64,000 bases of DNA from an uncultured bacterium (GCA_963700745.1 CAVOYT010000012.1:350408-414407); one strand, 5' to 3'. Positions 1 to 64,000 are shown, counted from the stretch's first letter. Numbers and translations: made by a program. The notes: generated by a model from the letters alone, not told the origin.

Positions 1-384
1 CGACTGCTCGCGCATCCGCCACAGGCTCATCACGATGCCGGGCGTGCAGAACCCGCACTGCGAGCCCAGGCGGTCGACCATCTCCCGCTGCACGGGGTGC
101 AGCCCGTCACCCTCGGCGAGGTCCTCAATGGTGAACAGCGCCGTGCCGTGAAGCATCGGCACGAGCAGGAGGCAGGCGTGGGCCATCGTCAGCGACAGGC
201 CACCCTCGCCGTCCGGACGGCCGAGCACGACGGCGCAGGCACCGCAGTCCCCCTCGTTGCACCCCTCCTTCGTGCCCAGGGATCGACGGGTGGTGCGCAG
301 CCACTCAAGGACGGTGGTCGTCGCGGGCACGCCGTCCAGCTCGACGATCTCCCCGCCGTGCCAGAACCGGATCGCGTCACCCAT
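1..384 (-). CDS. xdhA: Xanthine dehydrogenase small (Fe-S/FAD) subunit, N-terminal part; runs off the window edge
   Basis: Manual translation from ATG at 384: MGDAIRFW...GTKEGCNEGDCGAC...SQCGFCTPG (two 2Fe-2S motifs). Directly downstream of guaD with an 8-nt overlap. Confidence 0.85.
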   Translation of the reverse strand, partial: MGDAIRFWHGGEIVELDGVPATTTVLEWLRTTRRSLGTKEGCNEGDCGACAVVLGRPDGEGGLSLTMAHACLLLVPMLHGTALFTIEDLAEGDGLHPVQREMVDRLGSQCGFCTPGIVMSLWRMREQS

Positions 385-1767
385 GCTCCGCTCCCGTGTC
401 CAGCCGTCGGCCCCCGACGTACACCTCTGCGACCGCGGGCTCCCGGGCCGCCATGAGCAGGGCGAACAGCAGGGCGTCCTGCTCATCGCGAGGATCCTCG
501 CGAGGCTGGCGACCGTCAAGGACGTCGGCGAGCGATGCGGAGCGCGAGGGGTCGATGACGACGAAGTCGGCCTGCTTGCCCGGGTCCAGGTTGCCGATGC
601 GGTCGTCCATGTCGAGGACTCTGGGCGCCCGCGAGCGTGCCGAGGTAGAGCAGCTGGCCTGGCTCGAGAGCCGTACCGGCGCCGTCTTCCGCATTCACGT
701 GCGCCTTGAAGCAGGCATTCAGCACGCGCGGCATGAACCACTCGTCGCCGGCGGCGATGTCGCGAGCCCATCGCGACTCTCGTGCCCGATCCCACGACGG
801 CACGCCACGGCATGGTGCCCGAGCCGAGGAAGTCCTGGGACACGGGACAGTGCGCGATCGACGTGCCGGTCTCCGACAGGCGGCGCAGCTCGCGTGGGTG
901 GCAGTGCACGGCGTGTGCGAGGACCGTGCGCCGGCCCAGGAGTGAGGCTCCGCCGATCACGGACCCGGGTCGGAAGCGGCCGTCGTAGACGTCGAGGTAG
1001 TCGCGCACGGCGAAGCGGGAAAGGACATCGGCGACCTCCGTCCGGTTCTCGCTGAGGTGCGTGGTGACGTAGACCCCCAACTCGCGGGACTCCTCGTACA
1101 GCTCCCCGAGGGACGCCAGCGTCGCGGGCGTGACACTGAGCGCGAAGCGCGGCACGAGCGCCACCCCCGCGAACGGCGACGCGTGGCCGAGCCGGGGCTG
1201 CCACTGGTCGATCTCGGCGCGCGCCAGCGCCAGGGCGCTCGCGTCGTCGGTCACCAGGGCAGCCGCCGACGATGGTCCGGTCGTCATGATGGTCCGCCCG
1301 GTGATCATCCGGAGCCCGTGCGTGCCCACCTCCTCGGCCAGCACCTCCTGAGCCGCCGGGAACTGCGAGCCGAACACCAACGAGGTCGTCGTGCCGGCCC
1401 GTACAAGCCGGTCGCACAGAGCCCGCGCGGCATCCCTGGCGAACGCCGGATCGGCGAGCTTGGCCTCGCCCGGGAAGACCACCTTCTCCAGCCACGCCAG
1501 CAGCTGGCCTCCACCGTGGGCATCCACGCAGTGCACCTGCGGGTAGTGCAGGTGGGTGTCCACGAAGCCCGGCAGGAGGAAGGATCCGTGGTGGTCCACC
1601 ACGGTGGCCTCGACGGCGGGTCGATCAGCCCACGGACCGGACCATGCGATGGTTCCGTCGTCGGCGACGAGGACCGCGCCGTCCGGGGCGTGCACGACTG
1701 CGCTCGACGCGGTCGCCACATCGGGTGATCCCGTTACATGGAAGAGGTGGCCGCGATGACACTCCAT
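377..1767 (-). CDS. guaD: Guanine deaminase (two apparent indels near 765 and 620)
   Basis: Joined frames give LPGFVDTHLHYPQ, PRFALS, THLSEN, AHAVH, HCPVS, DIAAG and IGNLDPGKQADFVV. Adjacent to xdhA. Confidence 0.85.
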
Positions 1768-1851
1768 GCTGTGGACGGTAGTCCGCTTCCGGGGGTGAAT
1801 CCCCGTCGAGACACGCGTCGTGCCAAGCCATTCCGCAGCCGGACGTCGGGA

Positions 1852-2173
1852 CTAGCTGGGAGCAGGAACCCAGAACGTGAAGACGCGTCAGGCCCACTCC
1901 GAGCACACCGAGCGTGATCACGTCGACCTTGCGCGACCGAACGACGAGCATGCCCGCATCGGAGTCCGGGAGCAGCATCCGGAGGAACGCGGCCAGCAAC
2001 ACGCTGGCGGACAGGACGATCGACCCGCGCCGGAAGTAGTCCATCGCGATCATCACCATGGCCACGGCCACGCCGGACAGCACCAGTGTGATGGGCCACT
2101 GGGCGAGCCACGTGCGCCGTGGTCGCAGGCTCACGACGTTGCTCCCCGGCTCCTGGCCGGCGCGGTCCGCCAT
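1852..2173 (-). CDS. DUF3017-like small membrane protein (indel near 1885)
   Basis: QWP...FRRG...LRMLLP...AGMLVVRSR.VD pattern. The corrected frame ends VFTFWVPAPS-TAG at 1852. This family usually follows folD in actinobacteria. Confidence 0.7.
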
Positions 2174-2227
2174 TCCGCCATCCTGTCATGCGGGGCCGCC
2201 GAGGAGCGGCGTGATCCACGGACCGTG

Positions 2228-3001
2228 TCAGTTGCGAGCGGCGATCCAGTCGGCCACCCGGATCGCGTAGTCGAGAACGGCCGCCGCGAGCTCCTCCTCA
2301 CGGCCGGTGAACCGCTGGACGGGAACCGGTATCGACAGGGCCAGCAGGTCGTGGTCCATGGTTCCAGCCACCGCGCCGACCGCGCAGACTCCTTGTGACT
2401 GCTCCTCTAGGTCGAATGCCACGCCCCCGCGGTCACGGACCCGCTGCAGTTCCTCGCGCACCTGCTGGGGCGAGGTGAGGGTGTTCTCCGTCAGGGCTTC
2501 GAGCCGAGCGGCCAGCACGCGCCTGACGTCGACGTCCGGCATGGCGGCGAGGAAGGCCTTCCCGTTCGCACTGGCATGCAGGGCGAAGGAGTCGCCAACG
2601 GAGCTGACCGCACGCAGGCGGTTGTCGGCCACGACCTGATCGACGAACACGGCGCGATCGTTCTCCAGGACGGACAGGTCGACGGTCTCGCCGATCTCGA
2701 GAGAGAAGTCGACCAGGAGGGGATGCAGGTCAAGCCACGCATACCGGCGAGCGGAAGCGGCCAGTCGAACGAGTTCGGGGCCGAGCCGGTAGCGTCCCCG
2801 CGGACCCACTGACACGACGAAGCCCTCTGCCTCCAGCGCCATGAGGAGCCGGCTCACGGTGGAGCGGGCCAGCCCCAGCCGCTCGCCGACGTCAGTCTGG
2901 GTCAACCCGGTCGGGTAGGAGTTGAGCAGCCGCAGGATCTCCGAGGCACGGGCCAGGACCTGGACGCCAGACTTGCCGTCCGCCACTGAGGGGGTCGCCA
3001 T
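2228..3001 (-). CDS. IclR-family transcriptional regulator
   Basis: N-terminal HTH (LGLARSTVSRLL) and C-terminal IclR signatures LHASANGKAFL and EEQSQGVCAVGA. Confidence 0.92.
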   Translation of the reverse strand: MATPSVADGKSGVQVLARASEILRLLNSYPTGLTQTDVGERLGLARSTVSRLLMALEAEGFVVSVGPRGRYRLGPELVRLAASARRYAWLDLHPLLVDFSLEIGETVDLSVLENDRAVFVDQVVADNRLRAVSSVGDSFALHASANGKAFLAAMPDVDVRRVLAARLEALTENTLTSPQQVREELQRVRDRGGVAFDLEEQSQGVCAVGAVAGTMDHDLLALSIPVPVQRFTGREEELAAAVLDYAIRVADWIAARN

Positions 3002-3105
3002 CTGTCTCCTTTGCCGATCCGGCCGCTAGCGTTGACGTGGTGGGTGCGGGGCCGGCGATGTGGTCGGGGACCCCGCTGCGCCGGTCGTCGTGAACCCTGC
3101 ATTGC

Positions 3106-3127
3106 TCCCGTATTATGGGAGAAAACT
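3106..3127. promoter_or_regulatory. Putative IclR operator, copy 1 (TCCCGTATTATGGGAGAAAACT)
   Basis: Imperfect palindrome TCCC-N7-GGGA in the divergent IclR/decarboxylase gap; 20/22 identical to 9638-9659. Confidence 0.7.
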
Positions 3128-3192
3128 ACCGCTGAGTGGACCTATTGGCGAAAACCGCCGGCCCACCATACGAACAGGAATCCTTGGCAACC

Positions 3193-4557
3193 ATGACCGA
3201 CCTTCGTGCGTGGCTGCCTCGCGGTGTCGAGTCCATCGAAGAATGGATGACCCAGTTCGGGGCCTTCGAGCAGCATCCCTCCCTGCGCGTCGATGACGTC
3301 GACCTCGACCTGGCCTTCGGACGGTTGACCGACCGACTGCAGGACAACTACCCGTTCGGGCACCCGCGATACGTGGGGCAGATGCTCAAGCCGCCGCACC
3401 CGGTCGCGGTGCTGGGCTACCTCACCGCGATGCTCATCAATCCCAACAACCACGCCCTCGATGGCGGACCGGCCACAGCGCAGATGGAGAAGGAGGTCGT
3501 GGCCCGGCTGGCGGAGATGTTCGGACTGCCGCAGCACCTCGGACACCTCACGTCCAGCGGCACCACCGCCAATCTCGAGGCGCTCTGGGTCGCGCGCGAG
3601 TCGCATCCCGACAAGGCCATCGCGTTCAGCACGGATGCGCATTACACCCACTCGCGCATGTGCCAGGTGCTGGGCGTGGAAGGGGTTCCCGTCGGCACGG
3701 ACGAACGTGGACGCATGGACCTCGGCGAGCTGCAGCGGGTCCTGTCCACCGGTCGGGTGGGCACGGTCGTGGCGACCTTGGGTACCACCGGACTGGGCGC
3801 GCTCGACCCACTGCCGGAGATCGTCGCCCTGGCGCGGGCGCACGGGGCCCGCGTGCACGTCGACACGGCCTATGGAGGCTTCTTCGCCCTGGTCGCCGAC
3901 GATTCCGTCGACGGAGTCGCACGCGCGCCGTACGCCGCGATCGCAGACGTCGACAGCGTCGTCGTCGACCCCCACAAGCACGGACTGCAGCCCTACGGCT
4001 GCGGGGCCGTGCTGTTCTCCGATCCCACGGTCGGCCGGTTCTACGTGCACGACTCGCCCTACACGTACTTCTCCTCCGACGAATTGCACCTTGGCGAGAT
4101 CTCATTGGAGTGCAGCCGCGCGGGTGCTGCGGCCGCCGCGCTCTGGCTCACCCTCGAGGTGATCCCGCTGACGGATGCGGGCCTGGGTCAGGTGCTGCGC
4201 GCGAATCGTCGCGGAGCGCAGGAGTGGAAGCGGCTACTGGATGCCTCGGACCACTTCAGCGCGTACCAGGAGCCCGAGCTCGACATCGTCGCCTACTTCC
4301 CCGCTCGCGCGTCGATGTCCGAGATCGACCGTGCCAGCGCACAGCTGTTCGTCGACGCCGCCGCGTTGCCGCCGGACCAGCAGATCCACCTGGCCACCTA
4401 CTCGGTGAAGGCCGATGCGCTGGCGGCGCGTGGCCACGATGTCGTCGCGGACGTTGACTCCGCCCGCATCGTGCGCAGCACGGTGATGAAGCCCGAGTCC
4501 GCTGACGCCATCCCGCGGATCCACGCGCGCCTGGAGAGCCTCGTCAGGCGTCCCTGA
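3193..4557 (+). CDS. Group II PLP-dependent decarboxylase family protein
   Basis: TSSGTTAN, HVDTAYGG and DPHK (PLP lysine) motifs. ATG at 3193 preferred over the ORF-track start. Confidence 0.85.
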   Translation: MTDLRAWLPRGVESIEEWMTQFGAFEQHPSLRVDDVDLDLAFGRLTDRLQDNYPFGHPRYVGQMLKPPHPVAVLGYLTAMLINPNNHALDGGPATAQMEKEVVARLAEMFGLPQHLGHLTSSGTTANLEALWVARESHPDKAIAFSTDAHYTHSRMCQVLGVEGVPVGTDERGRMDLGELQRVLSTGRVGTVVATLGTTGLGALDPLPEIVALARAHGARVHVDTAYGGFFALVADDSVDGVARAPYAAIADVDSVVVDPHKHGLQPYGCGAVLFSDPTVGRFYVHDSPYTYFSSDELHLGEISLECSRAGAAAAALWLTLEVIPLTDAGLGQVLRANRRGAQEWKRLLDASDHFSAYQEPELDIVAYFPARASMSEIDRASAQLFVDAAALPPDQQIHLATYSVKADALAARGHDVVADVDSARIVRSTVMKPESADAIPRIHARLESLVRRP

Positions 4558-5761
4558 GCCGGACCTCGGCCCCCCGGACGTCATCAATAGATCGTGCACC
4601 GATGAGCTGCATCGTCGTGCGCACCTCCTTCTCCAGGATGTCTGCCACCCGGCGCACGCCCTCCTCGCCGCCGGCCATGAGCCCGTAGAGGTAGGCACGT
4701 CCGACCAGTGCCCCTCGCGCGCCGAAGGCCAGTGCCGCCACGACATCAGTCCCGCTCATGATGCCGCCGTCGATGTAGACCTCTGTGCGCCCGCCCACGG
4801 CCGCGACCACGTCCGGCAGCAGCTCCAGCGGCACGTTGCCCATGTCTGCCTGCCGGCCCCCATGGTTCGACAGCACGATCGCGTCGACGCCGAGGTCGGC
4901 AGCGAGGCGTGCGTCGGCCACGCTCTGGATCCCCTTGACCATGACCCGCCCCGACCAGTTCTGACGGATCCAGGTGATGTCCTCCCCGGTCACGCCCGGA
5001 TCGAAGACGCGGGTGAGCAGGTCCCCGACCGTCCCGCCGGTGGACGACAGGCTCGCGAAGGACAGGGGCTCGGTCGTCAGCACGTCGAACCACCACCTCG
5101 GATGCAGGGCCATCTCGGCCATCGTCGACAGCCGCAGCTGAGGCGGAATCGTGAGGCCGTTCCTCACCTCCCGCCGCCGGATACCCCCGACGGCCGTGTC
5201 GACGGTGAGGATCAGCGTGTCGAAGCCGTTCGCATCCGCCTGCCGCATCAACTCCTCGGGTTGCGCGCGATCGCGGCTCACGTAGAGCTGGAACCAGCGG
5301 CGCGTCTGGGGGCTGGCCGCAGCCAGGTCCTCGATCGAGGTCGTGCCCAGGGTCGACAGGCCGTAGGCGATTCCCTTCTCGGCGGCGACGCGGGCGACCG
5401 CCGCTTCCCCGTCGGAGTGCATCATCCGGGTGAACCCGGTGGGCGCAAAGAGGAACGGTAGGGCGTTCGGCCCGCCCAGCACCTCAATGCGCAGGTCGAC
5501 GTCCGCCACATCGCGCATGACACGAGGCGTGAACTCGACCCGCCGGTAGGCGTCACGACTGCGCCGCAGGCTGGTTTCGGACATCGCGGCGCCGTCGACG
5601 TAGTCGAATACCGCCTTCGGCGCACGGGCACGGGCCATCGCGCGGACGTCCCACACGCTCGAACAGCGCTCGAGCCGACGTTGAAGACGGGTGCGGGAGC
5701 GGTCCACCGTGCCGATGAGCGGCAGGATCTCGGACGGCCGTGGCAGGCGGCGTCTGACCAT
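4544..5761 (-). CDS. FMN-dependent alpha-hydroxy acid dehydrogenase/oxidase
   Basis: FDYVDG, APTG, WFQLY, LTVDT, SNHGGRQ, DGG and GRAYLYGL motifs. Confidence 0.92.
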   Translation of the reverse strand: MVRRRLPRPSEILPLIGTVDRSRTRLQRRLERCSSVWDVRAMARARAPKAVFDYVDGAAMSETSLRRSRDAYRRVEFTPRVMRDVADVDLRIEVLGGPNALPFLFAPTGFTRMMHSDGEAAVARVAAEKGIAYGLSTLGTTSIEDLAAASPQTRRWFQLYVSRDRAQPEELMRQADANGFDTLILTVDTAVGGIRRREVRNGLTIPPQLRLSTMAEMALHPRWWFDVLTTEPLSFASLSSTGGTVGDLLTRVFDPGVTGEDITWIRQNWSGRVMVKGIQSVADARLAADLGVDAIVLSNHGGRQADMGNVPLELLPDVVAAVGGRTEVYIDGGIMSGTDVVAALAFGARGALVGRAYLYGLMAGGEEGVRRVADILEKEVRTTMQLIGARSIDDVRGAEVRLRDA

Positions 5762-5880
5762 GGTGGGGCCTCCTGTGCAGCGGAACCGACAGGATGAGGC
5801 TTCCAGACCTCAGCACTCGGCGTGGCCGGATGCAGATGAACCGCGCCGCCACGTGGGGCGGTCCGAGCGCCAGTAGCGCC

Positions 5881-6698
5881 CTACCGAGGCGGCAGGCTGA
5901 GGATCTGCTCGGTCTCGTCGACCGAGGCGAGGGACAGGTCCATGGCGCGCGCGAGCTCCGCCGTCCGCCGGACCAGCGGAACGTTGCCCTGCGACAGCTC
6001 TCCCTTGCGCAGATAGAGCGTGTCCTCCAGGCCGGCGCGGGCGTTGCCTCCGAGGGCGAGTCCGATGGCAGTGAGCTCGAGGTTCGCCCGGCCGATGGCG
6101 ATGATCTGCCATACGCAGTCGTCAGGAAGCCGGTCGACCATCATCACGAGGTTCGCCGGTGTCGCTGACGCGCCGCCCCGCACGCCCAGGACGATCGAGA
6201 ACTGCAGCGGCGTTGCCAGCAATCCCTCCTCGAAGAGCCGGATGCAGGCATCGAGGTGCCCGGTGTCGTAGACCTCGAGCTCTGGCTTGACGTCCAGCTC
6301 GCGCATGCGGGCGGCGAGCCGGCGCACGCCATCAGGCGGGTTGCGGAACTCACCGGCTGCCGAAGCTCATCGTGCACGGGTTCAGTGTCGCCATCCGCGG
6401 CCGCAGTTCGACGAGTCTTCTCCCGCTCCTCGAAGGGCACGGACAGCCCCACGCCGGTCGAGAGCTGGATGTGGATGGGGCACTTCTCCGCGATGAGGTC
6501 CATCGTCCGGCGGGCGATGGCCAGGTCAGCGGTGGGTCGCTGCTGGTCGTCCCGCAGGTGGATGTGCGCCACCGACGCGCCCTCGAGGTAGGACTCGTAG
6601 ACGGCGTCCGCAATCTCCTCGGGAGACGTCGGCAGGTCGGGGTTGTCCGACTTGAACGCGATCGGCCCGGTCGTGGCCACCGTCAGGACGACGCCCAT
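5881..6698 (-). CDS. BKACE (beta-keto acid cleavage, DUF849) enzyme; candidate triacetate-cleaving lyase; indels near 6420 and 6355
   Basis: P.SPEEIA, AHIHLRD (Zn HxH), QLSTG, ATLNPCTMSFG, KPELEVYD and RAGLED across three frames. Confidence 0.85.
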
Positions 6699-7043
6699 CA
6701 GACGGCCTTCGGGTTGGCGATGGCGACGGCAAGGACGGCGTCGGAGTCGGATTCGTTCGACCAGCTCGCGATGGTCTCCCTTGACGAAGTGCACCGAGTC
6801 GTACTGGCCCAGCCGCTCGGTCTGTCCGTTGGCTCGAAGCACGAACTCGCCGCTCACCACGAAGTAGATCGACTCGCCGACGATGTCGGACGGGCCCGCC
6901 TTGGAACCTGGTGGGTAGACCGACAGTCCCATCCAGAATCCCTCGGTCGGGCCGACCTCCATGCCCTGCAGGCGTCGGGTGTCCACGCCGGTGTGGAAGG
7001 GCGCGTCATAGGGCACTGCCTCGGGATGCTTCGTGATGTGCAT
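6698..7043 (-). CDS. Small cupin-domain protein (indel near 6760)
   Basis: ESIYFVVSGE and DSVHFVKGDHR beta-barrel motifs. Removing one base gives ...ANPKAV-TGA overlapping the BKACE ATG. Confidence 0.75.
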
Positions 7044-7044
7044 G

Positions 7045-7878
7045 TCAGGCGTTGCCCGTCTCGATGCGGTAGGTGCCCTGCGGGTCGGTGATGGCGACCA
7101 GTCGGACGATGCAGCCGTCGCCACCACGCCAGCGCCAGGGGAACGCTGCGAAGGTCACCCGCTTGCCGGTCACCTGATCGACGTCGCCTCCCACGTTCTC
7201 GAACCCGTAGATGCCGTGAGTGAGGATCTCGCGATGGCACGGCTCCCAGAGGGCGAACTCATCCGCCACCTTCTTTCCCGTCTCGGCTTCGTACTCCTCG
7301 CAGGCCCACGGCAGCAGCCCACCCTGAGCCTCGGCCGGTCCGTGCGGGCCGATCGCCGTCGCGAGCGGGTGGTCGAGCGCCTGGGTGTCGGTACCGACCG
7401 CCTTGACGCCCTTGGACACGAACCATTCGCCCGCCTCCTTGTAGAAGCCCGGGCTGTAGGCGTAGTACTCGGCGCTGTCGGCGTACTTGTGGTGCCAGCC
7501 GGTGTTGACGATCACGATGTCGCCGGGACGCACGGGCGTCTTCTCGGCGGCCGCGTCCAGATGCTCGGGCATGATCTTCTCCCACTTGCCCATGGGCACG
7601 TCGAGCACGACGCCGGTTCCGAAGAAGGCGCTGAGCGGGATCTCGTCGAGAAGTGGCGTCCCCTCGACCACGTGGCCCGGCGCATCGATGTGCGTGCCCG
7701 AGTGCATGACCGTGGTGATCTTCTGCGTGAGCACGCGGCTCTTGGCCATGCCATGCAGCCGCTCGATCTTGACGTCCTCGAAGTACGGCCAGCACGGCTG
7801 ACCGAGACCCCAGGAGTGGGAGAGCTCGACGAACTCCAGCTGCGACTCGGCCTCGCCTAGCGGCCACGTGTACGTCAT
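7045..7878 (-). CDS. Cyclase / kynurenine-formamidase-family metal hydrolase; candidate dihydrophloroglucinol cyclohydrolase
   Basis: HSGTHIDAPGH metal motif, GTDTQALDHP and FENV. AGGA SD upstream of ATG 7878. Confidence 0.85.
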   Translation of the reverse strand: MTYTWPLGEAESQLEFVELSHSWGLGQPCWPYFEDVKIERLHGMAKSRVLTQKITTVMHSGTHIDAPGHVVEGTPLLDEIPLSAFFGTGVVLDVPMGKWEKIMPEHLDAAAEKTPVRPGDIVIVNTGWHHKYADSAEYYAYSPGFYKEAGEWFVSKGVKAVGTDTQALDHPLATAIGPHGPAEAQGGLLPWACEEYEAETGKKVADEFALWEPCHREILTHGIYGFENVGGDVDQVTGKRVTFAAFPWRWRGGDGCIVRLVAITDPQGTYRIETGNA

Positions 7879-7906
7879 CGGTCGTTCCTTTCGGTTGGGT
7901 GGGTCG

Positions 7907-8809
7907 TTAGGTCGTTCGTGACTCGAGTTGTGCGGAAACGTGCGCGGCAAGCCGTCGGGCGGCCGCCTCTCGTGCTCCCGCCGGCCAGTCGAGGAATCCG
8001 TGTCCGGTCTTCGCCCCGAGCTCCCCCGCATCCACGAGCTCGCGCAGGTAGGGACTGGGGAAGGGGTCGCTGTTGATGCTCGGCAGCACGGCATCGTGGA
8101 TGGCCAGGGTGAGATCGAGACCGACGTAGTCCGCGTTCTCGATCGGGCCCATCTCTCCCAGCCGCAGCCCGATCGTGTTCTTGACGACTTGGTCCACGGT
8201 CTGCGCGTCGCACACCCCCGTCGCGACGAGGTCGATGGCCTCACGCCAGAGGGCATGCTGCAGCCGGTTGCCGACGAAGCCCGGAACGTCCCGCTCCACC
8301 CGCACCGGCAGCTTGCCCATCGCTGTCATGAATCCGTACGTACGCTCCATGGTCTCGTCGGACGTCCGTTCCCCGCGCACCACCTCGACGATGGGGATGA
8401 GGTCGGGCGGGTTCCAGAAGTGCGTGCCCACGCATCGAGATCCGTCGTCGACGCGCTGCGCGATCGCCGTGATGGGCAGGACCGAGGAGTTCGACGCGAG
8501 GATCGCGGACGGGTTCACACGGCTCATCTCAGCGAAGAGGCCCTGCTTGATCGCGAGGTCCTCGACGATCGCCTCGATGACGAGATCGACTCCCCGCACT
8601 CCTTCGGCCACGGACGCGCTGCCGGCGATGTGGCCCTCGGGAGCCATCTCGCGGGCCCCTGCGAGCCCGCCCGCCAGGACGTCCGCGTCGATATCGACGA
8701 GCGTGACCGGTGTCCCCGAACGGGCCACCAGTCCGGCAAGGCGACGTCCCATGAGCCCGGCGCCGACGACGGCGACCGAGGCAATGGGGTCGGGAACAGA
8801 ACTCAGCAC
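7907..8809 (-). CDS. 3-hydroxyacyl-CoA dehydrogenase-family protein; candidate 3-hydroxy-5-oxohexanoate dehydrogenase
   Basis: GAGLMG, EAIVEDLAIK, SNSS, HFWNPP and PGFVGNRLQ motifs. Confidence 0.88.
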   Translation of the reverse strand: MLSSVPDPIASVAVVGAGLMGRRLAGLVARSGTPVTLVDIDADVLAGGLAGAREMAPEGHIAGSASVAEGVRGVDLVIEAIVEDLAIKQGLFAEMSRVNPSAILASNSSVLPITAIAQRVDDGSRCVGTHFWNPPDLIPIVEVVRGERTSDETMERTYGFMTAMGKLPVRVERDVPGFVGNRLQHALWREAIDLVATGVCDAQTVDQVVKNTIGLRLGEMGPIENADYVGLDLTLAIHDAVLPSINSDPFPSPYLRELVDAGELGAKTGHGFLDWPAGAREAAARRLAAHVSAQLESRTT

Positions 8810-9594
8810 GCCGTGTAGCCACCATCGAGGTAGAGGACCTGCCCGGTCATGAAGGTCGAGGCGTCGCTCAGGAGGTACTGCAGTGCTCCCACGAAGTCCT
8901 CTGGCTCGGCGAACCGCTTGAGCGGGATCCTCGAGAACATCGCCTCCCGGGCCGTCCGACCCTTCTCGTCATCGGCGTACATCCACGCGGTGAGCTCGGA
9001 GCGGAACACCGTCGGGGCGATGACGTTGACCCGGATGCCGGCACCACCCCACTCGGCCGCCAGCGTCTTCCCGAGCAGGTCGACCGCCGCCTTCGAGGGG
9101 CAGTACGCGGAGTATCCGGCCGGGTGGCCGAGCTTGCCGCGAGTCGACGACACGAGGACCACCGAACCGCCCTGACCCTGGTCCAGCAGGACCCGGCCGG
9201 CGGCCTGGGCCATCAGCCAGGAGCCCTTCACGTTCGCGTCCATGACCGATTCCCAGTCCTCGACCGACTGCTCGACGATCGGAGCGACCTTGTTCATCCC
9301 GGAGGCCACGAGCATCCCGTCCAGCCGGCCGAAAGCGTCGACGGCAGCAGCGATGATCGCGGCCGCGTCCTCGGGAGTGTCCGGGCGGTGCGGGGCGATG
9401 GCCGAGTGGCCGACCAGCTCCTCCCGCGCCGCGAGTTCCTCGAGGGCGGAGACGTTGCCACCGGCGAGGGTGACGCTGGCACCTGCCGCCCCCAGGCCGA
9501 GCGCCGCCTCGCGCCCCATCGCCCCGGAGGCTCCCGTGATGACGATCGACTTGCCGGACAGGCTGAATCTGGCCGTCGGGTCCGCAACGCTCAT
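8803..9594 (-). CDS. SDR oxidoreductase, phloroglucinol-reductase-like
   Basis: TGASGAMG, YCPSK, PTVFRSELTAWM, EPEDFVG and C-terminal GGYTAC. These resemble phloroglucinol reductase as I recall it (not aligned). Confidence 0.8.
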   Translation of the reverse strand: MSVADPTARFSLSGKSIVITGASGAMGREAALGLGAAGASVTLAGGNVSALEELAAREELVGHSAIAPHRPDTPEDAAAIIAAAVDAFGRLDGMLVASGMNKVAPIVEQSVEDWESVMDANVKGSWLMAQAAGRVLLDQGQGGSVVLVSSTRGKLGHPAGYSAYCPSKAAVDLLGKTLAAEWGGAGIRVNVIAPTVFRSELTAWMYADDEKGRTAREAMFSRIPLKRFAEPEDFVGALQYLLSDASTFMTGQVLYLDGGYTAC

Positions 9595-9602
9595 GTGGCC
9601 GA

Positions 9603-9631
9603 ACGCTAGGTCGAGATAGGGGGCACGTCAA
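9603..9631 (-). promoter_or_regulatory. Sigma70-type promoter of the SDR operon (TTGACG-N17-TAGCGT)
   Basis: Reverse complement of 9626-9631 and 9603-9608 with 17-nt spacing, 8 nt before the ATG at 9594. Confidence 0.6.
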
Positions 9632-9637
9632 GCGTTT

Positions 9638-9659
9638 TCCCGTATTGCGGGAGAAAACT
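9638..9659. promoter_or_regulatory. Putative IclR operator, copy 2 (TCCCGTATTGCGGGAGAAAACT)
   Basis: Near-copy of 3106-3127, lying just upstream of the -35 box in the divergent SDR/CoA-transferase gap. Confidence 0.7.
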
Positions 9660-9760
9660 CCTGCTTATTGGGATTTCTCTGGAATCTCGCCGGGCCGGGG
9701 ACTAGCATCCGCCAGAGCCGGTCAGCAGTCGGTTGACAGGCGGCCAGCGGAGGAGGACGC

Positions 9761-10516
9761 GTGGACAAGGTGTGGGGCAACGCCGCCGAGGCGGTGTCCG
9801 CCATCCCCCGCGGCGCCTCCGTGGCAGTGGGAGGCTTCGGGCTCAACGGCATCCCCCAGGTGCTGATCGACGCGCTGGTGGCCACCGGCGTGGACGACCT
9901 GCGCGTCGTGTCCAACAACTGCGGAGTGGACGACTGGGGGCTGGGACTGCTGCTGCGCGAGCACCGGATCTCGCGGGTCACGGCCTCGTACGTCGGGGAG
10001 AACAAGGAGTTCGAGCGCCAGTACCTGTCCGGAGAGCTCGAGGTCGAGCTGATCCCGCAGGGCACCCTGGCCGAGCGCCTGCGCGCCGGCGGCGCAGGGA
10101 TCCCGGCCTTCTACACCCCCGCCGGTGTGGGGACACCGGTGGCGGACGGCGGGATGCCGCTGCGGCACGCCGCCGATGGCAGCGTGGCGATCGCGTCCGA
10201 GCCGAAGGAGACCCGCCAGTTCGACGGTCAGGAGTACGTCCTGGAGCGCGGCATCACCACCGACTTCGCCCTGGTTCACGCGAGCGTCGGCGACCGCCAC
10301 GGGAACCTGGTCTTCGCCAAGGCCACCCGCAACTTCAACCCACTCACGGCGGCCGCCGGCCGGGTCACCATCGCGGAGGTCGAGCAGCTCGTGGAACCCG
10401 GCGAGATCGACCCGGCCAACGTGCACACCCCGGGGATCTTCGTGCAGCGCGTGGTGGTGCTCACGCCCGAGCAAGTGGCGGCAAAGCGGATCGAGCGACG
10501 GACGGTGCGGGCATGA
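9761..10516 (+). CDS. scoA: 3-oxoacid CoA-transferase subunit A
   Basis: GGFG, SNNCG, SYVGEN, PQGTLAERLRAGGAGIP and RNFNP motifs. Confidence 0.9.
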   Translation: MDKVWGNAAEAVSAIPRGASVAVGGFGLNGIPQVLIDALVATGVDDLRVVSNNCGVDDWGLGLLLREHRISRVTASYVGENKEFERQYLSGELEVELIPQGTLAERLRAGGAGIPAFYTPAGVGTPVADGGMPLRHAADGSVAIASEPKETRQFDGQEYVLERGITTDFALVHASVGDRHGNLVFAKATRNFNPLTAAAGRVTIAEVEQLVEPGEIDPANVHTPGIFVQRVVVLTPEQVAAKRIERRTVRA

Positions 10517-10552
10517 GCGCCGCGCACGACGCCAGGGACGAGGAGGCTCGCG

Positions 10553-11185
10553 ATGCCCTGGACGCGTGAGGAACTCGCCGCCCGCGTCGGGCGCGAGCTC
10601 TCCGACGGTCAGTACGTGAACCTCGGCATCGGACTGCCGACGCTCATCCCCAACCACCTCCCCGACGGCGTGCACGTCGTGCTGCAGTCCGAGAACGGCA
10701 TTCTCGGGACCGGGCCCTACCCCACCGAGGAGCAGGTGGACCCCGACCTCATCAACGCGGGCAAGGAGACCGTCACGGTGCTGCCGGGCGCCTCCTACTT
10801 CGACTCCGCCACGAGCTTCGGCATGATCCGCGGCGGCCACATCGACGTCGCCGTCCTCGGGGCGATGCAGGTCTCCGTCGCAGGTGACCTGGCCAACTGG
10901 ATGATCCCCGGCAAGATGGTCAAGGGCATGGGCGGCGCCATGGACCTGGTCCACGGCGCCAAGCGCGTCATCGTCATGATGGAGCACACGGCCAAGGACG
11001 GCAGCCCGAAGATCCTCGATCACTGCACCCTGCCGCTCACCGGCAGGGCCGTCGTCCACCGCATCATCACCGACCTGGGCGTCATCGACATCACCCCCGA
11101 GGGGCTCGTCCTCGTCGAGACCGCACCGGGGGTCAGCGCCGAGGACGTTCGTGCCGCCACCGGTGCGAACGTCGCGACGAACTAG
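10553..11185 (+). CDS. scoB: 3-oxoacid CoA-transferase subunit B
   Basis: [15 protein letters not shown] (catalytic Glu) and [10 protein letters not shown] motifs. Confidence 0.9.
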
Positions 11186-12027
11186 CCGCCGACAGGGGCG
11201 GACGGTCGCTCGTCGAACTCGACGACGCCCATCCCCGTGATCCAGGGCACCACCGGCTCGTAGGCCAGGACGGTCGCCGGCGTCGGGGCGGCTGCCGCCG
11301 CCACCGCCACCCAGCTTCGGATCTCGTGCGCGCCGTTGCCGGCGAGCACGATCTCGTCGTCGGTCATGTCGAGGAGGGACTCGACGTCTCCGGCAGCCAG
11401 GCGGGCCAGGAACCAACGATCGAACTCCTCGTCGATGTCGCCCACCCGCGGGTGACCGACCCAGTGCGACAGCCCCCCGGCGCCGATCAGCGCCACGCGC
11501 TCGCCGCCGGGGAAGGAGTCGATCGCGTGACGCAGGGCCACCCCGAGGTCCCACGAGCGCCGCAGCGGCATCAGCGGAGGCACGGCGCAGTTCTGCACGA
11601 TCGGAATGAGCCTCGTGCGGTGCTGGGGGTCGAGCTCCTGGTACACCGTCATGATCCCGTGGTCCATGTCGAGCCGGTGCGAGAACGCAGGATCGAGGCC
11701 GTTGCCCAGGAGTCCCTCGACGAGGTGGGTCGCCAACGCCGGATCGCCGTCGATCCACCCCTGTTCGATGCCCAGCCACGGTTCCGCGGGGCCACGGTTG
11801 CGCTCCCCCACCCCGATGCAGACCTGCGGGAAGGACTCGAGGAAGAAGTTCGTGAAGTGCTCGTTGGCCAGGATGATCATGGCATCCACGGCCCGCTCCG
11901 CCACCTGCTCGCGCAGGTGCGCGAGGGCTCCGAAGAAGTGGTCCTGCTGCTCGGCGGTCGCGGCCTCGCGGGCCGACGCCATCATCGGCGCGTGCGACGA
12001 GCAGGCTGCCAGCACTAGCTCTGCCAT
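11182..12027 (-). CDS. LigB/CarBb-type extradiol dioxygenase catalytic subunit
   Basis: SHAP, EHFTNFF, DHG, GGLSHW and GAHEIRSW metal/catalytic motifs. Confidence 0.85.
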
Positions 12028-12290
12028 CGTCCCCTCCCCTCCTCGGCAACCGCGTAGGGCTGGAGGATGGCCCGGTAGTCGTCGCGCGAGTAGCCCACCT
12101 CCCGGCAGTAGCGGTTGAGCAGCACCCCGTGAAGTCCCAGCTGGTAGAAGGCCGCCACGTCGCGCTTGTCGAACGCCGCCCGCTCCTCAACTGACAGGTC
12201 ATATCGATCCGGGTTGAAGGTCTCGGGCTGACCCGTCTCATTCGCTCGGATGAAGTCGTACACGCACCGATGCATGTCGTACCAGGTCAT
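12015..12290 (-). CDS. LigA/CarBa-like small dioxygenase subunit
   Basis: 91 aa from ATG 12290 (ATGA overlap with the upstream gene); YDLSVEERAAF...D...LGLHGVLL pattern; directly upstream of the LigB-type gene. Confidence 0.7.
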   Translation of the reverse strand: MTWYDMHRCVYDFIRANETGQPETFNPDRYDLSVEERAAFDKRDVAAFYQLGLHGVLLNRYCREVGYSRDDYRAILQPYAVAEEGRGRWQS

Positions 12291-13306
12291 CGCGCTCCCT
12301 CCTCCAGCGACAGCCCCAGCAGCGCCGCTGCCGACCGCCAGGTGATCAGGCTCTCGTCGATCTCGCCGAGTCCGAGCGAGGCGACCGCGCCGAGCGGGTC
12401 CCGGTCGGCGAGCTCGAACGGGAAGTCCGTGCCGATCAGCAGCCGATCCGCACCAAGGTCCTCGGCAAGGTGGCCCAGCAGCTCCGGAGAGAAGACCGCG
12501 GTGTCGTAGTAGAGCCTGGCCGTGTAGGCGCTCGGCGGAAGCGGGGTCGAGTGCGCCACGTCCTTGCGCTCCCAGCCCATGTCGAGCCTGCCGCGCACTG
12601 ACGGCAGGCAGCCCCCGCCGTGCGCCAGGCACAGCGGGAACCGGTACCGCTCGAGGATCCCGGAGAACGCCAGTCGCGTGACCGCGACCGCCGTCTCCAT
12701 CGGGTAGCCGAGCAGCTGGGGAAGGTAGTAGTCGCGCAGGCGGTGCAGATCCGGCACCCCACTGGGGTGCAGGAACGTGAATGCCGACCGTTCCGCCACG
12801 AGCTTCCACAGCGGCTCGTTCACCGGGTCGTCCACCTCGCGGCCGGCACCACGCGTCCCGATGGTGATGCCCGCCATGCCCTCGTCAAGGCAGATCCGCG
12901 CTTCGTCGGCTACGCCACCGAGTCCCAGCGGCGCAGTCCCCAGGGCCACCAGCCGATCCGGAACTTCCTCGACGAACGCCGCGAGCTCCCGGTTGCCACG
13001 GGTGACCACCTCGGCGGCGAGATCCTCGTCCTCGGTGGTCGAGCAGAACAGGAACGGCGGGAGCGAGACCGCGTGGTGCGAGATGCCAGCGTCGTCCATG
13101 GCCCGCAAGCGCGCTTCAACATCCCACTGCGATCGGGCCAGCGGCAGCGGGGTGCCGGGCGCCACCCCGCTGACGCGCGCATCGAGTCGGACAACGCCGG
13201 AATCGGCCGTCGTGTCGACATCGGAGAGGTCGGCGAGCCCACGCTCCTCCAGCCACCGCAGGTGCGGCAGTGGCATCGCATGCGCGTGAATGTCGATGGC
13301 TGGCAT
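12287..13306 (-). CDS. Amidohydrolase_2 (ACMSD-like) decarboxylase/hydratase
   Basis: IDIHAH, FLHP, AHGGG, YYDT and GTDFPF motifs. Confidence 0.85.
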   Translation of the reverse strand: MPAIDIHAHAMPLPHLRWLEERGLADLSDVDTTADSGVVRLDARVSGVAPGTPLPLARSQWDVEARLRAMDDAGISHHAVSLPPFLFCSTTEDEDLAAEVVTRGNRELAAFVEEVPDRLVALGTAPLGLGGVADEARICLDEGMAGITIGTRGAGREVDDPVNEPLWKLVAERSAFTFLHPSGVPDLHRLRDYYLPQLLGYPMETAVAVTRLAFSGILERYRFPLCLAHGGGCLPSVRGRLDMGWERKDVAHSTPLPPSAYTARLYYDTAVFSPELLGHLAEDLGADRLLIGTDFPFELADRDPLGAVASLGLGEIDESLITWRSAAALLGLSLEEGAR

Positions 13307-13352
13307 AGGTGCGTGAGTCTAGGCAGCGCGAACCACCGGCGGCACGGCACAC

Positions 13353-13367
13353 TTCTACTCACCGGAA
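13353..13367. promoter_or_regulatory. Putative PobR-like IclR operator (TTCTACTCACCGGAA)
   Basis: 12/15 match to the palindrome at 14133-14147; lies in the divergent amidohydrolase/IclR gap. Confidence 0.5.
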
Positions 13368-13376
13368 GGAGGATCG

Positions 13377-14150
13377 ATGGCGGCAGCAGGCCCCAGTGTC
13401 ACCTCGCGAGCCCTCGCCGTCCTTGGCGCGCTCGACGAGGATCACGCCCGACTCACCCTGAGCGAGTTGTCCGCTCGATCGGGTCTGCCGCTGTCCACCA
13501 CCCATCGACTGGTGGCCGAGCTGGTCGAGTGGGGGGCCCTCGAGCGGGACGATGACGCGCGCTACGTCGTCGGCCGTCGACTCTGGCAGCTCGGGACGCT
13601 CGCGCCCGTCCACCGTGGACTGAGGGAGATCGCCCTGCCCCCGATGCAGGATGTCTACGCCGTGACACAGGAGAACGTTCACCTGGCCGTGCGCTCGGGA
13701 AAGGTCGCCCTCTACGTCGAGCGCATCTACGGCGCGAGTTCCGTTGCTCTCGTGAGCCGACCGGGTGCACGGCTTCCGTTGCACGCCACGGGAGTCGGCA
13801 AGGTCCTGCTTGCCCATGCCCCGGACGACGTCATCGGCGCCGTGCTGTCCGACCTTGCGCCCGTGACTCGCTACACGATCACCGAGTCGGGGCGGATGGC
13901 GCGTGAACTGAGCGGCGTCCGCCGCCACGGGTACGCCCGCACGTCGGAGGAGATGACTCTCGGCACATGCTCGATCGCGGTCCCGATCCGCGACCAGGCC
14001 GGAGAGGTTGCCGCGTCCCTCGGGCTCGTGACACGAACCGGCCGCCGGGACCTGGTGAAGCACGTTCCGGCCCTCGAGGTCGCGGCCGTCGCGATCAACC
14101 GCGGGCTGCGACAGGATGCTGCGGACCGCGCCTTCCGCTCAACGGAATGA
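13377..14150 (+). CDS. IclR-family regulator (PobR-like by context)
   Basis: SGLPLSTTHRL HTH and LHATGVGKVLLA; immediately upstream of pobA. Confidence 0.9.
   Translation: MAAAGPSVTSRALAVLGALDEDHARLTLSELSARSGLPLSTTHRLVAELVEWGALERDDDARYVVGRRLWQLGTLAPVHRGLREIALPPMQDVYAVTQENVHLAVRSGKVALYVERIYGASSVALVSRPGARLPLHATGVGKVLLAHAPDDVIGAVLSDLAPVTRYTITESGRMARELSGVRRHGYARTSEEMTLGTCSIAVPIRDQAGEVAASLGLVTRTGRRDLVKHVPALEVAAVAINRGLRQDAADRAFRSTE
14133..14147. promoter_or_regulatory. Putative IclR operator upstream of pobA (TTCCG-CTCAA-CGGAA)
   Basis: Perfect 5-bp inverted repeat ending 43 nt before the pobA ATG, inside the 3' end of the regulator gene. Confidence 0.6.
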
Positions 14151-14190
14151 GGCGCTGGCGGCGGCGCGGTACCCCCACCACCATCGGCCC

Positions 14191-15369
14191 ATGCGAACGC
14201 AGGTCGGCATCATCGGCGCGGGTCCCGCGGGTCTCCTGCTGTCCCAGCTGCTCGACCGGAACGGCATCGACTCAGTCATCGTCGAGAACCGCTCCCAGGA
14301 TTACGTGGAGTCGCGCATCCGGGCCGGTGTCATCGAGCACGGAGCCGTTCACACGCTCACGGATGCGGGCGTGGCCGAGCGCCTCCACCGCGAGGGAATG
14401 CGGCACGACGGCATCTACCTGCAGTGGCCCGGCGAGCGTCATCACCTCGACTTCCCCGACCTCTGCGGCCAGTCCGTCTGGGTCTACGGGCAGACGGAGC
14501 TGACGAAGGACCTGTTCCGCATCCGTGCGGAGGCCGAGCAGCAGATCCACTTCGAGGTCTCGGACGTCGCCATCGTCGATCCGCTGAGCGACCGCCCCCG
14601 CATCACCTTCACGGACCTGTCCGGGACGCCCCAGGTGCTCGAGTGCGACGTCGTCGCCGGCTGCGACGGCTTCCACGGTGTCAGCCGCGACACCATCCCG
14701 GAGTCCGTGCGCACGGTCTGGCAGCGGGTCTACCCGTACTCGTGGCTGGGCGTCCTGGCTGAGGTCGCACCCTCGACCGACGAGCTCATCTACGCGTGGC
14801 ACCCCGACGGGTTCGCCCTGCACAGCATGCGCTCGGCCTCGATCAGCCGGCTGTACGTCCAGGTGGCGCCGGACGAGGTGATCGAGGACTGGTCCGACGA
14901 CCGGATCTGGCACGCGTTGTCAACGCGCATGGCCCTGGACGGATGGACGCTGGACTCGGGCCCCACGCTCGAGAAGGGCATCACTCCCATGCGCAGCTTC
15001 GTAAGCGCGCCGATGCGCTACGGCAACCTCTTCCTCGCCGGTGACGCAGCACACATCGTGCCGCCTACGGGCGCGAAGGGCCTCAATCTGGCCATCGCCG
15101 ACGTCACGCGGCTCAGTGACGCGCTGGTTCGGCGGTTCAAGAACGGCGCAGACGACCTCGTCGATTCCTACTCCGACGCGGCCTTGCGCCGCGTCTGGCG
15201 GTCCACCCACTTCTCCTGGTGGATGACGAGCATGCTGCACGTCGAGGACCCGGCAGATCCGAACGCCGGCTTCCTCCAGCAGATGCAGCTCGCGCAACTT
15301 CGGTACGTCACCTCGTCGCGCGCCGCCGGGGCCAGCCTGGCTGAGAACTACACGGGCTTCCAGGGCTGA
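14191..15369 (+). CDS. pobA: 4-hydroxybenzoate 3-monooxygenase
   Basis: MRTQVGIIGAGPAGL, RIRAG, VYGQTE, GCDGFHGVSR, LAGDAAHIVPPTGAKGLNLA and LAENYTG. Confidence 0.95.
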   Translation: MRTQVGIIGAGPAGLLLSQLLDRNGIDSVIVENRSQDYVESRIRAGVIEHGAVHTLTDAGVAERLHREGMRHDGIYLQWPGERHHLDFPDLCGQSVWVYGQTELTKDLFRIRAEAEQQIHFEVSDVAIVDPLSDRPRITFTDLSGTPQVLECDVVAGCDGFHGVSRDTIPESVRTVWQRVYPYSWLGVLAEVAPSTDELIYAWHPDGFALHSMRSASISRLYVQVAPDEVIEDWSDDRIWHALSTRMALDGWTLDSGPTLEKGITPMRSFVSAPMRYGNLFLAGDAAHIVPPTGAKGLNLAIADVTRLSDALVRRFKNGADDLVDSYSDAALRRVWRSTHFSWWMTSMLHVEDPADPNAGFLQQMQLAQLRYVTSSRAAGASLAENYTGFQG

Positions 15370-15414
15370 GGTCGGCCAAAGCGGTTCGCCGCTTCACGCA
15401 TGCACCGGCCCGCC

Positions 15415-16270
15415 TCAGACTGCGATCGTGGCCTCGGCTGCCTCCACGACGTTGGTGATCAGCATGGCCCGGGTCATCGGCCCCACACCGCCAGGCATCG
15501 GTGCCACGAAGGCGGCCACCTCCATGACGTCCGGGGCGACGTCCCCCACCAGGCCGGCCTCGGTGCGGGTGATGCCCACGTCGAGGACGGCGGCACCAGG
15601 TCGCACGAGATCAGAGGTGACCAGATGCGGGACCCCCGCTGCGGCGACGATGATGTCCGCGCGGCGCAGGTGGTCGGCCAGGTGCCGGGTACCCGTATGG
15701 CAGAGGGTCACGGTCGCGTTCTCCGACTTGCGGGTCAGGAGCAGGCCGAGCGGACGACCGACGGTCACCCCCCTGCCGACGACAACGACCTCGGCGCCGT
15801 TGATCTCGACGTCATAGCGCCGCAGGAGCTCGACGATTCCTCTGGGCGTGCACGGCAGTGGCGCAGGCTCACCGAGGACCAGGCGCCCGAGGTTGGTGGG
15901 GTGCAGGCCGTCGGCGTCCTTCGCCGGATCCATCAAGGTGAGGACGCGGTTGGCGTCGAGGTGCTTCGGCAGGGGCAGCTGCACGATGTACCCGGTCACC
16001 GATGGGTCCTCGTTGAGCCGATGGATCTCGGCGTCGAGCTGCTCCTGACGTGGTGTCGGCCGGCAGGTCGACCCGTATGGAGGCGATCCCCACCTCGGCG
16101 CAGTCCTTGTGCTTGCCGCCCACGTACGCATGACTGCCGGGATCGTCGCCGACGAGGACGGTTCCCAGGCCCGGCAGGATCCCGCGCTCGCGCAGGGCGT
16201 CCACGCGGACCTTGAGATCGGCCTTCACGCTGGCCGCGGTGGCCTTGCCGTCGAGGATCGTTGCAGTCAT
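15415..16270 (-). CDS. folD: Methylenetetrahydrofolate dehydrogenase/cyclohydrolase (indel near 16050)
   Basis: [34 protein letters not shown] and PGGVGPMT motifs. Confidence 0.95.
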
Positions 16271-16386
16271 GGCCCCATCCTCTCAGGCGACGTCGAAGCA
16301 CCACTCACTGCAAACGATTGGGAGGAGAATCGCGCTGCACTGCGGTTGACACCGGCCATGATCGTCGGGTGTGATGCCTCCGCGGC

Positions 16387-16400
16387 TACAATCGATTGCA
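16387..16400. promoter_or_regulatory. LacI-type operator (TACAATCGATTGCA)
   Basis: CG-centred palindrome repeated at 24826, 27485 and 37608; a weaker copy, TGCAAACGATTG, lies at 16309. Confidence 0.75.
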
Positions 16401-16446
16401 GAACTTCCCAGCCCGCACCGACACGACCAGGAAGCAGGACCGACGA

Positions 16447-17713
16447 ATGAGCGTCCGACCGGCCTCGGAATTTGCCCAGACGTCCATCCCCGCGCCCGGG
16501 ATCATCGGCGTGGACTGGGAGGAGCGGGTCGACTTCACCCGGTTGCGGGACTATCGCACCTCGCGGGCGCGTGAAGCGCTGGAGAACAGTGATCTCGGCG
16601 CCCTGCTCGTCTTCGAGTCGTCGAACATCCGCTACCTGACGGCCACGCACATCGGGACCTGGGGCTACAACAAGACCGAGCGCTGGGCGCTGCTCACCCG
16701 CACCGGCGAGCCGTGGGTCTGGGACTTCGGCTCGGCGGCGAAGAACCACCGCATGTACTCCCCGTGGCTGCTGCCCGAGCATTCGAACGGCGGCAACACC
16801 GGGCTCCAGGGTGCGATCTCACCGCTCTCGGGCCTGCCACGGGGGGCGGCGCAGGAGATCGCCGCCATCCTTCGCGAGGAGGGCGTCGCCGGGATGCCCC
16901 TGGGCGTCGACGTCGTCGAGATGCCGATGCTGCGCGAGCTGGAGGCGGCCGGCATCGACGTCCGTGACGGCCAGCAGGTCATGCTCGACGCCCGGCAGAT
17001 CAAGAACCGCGACGAGATCCTGCTGCTCAGCCAGGCGGCTGCGATGGTCGACGGCGTCTACCAGGACATCTACGAGTTCCTCAAGCCCGGGGTGCGCGAG
17101 AACGATGTGGTCGCCCTGGCCACCAAGCGGCTGATCGAGATGGGATCGGAGCAGGTCGAGGCGATCAACTCGATCGCCGGCGAGCGCTGCAGCCCGCACC
17201 CGCACGTCTTCTCGGACCGCTACATCCGACCGGGTGACCAGGCCTACTTCGACATCATCCACTCCTTCAACGGCTACCGGACCTGCTACTACCGCACGTT
17301 CGCGGTGGGTCGGGCGACGCGAGTCGCATCGGCACGCCTACAAGAAGGCCCGCGAGCTCATCGACAGCGCGATCGCCCTGGTGAAGCCCGGGACGAGCAC
17401 CGCCGACATCGCCAAGCTGTGGCCCAAGGCCAACGAGTTCGGCTTCAGCTCCGAGATGGAGGCGTTCGGCCTGCAGTTCGGCCACGGCCTGGGCCTCGGC
17501 CTGCACGAACGCCCCGTCATCAGCCGGCTGAACTCCCTCGACAACCCGGTCGAGATCAAGGAGGGCATGGTGTTCGCCCTGGAGACGTACTGGCCAGCCG
17601 ACGACGGCCACTCCGCCGCGCGCATCGAGGAGGAGCTCGTCGTGACCGCGGACGGGGCGGAGCTGCTGACGCTGTTCCCGGCCGAGGAGCTCGTCGTCAC
17701 CAACCCGTACTAG
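16447..17713 (+). CDS. M24 (Xaa-Pro peptidase/creatinase fold) hydrolase with atypical metal ligands (indel near 17320)
   Basis: NIRYLT, ARQIK, FGHGLG, ALETY and RIEEE motifs. Confidence 0.85.
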
Positions 17714-17758
17714 AGGGCCACGCACCCCAGCCCGAAGAGCCCCACCGAGAGCGGACTC

Positions 17759-19214
17759 GTGAGCCTCTACGACGTCAGCAACCCCGACCACGTCAACCTC
17801 TACATCGGTGGCCAGTGGCTCCCGGCCTCCGACGGTGAGCGGTTCGACGTGACCGACCCGTCGACCGGCGAGCTCATCGCCAGCGTCGCCAGCGGCTCCC
17901 CCGACGACGCCCGCGCGGCGGTCGCCGCCGCATCGGCGGCATCGGATGCCTGGGCGGCCACCGCCCCCCGCGCTCGCGGCGAGATCCTGCGCCGGGCCTT
18001 CGAGCTGATGATCGAGAACCGCGACGAGCTCGCCGAGCTGATCTCGCTCGAGAGCGGCAAGGCCTGGAGCGACGCGCAGGGCGAGGTCACCTATGCGGCC
18101 GAGTTCTTCCGCTGGTTCTCCGAGGAGGCGGTGCGCGCCACCGGGCATGTGCAGACGGCCCCCAACGGGGACAAGCGGATCCTCACGGTCCTGCAGCCGG
18201 TCGGGGTCTCCGTCCTCATCACGCCGTGGAACTTCCCGGCGGCCATGGCCACCCGCAAGATGGGCCCCGCCCTGGCAGCGGGCTGCCCCGTCGTCCTGAA
18301 GCCGGCCTCCGACACTCCCCTGACCGCGCTGGCCCTGGCCGTCCTCATGGAGCGGGCCGGCGCACCCGCGGGAGTCGTCAACGTGCTGCCGTCGCGTCGC
18401 TCCGGCGCCGTGGCCGAGGCCATGCTCATGCAGCCGGCCACCCGCAAGCTGTCGTTCACCGGATCGACCGAGGTGGGGCGCACGCTGCTGGAGCTGGCCG
18501 CGCGCAACGTCGTCAACTGCTCGATGGAGCTCGGCGGCAATGCCCCGTTCCTCGTCTTCGGCGACTCGGACATCGATGCCGCCGTCGAGGGCGCGATGGT
18601 CGCCAAGATGCGCAACGGCGGTGAGTCGTGCATCGCCGCGAACCGCTTCATCGTCGAGGACTCGGTGGCCGACGAGTTCTCCGACGAAGCTGGCCGCCGC
18701 CATGGGTGCCATGAAGGTGGGCCCCGGCAGTGACCGGACCTCGCAGGTCGGGCCGATGATCAACGTGCGCGCGGTCGACGACATCGCGTCGATGGTCGAC
18801 TCGAGCGTGGCCGCCGGCGCGACGGTCCTCGTCGGCGGCAGCCGCCCCGACGGTCCCGGCGCGTACTACCCGCCGACGGTCCTGTCGGGCCTGTCCGGCG
18901 ACGACCCGATCCTGGACGTGGAGATCTTCGGACCCGTCGCGCCGGTCGTCGCGTTCTCCGGCGAGGACGAGGCGGTGGCGCTGGCCAACGCCACCCCGTT
19001 CGGACTCGCCGCCTACGTCTACACCGGCGACCTCGGACGCGCCCTCCGCGTGGCCGAGCGCGTGGACGCCGGCATGGTGGGCGTCAACCGCGGCTTCATC
19101 TCCGACCCCGCTGCCCCGTTCGGCGGCGTCAAGCAGAGCGGCCTGGGACGTGAGGGCGGGCACGAGGGCCTGCTGGAGTTCCTCGAGGCCAAGTACATCG
19201 CCGTCGACTGGTAG
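17759..19214 (+). CDS. gabD: NAD(P)-dependent succinate-semialdehyde-dehydrogenase-like aldehyde dehydrogenase (indel near 18685)
   Basis: ITPWNFP, FTGST, ELGGNAP, RNGGESC, EIFGP and PFGGVKQSG motifs. Confidence 0.8.
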
Positions 19215-19235
19215 CCCCCACCCCGCATCACCAAC

Positions 19236-19299
19236 CGATGCCTCGTCACTTGTGGCGGGTTTCCGGCCCCCGGAAGTCGCCACGAGTGACGAGGCATCG
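19236..19299. repeat. REP-like palindromic element, copy A
   Basis: CGATGCCTCGTCACTTGTGGCG...CGCCACGAGTGACGAGGCATCG between convergent genes; nearly identical to 24067-24130. Confidence 0.85.
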
Positions 19300-19305
19300 A
19301 AGGGG

Positions 19306-19967
19306 TCAGGGACGGGCGAACACCTCGGGGTGGGCGCCGAGTTCCTTGCGCGTGCGCCGGATGTGCCCGGACAGGTAGCGCTCAGCGTCCACGCCGTCCC
19401 GGCGCTGCAGCGCGTCGATGATCAGCCCGTGCTCGGCGTTGACGATCCACCGACGGCCCGGCCCCCGACACGAGCATGAACGCGCGCCGGTAGTGCTGGG
19501 TGGCGTTCCACAGCTGAGTCACCGTGCCCAGCAACTGCTCGGACGCGCAGCGGCTGTAGGTCGCCAGATGGAACTCGCGGTCCAGCGCCAGGAACTCCCG
19601 CACGTCGACGTGATCCTCGATGCGCTGCTGGATCTCCGCGATCGATGCCAGGTCGTCGTCCGACAGCAGCGGCATGCTCTCGATCAGCGCGAGCGGCTCG
19701 ATCCGCTCGCGCATCTGGTAGAGCGTCTCGACCTCGTCCATGTCCAGGGCCGGGACCCGTGCGCCCTTGTTCGGCTCGACCGTGATGAGGCCCTCGGCCG
19801 CGAGCACCCGCAGCGCCTCGCGCACCGGCAAGTCGGCTGGCACCGAGACGCTCGGCCACCTCCTCCTGCCGGATCCGCTCACCCGGGCCGATCTCACCGC
19901 CGAGGATCTGCCCGCGCAGGTGGTCGGCGATGCGCTGGCTGGCTGCCGTCGGGCCGCTGGTGGTCAT
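19306..19967 (-). CDS. GntR-family (FCD domain) regulator (indels near 19830 and 19465)
   Basis: PGERIRQEEVAERLGASR/PVREAL wHTH; DREFH and EH...D....HI FCD residues. Confidence 0.85.
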
Positions 19968-19983
19968 CTCCTGGTCGCCCACC

Positions 19984-20487
19984 TCAGTCGAACAGTTCGG
20001 GGTGATGGTGGAAGGCCTTGCCATTCGGGTACGAGACCAGCTCGAACTGCATGCCCCACGGCGACAGGAAGTACACCCAGCGCTGACCCAGATGGGCTCC
20101 CTTGCTGACGGTGGGCTCGCCCAGAACCGGCACGCCCCTCTCCTTGAGGTAGGCGACTGCTACGTCGAGGTCATCGACGTAGAGGGCCACGTGATGCCCG
20201 CCGATGTCGCTGTTGCGGGGCACCTGCATGCGCTGGTCGGGCGCCTCGTACTGGAAGACCTCGAAGACGGCCTGGTCGCCGACCCGGTAGAAGCGCAGTT
20301 CGGGCACGACGGTGCGCGGATGGACGTTCAGGTGCTCGGCCATCCAGTCGCCATCGTCGTCGCGGAGGGGACCGAGGTGGTAGAGGTACTCGCACCCCAG
20401 GACGTCGACGAGCCAGGCGTGGGCCTCTGCGAGGTCGGGGACGGTGAAGCCGATGTGATCGAGCCGCTGCAGGCCGGGCAGTCCCAT
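19984..20487 (-). CDS. VOC/glyoxalase-family metalloprotein
   Basis: DHIGFTVPDL, FEVFQY, HHVALYVDD and PWGMQFEL (H/E/H/E ligands). GGAGG SD upstream. Confidence 0.85.
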   Translation of the reverse strand: MGLPGLQRLDHIGFTVPDLAEAHAWLVDVLGCEYLYHLGPLRDDDGDWMAEHLNVHPRTVVPELRFYRVGDQAVFEVFQYEAPDQRMQVPRNSDIGGHHVALYVDDLDVAVAYLKERGVPVLGEPTVSKGAHLGQRWVYFLSPWGMQFELVSYPNGKAFHHHPELFD

Positions 20488-20513
20488 GCGTCCTCCGTAC
20501 TGGGATGGGTATG

Positions 20514-20585
20514 TGGATCCATTATGGACCCGATCCACAGGTTTTCTAGGGTAAACCGCGAGAAATCCCTTGTGTATGGATCCAT
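20514..20585. promoter_or_regulatory. Paired TGGATCCA boxes, putative GntR operators
   Basis: TGGATCCA at 20514-20521 and ATGGATCCAT at 20576-20585 in an AT-richer divergent promoter gap. Confidence 0.6.
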
Positions 20586-20625
20586 TCTGTGGAATTCTGG
20601 CGAACACCCCACGGAAGGTGCCCTC

Positions 20626-22817
20626 ATGCCCGAACGCGACCGCCTCGAGCCGGACGCCCCCTGGACCCGCCTCGTCACGACCGAGGCCGACTGGGACGCC
20701 GCCGATCCGGGGCTGCTCACCAGCATGCTCAGCTCGATGGGGCTCATCCGCGCGTTCGAGGAGTTCGTACTGCAGCTCGCGTCCGAGGGGCTCATCCACG
20801 GGCCAGCGCACTCGAGCATCGGGCAGGAGGGCGGCGCCGTCGGCTCGATCCTGCCGCTGACCAGTGCCGACACGGTCAACGGTTCGCACCGGGGGCACCA
20901 CCAGTTCCTCGCCAAGGTCCTCGGCCACCTCGCCCCCGGCGGGATCGACCCCACGCAGCCCATCTCCCCCGAGATCCGGCATGCCCTGCTGACCAGCCTG
21001 GCCGAGATCGCCGGCCTCGATCGCGGGTTCAGCCACGGCCGGGGCGGCTCCATGCACTTGAAGTGGGACGAGGCCGGGGCCATCGGCACCAATGCGATCG
21101 TCGGTGGCGGCGTGCCGCTGGCCGCCGGCTCGGCCTGGGCGCATCGCCACGCGGGCACCGACGCGGTTGCCGTCACCTACTTCGGCGATGGAGCGGCCAA
21201 CATCGGGTCGACTCTCGAGACCTTCAACCTCGCCGGCGCGTGGGACATCCCGGTGTGCTTCTTCATCGAGAACAACCAGTACGCGGTCTCCACGAAGGTC
21301 ACCGAGGTCACGGCCGAGCCGCGACTCTCCGCGCGCGGACCCGGCTTCGGGATCAGCAGCTGGAAGGTCGACGGCATGGATCCCCTCGCCGTGTACCTGA
21401 CCATGCAGGAGGCCTTGGCGCACATGCGCGGCGGGCACGGTCCGGCAGTGATCGAGGCTGACGTCTACCGCTACTTCCACCAGAACGGACCCTTCCCGGG
21501 CAGCGCCTTCCGCTACCGGTACCAAGGAGGAGGAGGCCGAGTGGCGCGAGCGCGACCCGATCGACCAGGTCGCTCGTCACCTCGTGCGCCGCGGCATCTT
21601 GGACCAGGCAGCCATCGACGCATTCAGCACGGGCGCGAAGGACCTCATGGCGGACATCGGCGCCGAGCTGCTGGAGCCACTGCCCGGTGGCAAGCCTGGC
21701 CAACGGCGGATCAAGCCCGAGGAGTGGCCCGACCCGACTTCGTCGACGTCGGCGTGCGCGGCGACCTAGCGCGGAGTTCGACGGCGCCCGGTTTGCCGAC
21801 CGCGGGGACTTCACCGGCGAGCTGCGAGGAGATGAAGTTCATTGATGCGGTCGCCGAGGTGATGCACCGGCGGATGGAGCTCGACGAGTCCATCGTCATC
21901 ATGGGCGAGGACATCCATCGCCTCAGTGGCGGGACGAACGGCGCCACCAAGGGCCTGAAGGACGCCTTCCCCGATCGCGTCCTCGGCACGCCGATCAGCG
22001 AGAACGCCTTCACCGGCCTCGCCGGCGGCATCGCGCTCGACGGCCGGTTCCGGCCGGTGGTCGAGTTCATGTATGCGGACTTCATGTGGGTGGCTGCCGA
22101 CCAGCTGTTCAACCAGATCGGCAAGGCCCGACACATGTTCGGCGGCACGACAGCGTTCCCGTGGTGCTACGCAGCAAGGTGGCGCAGGGCACCGGCTACG
22201 GCTCCCAGCACTCGATGGACCCGGCCGGCATCCTCTCCACGAACCCCGGGTGGCGGATCGTGGCGCCGTCGACGCCCTTCGACTACGTCGGGCTGATGAA
22301 CAGCGCCCTGCGCTGCGACGATCCGGTCGTCGTGCTCGAGCACGTGGACCTCTACACGTCGACCGGCGAGGGTCCGGTCGACGACTTCGACTACTGCCTG
22401 CCGGTCGGCAAGGCGGCGGTGCGGCGCGAGGGATCCGACGTCACGATCATCACGTACCTCGCCATGACGCAGTACGTCCTCGCAGCGGTCGACGAGGTCG
22501 GCACCGTCGACGCCGAGGTGATCGACCTGCGGTGGCTCGACCGCGCCAGCATCGACTGGGACACCATCGGCGAGAGCATCCGCAAGACCAACAACGTGCT
22601 GATCGCCGAGCAGGGGTCGCGCGGCACCTCCTACGGGGGCTGGCTCGCGGACGAGATCCAGCGGCGCTTCTTCGACTGGCTCGACCAGCCGATCCAGCGC
22701 GTGACCGGCGGAGAGGCGTCGCCCAGCATCAGCAAGGTGCTCGAGCGAGCGGCGATCGCCCAGCGCGAAGAGGTCGTCACGGCGCTTCGCGACATCATGG
22801 AGGCGCCGGATGCCTGA
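20626..22817 (+). CDS. Fused E1 alpha/beta 2-oxoacid (acetoin-type) dehydrogenase, several indels
   Basis: HSSIGQE, GRGGSMH and GDG...NN TPP motif, followed by beta motifs GED, TPISE, EFMYADF, SQHS and DLRWL in successive frames. Confidence 0.85.
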
Positions 22818-24052
22818 GCTGCTGCGGATGCCCGAGGTGGCCGCCGGTGCCACCCATGCGGTCCTGTCCAGCTGGACGATCCCGGAGGGCGAGGACTACG
22901 CCACCTCGACGGTCATCGCCATCATCGAGACCGACAAGGCGATCGTGGACTACGAGGCGGAGGCCGACGGCGTGATCCTGCGCCGCCTCGCCGCGGAAGG
23001 TGCCGAGGTCGCGATCGGCGATCCGATCGCGCTCATCGCCGCTCACGGCGAGACCGTCGCCGACATCGACGCGGCACTCGCGGCCCTGGGCGGCGCGGCC
23101 GCGACCGACGCGCCCCCCGAGCCGTCCGCGGCTGAGCCTGCCGCCGAAGTCCCGGCTCCTGCGGTCGCGACCCGTACCTCGGAGGTGCCCGTTGGCGGCA
23201 CCCGCCTGTTCGCCAGCCCACTGGCCCGTCGACTGGCCAAGGAGCGCGGGATCGACCTGGCGACGATCCACGGCAGCGGACCCAACGGCCGGATCCGCCG
23301 CCGCGACCTCGATCAGGCCCCGACCACGCCCACCGCTGCCGCTGCCCCGATCGCCGCTCCGGCGTCGTCAGCCGGCTACACCGACGTGCCGCACACGAGA
23401 CTGCGCCGGGCCATCGCGGCGCGGCTCACGCAGAGCGTGACCACGGCTCCGCACTTCTACCTGCGCGGCAGCGCTCGGGTCGACCGGCTGATGGCCCTTC
23501 GGGCCGAGATCAACGCCGGCGAGGACGTGCGGGTCTCGCGTCAACGACCTGGTCATCAAGGCGGTCGCAGGGGCGCACACCCGCGTCCCGGCTGCGAACG
23601 TCATCTGGACCGACGATGCCATCCGGATCTTCGACGGTGTCGACATCGCCGTCGCGATCGCTACCGACACCGGGCTCGTCACTCCCGTCCTGCGAGGGGT
23701 GCAGTCCCTGTCGCTCACGCAGATTGCGCTGGCCACCAAGGACTTCGCGGCCCGCGCTCGGGCCGGCGAGCTGCGCCAGAATGAGCTCGAGGGCGGCACG
23801 ACCAGTGTCAGCAACCTCGGGATGTTCGGCACCGAGGAGTTCGCGGCGATCATCAACCCGCCGCACTCGTCGATCCTGGCCGTCGGCGCGGCCACGCAGG
23901 AACCGGTCGTCGTCGACGGGGGCGTCGAGGTCGGAACAGTCATGCGCGTGACGCTGTCGGTCGATCACCGTCCGATCGACGGCGCCGTGGCCGCACAGTG
24001 GATGAAGGTGTTCGTCGACCTGCTCGAGCAGCCGGCCAAGATCCTCGCCTGA
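22810..24052 (+). CDS. Dihydrolipoamide acyltransferase E2 (indel near 23540)
   Basis: ETDKA lipoyl lysine, ASPLARRLA...GSGPNGRI subunit-binding domain, SNLG and DHRPIDG. Confidence 0.9.
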
Positions 24053-24066
24053 CCAGCGCCCCACCC

Positions 24067-24130
24067 CGATGCCTCGTCACTTGTGGCGGGTTTTCGGCCC
24101 CGGAAAGTCGCCACGAGTGACGACGCATCG
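24067..24130. repeat. REP-like palindromic element, copy B
   Basis: Near-identical to 19236-19299; between convergent stop codons. Confidence 0.85.
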
Positions 24131-24137
24131 GAGGGGT

Positions 24138-24776
24138 TCAGGCGGACGAGCTGCCGGCCCAGTAGTCCTCGCGGCTCTTGGTCTCGGACAGGGTGTCCGC
24201 ATCCTCGAAGCCCGGGGCCATCGACGCGGCCGTGCCGGCGAGGTACTGGTGGTGCTCGATGCCCAGCATTCGGATCCAGCTCTGCTGCCCGAAGGTCAGC
24301 CCGATGAAGCAGCCGAGCTCGACCATCTGCTCCTCGGTGAAGTACTCGTGCATCTTCGACCACATGAGCTCCTCGTCCACGCTGGCGGCCCCCCAGGCGA
24401 TCGCCTGGGCGTAGCGCAGCGCTGCCTTCTGCTCATCGGTGTAGAGGTCTGAGGCCTCGAAGTTGAGCAGCTCGTCGTACTGCATCTCCTGCAGCCCGGA
24501 CGCGACGGCGGTCTCCGACCGCTGGTTGCCGCAGAACTCGCAGGTCACGGTGCGAGAGATGTAGACGCGGCACAGTTCCTTGATCGAGTGATCCATCACG
24601 CCCTCGCGGAAGATCTTCTGCCAGGAGTCGGCGAAGAACCAGAAGGACCGCTCGGAGTGGGCGCGGATGGCGGACGACTCGGGCCGGGGCGTACCGTGCT
24701 CGGCGCACCGCACGAGCTCAGCCTGCATGCGCTCGTCGACATCGTCGAAGGGGACGAAGCTGATGCGCTGGGGCAT
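24138..24776 (-). CDS. AhpD/carboxymuconolactone-decarboxylase-like protein with CxxC
   Basis: IKELCRVYIS...CEFC and ...EQKAALRYA...FTEEQMVELG helical pattern. Confidence 0.75.
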   Translation of the reverse strand: MPQRISFVPFDDVDERMQAELVRCAEHGTPRPESSAIRAHSERSFWFFADSWQKIFREGVMDHSIKELCRVYISRTVTCEFCGNQRSETAVASGLQEMQYDELLNFEASDLYTDEQKAALRYAQAIAWGAASVDEELMWSKMHEYFTEEQMVELGCFIGLTFGQQSWIRMLGIEHHQYLAGTAASMAPGFEDADTLSETKSREDYWAGSSSA

Positions 24777-24825
24777 GGGATCTCCTCGGATCGGCGCGCA
24801 GGGGGCTCAACTGTCATAGCATTGT

Positions 24826-24837
24826 GCAATCGATTGC
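24826..24837. promoter_or_regulatory. LacI-type operator (GCAATCGATTGC)
   Basis: Perfect 12-bp palindrome in the 81-bp divergent gap. Confidence 0.8.
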
Positions 24838-24857
24838 GGCGAGAAGCAAGGGATCAG

Positions 24858-25334
24858 GTGGACGAGAACCATTCGCTCGAGGTCAACGGGCACGAGCAGG
24901 CGGTGGCCTGCGATCGGGACACCCCGCTGCTGTGGGTGCTGCGCGACGCCCTCGGCCTGACCGGGACCCGTTTCGGGTGCGGTTCGGGCAGTTGCGGCGC
25001 GTGCACGGTCCTCGTCGACGGCACCCCCGTGCACTCGTGTGACACCCCGATGTGGTCCGTTGACGGGCGCACCGTGACGACGGTCGAGCGGCTCACCGCC
25101 GACGGGCCGCACCCGGTCCAGGAGGCGCTCATCGACCATCAGGCGGGCCAGTGCGGCTACTGCCTCTCGGGAATCGTCATGCGGTCCGCACCACTCGTCG
25201 ACTCGGCGCGGGCCGCGGGTGCGCCGCTGACGGATGCGGACGTACGCGAAGCGCTGGCGGGGCACCTGTGCCGGTGCGGCGCGCACAACCGCATCGTGGC
25301 CGCGGTGGTCTCGGCCAGCACGGTGCCCTCATGA
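24858..25334 (+). CDS. 2Fe-2S subunit of a molybdenum hydroxylase (NicA/IorA-like)
   Basis: FGCGSGSCGACTV, QCGYC and LCRCG motifs; GTG start at 24858. Confidence 0.9.
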   Translation: MDENHSLEVNGHEQAVACDRDTPLLWVLRDALGLTGTRFGCGSGSCGACTVLVDGTPVHSCDTPMWSVDGRTVTTVERLTADGPHPVQEALIDHQAGQCGYCLSGIVMRSAPLVDSARAAGAPLTDADVREALAGHLCRCGAHNRIVAAVVSASTVPS

Positions 25335-27443
25335 CCATCTCCCCCGCCACCGTCTCGCTGGCGACCAATCCGCTGCTGTCGCAGTGGCTTGACTGCTCCG
25401 AACCCGGGGTCATCACCGCCCGGACGGGCAAGTCCGAGCTTGGCCAGGGGATCGCCACGGCCCTCGCCCAGGTGGTCGCCGACGCGACGGGCGTCGACGT
25501 CGCCCGCGTCCGCATGCGACCCCCGAACACCGACGGCAGCCCGGACGAGGGCTTCACCGCCGGCAGCATGTCGGTGCTGCACTCCGGCTCGGCGCTGAAG
25601 GCCGCCGGCAACGCGATGCGTGAACTCTTCGCCGCCGCGGCACGACGGACCCTGTCGACCGACGATGTCGTGCTGGTCGACGGCACGTTCGTCGCCGGTG
25701 ACCGGCACACCACCTACTGGGACCTCGCGCCGGAGGTCGACCTGCACGTCGAGTTCGAGCCGGGTGCGTCGCCTCTCCCTCCCGCCGCCGTCGGCGAGAG
25801 CCTGCCGCGAACCGACCTGCCGGACAAGGTGCTCGGCCGCCCCCGCTACCTGCACGACCTGCGGCTGCCCGGCCAGGTGTTCGGTCGCGTGCTCCGCCCG
25901 CCCTACCGGGGGGCCGAGCTGTCCGGCTTCGATGCGGCCGCCGTCTCGGCACTCCCCGGGGTGGTGGCGGTCGTCGTCGACGGGAGCTTCGTCGGCGTGG
26001 TGGCCGAGACCGAGATCCGGTCGCGGGAGGCCCTGGAGGCGGCCCGCGCCGTGGCGGTCTGGACCGGGGAGCCGGTCGACCTCACCACCGACGGGGTGCG
26101 CGACTTCCTCACCCGGGCGAGCGCCGACATCGACGTCCTCGCGGAACCCGACTCTCCCCCGAGCCCCGCCGGCACCGGACTCGTCGGCCTTCCACGCCCG
26201 CTACTCGCGCCCCTTCATCGCGCACGCCTCCATCGGGCCATCCGTCGCCATGGGCCGCTACGACGACACGGGCCTGCACATCTGGACGCACAGCCAGGGG
26301 GTGTACCCGCTGCGCACGGACATCGCCCGCGCGCTCGGCGTCCCGGCCGCGGCCGTCCACGTCGAGCACGTCGAGGGGGCCGGCTGCTACGGGCACAACG
26401 GCGCCGATGACGTCGCGTACGACGCGGCGCTGCTGGCACTGGCGGTGCCCGGCCGACCTGTGCACGTGACGTGGTCCCGAGAGGACGAACTGGGCTGGTC
26501 GCCGTTCGGCCCGGCCATGGTCGTCGACATCGACACGACGTGTGCCGACGACGGCACCATCACGTCATGGACGTGGACCGGCTTCGGCAACGGTCACATG
26601 CTGCGACCGAACACGCTGCCCTCGCCATCGCTCCTCGCCTACGCCAGCCAGGCCGGCGGACAACCGATCCCGCCGTCCACCGAACCCCCAGCGGCCAACG
26701 GCTTCGGCACTGGTCGCAACGCCATCCCCGGCTACGACGTCGGACCGGTGACGGCCACCGCCCACCGGCTCACGGAGATGCCGATCCGCGCGTCTGCGCT
26801 GCGGTCCCTCGGCGCCCACCTCAACGTGTTCGCGGTGGAGCAGCACCTGGACGACCTCGCGCGGCAGGTCGACGCCGACCCGCTCGAGTACCGCCTGCGC
26901 CATCTCTCCGACCCCCGCGGACGAGCCGTGCTCGAACGCGTCGCCGCGATGTGCGACTGGTCCAACCCGCCGCGCGGTGAGGCGGCTGGCCGAGGCCTGG
27001 GCTTCGCGCGCTACAAGGGCAAGGGCGCCTGGTGCGCCGTCGTCGTCGACATCGAGGCCGAGGAGCGGATCCGCATGACCCGCATGTGGATCGCGGTCGA
27101 CGTCGGCCTCGCCGTCAACCCCGACGGAGTGGTCAACCAGATCGAGGGAGGTGCGATCCAGTCGGCGAGCTGGACCCTGCTGGAGCAGGTGCGCTTCGCC
27201 GAGGGTCGGGTTCTCAGCGACACGTGGGAGGAGTACCCGATCATCACCTTCGGCGACGTGCCGCCGATCGAGGTGGCGATCGTCGACCGGCCCGACGAGC
27301 AGTGGCTCGGTGCCGGCGAGGCGTCGATGGGACCCACCGCGGCCGCACTCGGCAACGCCCTGATGGACGCCACCGGCATCCGCGTCCGAGCGCTGCCCCT
27401 GACCCCGGAGAACATCGTGGCCGCGATGGACGAGCAGGCCTGA
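25331..27443 (+). CDS. Molybdopterin-binding subunit, NicB/IorB-like hydroxylase (indel near 26185)
   Basis: GKSELGQG, PDEGFTAGS, GAGCYGHNGADD, LRSLG, NQIEGG and GAGE motifs; no cytochrome c extension. Confidence 0.85.
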
Positions 27444-27484
27444 CGGACTCACGCCGAAACCGGAACGTCCGCGGACTGCGTCAC

Positions 27485-27498
27485 TACAATCGATTGCA
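27485..27498 (+). promoter_or_regulatory. LacI-type operator overlapping a TACAAT -10 box and the start codon (leaderless gene)
   Basis: TACAATCGATTGC followed by ATG at 27498. Confidence 0.75.
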
Positions 27499-29067
27499 TG
27501 ACCGTGGAGACCGCCGACATCGTCGTTGCCGGGGCGGGTCACAACGCCCTCATCGCCGCCGCGTACCTCGCCCGAGCCGGCAAGAGCGTGCTCGTCGTCG
27601 ACGCGCGCCACATCCCGGGGGGCGGAGTCGCCACCGAGGAGTACCTGCCCGGCTTCTTCATGGACAGCTGCTCCACCGGACACACCATCATCCAGGGCAA
27701 CCCGGTGATCAAGGACGACAGCCTCGGCCTGATCAGCGAGCACGGACTGGCCTACGTCGACCCCGACCCGGTCGCGCGCGTCGCCTTCCCCGACGGCGAG
27801 CAGATCGGCATGCACCTCGATCCGCAGGCCACCTACGACGAGTTCGCCCGGTTCAGCACCCGCGATGCGGACCGCTACCTGGAGTTCCTCGCCGACTGGG
27901 ATCGCGCCAAGGTCGCCTTCTCGACGGCGAACAACACCCCGATCGGCTGGGGTCCGTCACTGGACCAGCTGCTCGACCAGCTGCCGAACGGCGGCACCTG
28001 GCGCCGCCGGCGGGCGCTGAGCGCCTGGGACGTCATCCGGCACGAGTTCAGCGAGGAGCATGTCCAGGCCTTCCTGTTCTGGGAGGCCTGCCAGACCTTC
28101 GGATCGGTGGACCTCCCCGGCTCGGGCGTGATGCCCTACTCGATCATGGGCGGACGCCAGCGGCGCAGCTGGACCATCCCCCTCGGCGGATCGGGCCGCC
28201 TGACCGATGCCCTGGTCTCGGTGATCGAGTCGCACGGCGGCCGCATCATCTGCGACACCGAGGTCTCCCGACTGCTGCTGGACGATGGGCGCTGCGTCGG
28301 CATCGAGGCGACCGACGGGCGGCAGTTCCTGGGCACCGAGGCCGTGCTGTCGACGATCCACGTCAAGCACCTGGTCGACATGGCTCCGGCCGAGGCATGG
28401 GGCGAGGACTTCACCTACGGCGTGGAGACCTACGACATCGGCATCCCGCTGTTCGCCTTCTTCCTCGTCACGAACGAGGTGCCCACGTTCCGGGGCCTGC
28501 GCGCCGGAGGACACCGCCGTGAGCAGCGGACTCGCCCTGTGGCCGCAGGACGCCATCGAGCAGGTCCGGGACATCCGCGATCGCAAGCCGGTGACCGGCT
28601 CGGCCTGGACGCTCGTCGCCACCCCCAGCCTCGTCGATCCGTCGCGGGCGCCGGAGGGCAAGCACACGGTCAAGGTGCTGGTGCCGTGCTCGCACGTCGC
28701 CCCCTACGGCGCCGACTCGTGGGACGACGTCAAGGAGCGGCACGCCGACGAACTGCTCGCGTACGTCCAGACCGCGATCCCCAACCTGAACGAGTCGACC
28801 ATCGAGGCTCGCATCGTCAAGAGCCCGCTCGACCTCGAGCGTGCGAACGCGCACATGATCAACGGCTGCGCGCACGGCGGCGACAAGGGAGTGCCGTTCA
28901 GCGGGCCGCTGCGTCCGGTCCCCGGATGGGCCACGCACACGATGCCGATCCCCGGGCTCTACCAGACCGGCGGGACGACTCATCCGGGCGGATCGATCAC
29001 CGGCTCACCGGGTCGCAACGCGGCGATGGTCATGATGAAGGACCTCGGGCTCGACTTCCCCGGCTGA
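27498..29067 (+). CDS. Phytoene-dehydrogenase-like FAD oxidoreductase (indel near 28500)
   Basis: GAGHNAL dinucleotide motif, PLGGSG, SPLDLE and PIPGLYQTGGTTHPGGSITG.PGRNAA. Confidence 0.85.
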
Positions 29068-29072
29068 CGAAC

Positions 29073-29552
29073 TCAGGCCGGCACGACCTCCCAGCGCACG
29101 TCGAGCCGGACGCCGGCGTCCTTCATCAGGTTCATCACCGGGCAACGGGCCTCGACCTCCTCGACGAGGCGGTCGAGTGCGTCCTGCGATTCGTGCGAGA
29201 TCACCTTCGCGCTGAGCCGGACGGTCTGGAAGTGCGGTCGGACGGAGCGGTCGCCGCTGCGACCTCGGATGTCGATCGTGCAGGCGGCCGCGAACTCGAT
29301 GCGGTCATACGTGAAGTCGTATTCGGTGGCCGTGCGGCGGAAGGTCACCGCCTCGCAGCCGCAGAGCGCGCCGAGGACGGACTGAAGGGGAGTGGGTCCG
29401 ACCCTCCTCCACCGGCCACGACCGGCTCGTCGGTCACCTGAACGCCGGCCTCCGGCGTAGTCGAGGACGGTCCGCATCGTGTCATTCGTCGTGGCCGCAG
29501 TGACCTGGCGTCGCCGGATGAACTCCCCGGTGGGCTCGACGACGGCGGTCAC
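29073..29552 (-). CDS. OsmC/Ohr-family protein (compensating indels near 29400-29450)
   Basis: GPTPL...ALCGC and RCPV cysteines; the TDEP motif appears in an alternative frame. Confidence 0.75.
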   Translation of the reverse strand: MTAVVEPTGEFIRRRQVTAATTNDTMRTVLDYAGGRRSGDRRAGRGRWRRVGPTPLQSVLGALCGCEAVTFRRTATEYDFTYDRIEFAAACTIDIRGRSGDRSVRPHFQTVRLSAKVISHESQDALDRLVEEVEARCPVMNLMKDAGVRLDVRWEVVPA

Positions 29553-30478
29553 TCCGGGTCCAGCCCGTCGGTGACGTCGGCATTCTCGCTCTTCAGTTCG
29601 ACCCCGGCGTTGGCAGCGGCGACGAGAAGCATCGTCGCGAAGTCGTCCTTGGCGAAGCCGCGCCCGACCGTCGACTCGACGATGTCGCGCGTCAGGTTCG
29701 TGATGGGCATCGGCACCTCGTACTTGCGCGCCTCGGCGAGACCCAGGTCGAAGTCCTTGCGCAGGAGCACCGGGGTGAACGTCGGATGGAAGTCGAGATT
29801 CACCAGCGCAGGCGTCTTGTACTGACTGAAGAGCGAGCCCATCACGCTGTTGTTGATGAAGTCCATGATGGCTTCCCGGCTCACGCCGCTCTTCTCTCCG
29901 AGCACCAGGATCTCCGCCAGCGACTGCGTGTAGATGCCCAGGAGCAGGTTGTGGAAGATCTTCACCAGCCGGGCAGACTCTCCCTCGCCGACGTACGTCA
30001 CCGACCGGCCGAGCGACTCGATCATCGGCTTGACCAGGACGAACGTCTCCTCGTCACCACTGCAGACGACGCTGAGCTTGCCGGCGGCCACGACCTTCCC
30101 GTTGCCGCTCACGGGCGCGGCGAAGAACCGGGTACCCCGGGCCTCGGCGGCCTCTCGGACCGTTCGGCTGGTCTCGACACTGACCGTCGAGCAGTCGACG
30201 ACGATCCCGGGCACGGTCTCGCCCGTGAGCAGGCCGGTGTCGGGGTCCAGCATCACCTGCTCGAGGTCCGCGGACGTGCTGACCATGCTGAAGACCACGT
30301 CGCGCGATGCGAGGCCACGGATGGTGTCCGCGACGGTCGCGCCCTCGTCCGCCACCGGCTGCGCCTTCGCCGCGGTGCGGTTCCACACCTCGACGTCGTA
30401 TCCGGCCTTCACCAGCCGGGTCGCCAGCGGGGCGCCCATGTTTCCCAACCCGATCCAGCCGATCGTGCGTGACGTCAC
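29549..30478 (-). CDS. Beta-hydroxyacid dehydrogenase (3-hydroxyisobutyrate/tartronate semialdehyde reductase family)
   Basis: GWIGLGNMG, WNRT, DCST, APVSG, VK..HN and KDFDL motifs. Confidence 0.88.
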   Translation of the reverse strand: MTSRTIGWIGLGNMGAPLATRLVKAGYDVEVWNRTAAKAQPVADEGATVADTIRGLASRDVVFSMVSTSADLEQVMLDPDTGLLTGETVPGIVVDCSTVSVETSRTVREAAEARGTRFFAAPVSGNGKVVAAGKLSVVCSGDEETFVLVKPMIESLGRSVTYVGEGESARLVKIFHNLLLGIYTQSLAEILVLGEKSGVSREAIMDFINNSVMGSLFSQYKTPALVNLDFHPTFTPVLLRKDFDLGLAEARKYEVPMPITNLTRDIVESTVGRGFAKDDFATMLLVAAANAGVELKSENADVTDGLDPE

Positions 30479-31585
30479 TCATCGTGTTCCTCCATTGCCG
30501 TTCGTGCCGGGTTGGTTCAGTCGGGCAGCCAGCCAGTCGGCTGTCTTGTTGCGATGCTTGGCCGCGACGTTCATGCAGCCGTGGTTGCCGTCGGGGAGCA
30601 TGAGCAGGGTGCCGCCGCTCTCGGCGGCCAGCTGCTCGGCCTCGGCTGCGGGAATGAGTCGGTCGCGAGCGCCGAAGACGATCAGCAGCGGGCAGCGGAT
30701 GTCCTGCGCGCGCCCGGCGAGGGTCAGTTGCCGCCCGTACTCGTGCGCGGACTGCTGGTCGGGCTGGTGGGATCGGAACGTGAACGTCCGCCGGGTGAGC
30801 TCGGGCAGGCCCTCCCATACGCGACCCCAGTCGAAGGGTCCGGCCAGAGCGACGCAGGCCTTGAGCCGATGCTCCCCGCTGGCCATTCGCGGCGCGTAGT
30901 AGCCGCCCAGCGACACTCCCCAGACACCGATCCGATCCCCATCGAGGTCGTCCCGCTCCACGATGGCATCGACGATGGCGGTGCCGACGTCCTCCCAGGC
31001 CGGCTCGATCGGGAGCGCGTACTCGGACTCCCCCTGACCCGGGCCGTCGATCGCCAAGGTCGCCATGCCTCGGTCCAGGAACAGCTGCTCGGTGCTGCGC
31101 AGCTCCTCCTTGGTGGAGTCCAAACCACTGATCATGATCACGACTGGCGGTCGCACGACGCCCTTCGGCTTGCGCAGGATCGCGGGCATCGGGAAGCCCT
31201 TGAACTCGACCGTCAAGCGCTCGCCGGGTGGGTCGAGGTAGGGAAGGGCGTCGTTGAGGCAGCGGACTGCCATCTCGTGCGCGCGCTTCATGGTGTCGGG
31301 ATAGTCCACGAAGACGAACTTCGCGAAGTGGTAGTAGACGGCGGCCGTGCTCAGGTGGTTGCCTGCCGAGCGGAAGCGTTCGTCGGCCAGCGCCTCGCGC
31401 CCGAGGTCCTCGTGCACCGAGCCAGCCGCGATCCACGCGTCGGCCCAGTCGGCCCAGGCCAGCACCGAACCCGTGACGGACATGAAGTCCGATACTGCGA
31501 CGCCGTTGGTGGTGAAGCGCGGAGCCCAGTGCGCGATTGCCTCGCGCACCAGGGTGTCCTGCTCTGCCATCGTTCCTCCGCTCAT
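30479..31585 (-). CDS. Alpha/beta hydrolase, 2,6-dihydroxypseudooxynicotine-hydrolase-like
   Basis: GLDSTKEE, LDRGMAT..DGPGQGE, GVSLGG nucleophile elbow and DGNHGC..N. Confidence 0.8.
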   Translation of the reverse strand: MSGGTMAEQDTLVREAIAHWAPRFTTNGVAVSDFMSVTGSVLAWADWADAWIAAGSVHEDLGREALADERFRSAGNHLSTAAVYYHFAKFVFVDYPDTMKRAHEMAVRCLNDALPYLDPPGERLTVEFKGFPMPAILRKPKGVVRPPVVIMISGLDSTKEELRSTEQLFLDRGMATLAIDGPGQGESEYALPIEPAWEDVGTAIVDAIVERDDLDGDRIGVWGVSLGGYYAPRMASGEHRLKACVALAGPFDWGRVWEGLPELTRRTFTFRSHQPDQQSAHEYGRQLTLAGRAQDIRCPLLIVFGARDRLIPAAEAEQLAAESGGTLLMLPDGNHGCMNVAAKHRNKTADWLAARLNQPGTNGNGGTR

Positions 31586-32706
31586 ACCGACACCAACCCG
31601 CCCTGGAGGTGGTGGATGTCCTCGTAGCCCCCGTCCGACACGATGACCATCTCGCCGGTCTGCACGCCCGCCCGGTGATCGAGGGTCGTGACATTGGGCT
31701 GGACGACGACCGACATGCCGTCGCGCAGGACGACATCGGGCGCGTGAGCCGGGATCCGGGAGGTGGTCGTGCCGATCGGCTCGAGGTAGCCCATGCCGAG
31801 CCCGTGGAAGAGGTCGTCCGTCGTGGTGTAGCCCGCGTCCTCGACCACGGCAGAGGCCGCGATCAGGTCCCGCGCGGGGGCGCCCGGGCGGATCGCGGCG
31901 CGAACGGCATCCCGTGCCGTCATGGCCACCGCGTGCAGGGCCCGGTACTCGTCCGTCGGCTCCCCCATCGTGACGGTCCGCAGCACCTGCCCCGGGTACT
32001 CCGGCGCGACCGAGGCGCTGAGCTCGAACGTCACCACCGATCCGGCGGCGAGCATGCGCCCTTCGGGGGCCTGACTTGGGACATCGCGATCCGGAGCCGC
32101 CATGTCGGTCACGCAGATGTAGCAGATGTGGTCCCGGGCACCGAGCCGCGTGTAGGCGTCACGAGCCGCGGCGAGCAGGTCCCAGTCCGAGGCCCCCGGG
32201 ACGCAGGCGTCGATGAGGGCCTGGCCCGCCACGTCGCTCGCCTGCGCGCCGAGGCGCAGTGCCGCCCGCTCCTCCTCGGACTTCACCATCCGGATCCGAG
32301 CGTGCTCCGCGTCGATCGGGATCAGGGGGACTCCGTTGGCCTCGGCCCGTGAGCGGACGTTCCCCGGCACCGGGCCAAACGTGGCGATCGGGCCGCCTCC
32401 GGCAAGCAGGTCGCCGACCATTCGGTCGTCCACGTCGCGCACGTCGGTCTCGACGGCGACGCGCCGCGCGCTCGGGACGTGGTTGTGGAACTCGACCCAC
32501 AGCGTGCTGACCGATCGCGGTGAGCCGCTGCGCCGCGAAGCGCGTGACCGGCCAGCCGGTGAGGTACGTGACCGGTATTCCCGACCGGTTCGCCCCGAAC
32601 GCCAGCACGATGCTGGCACCAGCGTCCTCGCGATCGCCAGCGTCGCAGCTCGCCGTTGGCGGTATTCACCGGGCGAGAAGGCGTGGGTCAGGACGGGACC
32701 GGGCAT
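31582..32706 (-). CDS. Second M24-fold hydrolase with degenerate metal site (indels 32500-32640)
   Basis: RMVKSEEE, FHGLG and VQPN; YLTGW lies in an alternative frame. Confidence 0.75.
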   Translation of the reverse strand: MPGPVLTHAFSPGEYRQRRAATLAIARTLVPASCWRSGRTGREYRSRTSPAGRSRASRRSGSPRSVSTLWVEFHNHVPSARRVAVETDVRDVDDRMVGDLLAGGGPIATFGPVPGNVRSRAEANGVPLIPIDAEHARIRMVKSEEERAALRLGAQASDVAGQALIDACVPGASDWDLLAAARDAYTRLGARDHICYICVTDMAAPDRDVPSQAPEGRMLAAGSVVTFELSASVAPEYPGQVLRTVTMGEPTDEYRALHAVAMTARDAVRAAIRPGAPARDLIAASAVVEDAGYTTTDDLFHGLGMGYLEPIGTTTSRIPAHAPDVVLRDGMSVVVQPNVTTLDHRAGVQTGEMVIVSDGGYEDIHHLQGGLVSV

Positions 32707-32708
32707 GG

Positions 32709-33445
32709 TCAGTGGCCACCCGCCCGGCCCAGGTACATCGAGGCGACCTCCGGATTGTCCGCGATTCCGTCGGCGTCGCCGGTGAGCCGGATCAGCCCGC
32801 CCTCCATGACGACTCCATGGGTAGCGAGGTTCATGCCGAGCCGCACGTTCTGCTCGACGAGCAGCACCGATCGTCCGTCAGCCGCCATGCCCCGGATGAC
32901 CTCGGCGACCTTCGCGACGGACTTCGGGTCGAGGCCCAGCGAAGGCTCATCCATCAGCACGATGGACGGGTCCAGCATCAGCGCGCGTCCGATCTCGACC
33001 ATGCGTCGCTGGCCGCCGTAGAGGTTCCCGGCCTTCTCCTGGGCCCGCTCCTTGACGAGGGGGACGAGGTCCTCGACCATCGCCATCCGCTCGTTCAGCA
33101 GCGGAACGATCCCTCCGGATGACGTAGCCGCCCATGAGGATGTTCTCGCGAACCGTCATCTCCGGGAAGAGTGCCCGGCTCTGCGGCACCTGGGCGATCC
33201 CCAACTGGAGAATCGTCCGCCGGCGACCTCCCGACCAGCTCGGTCCCGCGCGAGCGACGCCGATCCCTGGCGGCCTTGAGCAGTCCGCTGATGACCCGCA
33301 GAACCGTGCTCTTCCCGGCGCCGTTGGGTCCGACGATGCAGGTGATCGTGCCGGCCTCCAGCTCCCAGGGAGATCGCCCTGGAGCACGCAGGCCGCCGCC
33401 GTAGCCGGCCTCGATGTCGGTCAACTGCAGGGCCATGTCAGGCAT
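32709..33445 (-). CDS. ABC ATP-binding protein, LivF-like (multiple indels)
   Basis: GPNGAGKST, GGQRRMVEIGRAL, DEPSLGL and VEQN motifs. Confidence 0.85.
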
Positions 33446-35259
33446 CGGGCGTCTCCAGCATCTCGTCGGGGCCGAGGTACGCCTCGATGACCAGCGGGTC
33501 GTTGCGGATCGCCTCGGCGTGCCCGAGGTGAGGATCTTCACCGCCCGCCAGCACGTTGACCGTGTCGCACAGGCTGAGCACGAGCGGGATGTTGTGCTCG
33601 ACGATGAGCACGGTCGTGCCGGCCTCGTTCAGCTTGCGGATGACGGCGGCAAGCTTGTCGATCAGCGTCGGGTTGATGCCGCTCGCCGGCTCGTCCAGCA
33701 GGATGATGCTGCGGTCGCAGCATCAGGACCTGCGCCAGTTCAACGAGCTTCTGCTGCCCGAAGCTCAAGCGCCGCGGCGTTCTGCTTCTCGAACTCCTGC
33801 AGGCCCATGAACGCCAGGACACCGCGAGCCCGTTCGACCTCGTCGCCGCTGTAGCGACCGGCCACCATCTGGCCGGCACTCGTCTTCTCCAGCGGCGCGA
33901 CGAGGTTGTCCAGGACGGTCATCGACTTGAACAGCCGGGTGATCTGGAAGGTGCGACCGAGCCCGTCATGCGCGCGCGGTCCAGACCTGTTCGGACGTGA
34001 TGTCCCTGCCGTCGAGCAGCACCTGCCGACGTCGGCCGGAAGGTGCCGGTCATGCAGTTGAACAACGTCGTCTTGCCCGAGCCGTTCGGACCGATGAGCC
34101 CGGTGATGCTGCCCCGCTTGACCGAGAGGCTGACGCCATCGACGGCGGCGACGCCACCGAACGTCTTCACAAGGTCCCGGACCTCGAGCACGGTGTCACC
34201 GGACGTCGAGCCGGCCTGTGCTCTCGCCGCGATCAGGGAGGTGTCGACATCGCTGGACGACGAGGCGATCGAGGTCTGGTCGATGAACTTGACCGAGCCA
34301 CCCTTCGCACGTCGGCGCGCGAGTCTCGCGCTGAGGGTCGGCAGCAGCCCGGCCGGCAGGAACATCACCGTCAGGATCAGGATGATGCCCATGATCAGCA
34401 CGCGCGCGCTGACGCCGCCCGAACTCGTTGTCGCGAACTCGTTGGCGATGGCGACGACGAATCCGCCGATCACCGGCCCCCACAGCGTGCCCCTGCCACC
34501 GATGAGGGCGGCGAGCACGAGGTAGACGCTGGTCAGGATGGCGAACGCGCCGAGGGGATTCACGAAGCCGAGGTACTGCCCGTAGAGGGCGCCGGCGGCG
34601 CCGAACGGGATGGCGCTCAGCGTGTAGGCCGTGACCTTGTAGACGGTGGTGTTGATGCCGATCGACCCGGCCTTGCCCTCGTCGTTGCGGATCGACACGA
34701 GTCCCGCGCCGAGCCGTGAGTTCATGACGAAGGCGGCCAGCAGGATCGTGAGGATCATCAGGGCGAGGAAGATGTAGAAGTAGGGAGTCGGACCAAGATC
34801 GACCGCCCACGCCGGTTGCGGGATGATCAGGCCGTCGGATCCTCCCGTGAGCTTCTTCAGGTTGGCGGCCAGCAGCTGGAAGGACAGCAGCACCGCGATC
34901 GTGATGATGACGAAGGCGTGGCTCCTGGTCCGAAGCACGATCAGGCCGATGCCCAGCGCGACCAGGGCCGCCATGGCGGCGCCCAGCGGCATGAGCCACA
35001 TCGGATCGATCCCCCACGCCTTGCCGAGGATCGCCCCCGTGTACATGCCGATGCCGAGGTAGACGCTGTGCCCCAGCGAGACGTAGCCGGCCAGGCCGCT
35101 GATCAGGTTCCAGCCCGACGCCATGATGGCGAACAGGAAGCACACGATGAGGACGGACTGCTGGTACTTGCTGTCCGGTACGAGGATCGGCACGAGGGCG
35201 ACGAGCGCGAGCAGGATGACCGGAACGAACACCCTGGGCTTCTTCAGGTGATCGATCAT
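33438..35259 (-). CDS. Fused LivM-like permease / LivG-like ATPase (indels in the ATPase part)
   Basis: WNLISGLAGYVSLGH and GG.GTLWGP permease motifs in frame with GPNGSGKTT; later frames give LSFGQQKL and VEHN. Confidence 0.8.
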
Positions 35260-36131
35260 GCGGCGACGTCCTCCCGCGTCCGGGTGCCCATGAGGCCCTG
35301 CGGGCGGAAGATCAGGATCAGCAGGATCGTCCCGTAGAAGAACAGCGAGGACCACTGCGGCCAGTACGTGTTGGCGAAGGCCTCGGTCATGCCCAGGATG
35401 AGGCTGCCGATGACCGCGCCCGGAATGCTGCCGAAGCCGCCCAGCACCACGATGCCGAGGAGGCGGGCGATCCAGTCGTACTGGGTGGCCGGATAGATCG
35501 GGTACATGATCGCGAGCAGGACGCCGCCGACGCCCGCGGTCGCGGCGCCGATGCCGAAGGCGAACGCCGATGTCTTCACGCTCGAGATGCCGACGAGCGC
35601 CGCGCCGTCCTTGTTCTGAGCCGAGGCGCGCAGCGCCCGCCCGGCCCACGACAGGCGCAGGTACGCGTACATCAGGCCCAGCACGAGCATGCCGATGATG
35701 CCGGAGATCAGCTGCGGCATCGGGAGGACGAGGTCACCGATGGTGAACGAGGAGGTGAAGTACGGCGGCGTGACGGACTTGAACTTGTTGCCGAAGACCA
35801 GGTTGAGGATTCCCTCAAGGGTCAGGGCGACGCCGAACATGAGGAGGACGGTCATGCCCGGTCCCTGCGGGGCCACCCGCATCACCATGCCTCGGTAGAT
35901 CACCCACCCGAGGCCGAACATCATCGCGCCGGTGACGGGGATGAGCAGGAGCGGCTCGATACCGAACAGGTCCCAGATCTGCCACGTGAAGAGCGCCGAG
36001 AAGACGAGGAACGCGCCCTGGGCCACGTTCACGACGTCGAGGACGCCGAAGATGAGGGTCACGCCGGATGCCAGGAGGGCGTAGACGCCGCCGAGCAGCA
36101 ACCCGTAGGCGAGCACCTGCACGATTTCCAC
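35256..36131 (-). CDS. LivH-like ABC permease
   Basis: YALLASG.TLIFGVLDVVN.A.G, GRALRA and VVLGGFGS motifs. Confidence 0.9.
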   Translation of the reverse strand: MEIVQVLAYGLLLGGVYALLASGVTLIFGVLDVVNVAQGAFLVFSALFTWQIWDLFGIEPLLLIPVTGAMMFGLGWVIYRGMVMRVAPQGPGMTVLLMFGVALTLEGILNLVFGNKFKSVTPPYFTSSFTIGDLVLPMPQLISGIIGMLVLGLMYAYLRLSWAGRALRASAQNKDGAALVGISSVKTSAFAFGIGAATAGVGGVLLAIMYPIYPATQYDWIARLLGIVVLGGFGSIPGAVIGSLILGMTEAFANTYWPQWSSLFFYGTILLILIFRPQGLMGTRTREDVAA

Positions 36132-36226
36132 TGATCACACCTTTCGAGACGTGGGTTCGTCAGAGGGGAACGTCCGGCGGTCAAGCCGCCGCGCGGCGGA
36201 GCGCCGCGGCACGTCCGCTCGTGCGA

Positions 36227-36266
36227 CTGATCCGTGCGGGGGCACAGGTGCCCCCGCACGGATCAG
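36227..36266 (-). terminator. Perfect 19-bp inverted repeat downstream of the SBP gene (attenuating or mRNA-stabilising hairpin)
   Basis: CTGATCCGTGCGGGGGCAC-AG-GTGCCCCCGCACGGATCAG. Confidence 0.7.
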
Positions 36267-36274
36267 GTCGACTG

Positions 36275-37589
36275 CTACTGCCAGGCCGGCTTCGGCATCA
36301 CGAGGGTGTCGGTCGTGGCAGCCGCCGGCGGCTGCACGATCTGAACCTCGCCGCTCTGCCACTGCGCCAGCAGGAAGTCGCCCTGCGGGCGTCCGATCTC
36401 GTCCCACGAGAGGTCGCCGAGGATCGTCGACACGGAGTTGGCGTGCAGCCAGTCCTTGAGTGCGACGTTGTCCAGGCCACCGGTGCCCTCCACCGCAGCG
36501 GCGAGGACCTCAGCCGCGGCATAGGCATCCGCCGCATCCTCGGCCGGGACTCCGGCACCGTTCTGCGCCTCGAAGGTGGCCAGGAACTGCTCGTTACCGG
36601 GAGTCTGGGCCTTCTCGCTCCACGAGACGGCGTAGAAGATGCCCTCCTCATTGCCCGTTCCGATGGCGTCGGTGAACTGGGCGCCGTTGCTGGGCGCGGA
36701 CGTCTGGAACATGATGTTCGGGCTGTAGCCGACCTGCACCAGGCTCTTCACCAGGCTGACGCCGTCCTCGAACACCGCACCCTGAGCGATCACGTCCGGC
36801 TTGGCCGCAGCGATCTTGCTGGCGAACGGCTGCAGGTTCGTCGTCTCCGGCGGGTAGACCTCGGAGTAGACGGTCTCGACGCCCATCGCCTCGAGCTGCG
36901 CCTGCATGGACTCGATGACCGGTGCGGCGAACGGGTCATCCTGGGTCACGTAGGCGGCGGTCTTCGGCTTCTGGTCGTCCGGCAGACCGGAGATCATGTT
37001 GACGAAGGGATTGGCCTGATCGGGCGCGATGGCCTGCTGGGCGAAGAAGTAGAACGACGGGTTCGCCTCGAAGATCTTCGGCGAGCCGCCTGCCGGGGCG
37101 ACAAGCACCATCTGGTTGTTCTCGGCAACCGTCGAGGCCGGGAAGTTCAGCAGGGACGAGAACGTCCCGAGCAGCAGGTCGACCTTCTCGTTGCTGATCA
37201 GGTTGTTGTAGTCGGTGACGACCTGCTCCTGGCTGCTGGCATCGTCGAGGATGACGAGCTCGACCTGGCGGCCGAGGAGGCCACCGGCGGCGTTGATGTC
37301 CGCCGACCCAGGCTTCGTAGCCCTGCTTGGCGGCGCCACCGGGCTGGGAGAAGTCACCGGTGAGTGGCAGGGAGATGCCGATCCGGATCGGGTCCGTGGA
37401 CCCGGCGGCGTCGGCCGATGCCGCCGCGGATGCGGCCGCCGACGAGGCGGCAGGGGCCTCGGACGCCGCGGAGCTCTCGCTGCTGCTGCTCGAGCCGCAG
37501 GCGCTGAGCACCAGGCCTGCTACGGCGACCGACGCCACAAGGGCACCGGCGCGAATTCGTCGGCTGGGCCGACCCAACGCTTGATTCAT
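36275..37589 (-). CDS. LivJ-type ABC substrate-binding lipoprotein (indel near 37310)
   Basis: Signal peptide with LSAC lipobox, Ser/Ala linker, IGISLPLTG and INAAGGLLGR. Confidence 0.88.
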
Positions 37590-37607
37590 GCGTAACCTCC
37601 AGTTAGC

Positions 37608-37619
37608 GCAATCGATTGC
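37608..37619. promoter_or_regulatory. LacI-type operator (GCAATCGATTGC)
   Basis: Perfect palindrome 18 nt upstream of the SBP ATG in a divergent gap. Confidence 0.8.
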
Positions 37620-37780
37620 AATACCCGGACCATGTACTCTCCGGGAGCCCTTGTCAACGGTTTCCGCCATTTTGTTTCCTATTTGACACCGTACGAGGAA
37701 TACGCGATGCTTGCCCCTCTTGTCGCAGTGTCCGGCCACGCCGCACGGACTATGCTCACGATTGCAGAAAGGCCGGTGAC

Positions 37781-38659
37781 ATGACCAGCACCCGCTCCCT
37801 CGTCGTGGGGCAGTTCAGCGCCTCCCCCGTGCTCGCGGTCGCCCGCACCCTGGACATCGACTCCCGACACGGACTCACCATCACCACCACGCGCGTCCCT
37901 TCCTCCCCAGGCCAGTTCACCTCGCTGCGCGACGGGACGATCGACGTCGCGATCACCAGTCCCGACAACGTGCTGCTGTACGCCACCACCGACCACAACC
38001 CCGTGGGTGAGCGGCTCGACATCCGGATGATCCGGGCGATCGACCGCGGACTTGGCCTGACCCTCGTCACCGCACCGTCCATCACCACCGTCGATGAGCT
38101 CCGGGGAGCCGCGCTGGGGGTCGACGTGATCCGTTCCGGCTTCGCCCTTCTGCTCTTCACCATGCTCGAGCGACTCGGCCTCGATCGATCGGACGTCACG
38201 TTCCCCGAGCATGGATCGACCCCGAAGCGGCTCGAGAGCCTGCTGGCGGGGGACATCGACGGGACCATCCTCAATGCGGAGTCCCGGATCGCGGCTCTCG
38301 CCGCAGGCATGCGCCCCTGGTCCACGTCGGTAGACGTCTCACCGCACTACCTCGGAACGGTGCTGGCCGTTCCCGCCGGCTTCGACGCAGACACGGCTCG
38401 CGCCCTGGTGTCGCTGTGGGACGAGGTGACCGCCTGGCTGCTCAAGGCCGACGAGGCGGACGTGATCGACGTGCTGGGGAGCGCCAGCCCGGTCCTGGGG
38501 AGCGCAGACTACGTCCGACTGCTGCGTGACCCCGCCTTCGGCCTGCTGCGGGATCCCGCGGTGGCCGTCTCTGATCTGGAGGTCCTCACCTCGATCCGGC
38601 GCGGGTGCGGCGCATACGCGCCCGATGACACCGACCTGCCCGCGTTGGTCGGCCTGTGA
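37781..38659 (+). CDS. NMT1/THI5-like periplasmic-binding-fold protein with no obvious signal peptide
   Basis: L.DG.IDVAITSPDN, ELRG..LGVD...SGFA and GSTPKR..L..G pattern. Confidence 0.6.
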   Translation: MTSTRSLVVGQFSASPVLAVARTLDIDSRHGLTITTTRVPSSPGQFTSLRDGTIDVAITSPDNVLLYATTDHNPVGERLDIRMIRAIDRGLGLTLVTAPSITTVDELRGAALGVDVIRSGFALLLFTMLERLGLDRSDVTFPEHGSTPKRLESLLAGDIDGTILNAESRIAALAAGMRPWSTSVDVSPHYLGTVLAVPAGFDADTARALVSLWDEVTAWLLKADEADVIDVLGSASPVLGSADYVRLLRDPAFGLLRDPAVAVSDLEVLTSIRRGCGAYAPDDTDLPALVGL

Positions 38660-39822
38660 GCCAGTGGTCCGTCGAGCGGACCATTCGGTTCCTCCCCTTC
38701 GCCGTCTTCGTCGCAACCTTCGACCGCGCGGTCGTCGCCCCGATGCTCGTCGGCATGGGCCAGGACTTCGATGTGGACCTGTCCACCATCACCCTGGCCG
38801 CGAGCGCCTACTACCTCGCCTATGGGCTCGCCCAGCCGGTGTGGGGCCTCGTGTCCGACCGACTCGGCCGCATCGCCACCATGCGCCTGGCGCTCGTGCT
38901 GGCCGGTGTCATGGATCTGGTCAGCGTCATCCCGATGTCGATCGAGCCGTTCATCTTCACGCGGGCGATCGCCGGAGCCATGATGGCCGGTGTCTTCCCC
39001 ACCGCGGTGATCTTCATCGGCGACACGATCGAGGACAACAACCGACGACAACCGGCGATCGCCAGCCTGCAGACCGGCGTCGCCCTCGGGCTCACCCTCG
39101 GCACGGTCCTCGGCGGCATCGGCATCGCCACGATCGGCTGGCAGGCGTTCTTCATCTCCACCGCGATCGCGTGCTTCATCATCGCGTGGGTCGTGCGCGA
39201 CATGCCCAACCCCAAGCCAGGTGCCGACCGGGTTCCTGCGCTCGAGTCCTTCCGCGTGGTGCTGTCCAACCATTGGTCGTGGGTGCTGTACGCCCTGGTC
39301 TTCGTGGAGGCCGGGGTGCTCCTCGGCGTATTCGCCCTGGTCCCTGCCTCGCTCGAGCAGACAGGTACCAGCGCCGCCGTCGCGGGCATTGCGGCCGCCG
39401 GTTACGGGATCTCGGTGCTGCTGACCTCGATGGTCGTCCGCCGCGTGGCCGTACGGGTGCCCGCGCACCGGTTCCTGCTGGTGGGTGGGGTGTCCGCCTC
39501 GCTCGGCTTCGCGCTGCTGGCGGTCAGCGTCACGCCCGCGACCGTGTTCATCAGCGTGGCCCTGCAGGGGATCGCCTGGGTGGGCATGCACACGACCCTC
39601 CAGACGTGGGCGACCACGCTGTCCAACCGCGCCCGCGCCACCGCGGTGTCGCTGTTCGCGGGGTTCATGTTCCTCGGCAACGGGGTCGGCGCGTCCATCG
39701 CCGGATACGTTCTCGACTTCGAGGGCTCCACCGCCCTCTTCCTCGGCGCGACGCTCGTCATGATCGCGCTCACCGTCGCGTCGGTGATCAGCCGGCTCCG
39801 ATACTCCGTTCGCCTAGGCTGA
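38656..39822 (+). CDS. MFS transporter
   Basis: About 12 hydrophobic segments and GLVSDRLGR motif A. Confidence 0.9.
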   Translation: MSQWSVERTIRFLPFAVFVATFDRAVVAPMLVGMGQDFDVDLSTITLAASAYYLAYGLAQPVWGLVSDRLGRIATMRLALVLAGVMDLVSVIPMSIEPFIFTRAIAGAMMAGVFPTAVIFIGDTIEDNNRRQPAIASLQTGVALGLTLGTVLGGIGIATIGWQAFFISTAIACFIIAWVVRDMPNPKPGADRVPALESFRVVLSNHWSWVLYALVFVEAGVLLGVFALVPASLEQTGTSAAVAGIAAAGYGISVLLTSMVVRRVAVRVPAHRFLLVGGVSASLGFALLAVSVTPATVFISVALQGIAWVGMHTTLQTWATTLSNRARATAVSLFAGFMFLGNGVGASIAGYVLDFEGSTALFLGATLVMIALTVASVISRLRYSVRLG

Positions 39823-39826
39823 GCCC

Positions 39827-40846
39827 GTGTCGGCCACGCTGAAGGACATCGCCAAGAAGCTGGGGATCCACCCGGCCACCGTCTCCCGCGCGCTCAACCC
39901 GCGCACGGCGCACCTCGTCAACGACGCGACCGTCACCCGAGTGCGCAAGGCCGCCCTCGCGATGAACTACGTGCCGAACCCGATGGCCTCCGGCCTTCGG
40001 ACATCCCGCTCCCACACGATCGGCGTGGTGATTCCCGACCTCACCAACCCGCTGTTCCCCGGAATGGTGCGCGGCATCCAGGACACGCTGTCGCGCGCGG
40101 GGTACACGCCGTTGCTCGTCAACACGGACAACGACCCGGAGTCCGAGGAGCAGATGGTGGCCTCCCTAAGCGCCCGGAGGGTCGACGGCTTCATCCTCGC
40201 CACGGCGCGCCGAGACCATCCGTTGCTCGTGGACCTGAGCGAGAAGTACCCCGTGGTGCTCATCAACCGCGTCACTGAGAGCGTGCAGCTGCCCTCGGTC
40301 GCGGCCGACGAGCAACACGGCATCCGGCTGGCCGTCGAGCACCTGTACGGGCTCGGGCACCGCGTGATCGCCCATGTCGCCGGACCGACCTGGTCGTCCA
40401 CAGGCCACGAGCGATCGCAGGCGTTCACGCGGTCCATGCGCGATCACGGGCTCAGCGTCGCCAAGCACATCGTCGCCGTGGATGCCTGGAGCGTCGACTC
40501 CGCCAAGGACGCCGCCCACCGCCTGCTGACCGCCGACCCCATGATCACCGCGGTCGTGGCGGCGAACGACCAGCTGGCCATCGGCACCATCGCGGCCGCC
40601 CGTCAGCTCAAGCGCAGGTGCCCGCGGGACATCAGCGTGGTCGGCTACAACGACATGCCGTTCATGGACATCGTCGACCCACCACTCACGACCGTGCGCG
40701 TGCCCCAGAACGAGATCGGCTCGGAGGCGGCCCGGCTGATCCTCAGCCTGCTCGTCGAGGACGGGGCCACCCCGATCAAGCAGGTGCGCCTTACCCCGGA
40801 GCTGGTCGTCCGCGGGTCGACGGCGCCGCCCCGCCCGGGCAGGTAG
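39827..40846 (+). CDS. LacI-family transcriptional regulator
   Basis: [26 protein letters not shown] hinge, DISVVGYND and PPLTTV. Confidence 0.95.
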
Positions 40847-40889
40847 CTCGCGCCCCACTTCGTCCCGCCACGTAGTCGAAGGAGACACA

Positions 40890-41885
<996 letters not shown>

Positions 41886-41893
41886 CCCCTTTC

Positions 41894-41955
41894 GTTGAGT
41901 GGTCGGTGGCGCACCGATCGCCTTCGGCGATCTGGTGCGCCACCGACCACTCAAC
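41894..41955. repeat. Long palindromic (REP-like or bidirectional terminator) element
   Basis: GTTGAGTGGTCGGTGGCGCACC...GGTGCGCCACCGACCACTCAAC 22-bp perfect arms between convergent genes. Confidence 0.8.
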
Positions 41956-41989
41956 AGGGGGTGACAGGGGCAATCGGAGATCGGGCTCC

Positions 41990-42932
41990 CTAGCGGCGGT
42001 TCCTCGACGCTACGACCACTGCGGCGAACGTCATTCCCAGGCCGATCAGCAGGTGCCAGCCGACGCTCGTGCCGGGAGTCGGCACGAAGAGGTCGAGCAG
42101 GAACGCGCCCGTCAGCTGCCCGAGGACCGACAGCAGCGAGAACACCAGCACCCCGAGCACGGGGACGACCCAGGCGGCGCCCGCGATCACCGATAGGCCG
42201 AGAATGCCGCCGAGGTATGCCCACCACGGCGCCCCCCACGGATCCGGGATCCGCGTCTGCACGACGAGCATCGCGCGCGAGCAGGAACACGGACAGCATG
42301 ACGACCCCGCCGAGGAAGTTGACGAAGGCGGCCGCGAACGGGCTGCGCGCCCGCACCGCTACCCGTCCATTCGCGGCCTGCTGCGGCGCGATGACGAACC
42401 CGGCGAGGAAGGCAAGGACCGCGTAGCCGATGGCGCCCGTGGTCGACTGGAGGCGATCCGAGATGGCGATGCCCACCGCGAGCACCGCCATGATCGATGC
42501 GACGACGCGGTTCCAGGTGATCTGCCGCACGCCCGACGCGCTGATGCCGAGGCGATCCACCAGCAGCGAGCCCGTCGTCTGCCCGGCAACGACGCCGACG
42601 GAGAACACGGCCACCCCGACGAGGGGAACGGTGATCGCCTGCGTGATGAGGAACAGGCCGCCGAAGACGCCGCCCGTGAGCGTCGCCAGCGGAAGCGAGC
42701 CCTCGCGGATCCCGGCGCGGACGTCTCCCAGGCCGCGCCGGGTCGGCCGGTGCACAACCACGATGACGGCCAGGACCGCGAGTCCGGTGACCATGGTCCA
42801 CCAGGCCGGATAGAGGCCGGTGTCCCCGTGCACCGCGAGCTCGCCGTTGACCCTCGACTGGACGGCGATGAGCGACCCCAGCGCCACCGTCACCGACGCC
42901 GGGAGGATGGGGAGGCGACCCTGCGTGCTCAT
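41990..42932 (-). CDS. DMT-superfamily (YdcZ/DUF606-like) membrane protein (indel near 42275)
   Basis: QSRVNGEL, GQTTGSLLVD, QQAANG and WWAYLGG motifs. Confidence 0.8.
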
Positions 42933-43869
42933 GTGCGCCGCCGTGCGGCCACCAGGACGGCCACGAAGGCCAGCAGGACACCGGCAACGAGCGACCATTG
43001 CAGCCGATTCGATCCGACCGGCGCCACCAGGTCGAGGCCGAGGGCCGCCGTCAGCTGACCAGCGACGGTGATCAGCGCGAACAGGAGCACCCCGTAGCGG
43101 GGCACCGCCCATGCGGCCGTGACGATGAAGGTGAGGCCGAACACCCCACCGAGGTACATCCAGAACGGTCCATCCGTCGGGACCGGACCGACGCACCGAG
43201 GAGCAGCAGTCCGATCACCGCCCCGATCAGGAGCGCCATCGTTCCGAAGAGGAAGTTCACCCACGTCGTGGAGATCGGCTGCCGGGACGCGACATTGACA
43301 CGTCCGTTGAGGGCCTGCTGCACCGCCACGAGGCATCCTCCGGCGAACGCCGCCAGGAGCGCCGGAATCGACAGCTCCGACACCGACGGGCGCCCGGCAG
43401 CCGCCACCACGACGGCCAGCGTGGCCAGCACAGCCGCCACCACTCGTCCGGACGTGAGCGCCGTCTTCCCGATCGGGCTCAGGCCGACGCGATCGACCAG
43501 CAGCGAGTTCGCGATCTGCCCGGCGACCATGCCGACCGAGAAGAGCGCGACGCCCACGAGAGCGGTGGAGTAGCTCTGCAGCCCGATGAAGATGCCGCCG
43601 AGGATCCCGGTGGGAACGGCCCACCACGCGAGCTGGCCGGACCGGACCGCCGGGATGATGCGGCGGACCCCCGACCGAACGGTCGGCGCGAGCAGCACGA
43701 CCGCACTCAGGAGGACGAACCCGCTGCCGAACGAGAACAGGGCGGCTTGCACGCCGTTGCCGATGTGCAGGGTGAGCTCGCCATTGGCTCGGGCCTGCAA
43801 CGCGTTCATGAACCCGCTGAGCACGAAGATGACGGCGAACGCCGCCAGGCCCAGCGGGCGAGCCGCCAT
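42929..43869 (-). CDS. DMT-superfamily (YdcZ/DUF606-like) membrane protein, tandem paralogue (indel near 43190)
   Basis: QARANGEL, GQIANSLLVD, QQALNG and WMYLGG motifs. Confidence 0.8.
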
Positions 43870-45434
43870 CAGTGGAAGAAGTGGCGCGTGCCCGTGACGT
43901 ACATCGTCACGCCCGCTGCCCGAGCGGACGCGAACACCTCCTCGTCGCGGACCGAGCCGCCCGGCTGCACGACGGCCTTGACGCCAGCCTGCAGCAGGAC
44001 CTCCAGACCGTCCGGGAACGGGAAGAACGCGTCGGAGGCCGCCACCGAACCGGTCACCCGGTCTCCTGCGCGCTCCACGGAGAGTCGCGCGGAGTCGACC
44101 CGGTTGACCTGGCCCATGCCGACGCCGACAGCAGCCCCATTGCGGGCGAGCAGGATCGCGTTCGACTTCACCGCTCTGACCGAGCGCCAGGCGAACTCGA
44201 GGTCGCGCATCGTCTCTCGGTCTGCCGCCTCGCCGGACACGAGCTGCCAGGTCGAGGGATCGTCGCCGTCGGCATCGACCGCGTCCGCACCCTGCACGAG
44301 CAGGCCACCCGAGATCGATCGGGACTCCGCGTGCGAGCCCATGTGTGGGCCCTCAACCTGCAGGACCCGCAGGTTCTTCTTGGCCGACAGCAATTCCAGT
44401 GCCTGCGGGTCGTAGGCGGGCGCCACGATGACCTCGGTGAAGACGTCGGCCATGGCCTCGGCCAGTTCGACGGACACCTCGCGGTTCGTCGCCACCACGC
44501 CGCCGAACGCCGAGACCGGGTCGGTGTCGAATGCCTTGCGGTATGCCTCGGCGATGTCGAGACCGACGGCGATGCCGCACGGATTGGCGTGCTTGATGAT
44601 CGCGACGGCAGGCTCGAGATGGTCGAACGCCGCCCGCCGGGCCGCATCCGCGTCGACGTAGTTGTTGTACGACATCTGCTTGCCCTGCAGCTGACGGGCG
44701 CCGGCGAGGGCGGGCTCATGGTGCGCGGACAGGTAGACCGCGGCGTCCTGGTGCGGATTCTCGCCGTAGCGCAGGACGTCGCCGCGTCGCCATGCGGCAC
44801 CGAGCCACCGCGGGAAGCCTGCGCCGTCCGGGTCCGGAGCGACGACACTTCCCAGCCAGGAGGCCACGGCGATGTCGTAGGTGGCCGTGTGGGCGAATGC
44901 GTCCACCGCCAGCGTCGCTCGCTGCTCGAGGGTGAAGCCTCCTGCCGCGACCGCCTCGAGAACGCTGGCGTAGCCGTCGGGCGAGGTGACGATCGCCACG
45001 TTGGCGTAGTTCTTCGCGGACGCGCGCACCATCGCTGGGCCGCCGATGTCGATCTGCTCGACGCAGTCGTCGATGCCGGCCCCCGACGACACCGTGCGCT
45101 CGAAGGGGTACAGGTTCACGACCACGAGCTCGAACGCGAGGATGCCGAGATCCTCGAGCTGCTCGCGGTGCGAATCCTTGCGCAGGTCGGCAAGCAGGCC
45201 CCCGTGGATGTGGGGGTGGAGTGTCTTGACCCGGCCGTCCAGAGTCTCCGGGAAGCCGGTGACGTCGCCGACCGCGGTCACCGGCACACCGGCCGCCGCG
45301 ATCGTGGCGGCCGTGGAACCGGTCGACACGATCTCCACGCCGGCCAGCGACAGCCCGCGGGCGAGCTCTTCCAGTCCGGTCTTGTCGTACACCGAGACCA
45401 AGGCCCTTCGGACTGCGCGTCGGGTGTCGCTCAC
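43869..45434 (-). CDS. purH: Bifunctional AICAR transformylase/IMP cyclohydrolase
   Basis: [41 protein letters not shown] and TGTRHFFH; GTG start at 45434. Confidence 0.97.
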
Positions 45435-46006
45435 TCGTCTTCTCCGATCAGTAGTGCCAGGGTCTGTACCAGCAGGGGACGTTCGAGCTCCTTTATGCGT
45501 TCGTGCAGGTCCGCCTCGTCCTCTCCGGGGTGGATCGCCAGGGCTCGCTGGGCGAGGATCGGACCGGTATCGACGCCATCGTCGACGAGGTGGACGGTGC
45601 ATCCGGTGACCTTCACGCCGTGGGCGACCGCATCACGCACCGCGTGGGCCCCGGGGAAGGACGGCAGCAGCGCGGGGTGGGTGTTGACGATCCGGCCACG
45701 GAACCGCGTCACGAACGCCGGGCCGAGGATGCGCATGAACCCCGCGCAGACGACCCATGACGGCTCGTAGGCGGCCACCTGCGTGGTGAGGGCGTCATTC
45801 CATGCGGCCCGGTCCGGGAAGTCGGTGGGCACCAGCGTGAACACCGGGATGCCGACGTCACGGGCCCGGTCCAGGGCCATCGCCGACGGGTCATCGCTAC
45901 CGACGGCCACGATGCGCGCATCCAGGGTGCCAGCGCTGGCCGCCTCGATGAGGCTCTGGAGCAATGTGCCGGTCCCGGACGCGAGGACCACGAGGCGAGC
46001 CGGCAC
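45431..46006 (-). CDS. purN: Phosphoribosylglycinamide formyltransferase
   Basis: [21 protein letters not shown] and HLVD.GVDTGP motifs. Confidence 0.96.
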
Positions 46007-46047
46007 AGGGGAACCCTATCCAGCGAGGCGCAGGACCCCCGTCCGGG

Positions 46048-46785
46048 TCAGATCACCGACTCGGAGTTGAACTGCCGGTACATGTGCGCGGTGAACAGCG
46101 CCGCGAAGGGCAGGGTCACGAGGGTCAGGAGCCCGAAGAACAGCCCGCCGAGGAGCTGCACGAGGACATTGATGATCGTCATCATCAAGGCAGGACCGAC
46201 GTTGCGGGTGACCGCCTGATAGCTGGCCTTCATGGCGTCGCCGACGCTAAGCCCCTTGTCCAGGATGTAGTAGGGGCCGAGCTGGAGAACGAAGAAGACG
46301 ACCAGCCCCGGGAGGATGCACAGGATCAGCCCGACGGTGCCGAGGATCGCGAAGACGATCATGTAGAGGATGTACCGGCCGAGGTACTGGGTGGTGAACA
46401 TCTCCGAGAAGCTCGGCGCGACTCCCTGCGTGCTGCGGATCGCCGCGCGCTGCACGCCGATCTGGGCGATGAACGCCAGGAGCGCGAAGGCCAGAGAGAT
46501 GACGATGGCCACGAGGGCGGACAGCCCGAGTGCCGCGGTACATGCGTTCAGCTGGCCCGGGCTCTCGGGATTCGAGCAGTCGACGATGATGTTCTGCAGC
46601 GAGTTCGTGCCGACGTTCTGGAACACGTAGATCGCGGTGACGACGGCCGCCAGTCCAACGAACGCGGCCGCATTGGCCTTGAACCGGTCGAACGCCCACG
46701 AGATCGCGGCGCCGATGTCAACTCGTGGCCCACCTCCGCCGGGCGGCGGTGCCGGCAGGTTCCCGGGTGGGGTCTGATCAGCCAT
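46048..46785 (-). CDS. Pro-rich-N-terminus integral membrane protein
   Basis: Several hydrophobic helices; LILCILPG motif; codon-consistent ORF. Confidence 0.75.
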   Translation of the reverse strand: MADQTPPGNLPAPPPGGGGPRVDIGAAISWAFDRFKANAAAFVGLAAVVTAIYVFQNVGTNSLQNIIVDCSNPESPGQLNACTAALGLSALVAIVISLAFALLAFIAQIGVQRAAIRSTQGVAPSFSEMFTTQYLGRYILYMIVFAILGTVGLILCILPGLVVFFVLQLGPYYILDKGLSVGDAMKASYQAVTRNVGPALMMTIINVLVQLLGGLFFGLLTLVTLPFAALFTAHMYRQFNSESVI

Positions 46786-46797
46786 GGTGGGGTCCTC

Positions 46798-48142
46798 TCA
46801 CGGGGTGTCGTCTTCGACGGTATCGGTCGCAGCAGGCGCATGGGGCGGATCGGCGACAGCCAGCGAGGGACGGTCTGGAGGGGAGGGGATGACGGCACTC
46901 GGGGCGGCCCCCAGCACGACGAGAACGGCCCCCAGCACGCCCACCGTCAGTGGGACGGGGCCCAGATGAGCGAGGCGGACGTCCCCCAGCGCACCCGAGG
47001 CGAGGAAGGCCCCCGCTGCCAGCACGCATCCGGCGATCGCGGCCGATCCGGCCGCCATGGCCAGGCGCACCAACCGTTGCTCCTGCCGCGCTCGACGGCC
47101 GATCAGCACTCCAGCGACCACCCCGGCCAATACGCCCGCCAGCGGCAGGAGCCACGCCGCGGGGCTCGTCGTCTGCGGAATCGCGGCGAGCAACGGGAAC
47201 GGCGGGAGCGTGGTCGGCGCGGTGACGGCGACGAACGGGGACACCGTGATCGCCGGTCCGATGACGACTCCCGCACCCATCGCATACGACGCCCCCCACA
47301 TGGCCATGACCGGCGTGTAGGCAACGCCCAGTGCCAGTAGGCCAAGGCCGCCCAGGAAGCCTGTGCGCAGTGACTGCGACATGGTGATCGCATCGTCCAC
47401 ATGCAGGACGAGGGAGATCGTGGCGGCGATGGCCCCGATGCCGATCACCGTGACGGCGGCGACCAGTCCGGCCCGCACGACGACCCCGAGCCAGCCCGGA
47501 AGAAGCGTCTCGGCCCCGGCACGGTAGGCAGCCCGCGCGGCCCCCCAGCCCATGCCGAGCAGCGCCAGGGCGAAGCCGTAGGCGGCTGCGTGCCCCAGTG
47601 TCACGGACGATGACGCTCGCGCAGTGGCCAGTGCGGCGCCCGCGACGACCAGGCCGTAGGTGAGCGCCCCGGTCGAGCACGACCGTCACCACCTGGCGCG
47701 GCGTGCGCGCCGCGCTGCGCCTGGCTGCCCAGCCGCCCGAGTAGCCGAGCAGGAGCAGCGGAATCAGCGCCAACCCCCACGGCATCAGCGAGTAGGTGAC
47801 ACCGGACAGCACTACCGGTGCGCCGTGGGCGACGACCCACAGCAGGCCGGCGACGTGCAGCGACTCCAGCCAAGTCAGGCCCGACTGGGGGGTCGCCATC
47901 CATACGATGAGCAAGGGAATCGCGGCGAGGCCGAACCCGATCATCGCCGACCACAGGGCCGCCAGCGCGCCCATCAGCCAGGTCGGGGGGATCGACCCGC
48001 TCCGTACCCGAGGCAGGCGGCGTGTCCCCGACCGGACCCGCGTGCCGAAGGCACCCACCACCCTGCCCACTCGGTGGGGTGCCTTCCCCTTCGGTGCGGA
48101 GGCCTCCTGCGGCGCCGTCGGCGGCAGCGTCGGTGCAGTCAC
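46798..48142 (-). CDS. DUF6350/PerM-like membrane protein (indel near 47670)
   Basis: W..AHG, PWGL, YTP...WGASY..G.G and P.FPLLAA.P pattern; conserved position between sucD and purN. Confidence 0.75.
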
Positions 48143-48205
48143 CAGCCCAGAATCTCAGCCCGAGAGCGCCGATCCGGTGACCGCCACGCGCCTGCCCGGG
48201 CTGGG

Positions 48206-49006
48206 CTAGTTCTCGTTCTCGCCTCCCATCACGTTCTGGTCCCAGTCGATGACGGACCCGGTCACCAGGCCCGACCCGTCGGACAGGAGGTAGACGATCA
48301 TGTCGGCGATCTCCTTCGGGTCGCCGAGCCGACCTGCTGGGAGGTCACGTCCCGCCTCGGCCAGCCAGCCGTCCTCCGCATCGTGGAAGCGCCGCTGGAC
48401 GGCGTCCTCCCCCTCGGTGGCGGTCCAGCCGATATTGAGGCCGTTGACGCGGATCCGGTCGTACCGATGCGCATGGGCCACATTGCGCGTCAGTGCGGCC
48501 AGCCCGCCCTTCGACGCGACGTACGGGGCGAGGATCCGACTGCCGGTGTGGGACGAGATGGAGATCACGTTCACGATCGTTCCGGCGGCGTCGCGAGCCA
48601 GCATGTCGCGGACCGCCGCCTGCATGATGAAGAAGGGACCGCGCAGGTTGATCGCCACGTGCGCGTCGAACATCTCCGGCGTCGTGTCCAGCAGCGAGCC
48701 ACGGTCCGTCAATGCGGCAGCGTTGACGACGCAGTCGACGCGTCCGAACGTGTCGATGACCGTGGCAACGCAGGCTGCGGCCTGCTCAACGACGCCGACG
48801 TCGGTGCGGATGAAGAGCGGCTCGGTCCCGAGCTCGTCGAGCTCGTCGACCAGCGGGCCGGCCACCTCAGGGCGACGCCCGGTCACGATCACGGCCTCCG
48901 CCCCGCACCCTGCGGCCGTTCGTGCTGCGGCCGCCCCGACTCCCTGCGTCCCTCCGCTGACCAGAACGATCTTTCCCGACAAGGCATCCTCGCGCAGCAC
49001 CGTCAT
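48206..49006 (-). CDS. SDR oxidoreductase
   Basis: SGGTQGVG, VNAA, YVASK and NIGW motifs; ATG at 49006. Confidence 0.88.
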   Translation of the reverse strand: MTVLREDALSGKIVLVSGGTQGVGAAAARTAAGCGAEAVIVTGRRPEVAGPLVDELDELGTEPLFIRTDVGVVEQAAACVATVIDTFGRVDCVVNAAALTDRGSLLDTTPEMFDAHVAINLRGPFFIMQAAVRDMLARDAAGTIVNVISISSHTGSRILAPYVASKGGLAALTRNVAHAHRYDRIRVNGLNIGWTATEGEDAVQRRFHDAEDGWLAEAGRDLPAGRLGDPKEIADMIVYLLSDGSGLVTGSVIDWDQNVMGGENEN

Positions 49007-49023
49007 GCAGGTAGTGAACCAGT

Positions 49024-49773
49024 TCAGCCGTGAATGATCAGCCACACCGATGCCACGGCGCTGAGCGACAGCGCAACGTTGGTGAACACCCGCTCGTTCA
49101 TGCGGGAGAAGATCGCGTAACCCACCAGCGCACCGACCACCACGACCGGGATGAACCAGAGGTCCGCAAGGAGGGTCTCGGTGTTCAGGAAGCCGAGTCC
49201 GACGAGGATCGGCACCTTGATGGCATTCAGCACGAAGAAGAACCACGCGAAGGTCCCCATGAACGCGAGCATCGTGACACGCATGTTGATGAGGTACAGG
49301 GTCATCGCCGTGCCGCCTGCGTTCGCCGCCATCGTCGTCATGCCGGCCAACGTGCCGAAGAAGCCGACTGCCAGCTTGTTGGGCGGCGCGTCCTCGGCCT
49401 GACGCGGGAATCGTCGGCGCCACACCTCGAGGCCGACGGACGCCAGGATGAGCACGCCGATGACCCGTCCCAGGGTCGAGGTGTCGACGAAGCGGAACAG
49501 CAGCGCGGTGAGCACGATGCCGAGCAGGACGCCCGGGATGAGGCGGAAGATCAGCGGCCAGTTCACGTGCTGCCGGTATCGCGCGAGCGCGAACATGTCA
49601 CCGAGAAGGAGCAGCGGCATGATGAAGCCGGAGGCGGCCGTCGCACCGAGTGCAGCCGCGAGCAGGGGGCCGGCGAGCACCCCCGCCACCGGCATGGCGG
49701 TCTTGGAGAACCCGTAGAGGAAGACGCCGATCGTGACGATCGCGATCAGCAGGGGCGTCCAGGTCTCCGGCAT
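49024..49773 (-). CDS. TauE/SafE sulfite-exporter-family membrane protein
   Basis: GFSKTA, PLLLLGD, ANAGG and N..KVP motifs; hydrophobic throughout. Confidence 0.8.
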   Translation of the reverse strand: MPETWTPLLIAIVTIGVFLYGFSKTAMPVAGVLAGPLLAAALGATAASGFIMPLLLLGDMFALARYRQHVNWPLIFRLIPGVLLGIVLTALLFRFVDTSTLGRVIGVLILASVGLEVWRRRFPRQAEDAPPNKLAVGFFGTLAGMTTMAANAGGTAMTLYLINMRVTMLAFMGTFAWFFFVLNAIKVPILVGLGFLNTETLLADLWFIPVVVVGALVGYAIFSRMNERVFTNVALSLSAVASVWLIIHG

Positions 49774-49804
49774 CGCCCCTTCCTCCCAGCCCTCCTCGTG
49801 CGGG

Positions 49805-50674
49805 CTAGGAGGTCATCAGGTCGCGCATGAGGTCGGCCGTGGCGGACGGGGTCTTGCCGACCTTGACGCCGACCGCCTCGAGGGCCTCCTGCTTCGCGGC
49901 TGCCGTGCCGGCCGAGCCGGACACGATCGCTCCCGCGTGACCCATCGTCTTACCCTCGGGAGCGGTGAAGCCGGCCACGTAGCCGACGACCGGCTTGGTG
50001 ACGTTGTCCTTGATGTACGCGGCCGCCCGCTCCTCGGCGTCGCCGCCGATCTCGCCGATCATGACGATGGCATCGGTCTCGGGGTCGGCCTGGAACGCGG
50101 CGAGGCAGTCGATGTGGGTCGTCCCGATGATCGGGTCGCCGCCGATGCCGACGCAGGTGGAGAAGCCGAGGTCCCGAAGCTCGTACATCATCTGGTACGT
50201 CAGCGTGCCGGACTTCGACACCAGTCCGATGCGACCGGCCTTGGTGATGGAGGCCGGGATGATGCCCGCATTGGACCTGCCGGGGCTGATGATGCCCGGG
50301 CAGTTGGGCCCGATGATGCGCGTGGTCCCGGCATTGACGGCGTACTGGAAGAACTGCGCAGTGTCGTGGACCGGGATGCCCTCGGTGATCACCACGCACA
50401 GCGGCAGCGCCGCGTCCACGGCCTCCTCGACCGCTGCCTTCGCGAAGCGCGGCGGCACGAACACCACCGACACATTGGCGCCCGTGGCGTCCATGGCCGC
50501 GGCGACATCGTTGAACACGGGGATGCCGTCGACCTCCTGACCGGCCTTGCCCGGCGTGACGCCGGCGACGATCTGCGCGCCGGACTTCACCATGAGACGG
50601 GTGTGCTTGGTGCCCTCGGAGCCGGTCATGCCCTGCACGAGGATGCGGCTGTTCTCGTCCAACCAGATCGCCAT
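49805..50674 (-). CDS. sucD: Succinyl-CoA synthetase alpha subunit
   Basis: [22 protein letters not shown] and MGHAGA motifs. Confidence 0.97.
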
Positions 50675-50685
50675 TGCGCGTGCCC

Positions 50686-51873
50686 CTACTTCCCGGCCTT
50701 GCGAGCGGCGGCCAGTTCGGCCACCCGTCGCGCAGCGCCATCCATGGTGTCGACAAGCTCGATGAGGTCGTGCTCGGCCTCGTTCAGGATGCGCCGACCC
50801 TCCTCCGCATTGTTGCCGTCGATCCGGCAGACGATCGGCTTGGTCACCGGCTCACCCTTGGCCGCCAGCATCTCCATGGCCTGAACGATGCCGTCGGCGA
50901 CGGCGTCGCAGGACGTGATGCCGCCGAACACATTGACGAACACCGCCTCGACCTCTGGATCGTTCAGGACGATGTCCAGGCCGTTCGCCATCACCTCGGC
51001 GCTCGCACCGCCCCCGATATCGAGGAAGTTCGCGGGCTTGATGCCGCCGAACTCCTCACCCGCGTAGGCGACCACGTCCAGGGTGCTCATGACCAGGCCG
51101 GCGCCGTTGCCCACGACCCCGACCTCGCCCTGCAACTTGACGTAGTTGAGGTCGAACTCCTGTGCGCGCAGCTCGATGGGGTCCGTGTTGTCCCGGTCGG
51201 CGAAGTCCGCATGCGAGGCATGCCGGTAGTGGGCGTTGTCGTCCAGTGTCACCTTGCCGTCGAGGGCCAGCACCTGACCCGTCGGCGTCAGGGCCAGCGG
51301 GTTGACCTCGACCAAGGTGGCGTCCTCGTCGACGAGCACGCGCCACAGCTTCTGCAGGATGTCCACGACCTGCGCCTTGACGGCCTCGGGGAACCGCGCC
51401 GCATCGGCGATCTCCTGGGCCTTCTCAGGAGTGCAGCCCTCGAGGGCATCGACCCGGATCATCGCGAGCTCATCGGGCCGCGTGGCCGCGACCTCTTCGA
51501 TCTCCACGCCGCCCGCGACGCTCGCCATCGCGAGGAACGACCGGTTCGCCCGGTCAAGCAGGAAGGACACGTAGTACTCGTCCGCGATGTCGCTTGCCTC
51601 GTTGACCAGGACCTTGTAGACGGTATGGCCCTTGATGTCCATCCCGAGGATGGCCCGGGCAATGCTCTGAGCCTCGTCGGGCTTGTCGGCCAGCTTCACG
51701 CCGCCGGCCTTGCCGCGACCGCCGGTCTTGACCTGAGCCTTGACCACGACCGGCGAGCCGATCTTCCGGGCCGCCTCCCGGGCCGCGTCAGCCGTACTGC
51801 ACACCTCGCCGGCCGTCACGGGCAGCTTGTGCTTCCCGAACAGGTGCTTCGCCTGGTACTCGTACAGATCCAC
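50686..51873 (-). CDS. sucC: Succinyl-CoA synthetase beta subunit
   Basis: [23 protein letters not shown] and ANFLDIGGG motifs. Confidence 0.97.
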
Positions 51874-51956
51874 GGGGACTCCTCCGGAAGAACACTAGGT
51901 GCAAGGACATCCAAGCAACCGGTGTTCCGCGAGCCTACCGATGCGGCCCGCTGACG

Positions 51957-52355
51957 TCATTCATGCGTCCTGTGATCTTCCACCCACCTGACGATCTCGC
52001 GGGTCGGGGTGCCCGGCGTGAATATCTCGGCCACCCCCATCTCGCGGAGCACCGGCAGGTCGTCCTCCGGGATGATGCCGCCACCGAAGACCACGATGTC
52101 GGTGGCGTCCTTGGCTCGCAGCAGGTCCATGACCTCGGCGAACAAGGTCAGGTGGGCGCCTGACAGCACCGACATGCCGATCATGTCGGCGTCCTCCTGG
52201 ATGGCCGCATCGACGATCTGGGCCGGCGTCTGGTGAAGGCCGGTGTACACGACCTCGATGCCGGCGTCCCGCAGGGCGCGCGCCACGACCTTCGCTCCGC
52301 GATCGTGGCCGTCGAGTCCCGGCTTGGCCACCACGACGCGAATCGGTGCCGACAT
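51957..52355 (-). CDS. Cobalamin-binding small subunit of an acyl-CoA mutase
   Basis: [10 protein letters not shown] (DxHxxG), SVLSGAH and GGIIP; ATG at 52355. Confidence 0.92.
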
Positions 52356-52446
52356 GCAGTCCTCCCACGGTGCTGGCGACGGCCTGTCGTGACCGCGCGC
52401 CGATGCCCGCACACTATCGCGGACCCGGGGTGAAAGACTCTGCCGT

Positions 52447-53040
52447 GTGACCCCGTCCGAGCCAGCACCGCGGATCCTCGCCCTCGGCGGCAGCACCACG
52501 CCGATGGCCGCCTCCGAACGGGCGCTGCGCATGGCGGCGCAGGCCGCATCGGACGCCGGCGGGCAGGTGGAGTTCCTCACGGGGCGCGCACTGATCCTGC
52601 CGATCTACGACACCGAGACCGCCGAGCGCTCCCCGGAGACCAAGGACTTCGTCGAGGCGCTGCGGCGGGCGGACGGGATCATCATCGCCAGCCCGGGCTA
52701 CCACGGGTCGTTCAGCGGGATGGTCAAGAACGCGCTCGACTACGCCGAGGACCTGCGACACGACGATCGCCCCTACCTGGACGACCGAGCCGTCGGGCTC
52801 ATCTCGGTCGCGCACGGCTGGCAGACCTCGGTGGGCACGCTGAACCAGCTGAGGCAGGTGGTTCACGCCCTGCGTGGCTGGCCGACTCCCCTCGGCGTGG
52901 CCATCAACGACTCGGCCGGGCTGATCGGCAATGACGCCGACTCCACAGACGCCGCCGTTGTGCGGCAACTGCACGCCATGGGAGAGCAGGTCGTCGCGTT
53001 CGCCACCGCCCGTGCCGCCGCAAGGCAGGAACGAGCATGA
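52447..53040 (+). CDS. NADPH-dependent FMN reductase
   Basis: GGS and [17 protein letters not shown] flavodoxin-like motifs. Confidence 0.88.
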
Positions 53041-53960
53041 GCCTGCTCTCGACGATTCCGTCAGGTGCGCGAGCGCTGTGCTCCCCCACGGGCGTGGCCG
53101 GAGTGGCCGTTGAGGGCGTCTGGGTGGCACTGCACCTAGCCCTCTACCCCTGGGGCGTCCTGGAGGACCGGCTCGAGGAGGCCGCGCACCTCGGGGTGAC
53201 GCACCTTTCGCCCGTGCAGCGCGGCCTAATCCTCGGTGACGTCGAGGCGGCCGGCACGCCGATCATCCTGGTGCACGGGGTGGTCGACAACCGCAGCATC
53301 TTCACCCTGCTGCGACGCTCCCTGCGCCGTCGCGGATTCGGACGCACCTACGCACTCAACTACTCCCCCTTCACCGACGACATCGCTGACGTCGCCCGTC
53401 GCCTGGGGGCGCTGATCGAGGACGTGTGCGAGCAGACCGGGTACGAACGGGTCCACATCATCGGCCACTCCATGGGCGGCCTCATCGCCCGCTACTACGT
53501 CCAGCGGCTAGGCGGCGATGCCCACGTGCACACCGTCTGCACCCTCGGCACCCCGCACTGCGGCACTGTGCCGGCCCGGTACGTGCCGTGGCCGGTCATC
53601 CGGCAGATGCGTTCGGACAGCCCCATCCTCCGCGAGCTCGACGAGCCCGCGCCCGGCTGCCGGACCCGGTTCATCGCCATCTGGTCTGACCTCGACCAGC
53701 TCGTGCTGCCACATCGCAACGCCCGGATCCAGCACCCGGACCTCAAGGCCCGCAATGTCCTCATCCGGGGAATCGGGCACATGTCCCTTCCGGTCGATCG
53801 ACGGGTCGTCCACGAGATATCGACGGCGCTCGCGCAGCTCGACCACGACGGCAGTCAGCTGGAGTCCGGGGTCACCTCTATCGCCAGCACCCCCGGGCGG
53901 GCAGCCGGCAACTCGACTACAGCTTCTCCACCGGGGCGTACCTCAGCAACAACCGCTTGA
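53037..53960 (+). CDS. Lipase/esterase (alpha/beta hydrolase)
   Basis: LVHG, GHSMGG, LGTPH.G and GHMSL motifs. Confidence 0.88.
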   Translation: MSLLSTIPSGARALCSPTGVAGVAVEGVWVALHLALYPWGVLEDRLEEAAHLGVTHLSPVQRGLILGDVEAAGTPIILVHGVVDNRSIFTLLRRSLRRRGFGRTYALNYSPFTDDIADVARRLGALIEDVCEQTGYERVHIIGHSMGGLIARYYVQRLGGDAHVHTVCTLGTPHCGTVPARYVPWPVIRQMRSDSPILRELDEPAPGCRTRFIAIWSDLDQLVLPHRNARIQHPDLKARNVLIRGIGHMSLPVDRRVVHEISTALAQLDHDGSQLESGVTSIASTPGRAAGNSTTASPPGRTSATTA

Positions 53961-56214
53961 CCCCGGCAGACCCGAAGTCGATGGTCGCCTCCGACTTGTC
54001 CCCGGATCCCGAGGTGGAGACCACCGTTCCCAGGCCGAACTTCTGGTGCGTGACCCGCTCGCCGGCGTTCAACGACAGCACCGGACCAGTACCCACAACG
54101 CGGTCACCGAGCCGGAGCGCGGCGCTGCTGCTGCTCGGCGATGAGCCGTACCCGCCGGACAGCGGACTGCGGCCCACCGGCTCCTCGCGCCGCCATTCGA
54201 GGACCTCCTCGGGGATCTCGTCGAGGAATCGGGACGGCGGGTTGAAGGCAGGCGTCCCCCAGGCGGAACGCGTGACCGATCGCGTCACGTAGAGCCGCTG
54301 CCGCGCCCGGGTGATGCCCACGTATGCCAGCCGACGCTCCTCCTCCAGCTCGCGCGCGTCACCGAGGGACCGCATGTGCGGGAAGACGCCGTCCTCCATG
54401 CCGGTGAGGAAGACGATGGGGAACTCCAGGCCCTTCGCGGTGTGCAGGGTCATCAGCGTGACGACCCCGCCGCTCTCGTCGTCGTCGGGGATCTCGTCGG
54501 AGTCGGCGACCAGAGAGACCCGCTCCAGGAAGTCGGTCAGCGAGCCCTCCGGGTTCTCGGTCGTGAACTCCTGCGCCACCGACTCGAGCTCGGCCAGGTT
54601 CTCGACCCGGGTCTCGTCCTGGGGATCGCTCGACGCCTGCAGTTCGGCGAGGTAGCCGCTCTGCTCGAGCACGGCCTGGAGGACGGTGGCGGGATCGGCG
54701 CCGGAGTCGACGATGGTCCGCAGGTCGGACATGAGCCGGACGAACGCCTCCACGTTCGTCAGAGAGCGGGTGGCGATGCCCGGCGCCTCGGCCGCGCGGT
54801 CCAGGGCCGCCGCGAACCCGATGCGCTCGCGCTGCGCGAACGCCTCCACCATGGCCTCGGCCCGGTCGCCGATCCCGCGCTTGGGCGTGTTGAGGATGCG
54901 GCGCAGGGATACCTCGTCATCGGGGTTCGCGAGGGCCCTGAGGTAGGCAATCGCATCGCGGACCTCGCGGCGCTCGTAGAAACGGGTCCCCCCGACGACG
55001 CGGTAGGGCAGCCCTACCCTGATGAAGATCTCCTCGACCGAGCGGGACTGGGCGTTGGTCCGGTAGAAGACGGCGACGTCGGCTGGCCGGAAGCCCTCCT
55101 CGTCGGTGAGCCGGTCGATCTCGGTGGCGATGAAGGACGCCTCGTCATGCTCGTCGTCGGCGACGTAGGCGACGATCGGCTGGCCGGGGCCCGCGTCGGT
55201 CCACAGCTTCTTCTCGCGGCGGCTGGCGTTGCGCGAGATGACCGTGTTCGCGGCGGTCAGGATCGTCTGCGTGGAACGGTAGTTCTGCTCGAGCATGATG
55301 GTGGTGGCGTTCGGGTAGTCGCGCTCGAACTCCTCGATGTTGCGGATGGTCGCGCCGCGGAAGGCGTAGATCGACTGATCGGCGTCGCCCACTACGCACA
55401 GCTGTCCGGCCGGAAGGTCGGGGGTCTCCGGACCGACGAGCTCCTTGATGAGCATGTACTGCGCGTGGTTGGTGTCCTGGTACTCGTCGACAAGGACGTG
55501 CCGAAAGCGTCGTCGGTAGTGCTCGGCCACGTCCGGGAAGAGCTGCAGCACCGCGACCGTGCCGGAGATGAGGTCGTCGAAGTCGAAGGCGTTCGCGCGC
55601 CGGAGACGGCGCTGGTACTCCCCGTAGGCCTCCGCGAGCATCTCCTCCATGTGGTTCGCGGTGCGGCTCGCGTAGGTCTCGTGATCGATCAGCTCGTTCT
55701 TGAGGTTGGACACCTGGCCGAGGAACGAGCGCGGCGTGAACTTCTTCGGGTCCAGGCTCATGTCGCGCAGCACCATCGACATGAGCCGCAGGGAGTCGGC
55801 CTGGTCGTAGATCGTGAAGCTGCTGCTGACGTCGAGACGCGACGACTCGCTGCGCAGGATGCGCACGCAGGCGCTGTGGAAGGTGGACACCCACATGGCG
55901 CGGGCCCGACCGCCGACGAGCTCGGCCACCCGCTCCTTCATCTCGCCGGCAGCCTTGTTCGTGAACGTGATGGCCAGGATCTGGCCGGGCTGGGCGTCGC
56001 GCGTGGCCAGCAGGTGAGCGACCCGCCGGGTGAGCACGCGCGTCTTCCCCGAGCCGGCGCCAGCCACGATGAGGAGAGGACCCCCGCGGTGCTCGACCGC
56101 CGCCCGCTGTGAGGGATTGAGGTCCTCGACGAGCCTGGCCTCGGCGCTCGCGCGGGGCGCTTCCGCGTCGAGCGAGAGCTGGCCGGACTCGGCAACGATC
56201 AGGGGCTCGCTCAC
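53917..56214 (-). CDS. pcrA: ATP-dependent DNA helicase PcrA/UvrD1
   Basis: AGAGSGKT, TFTNKAA, DEYQD, QSIYAFRGA, HTAKGLEF and YVGITRA; C-terminal Tudor-like domain. Confidence 0.96.
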   Translation of the reverse strand: MSEPLIVAESGQLSLDAEAPRASAEARLVEDLNPSQRAAVEHRGGPLLIVAGAGSGKTRVLTRRVAHLLATRDAQPGQILAITFTNKAAGEMKERVAELVGGRARAMWVSTFHSACVRILRSESSRLDVSSSFTIYDQADSLRLMSMVLRDMSLDPKKFTPRSFLGQVSNLKNELIDHETYASRTANHMEEMLAEAYGEYQRRLRRANAFDFDDLISGTVAVLQLFPDVAEHYRRRFRHVLVDEYQDTNHAQYMLIKELVGPETPDLPAGQLCVVGDADQSIYAFRGATIRNIEEFERDYPNATTIMLEQNYRSTQTILTAANTVISRNASRREKKLWTDAGPGQPIVAYVADDEHDEASFIATEIDRLTDEEGFRPADVAVFYRTNAQSRSVEEIFIRVGLPYRVVGGTRFYERREVRDAIAYLRALANPDDEVSLRRILNTPKRGIGDRAEAMVEAFAQRERIGFAAALDRAAEAPGIATRSLTNVEAFVRLMSDLRTIVDSGADPATVLQAVLEQSGYLAELQASSDPQDETRVENLAELESVAQEFTTENPEGSLTDFLERVSLVADSDEIPDDDESGGVVTLMTLHTAKGLEFPIVFLTGMEDGVFPHMRSLGDARELEEERRLAYVGITRARQRLYVTRSVTRSAWGTPAFNPPSRFLDEIPEEVLEWRREEPVGRSPLSGGYGSSPSSSSAALRLGDRVVGTGPVLSLNAGERVTHQKFGLGTVVSTSGSGDKSEATIDFGSAGVKRLLLRYAPVEKL

Positions 56215-56263
56215 CCCCGCATCCTAGGCAGCGGCTCCGACGCTCCCCGGCGGGTGCCGTGCG

Positions 56264-58312
56264 CTACCGGCGGACCCAGCCGACGATCTTGATGCGGATC
56301 TTGGCCAGTACCGACGGCGCGACGACGATCTTGCCGTCCGTGCCGATTTCCGCGACCACGAGGCTCGTGTAGGGCTGGTCGGGGACGATGGGTGCCGACC
56401 GGGTGCCGGGCGCGGATCCGTCAAGGCCGTACACCTTCAGGCTGCCCCCTTCGGCGCTCTTGGCCTTCGTGCGCACCTGGAGGATCACCCCGGTGATCTT
56501 CTTCCCCTTGCGGGGCAGGCCAGCGACGCCGGTCACCGGTCCGACCACCAACGGTGTGCTGGCGTCCAGCTTGGCCTTGACGATCCGCTTGGCCGGGACC
56601 GTGCGCACCTTGATCGGCTTCGCGTTCACGGCGTAGCCGAGCACCTCAACGCGCAGTTGGACGGCAGCCTTCTTGGACGTCACGAACTTCACCTGGGCCC
56701 CGCTCACCGGAACGACCATGACCGCGGTGCGCACGCCCTTCTTGGGGAACTTGAACTTGGCCGTGGCCTCCTTGTCCACGGCGCCGATCCGGACGTTGCC
56801 GCGTTTGGTGGCCTCGCGGGTGGTCACGAGCACGAGGGCGGACGTCGCCTCACCCGGAACCCCGGCCAGCCCGACGACTCGCTCCTCACCCGGCTGCAGC
56901 GGCCCCTGTGCCGTCGACTCGTAGCCGACCTCGGCCCCGATCGAGATGAACTCGTCCACCACGGGTGGCGCGAACTCCTGAGCGGGTGGGGGCGGCGGCT
57001 CCGGGGCCGGCGCAGGCGCGGCGGCCGCAGGTGGCTCCTCGCCCATCGGCAGGCTCTCGCCCGGTGTGGCATCCGTCGTGTTGGGCTGGTCGCCGGCCGG
57101 GTAGTACCCGACCACGTCGACCGACAGATCCGTCGCGCCGGCCGAGGTGGACAGCGCGATCGTGCCCTGGGACGAGACGGGCACGACGGCGGTCCCGACG
57201 GCGTCCATGTTCATGGGGACTTTCGCGACGATCTGCGACTTCGACTGGCCCGGGGACCAGATCCGGACGTTCGATGGTGCGTTGGAGGCCATCGCAGTGA
57301 CCTGCACGGCCACCGCAGCGACACCGGTCTCGGGCACGCCACCCAGGCCGGTCACCTTCGCGAAGACGCGATGACTGTCACCGCTCCAGCGGTCCTGCTG
57401 GAGCCGGCAGCGCTCCGGCACGCCGACCGCCTTGCGCGTGCCCAGAACACGGACCGGACCCACGGGGATGGCCTCCGCGGCACGACCGCCGTCCGGCGTG
57501 CTGCCGGAACTGCGAGCGGGGGCGCAATACGGGCCGTCCATCGCCGTTCCGTCCCAGAAGGACGTGCGCCCACTGGCCCCGTCCCAGGTGAAGGAGATGT
57601 GGATGTGGTTGCGATGGCAGGTGGTGTCACTGCCCTCCGCCGGCGTGGCGAAGCAGCCCTTGAGCTCGGTCCAGCCGCGCTTGATGTCGTAGCCGCGCCA
57701 GATCCGGTCGTTCCAGCCGATGTACATGACGCCCAGGCGCATGGCGTTGCCGTAGGGGTTGCCGAACTGGTCGGGCCCGAGCAGCCACGCCAGGAAGGTC
57801 TCGGCGTTGGCGCGCTGCTGGGCGTTCCGCACGCTGGTCATCCAGTCGAGCGCCCGGCCCTCCTTGTGCTCGCTCTGGCCACCGATGTTGCAGGCCCGCG
57901 GGATCCACACGGTCTGGTCGGCGCCGTAGGTGGCCTTGATGAGGTCGGCCAGCCGCTGAGTGCCCGGCTTCGGGGTCGGGTCGCATTGCGACTGACCCTC
58001 GTACGTCGGGGAGACGTCGTAGCCCTCGGGAAGCGGTTGCGCGATCGCGGGAACCGCAGCGGGAGGCAGTCCGGTGCCGGGCACCGGCGGGCCGGCGACC
58101 TCGCCGGTCCAGTCCGATGGCTGCCACACGTCCGACCCCTTGGCCCCGGCCGACATCGGCTCGGCCAGATGAAGTCCGGCGACCAGGGACACGCTGACCA
58201 GGGCAACTACAGTGCGGTTGCGGCCCCGGTTCGGTCGTCGCGCACCGCCGGTCCGCGGGCGCCCGAGGACGCGCCGAAGACTGGCACGGTGCCCGTGCCG
58301 ACGGGGAAGCAC
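56264..58312 (-). CDS. Secreted Zn-peptidase-like (HxxxxxxD...HxH) putative cell-wall hydrolase with two C-terminal repeat domains; start uncertain
   Basis: Arg-rich then hydrophobic leader, SEHKEGRALD and HIH; repeated GVP...A....V...VVGY beta domains; Pro-rich linker. Confidence 0.65.
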   Translation of the reverse strand: MLPRRHGHRASLRRVLGRPRTGGARRPNRGRNRTVVALVSVSLVAGLHLAEPMSAGAKGSDVWQPSDWTGEVAGPPVPGTGLPPAAVPAIAQPLPEGYDVSPTYEGQSQCDPTPKPGTQRLADLIKATYGADQTVWIPRACNIGGQSEHKEGRALDWMTSVRNAQQRANAETFLAWLLGPDQFGNPYGNAMRLGVMYIGWNDRIWRGYDIKRGWTELKGCFATPAEGSDTTCHRNHIHISFTWDGASGRTSFWDGTAMDGPYCAPARSSGSTPDGGRAAEAIPVGPVRVLGTRKAVGVPERCRLQQDRWSGDSHRVFAKVTGLGGVPETGVAAVAVQVTAMASNAPSNVRIWSPGQSKSQIVAKVPMNMDAVGTAVVPVSSQGTIALSTSAGATDLSVDVVGYYPAGDQPNTTDATPGESLPMGEEPPAAAAPAPAPEPPPPPAQEFAPPVVDEFISIGAEVGYESTAQGPLQPGEERVVGLAGVPGEATSALVLVTTREATKRGNVRIGAVDKEATAKFKFPKKGVRTAVMVVPVSGAQVKFVTSKKAAVQLRVEVLGYAVNAKPIKVRTVPAKRIVKAKLDASTPLVVGPVTGVAGLPRKGKKITGVILQVRTKAKSAEGGSLKVYGLDGSAPGTRSAPIVPDQPYTSLVVAEIGTDGKIVVAPSVLAKIRIKIVGWVRR

Positions 58313-58323
58313 GGGGCTACTCT

Positions 58324-58355
58324 GTCACGGAAGTGACGGATGTTACTACTGTGAC
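58324..58355. promoter_or_regulatory. Four GTnAC motifs at 9-bp period
   Basis: GTCAC 58324, GTGAC 58333, GTTAC 58342 and GTGAC 58351 in a divergent gap. Confidence 0.55.
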
Positions 58356-58486
58356 AAGCAAAGCACGCACCTGTAATTCCGGACAGAATGCACTCACACG
58401 GACATTATCGGCGCTGACGCGGCTCCCACGCGACCCAACGGGAAGACTCGATCCGGCCATAGCCGCTACCCCGATACGCTGCCCCG

Positions 58487-59242
58487 ATGACCGAGACCAC
58501 GAGCCCGGATCCGCTCCTGCACAACCGCGATGGTCACCGGATCGAACGCCTGCTGGCCGTGATGGCGCACCCGGACGACGTCGATTTCGGCGCGGCCGGG
58601 ACCATCAAGGCCTGGACGGACGCGGGTGTCGAGGTCTCCTACTGCCTGATCACCAACGGCGACGCCGGGGGCTTCGACCCCACCGTGCCCCGGTCGCAGA
58701 TCCCGGGCATCCGCCAGGCCGAGCAGCGGGCGGCCGGGGCAGCGGTGGGGGTGTCTGACGTCCGCTTCCTGGGCTACCGCGACGGCGAGCTCGCCGTGAG
58801 TCACGAGCTGCGTCGCGACATCAGCAGGGTGATCCGCCAGGTCCGGCCGGACCGCATGCTGATCCAGTCCCCGGATCGCAACTGGCAGCGCATCCAGGCC
58901 TCGCACCCGGACCACCTGGCCGCCGGAGACGCGGCCATTCAGGCCGTGTACCCGGACGCGCGCAACCCGTTCGCCCATCCGAGCCTGCTGATCGACGAGG
59001 GCCTTGAGGACTGGGCGGTGCCCGAGGTGTGGGTGCTGGCCAGCCCCACCCCGAACCACTGGAACGACATCACCGACAACTTCGACGCGAAGCTCGCCGC
59101 GCTGCGCGCCCACGAGAGCCAGACCGCCCACATGGACGACCTCGCCGAGCGGGTCGGGGGCTGGATGCGCATGCAGGCGGCGCAGGCCGGGATGGCAGAG
59201 GGCCGGCTCGCCGAGGCCTTCATGATCGTCAGCACGGCCTAA
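58487..59242 (+). CDS. PIG-L/LmbE-family deacetylase
   Basis: AHPDD, T.GDAG, HPDH and H.SQ motifs. Confidence 0.9.
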   Translation: MTETTSPDPLLHNRDGHRIERLLAVMAHPDDVDFGAAGTIKAWTDAGVEVSYCLITNGDAGGFDPTVPRSQIPGIRQAEQRAAGAAVGVSDVRFLGYRDGELAVSHELRRDISRVIRQVRPDRMLIQSPDRNWQRIQASHPDHLAAGDAAIQAVYPDARNPFAHPSLLIDEGLEDWAVPEVWVLASPTPNHWNDITDNFDAKLAALRAHESQTAHMDDLAERVGGWMRMQAAQAGMAEGRLAEAFMIVSTA

Positions 59243-59256
59243 CCCCTCGCCGAGCC

Positions 59257-59304
59257 GAGCGGCCCGTTGTGGCGGGGTTTCGAGACCGCCACGACGGGCC
59301 ACTC
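59257..59304. repeat. Palindromic REP-like element related to the other copies
   Basis: GAGCGGCCCGTTGTGGCGG...CCGCCACGACGGGCCACTC between convergent genes. Confidence 0.7.
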
Positions 59305-59320
59305 AACGATGGGGCAGGGG

Positions 59321-59680
59321 CTACCAGAAGACGGCGATGACCACGTTCGCCAGCGTGAGCAGGCCGATCGTCGCCCACAGCCCCACCTGCGGCGCGGGTC
59401 GCTTCTTGCCCACGAACGCGAGGACGGCGATCACCACGACGATCGCCAGCTTCACGCCGATCTTGGTGTTGTTCAGCTCCTCCTTCTCCTCGTCGCCGAG
59501 GAGGCCACCGGAGATCATCCCGACCATGATCAGGCCGGTGAGCAGCTGCGTCAGCGCGCCATCCCACATCCAACGGGTGACCGTCTTCTGCGGATCCCTG
59601 ACCTGCACGAGGAAGGCGCCCAGCAGCAGGGCAAGGCCCACGAAATGCAGGACGACGACCAGGTTGAACACGAACTCCAT
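59321..59680 (-). CDS. Small four-helix membrane protein
   Basis: Hydrophobic ORF (LHFVG...QLLTG...KIGVKL...AVFW) directly after guaA. Confidence 0.75.
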   Translation of the reverse strand: MEFVFNLVVVLHFVGLALLLGAFLVQVRDPQKTVTRWMWDGALTQLLTGLIMVGMISGGLLGDEEKEELNNTKIGVKLAIVVVIAVLAFVGKKRPAPQVGLWATIGLLTLANVVIAVFW

Positions 59681-59682
59681 GT

Positions 59683-61257
<1,575 letters not shown>

Positions 61258-61313
61258 CCGGCGAGCCTATCGGCCGCGATCGCGGCCATCGCCGGCCGGC
61301 GAACTGGACGGGA

Positions 61314-61601
61314 TCAGGAGGAGAACGCCCCCAGAAGCACGAGGCCGGCGCCCAGGACCAGGTAGATCAGGACCCCGATCACGATGGTCGCGATGAGCCA
61401 ACGGCGCGCCCGACGGGAGTTGCGCGCGGCGTCTGCCGGCCGGCCGTCGAGCAGGGCGCGATTCGTGCGCAGCCCGAAGAAGACGGCCACCAGCCCGACG
61501 GGCAGGAAACAGGCCACGGTCGCGAACAGGCTCCAGCCGAGGTAGGCCCGGGGCGTCGTGGTGGCGGCCGGGGCCTCGGCGGGAGGGGACGGATCAGGCA
61601 T
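61314..61601 (-). CDS. CD225/dispanin-family membrane protein
   Basis: YL.WS....CFLPVG.VA...A...SRRAR two-helix pattern. Confidence 0.75.
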   Translation of the reverse strand: MPDPSPPAEAPAATTTPRAYLGWSLFATVACFLPVGLVAVFFGLRTNRALLDGRPADAARNSRRARRWLIATIVIGVLIYLVLGAGLVLLGAFSS

Positions 61602-61745
61602 CGCTTCGCACCCTAGTGGGCGGCCACCCTCCCGAGCCTCGCACGAAGTTCTCGAACCACCCGCGCCGGCGCTCCTCTTCGCATAATGTGCTCCGCATCA
61701 CATTGGTGTCGATACCCGGTGCGAAGAACTGCTTCGGGGGAAGGA

Positions 61746-62226
61746 ATGCCCATGAAGCCCATCCGCGTCACGGTCGACGGGACTGACTATCACGTCAGAG
61801 GTCGAACCTCGAACACTCCTCGTCCACTGGCTGCGGAACGACCTCGGCAAGGTCGGTACCGTCGTCGGCTGCGACACCTCCAACTGCGGGGCCTGCACGG
61901 TCCTGCTCGACGGCCAGAGCGTGAAGTCCTGCAGCGTCCTCGCCGTCCAGGCCGACGGGTGCGAGATCACCACGATCCAGGGGCTGTCCACCGGCGACGA
62001 GTGGCATCCGGTGCAGACCGCCTTCAAGGAGTGCCACGGCCTGCAGTGCGGGTACTGCACGCCCGGCATGGTGATGTCGACGGTCGACCTGCTCTCGGAG
62101 AACCCGAACCCGACCGAGGAGGAGATCCGCGACGGCCTGCACGGCAACCTGTGCCGCTGCACCGGCTACCACAACATCGTGAAGTCAGTGGCCATGGCGG
62201 CCGAGATGATGGGAGGGACGAAGTGA
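61746..62226 (+). CDS. CoxS/CutS-like 2Fe-2S subunit (indel near 61795)
   Basis: [21 protein letters not shown] and GNLCRCTGY motifs. Confidence 0.88.
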
Positions 62227-64000
62227 CCGACACCGTCGACACCACGACCGCCTTCGGCCGGCCGATCCGCCGCAAGGAGGACGCGAAGCTGCTCCACGGC
62301 CGCACCAACTGGACCGACAACATCCAGCTCCCCGGCACCGCTGCACATGGCGCTCGTGCGCAGCTCCGATGGCTCACGCCCGCATCACCAAGGTCGACGT
62401 ATCCGGCGCGCTCGCGCGTCCGAACGTGGTCGCGGCCTTCAGCGCCGCCGATCTCGGCGACATGAACTCGCGGCGTCCCGTGCGTGTGGCCGGTGACCGG
62501 ACGACACCGTGATGCCGCCGTTCCCCGCGCTGGCCACGGACAAGGTCCGGCATCGTCGGGGACGTCGTCGCCGTGGTCCTGGCCACCGACCCCGGAGCGC
62601 GGCCGCGGACGCCCTCGACGCGGTCGACGTCGAGTACGAGCGCCCTGCCGGCCGTCGTCGACATGGATCGACGCCGTGTCCCCGGGCAGCGACACTCGTC
62701 CACGACGAAGCTCGCCAACAACACGTGCTACGTCCTCAACTCTCGGTGGCGGCTTCGACGAGGCGGCGGCCAAGGCCGATCGTCATCGTCAAGCGCCGCT
62801 TCATCAACCAGCGCCTGATCCCGTCGTTCATGGAGCCGCGCGCCGTCGTCGCCGCGCCGATGGGCATGAGCGACGAGTTCACCGTCTGGACGTCGACCCA
62901 GATCCCGCACGTCCTGCGCGTGCTGCTGACCCTGGTCACCGGCATCCCCGAGCAGAACCTCCGGGTCGATCGCCCCCGACGTCGGCGGCGGCTTCGGCGG
63001 CAAGCTGCAGATCTACCGCGAGGAGATTCTCGCCCTGCAGTCCTGGCCCGAGAAGCTCGGACGACCCGTCAAGTGGACCGAGACCCGTAGCGAGAACATG
63101 GTGGCCACGCACCACGGCCGCGATCAGATCCAGGACATCGAGCTGGCCGCACGAAGGACGGCACGATCCTGGGACTCAAGGTGACGCTGCTGGCCAACAT
63201 GGGCGCCTACCTCGGGATCATCACGCCAGGCACGCCGCTGCTGGGCATGTTCATGTACCCGGGCATCTACAAGATGGACACGCTACGAGTTCCAGTGCAC
63301 CGGCGTCTTCACCACCACCACCCGACCGACGCCTATCGCGGCGCCGGTCGACCCGAGGCGACGTACGCGATCGAGCGCATCGTCGACGAGACTGCTGCGG
63401 AGCTGGGCATGGAGCCCATGGAGCTGCGTACGCAAGAACTGGATCAAGCACGACGAGTTCCCGTACACGACGATCGCTGGCCTGACGTACGACACCGGAA
63501 ACTACGAGGCGGCCACCGCCAAGGCTCTCGAGATGTTCGGAATACGACGAGCTGCGCGCCGAGCAGAAGGCTCGCCGGGAGTCCGGCGATCCGGTACAGC
63601 TCGGCATCGGCATCTCGACGTTCACCGAGATGTGCGGTCTGGCGCCGTCACGTACCCTCGGCGCCCTCAAGTACGCCGCCGGCGGCTGGGAGCACTGCCA
63701 GATCCGCCTCCTGCCGACCGGCAAGGTCGAGCTGATCACCGGCACCTCCCCGCACGGGCAGGGCCACGAGACGGCGTGGAGCCAGATCGCCAGCAGACAT
63801 CATCGGCATCCCGGTCGAGGACATCGAGGTGATCCATGGCGATACCGGTCGATGCCCCGTACGGGATGGACACCTACGGCTCGCGCTCGCTGGCCGTCGG
63901 CGGCCAGGCCATCAAGAAGGCGGCTGACCGGCTCGTCGAGAACGCCCGCCTGATGGCCGCGCACCAGCTCGAGTGCGCCCGGACGACCTGGAGTTCGCCG
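62223..64000 (+). CDS. CoxL-like (form II) molybdopterin subunit; partial and heavily frameshifted
   Basis: [40 protein letters not shown] and TYGSRS motifs in shifting frames. Confidence 0.82.

Follow-up and report, generated by a model that had tools for sequence, protein, structure and literature searches.

A five-gene operon on the minus strand of a 64,000-nucleotide stretch of DNA from an uncultured actinobacterial lineage (the window) probably encodes an oxygen-independent route of phloroglucinol catabolism, with a divergent ScoAB pair, IclR control and intact genes. The probability of this reading is put at roughly 0.8. The initial annotation had proposed a reductive phloroglucinol pathway with ScoAB activating the acetoacetate, and this is supported at the level of homology and synteny. 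The novelty that it implied is not supported, as earlier publications already describe this pathway for aerobic members of both the actinobacteria and the proteobacteria.

In the proposed pathway, the short-chain dehydrogenase (SDR) would reduce phloroglucinol (1,3,5-trihydroxybenzene, a phenol of plants and algae) to dihydrophloroglucinol with NAD(P)H, and the metal-dependent cyclase-family enzyme would hydrolyse the ring in a retro-Claisen reaction to give (S)-3-hydroxy-5-oxohexanoate. The 3HCDH-family enzyme would convert this to triacetate (3,5-dioxohexanoate), and the BKACE enzyme would transfer an acetyl unit from acetyl-CoA to triacetate, yielding acetoacetate and acetoacetyl-CoA. The divergently encoded ScoAB would turn acetoacetate into acetoacetyl-CoA using succinyl-CoA, and a thiolase encoded elsewhere would supply acetyl-CoA from acetoacetyl-CoA for aerobic respiration. 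The cupin encoded between the DPGC and TAL genes is a conserved fifth member of the set, and a 15-bp palindrome is probably the site through which the IclR-family regulator governs expression of the operon, of ScoAB and of its own gene. Every catalytic step and its substrate is read from sequence; homology, synteny, motifs, contig reading frames and operator enrichment are what was observed.

Organization of the cluster

The packed SDR, 3HCDH, cyclase, cupin and BKACE genes and the divergent ScoAB pair were recognized as such in the initial annotation, which the Pfam and NCBIfam matches and the tight gene junctions bear out (Table 1). The stop codon of PGR overlaps the GTG start of TfD. Between TfD and DPGC there are 28 nt, which include a ribosome binding site; the DPGC open reading frame extends over 7045-8256(-), with the true start at the ATG at 7878. 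A single nucleotide separates DPGC from the cupin gene, and the TGA of the latter overlaps the ATG of the BKACE gene. ScoA and ScoB are adjacent and both score above their NCBIfam cut-offs (253 against 128.5 bits for TIGR02429 and 339.5 against 243.55 bits for TIGR02428).

Table 1. Features of the phloroglucinol-type cluster and its candidate regulatory elements, in window coordinates
Feature	Position	Strand	Basis
Phloroglucinol-reductase-like SDR (PGR), 263 aa	8803..9594	(-)	Pfam adh_short_C2, 160 bits
Candidate (S)-3-hydroxy-5-oxohexanoate dehydrogenase (TfD), 300 aa	7907..8809	(-)	Pfam 3HCDH_N + 3HCDH
Candidate dihydrophloroglucinol cyclohydrolase (DPGC), 277 aa	7045..7878	(-)	Pfam Cyclase PF04199, 126 bits
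Rv1717-family cupin, ~114 aa	6698..7043	(-)	ATG 7043; frame reading; NCBIfam NF050094
Candidate triacetate acetoacetate-lyase (TAL), BKACE family, ~271 aa	5881..6698	(-)	Pfam BKACE PF05853, two ORFs
3-oxoacid CoA-transferase subunit A (ScoA)	9761..10516	(+)	Pfam CoA_trans, 242 bits; TIGR02429
3-oxoacid CoA-transferase subunit B (ScoB)	10553..11185	(+)	Pfam CoA_trans, 184.5 bits; TIGR02428
Candidate IclR operator palindrome TCCCGTATTGCGGGA	9638..9652		PGR/ScoA divergent intergenic region
IclR-family regulator	2228..3001	(-)	Pfam IclR_C + HTH_IclR
Second palindrome copy TCCCGTATTATGGGA, 2 mismatches	3106..3120		Between IclR gene and divergent PLP-decarboxylase gene

Simple scans of positions 4300-11400 found no sigma-70 promoter or terminator, and neither a transporter nor a phloroglucinol-producing enzyme was found near the operon. 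The DAPG/phloretin hydrolase family (PF18089) gave no match in this genome, a result without weight, as the control matched in none of the genomes and the assembly is 83% complete. Four thiolase loci are present in the genome, outside the cluster, as are two COX1 loci. It was fair to call the host aerobic, given its two haem-copper oxidase loci and the oxygenase genes next door. It was equally fair to expect that standard annotation would miss the pathway, since no NCBIfam model passes for PGR, TfD, DPGC or TAL and the names of the RefSeq orthologues are generic.

The candidate reductase

The four SDR motifs named in the initial annotation are all present, as YCPSK, PTVFRSELTAWM, EPEDFVG and a C-terminal GGYTAC, and align with those in PDB entry 5g4k. 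The first holds the catalytic Tyr-x3-Lys of the SDR family and lies opposite YCTSK of 5g4k. When all 3.34 Mb of the genome are translated in six frames, PTVFRSxLTxWM, EPEDFVG and GGYxxC followed by a stop codon occur once each. Among 95 related loci they are found in 75, 44 and 79 (GGYxxC), respectively.

Comparison with characterised phloroglucinol reductase had been suggested as a check, and this enzyme proved to be the nearest solved relative by both sequence and fold. The best PDB sequence match is 5g4k/5g4l (E 3.9e-50, 174 bits), the next scoring 136.5 bits (E 1.1e-38), and identity to the solved Clostridium enzyme is 38-40%. The AF2 model of the SDR (pLDDT 87.9) retrieves 5g4l/5g4k at Foldseek ranks 1-3, with a TM-score of 0.90 and 38-39% identity, under the title 'Phloroglucinol reductase from Clostridium sp.'. 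A literature search found no papers citing 5G4K or 5G4L.

According to PMC10470551, phloroglucinol reductases conserve a TR(S/N) motif, which makes contact with NADPH at its 2'-phosphate. The Arg of this motif is absent from the SDR, which reads LAGGN where 5g4k has MTGRN. None of 75 readable actinobacterial homologues has Arg at this position, and 9 have one two residues later. The cofactor of the SDR, judged by this loop, may be NADH. The missing Arg makes it less probable that this is a typical member of the reductase group, not that it reduces phloroglucinol.

The candidate dehydrogenase, cyclohydrolase and lyase

The catalytic Ser (NSS), His (HFWNP) and Asn (GNR) of TfD align with those of the solved 3-hydroxybutyryl-CoA dehydrogenase 9fbd, and each of its NCBIfam matches falls under the respective cut-off. 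DPGC carries the metal motif HSGTHIDAPGH, which aligns with that of isatin hydrolase, and is 77-81% identical to proteins of Mycobacterium, Streptomyces and Nocardiopsis and 70-72% identical to gammaproteobacterial ones. The substrate positions of the C. scatologenes enzyme CsDPGC are given as Trp20 and Tyr22 (PMC10470551). W30-P31-Y32 of the window protein may correspond to them, as the spacing fits, and it does not vary across the 77 loci that the listed patterns cover. The metal motif and Trp-Pro are widespread across the cyclase family in an alignment of 13 full-length representatives.

The best PDB match of TAL is Kce 2y7d (E 3.4e-51), and the metal-ligand motifs HxH (AHIHL) and GLED are present. 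Glu14 of Kce binds the amino group and CsTAL has Trp16 there, according to PMC10470551. This position is Ile in the window protein and in 44 of 44 readable orthologues. TAL falls short of the equivalog cut-offs for both Kce (269 against 382 bits) and NF053538, 3,5-dioxohexanoate:acetyl-CoA acetone transferase (170 against 430 bits). The link to CsDPGC, CsTfD and CsTAL runs indirectly, through what PMC10470551 states on Mycobacterium.

It is possible, if unlikely, that the same chemistry serves another substrate, such as methyl-, acyl- or carboxy-phloroglucinol or another cyclic 1,3-di- or triketone, in which case the name phloroglucinol pathway would be no more than an approximation. PGR is just 38-40% identical to the characterised enzyme, and the characterised enzymes differ both in the cofactor loop and in the specificity residue of TAL. 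The work on C. scatologenes (PMC10470551) makes no mention of the conserved extra cupin in its main text. In addition, ProX of M. tuberculosis binds acyl-phloroglucinols and phloretin (PMC5894108). Phloroglucinol itself is nevertheless preferred, as DPGC is extraordinarily conserved, at 70-81% across Actinomycetota and Gammaproteobacteria, the substrate-side motifs of PGR are those of the solved enzyme, and the products of a substituted ring would not obviously be handled by unchanged TfD, TAL and ScoAB.

Frame breaks in the cupin and BKACE genes

Compared with a congener (G001), the window contains three 1-nt insertions, at ~6759 in the cupin gene and at ~6416-6418 and 6359 in the BKACE gene. 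As a result, the cupin and BKACE frames run into one another and the BKACE gene is spread over three frames. They had been overlooked in the initial annotation.

Three such insertions within 400 bp could mean that the frameshifts are real and the operon is decaying, with the pathway broken in this host, and the trait is dispensable, since of the 24 congeners sampled G001 alone has an orthologous PGR. Such decay is very improbable. The inserted bases are absent from all covering public metagenome contigs (3/3, 3/3 and 2/2 runs for the three sites), and some of these contigs, from runs X1, X3 and X4, match the window at every other base. The cupin and BKACE genes are intact in G001, identity to which is 85% throughout, and there are no further disabling changes. 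Frame changes extend over the genome, affecting 16 of the 59 orthologous genes tested in this assembly, about a quarter; both COX1 genes are spread over three frames and at least 7 other genes in the window are split. Because the insertions are absent from public contigs, the congener is intact and frame breaks occur throughout the genome, the three insertions are assembly errors and the genes are intact in nature. In an assembly this rich in single-base indels, 'broken' genes should not be read as pseudogenes.

Distribution and relation to known clusters

A scan of genome contigs returned 440 relatives, of which the best 80, all Actinomycetota, were taken as the related-locus set. The order PGR-TfD-DPGC-cupin-TAL is found in 42 of these best 80. 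A further 29, mostly Mycobacterium, carry PGR and DPGC only, with or without IclR, so the TfD and TAL steps are not always linked to the others. ScoAB adjoins the cluster here and in just 2 of the 80. Identity to the Mycobacterium-type loci is 66-76% for PGR, 54-65% for TfD, 78-81% for DPGC and 73-78% for TAL. Overall, identity is 52-81% to the proteins of the Mycobacterium clusters, for which PMC10470551 has already proposed this pathway.

That the BKACE, 3HCDH and ScoAB proteins form a lysine-fermentation-like or general beta-keto-acid pathway, with the SDR and cyclase as unrelated neighbours, is the least credible explanation, as TAL misses the Kce equivalog cut-off, Ile replaces the Kce Glu14 in every readable orthologue, the five genes occur together in more than half of the best 80 loci, here with translational overlap, and the window contains neither a lysine aminomutase gene nor any other gene of lysine fermentation. 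TAL does share with Kce the BKACE TIM-barrel family and the HxH and Glu metal ligands, and differs from it in genomic context.

The proposed route to acetoacetate by the five-gene operon has its biochemical counterpart in the C. scatologenes cluster, in which PGR, DPGC, TfD and TAL have been characterised (Zhou et al. 2023, PMC10470551). In both, genes of the four enzyme families lie together, and a CoA-transferase for acetoacetate is encoded close by. The SDR has the motifs and fold of the Clostridium PGR, the window cyclase has the metal motif and a W-x-Y of fitting spacing, and the BKACE protein is without the Kce Glu. The window differs in its aerobic host, in having ScoAB instead of CtfAB and in the extra cupin gene, and its cluster includes no gene for a thiolase, a transporter or fermentation. 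Its PGR also lacks the NADPH-motif Arg and its TAL has Ile rather than Trp16.

The presence of the cluster in various Mycobacterium species, rhizobia and marine proteobacteria was in print in 2023 (PMC10470551), and Rv1714-Rv1716 of M. tuberculosis were reported in 2018 to be ~40% identical to the Clostridium cluster (PMC5894108). A further paper, PMC8562490, was set aside as it concerns Rv1775 and not the cluster. The Mycobacterium cluster, present in many non-tuberculous species, has its genes in the window's order, SDR-3HCDH-cyclase-cupin-BKACE, and its proteins are 44-81% identical to those of the window. The palindrome lies upstream there as well, and the IclR regulators of the two belong to one family. 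Beyond Rv1716, the Mycobacterium cluster presumably continues with Rv1717, a cupin gene, and with a BKACE gene, going by locus-tag order. In Mycobacterium the IclR gene directly follows TAL, whereas in the window genes for an FMN-dependent dehydrogenase and a PLP-decarboxylase lie between them.

A search of plasmids returned 7 records. Plasmids pLA3 of Novosphingobium pentaromativorans and pDY25-C of Pacificitalea manganoxidans encode a similar cyclase (57-73% identity), a full-length cupin match (34%), an SDR and a 3HCDH protein, and pLA3 has a BKACE gene too. These alphaproteobacterial plasmids differ in gene order (cyclase-cupin-SDR-3HCDH), in the transporters inside the cluster and in their TetR/IclR regulators. 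In pDY25-C there is a gene for an MBL-fold hydrolase and no BKACE gene within the stretch shown.

Probable regulation

The IclR-family regulator is 49-58% identical to the product of the IclR gene directly after TAL or DPGC in most Mycobacterium-type loci, and 61-76% identical to four nearer relatives. The palindrome upstream of PGR is kept in the corresponding intergenic regions of G001 and one further locus (L037), and the two copies in Table 1 are the only matches in the 64 kb window. Of 73 loci, 44 have a variant with up to 2 mismatches in the 260 bp before PGR (2.6 per kb), and the remaining ~921 kb of the 73 loci contain 4 matches. The shorter pattern CCCG-N3-7-CGGG, present before PGR in 24 of 73 loci, was near chance for the GC content, and the full 15-mer was counted in its stead, with the rest of the loci as background. 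The palindrome is likely to be the IclR operator, and the regulator probably acts on the operon.

The cupin

The cupin scores 99 bits against NF050094 as the window piece and 123 bits as the G001 orthologue, both under the 175-bit cut-off. As the match is full-length, over positions 1-112 of 113, the cupin is placed by sequence in the same family as Rv1717 in the wide sense. No Pfam match was obtained with the frameshifted window ORF, and the intact G001 orthologue passes Cupin_2 (31.5 against 27.2 bits). The AF2 model of the cupin has a pLDDT of 91.8, and the fold search returned small monocupins such as TM1459, RemF and KdgF, with no glycosidase among the 35 matches listed. A cupin dioxygenase of the Dke1 type, which would use acetylacetone derived from triacetate, was set aside, as the aligned cupin has no HxH motif.

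Cupins of this family occur in phloroglucinol-type clusters of two phyla, under three gene orders, and none was found outside such clusters in a sample of 400 genomes. Rv1717 has been named a 'beta-D-galactosidase' (PMC7873859; NCBIfam NF050094), and the passages of PMC7873859 that were covered make no mention of an operon or of the neighbouring genes Rv1716 and Rv1718.

A combined proposal can be made tentatively, at somewhat less than an even chance. In the form that the phloroglucinol pathway takes in aerobic Actinomycetota and Alphaproteobacteria, the cupin would be its dedicated fifth component, alongside an Arg-less, NADH-using reductase and an IclR repressor switch acting via TCCCGYAWTRCGGGA. 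The cupin may serve as a metal-poor tautomerase or ring-opening helper on dihydrophloroglucinol or the unstable triacetate.

Implications

The pathway call is itself ordinary, and extends the list of known carriers of the reductive route by an uncultured lineage of actinobacteria. Oxygen-independent dearomatization is again seen to be common in aerobes. The lineage is present in marine sediment and seawater metagenomes, where algal phlorotannins or plant flavonoids would make a fitting diet; runs X8-X22, with small word shares, were left out of account for habitat. With an operator and a regulator predicted, induction of the pathway could be tested in those carriers that can be cultured.

The conserved fifth gene has been named in the databases from an unrelated assay. 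If the combined proposal is true, the name 'beta-D-galactosidase' would miss the main role of the cupin, and with an NADH-using reductase the two redox steps of the pathway would balance.

The operon and its enzymes

The minus-strand genes lie as close together as in a translationally coupled operon. The stop codon of the short-chain dehydrogenase (SDR) gene overlaps the start of the 3HCDH-family gene, the cyclase gene is preceded by a 28-nt spacer with a Shine-Dalgarno sequence, the cupin ATG follows the cyclase stop after a single base, and the cupin TGA overlaps the BKACE ATG. The ORF listing and Pfam scans bear out the layout described in the initial annotation. The four SDR motifs named there as typical of phloroglucinol reductase (PGR) were all found and align with their counterparts in PDB 5g4k; when the whole genome is translated in six frames, three of them occur just once each.

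Features of the window discussed in the text
Feature	Position	Strand	Basis or remark
IclR gene	2228-3001		
Second palindrome site	3106-3120		
PLP-dependent decarboxylase gene	3136-4557	+	between lyase and IclR genes
FMN-dependent 2-hydroxyacid dehydrogenase gene	4544-5761	-	between lyase and IclR genes
BKACE protein (candidate triacetate acetoacetate-lyase, TAL)	ends at 5881	-	ORF listing, Pfam
Small cupin	ATG 7043	-	between DPGC and TAL genes
Cyclase-family protein (candidate dihydrophloroglucinol cyclohydrolase, DPGC)	true start ATG 7878, stop 7045	-	ORF listing, Pfam
3HCDH-family protein (candidate dehydrogenase, TfD)	7907-8809	-	ORF listing, Pfam
SDR (candidate PGR)	8803-9594	-	ORF listing, Pfam
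Palindrome TCCCGTATTGCGGGA	9638-9652		in 166-bp reductase/ScoA intergenic region
ScoA	9761-10516	+	over NCBI curated cut-off
ScoB	10553-11185	+	over NCBI curated cut-off
LigB-type extradiol dioxygenase	11182-12027	-	best PDB: gallate dioxygenase, protocatechuate 4,5-dioxygenase beta
Amidohydro_2 protein	12287-13306	-	most like ACMSD decarboxylases
4-hydroxybenzoate 3-monooxygenase (PobA-type)	14116-15369	+	562 bits, over subfamily cut-off
Split genes (examples)	15418-16282, 16375-17710, 17714-19211, 19789-22814, 22705-24049, 25064-27440, 46781-48154		
Xanthine-dehydrogenase-family sets	24453-27440, 61756-63950	+	[2Fe-2S] and molybdopterin-binding subunits

The best solved relatives of the SDR are PDB 5g4k/5g4l (E 3.9e-50; next PDB match 1.1e-38), entries titled 'Phloroglucinol reductase from Clostridium sp.'. 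The same entries ranked first for its AlphaFold model, built with 37 orthologues (pLDDT 87.9), with a TM-score of 0.90 and 38-39% identity. The cyclase-family protein carries the HxGTHxDxPxH metal motif, as in isatin hydrolase and kynurenine formamidase, and an invariant Trp-Pro-Tyr with a spacing that fits Trp20/Tyr22 of the Clostridium scatologenes cyclohydrolase, residues described as a substrate-site difference of that enzyme (PMC10470551). Catalytic Ser, His, and Asn are retained in the 3HCDH-family protein. Kce of lysine fermentation is the enzyme closest to the BKACE protein, which at 269 bits stays under the NCBI equivalog cut-off of 382; all 44 readable orthologues have Ile at the position of the amino-binding Glu14 of Kce, where the C. 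scatologenes TAL has Trp (PMC10470551).

Homology, synteny, and motifs support the initial proposal that this aerobic actinobacterium has a reductive route for phloroglucinol, and the operon is a predicted reductive phloroglucinol pathway on this evidence. The proposal is probably right but already known from the literature. The four enzymes of C. scatologenes were characterised by Zhou et al. in 2023, who also report the cluster from marine alpha- and gammaproteobacteria, Mesorhizobium, Bradyrhizobium, and 'various Mycobacterium species' (PMC10470551). The ~40% identity of Rv1714-Rv1716 to a Clostridium polyphenol cluster was noted in 2018 (PMC5894108), and a 2026 preprint on SAR116 describes oxygen as no restriction on such chemistry. 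The present lineage is an added carrier, and the cluster lists of Zhou et al. may already include relatives.

The organism respires oxygen, as its two COX1 loci indicate. The initial annotation took it to carry oxygenases as well, and genes for a PobA-type hydroxylase and a LigB-type dioxygenase do lie next to the operon. The expectation that standard annotation would miss the pathway held as well: no NCBIfam model scored over its cut-off for any of the four enzymes, and orthologues appear in public records as 'SDR family oxidoreductase', 'cyclase family protein' or 'kynurenine formamidase', 'cupin domain-containing protein', and '3-keto-5-aminohexanoate cleavage protein'. The specialised tool CAMPER has names for two of the four.

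Differences from the characterised system

The NADPH 2'-phosphate loop of the reductase reads LAGGN, whereas that of 5g4k reads MTGRN. TR(S/N) is described as conserved in PGRs (PMC10470551). The 75 readable actinobacterial homologues all lack Arg there, and nine have it two residues later. As the loop lacks this Arg, the cofactor of the reductase may be NADH. TfD is reported to favour NADH (PMC10470551), so that with an NADH-using reductase the two redox steps would cancel out. The C. scatologenes cluster has CtfAB where the window has ScoAB, and the window cluster, unlike that of C. scatologenes, is without genes for a thiolase, a transporter, or fermentation. Elsewhere the genome has four thiolase loci.

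Distribution among relatives

The cyclase-family protein is highly conserved, sharing 77-81% identity with proteins from Mycobacterium, Streptomyces, Nocardiopsis, and Jatrophihabitans and 70-72% with gammaproteobacterial ones. Scanning a single genome per species gave 440 relatives, of which the best 80, all Actinomycetota, were kept. The nearest of these (93-98%) are metagenome-assembled genomes titled Actinomycetes, Candidatus Nanopelagicales, and similar; about 50 are Mycobacterium species (77-81%). On tblastn with the window proteins, the five-gene set is complete and collinear in 42 of the best 80 of 440 loci. A further 29, mostly Mycobacterium, have the reductase and cyclohydrolase genes only, mostly then followed by an IclR gene, and the remaining nine are other combinations, some ended by contig edges. 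Loci L052, L058, L061, L065, and L067 are among those with the reductase and cyclohydrolase only; the dehydrogenase and lyase genes are not nearby. ScoAB adjoins the cluster in just two of the 80 (L027, L037). Of 24 other species sampled from the genus of this organism, a single one has an orthologous reductase; the trait is patchy.

Six of the loci (L025, L028, L031, L034, L038, and L068) come from records titled 'MAG: Bifidobacterium breve'. The cyclohydrolases of the first five are 95-97% identical to that of the window, and these loci group with those titled Actinomycetes or Nanopelagicales; for L068 the identity is 78%. The Bifidobacterium breve label of these records looks wrong.

The conserved cupin

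The fifth member of the operon is of the Rv1717 family. The intact cupin of G001, a congener with a syntenic operon, matches NCBIfam NF050094 'beta-D-galactosidase', a model built on M. tuberculosis Rv1717, over its full length at 123 bits, under the cut-off of 175. Rv1717 is reported to hydrolyse pNP-galactoside, in a paper whose text does not contain 'operon', Rv1716, or Rv1718 (PMC7873859). Of the 45 lyase-bearing loci among the best 80 of 440 relatives, 42 have the cupin gene flanked by those for the cyclohydrolase and the lyase; seven further loci also carry it. Alphaproteobacterial plasmid clusters with other gene orders, cyclase-cupin-SDR-3HCDH-MFS-BKACE in Novosphingobium and cyclase-MBL-cupin-SDR-3HCDH in Pacificitalea, have cupins that are 34% identical over the full length (E 3e-18 and 1e-22).

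A search from the side of the cupin covered 400 evenly drawn Actinomycetota genomes (E <= 1e-12) and found matches in 11 of them, at 12 places. Ten of these adjoin cyclohydrolase and reductase homologues, in the order IclR-DPGC-cupin-PGR-TfD; the other two, in one genome, are in a BKACE-cupin-SDR-3HCDH set. No cupin was found outside such clusters in the 400 genomes at this threshold.

Invariant in the family are Tyr12, His17, Arg24, Gln26, Glu57, Asp82, Ser83, Arg92, and Asn96, and the alignment has no HxH metal motif. The cupin model (pLDDT 91.8) resembles small monocupins, namely TM1459, the polyketide cyclase RemF, and KdgF; there is no glycosidase among the 35 fold matches listed. A search of the available literature returned no paper joining 'cupin' or Rv1717 with phloroglucinol terms, and 'cupin' does not occur in the main text of Zhou et al. 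(PMC10470551). From its genomic association, we read the cupin as a putative component of the pathway, where it may be a tautomerisation or ring-opening helper for dihydrophloroglucinol or a handler of unstable triacetate. It would then be mis-named in databases.

The Rv1717-type model also matched Caulobacter vibrioides under its cut-off, alone among 14 well-known control genomes. A phloroglucinol-type cluster there, if true, would provide a convenient model organism.

A predicted operator

The palindrome between the reductase and ScoA genes is conserved in two relatives that share the divergent layout. Sites were counted with no more than 2 mismatches to the 15-mer or to the variant common in mycobacteria. 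Of the 73 loci whose upstream sequence was long enough, 44 have a site in the 260 bp preceding the reductase gene. These upstream regions hold 50 sites (2.6 per kb), against only 4 in the remaining ~921 kb of those loci. The consensus was drawn from the counted sequences, so the count is somewhat circular, for which the same-loci background is the fair control.

The only other site in the 64-kb window is just upstream of an IclR gene whose product is 49-58% identical to the IclR after the cluster in most Mycobacterium-type loci. The arrangement fits an autoregulated IclR repressor that would control the operon and ScoAB via the predicted operator. The PLP-decarboxylase gene shares with the IclR gene the intergenic region holding the second copy, and recurs near the cluster in three related loci (L028, L030, L037).

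Frame breaks in the assembly

As written, the cupin frame of the window continues into the BKACE frame, and BKACE is split over three frames. The syntenic region of G001, where both genes are intact, is 85% identical over 1222 bases with exactly three gaps, each a single extra base in the window, at about 6759, 6416 (about 6416-6418), and 6359. Public metagenome contigs were compared over 5881-7100, and the inserted base is absent from every contig spanning any of the three sites: in runs X1, X2, and X3 at 6359, X1, X2, and X4 at 6418, and X1 and X2 at 6759/6760. Some contigs of X1, X3, and X4 are otherwise identical to the window. The sample of origin may be among these runs, which does not weaken the case for error, since its own contigs disagree with the assembly at the sites. 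We conclude that in nature the cupin and BKACE genes are both intact and that the breaks arose as errors of assembly.

Such breaks are widespread in the source genome, G000 (15 contigs, marker completeness 83%). From 114 long, strongly coding ORFs in 257 kb of G001, the 59 that matched G000 at >=70% identity were counted; 16 of these pairs had frame changes within the match, 21 in 23,406 aligned residues or about 1 per 3.3 kb. At least seven further window genes are split between two frames (FolD, M24 peptidase, aldehyde dehydrogenase, 2-oxoacid dehydrogenase E1 and E2, a molybdopterin subunit, and DUF6350), and the genome's two genes for haem-copper oxidase subunit I are each spread over three frames. 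Apparent pseudogenes in this indel-ridden assembly are therefore suspect. The two xanthine-dehydrogenase-family sets of the window are both frame-broken and have no relation to the phloroglucinol operon.

Neighbouring aromatic genes

The LigB-type, ACMSD-like, and PobA-type trio adjoins ScoAB and is also present in G001. It resembles the protocatechuate 2,3-cleavage (pra) gene set. Together, the trio and the phloroglucinol operon look like a small island for flavonoid-breakdown products.
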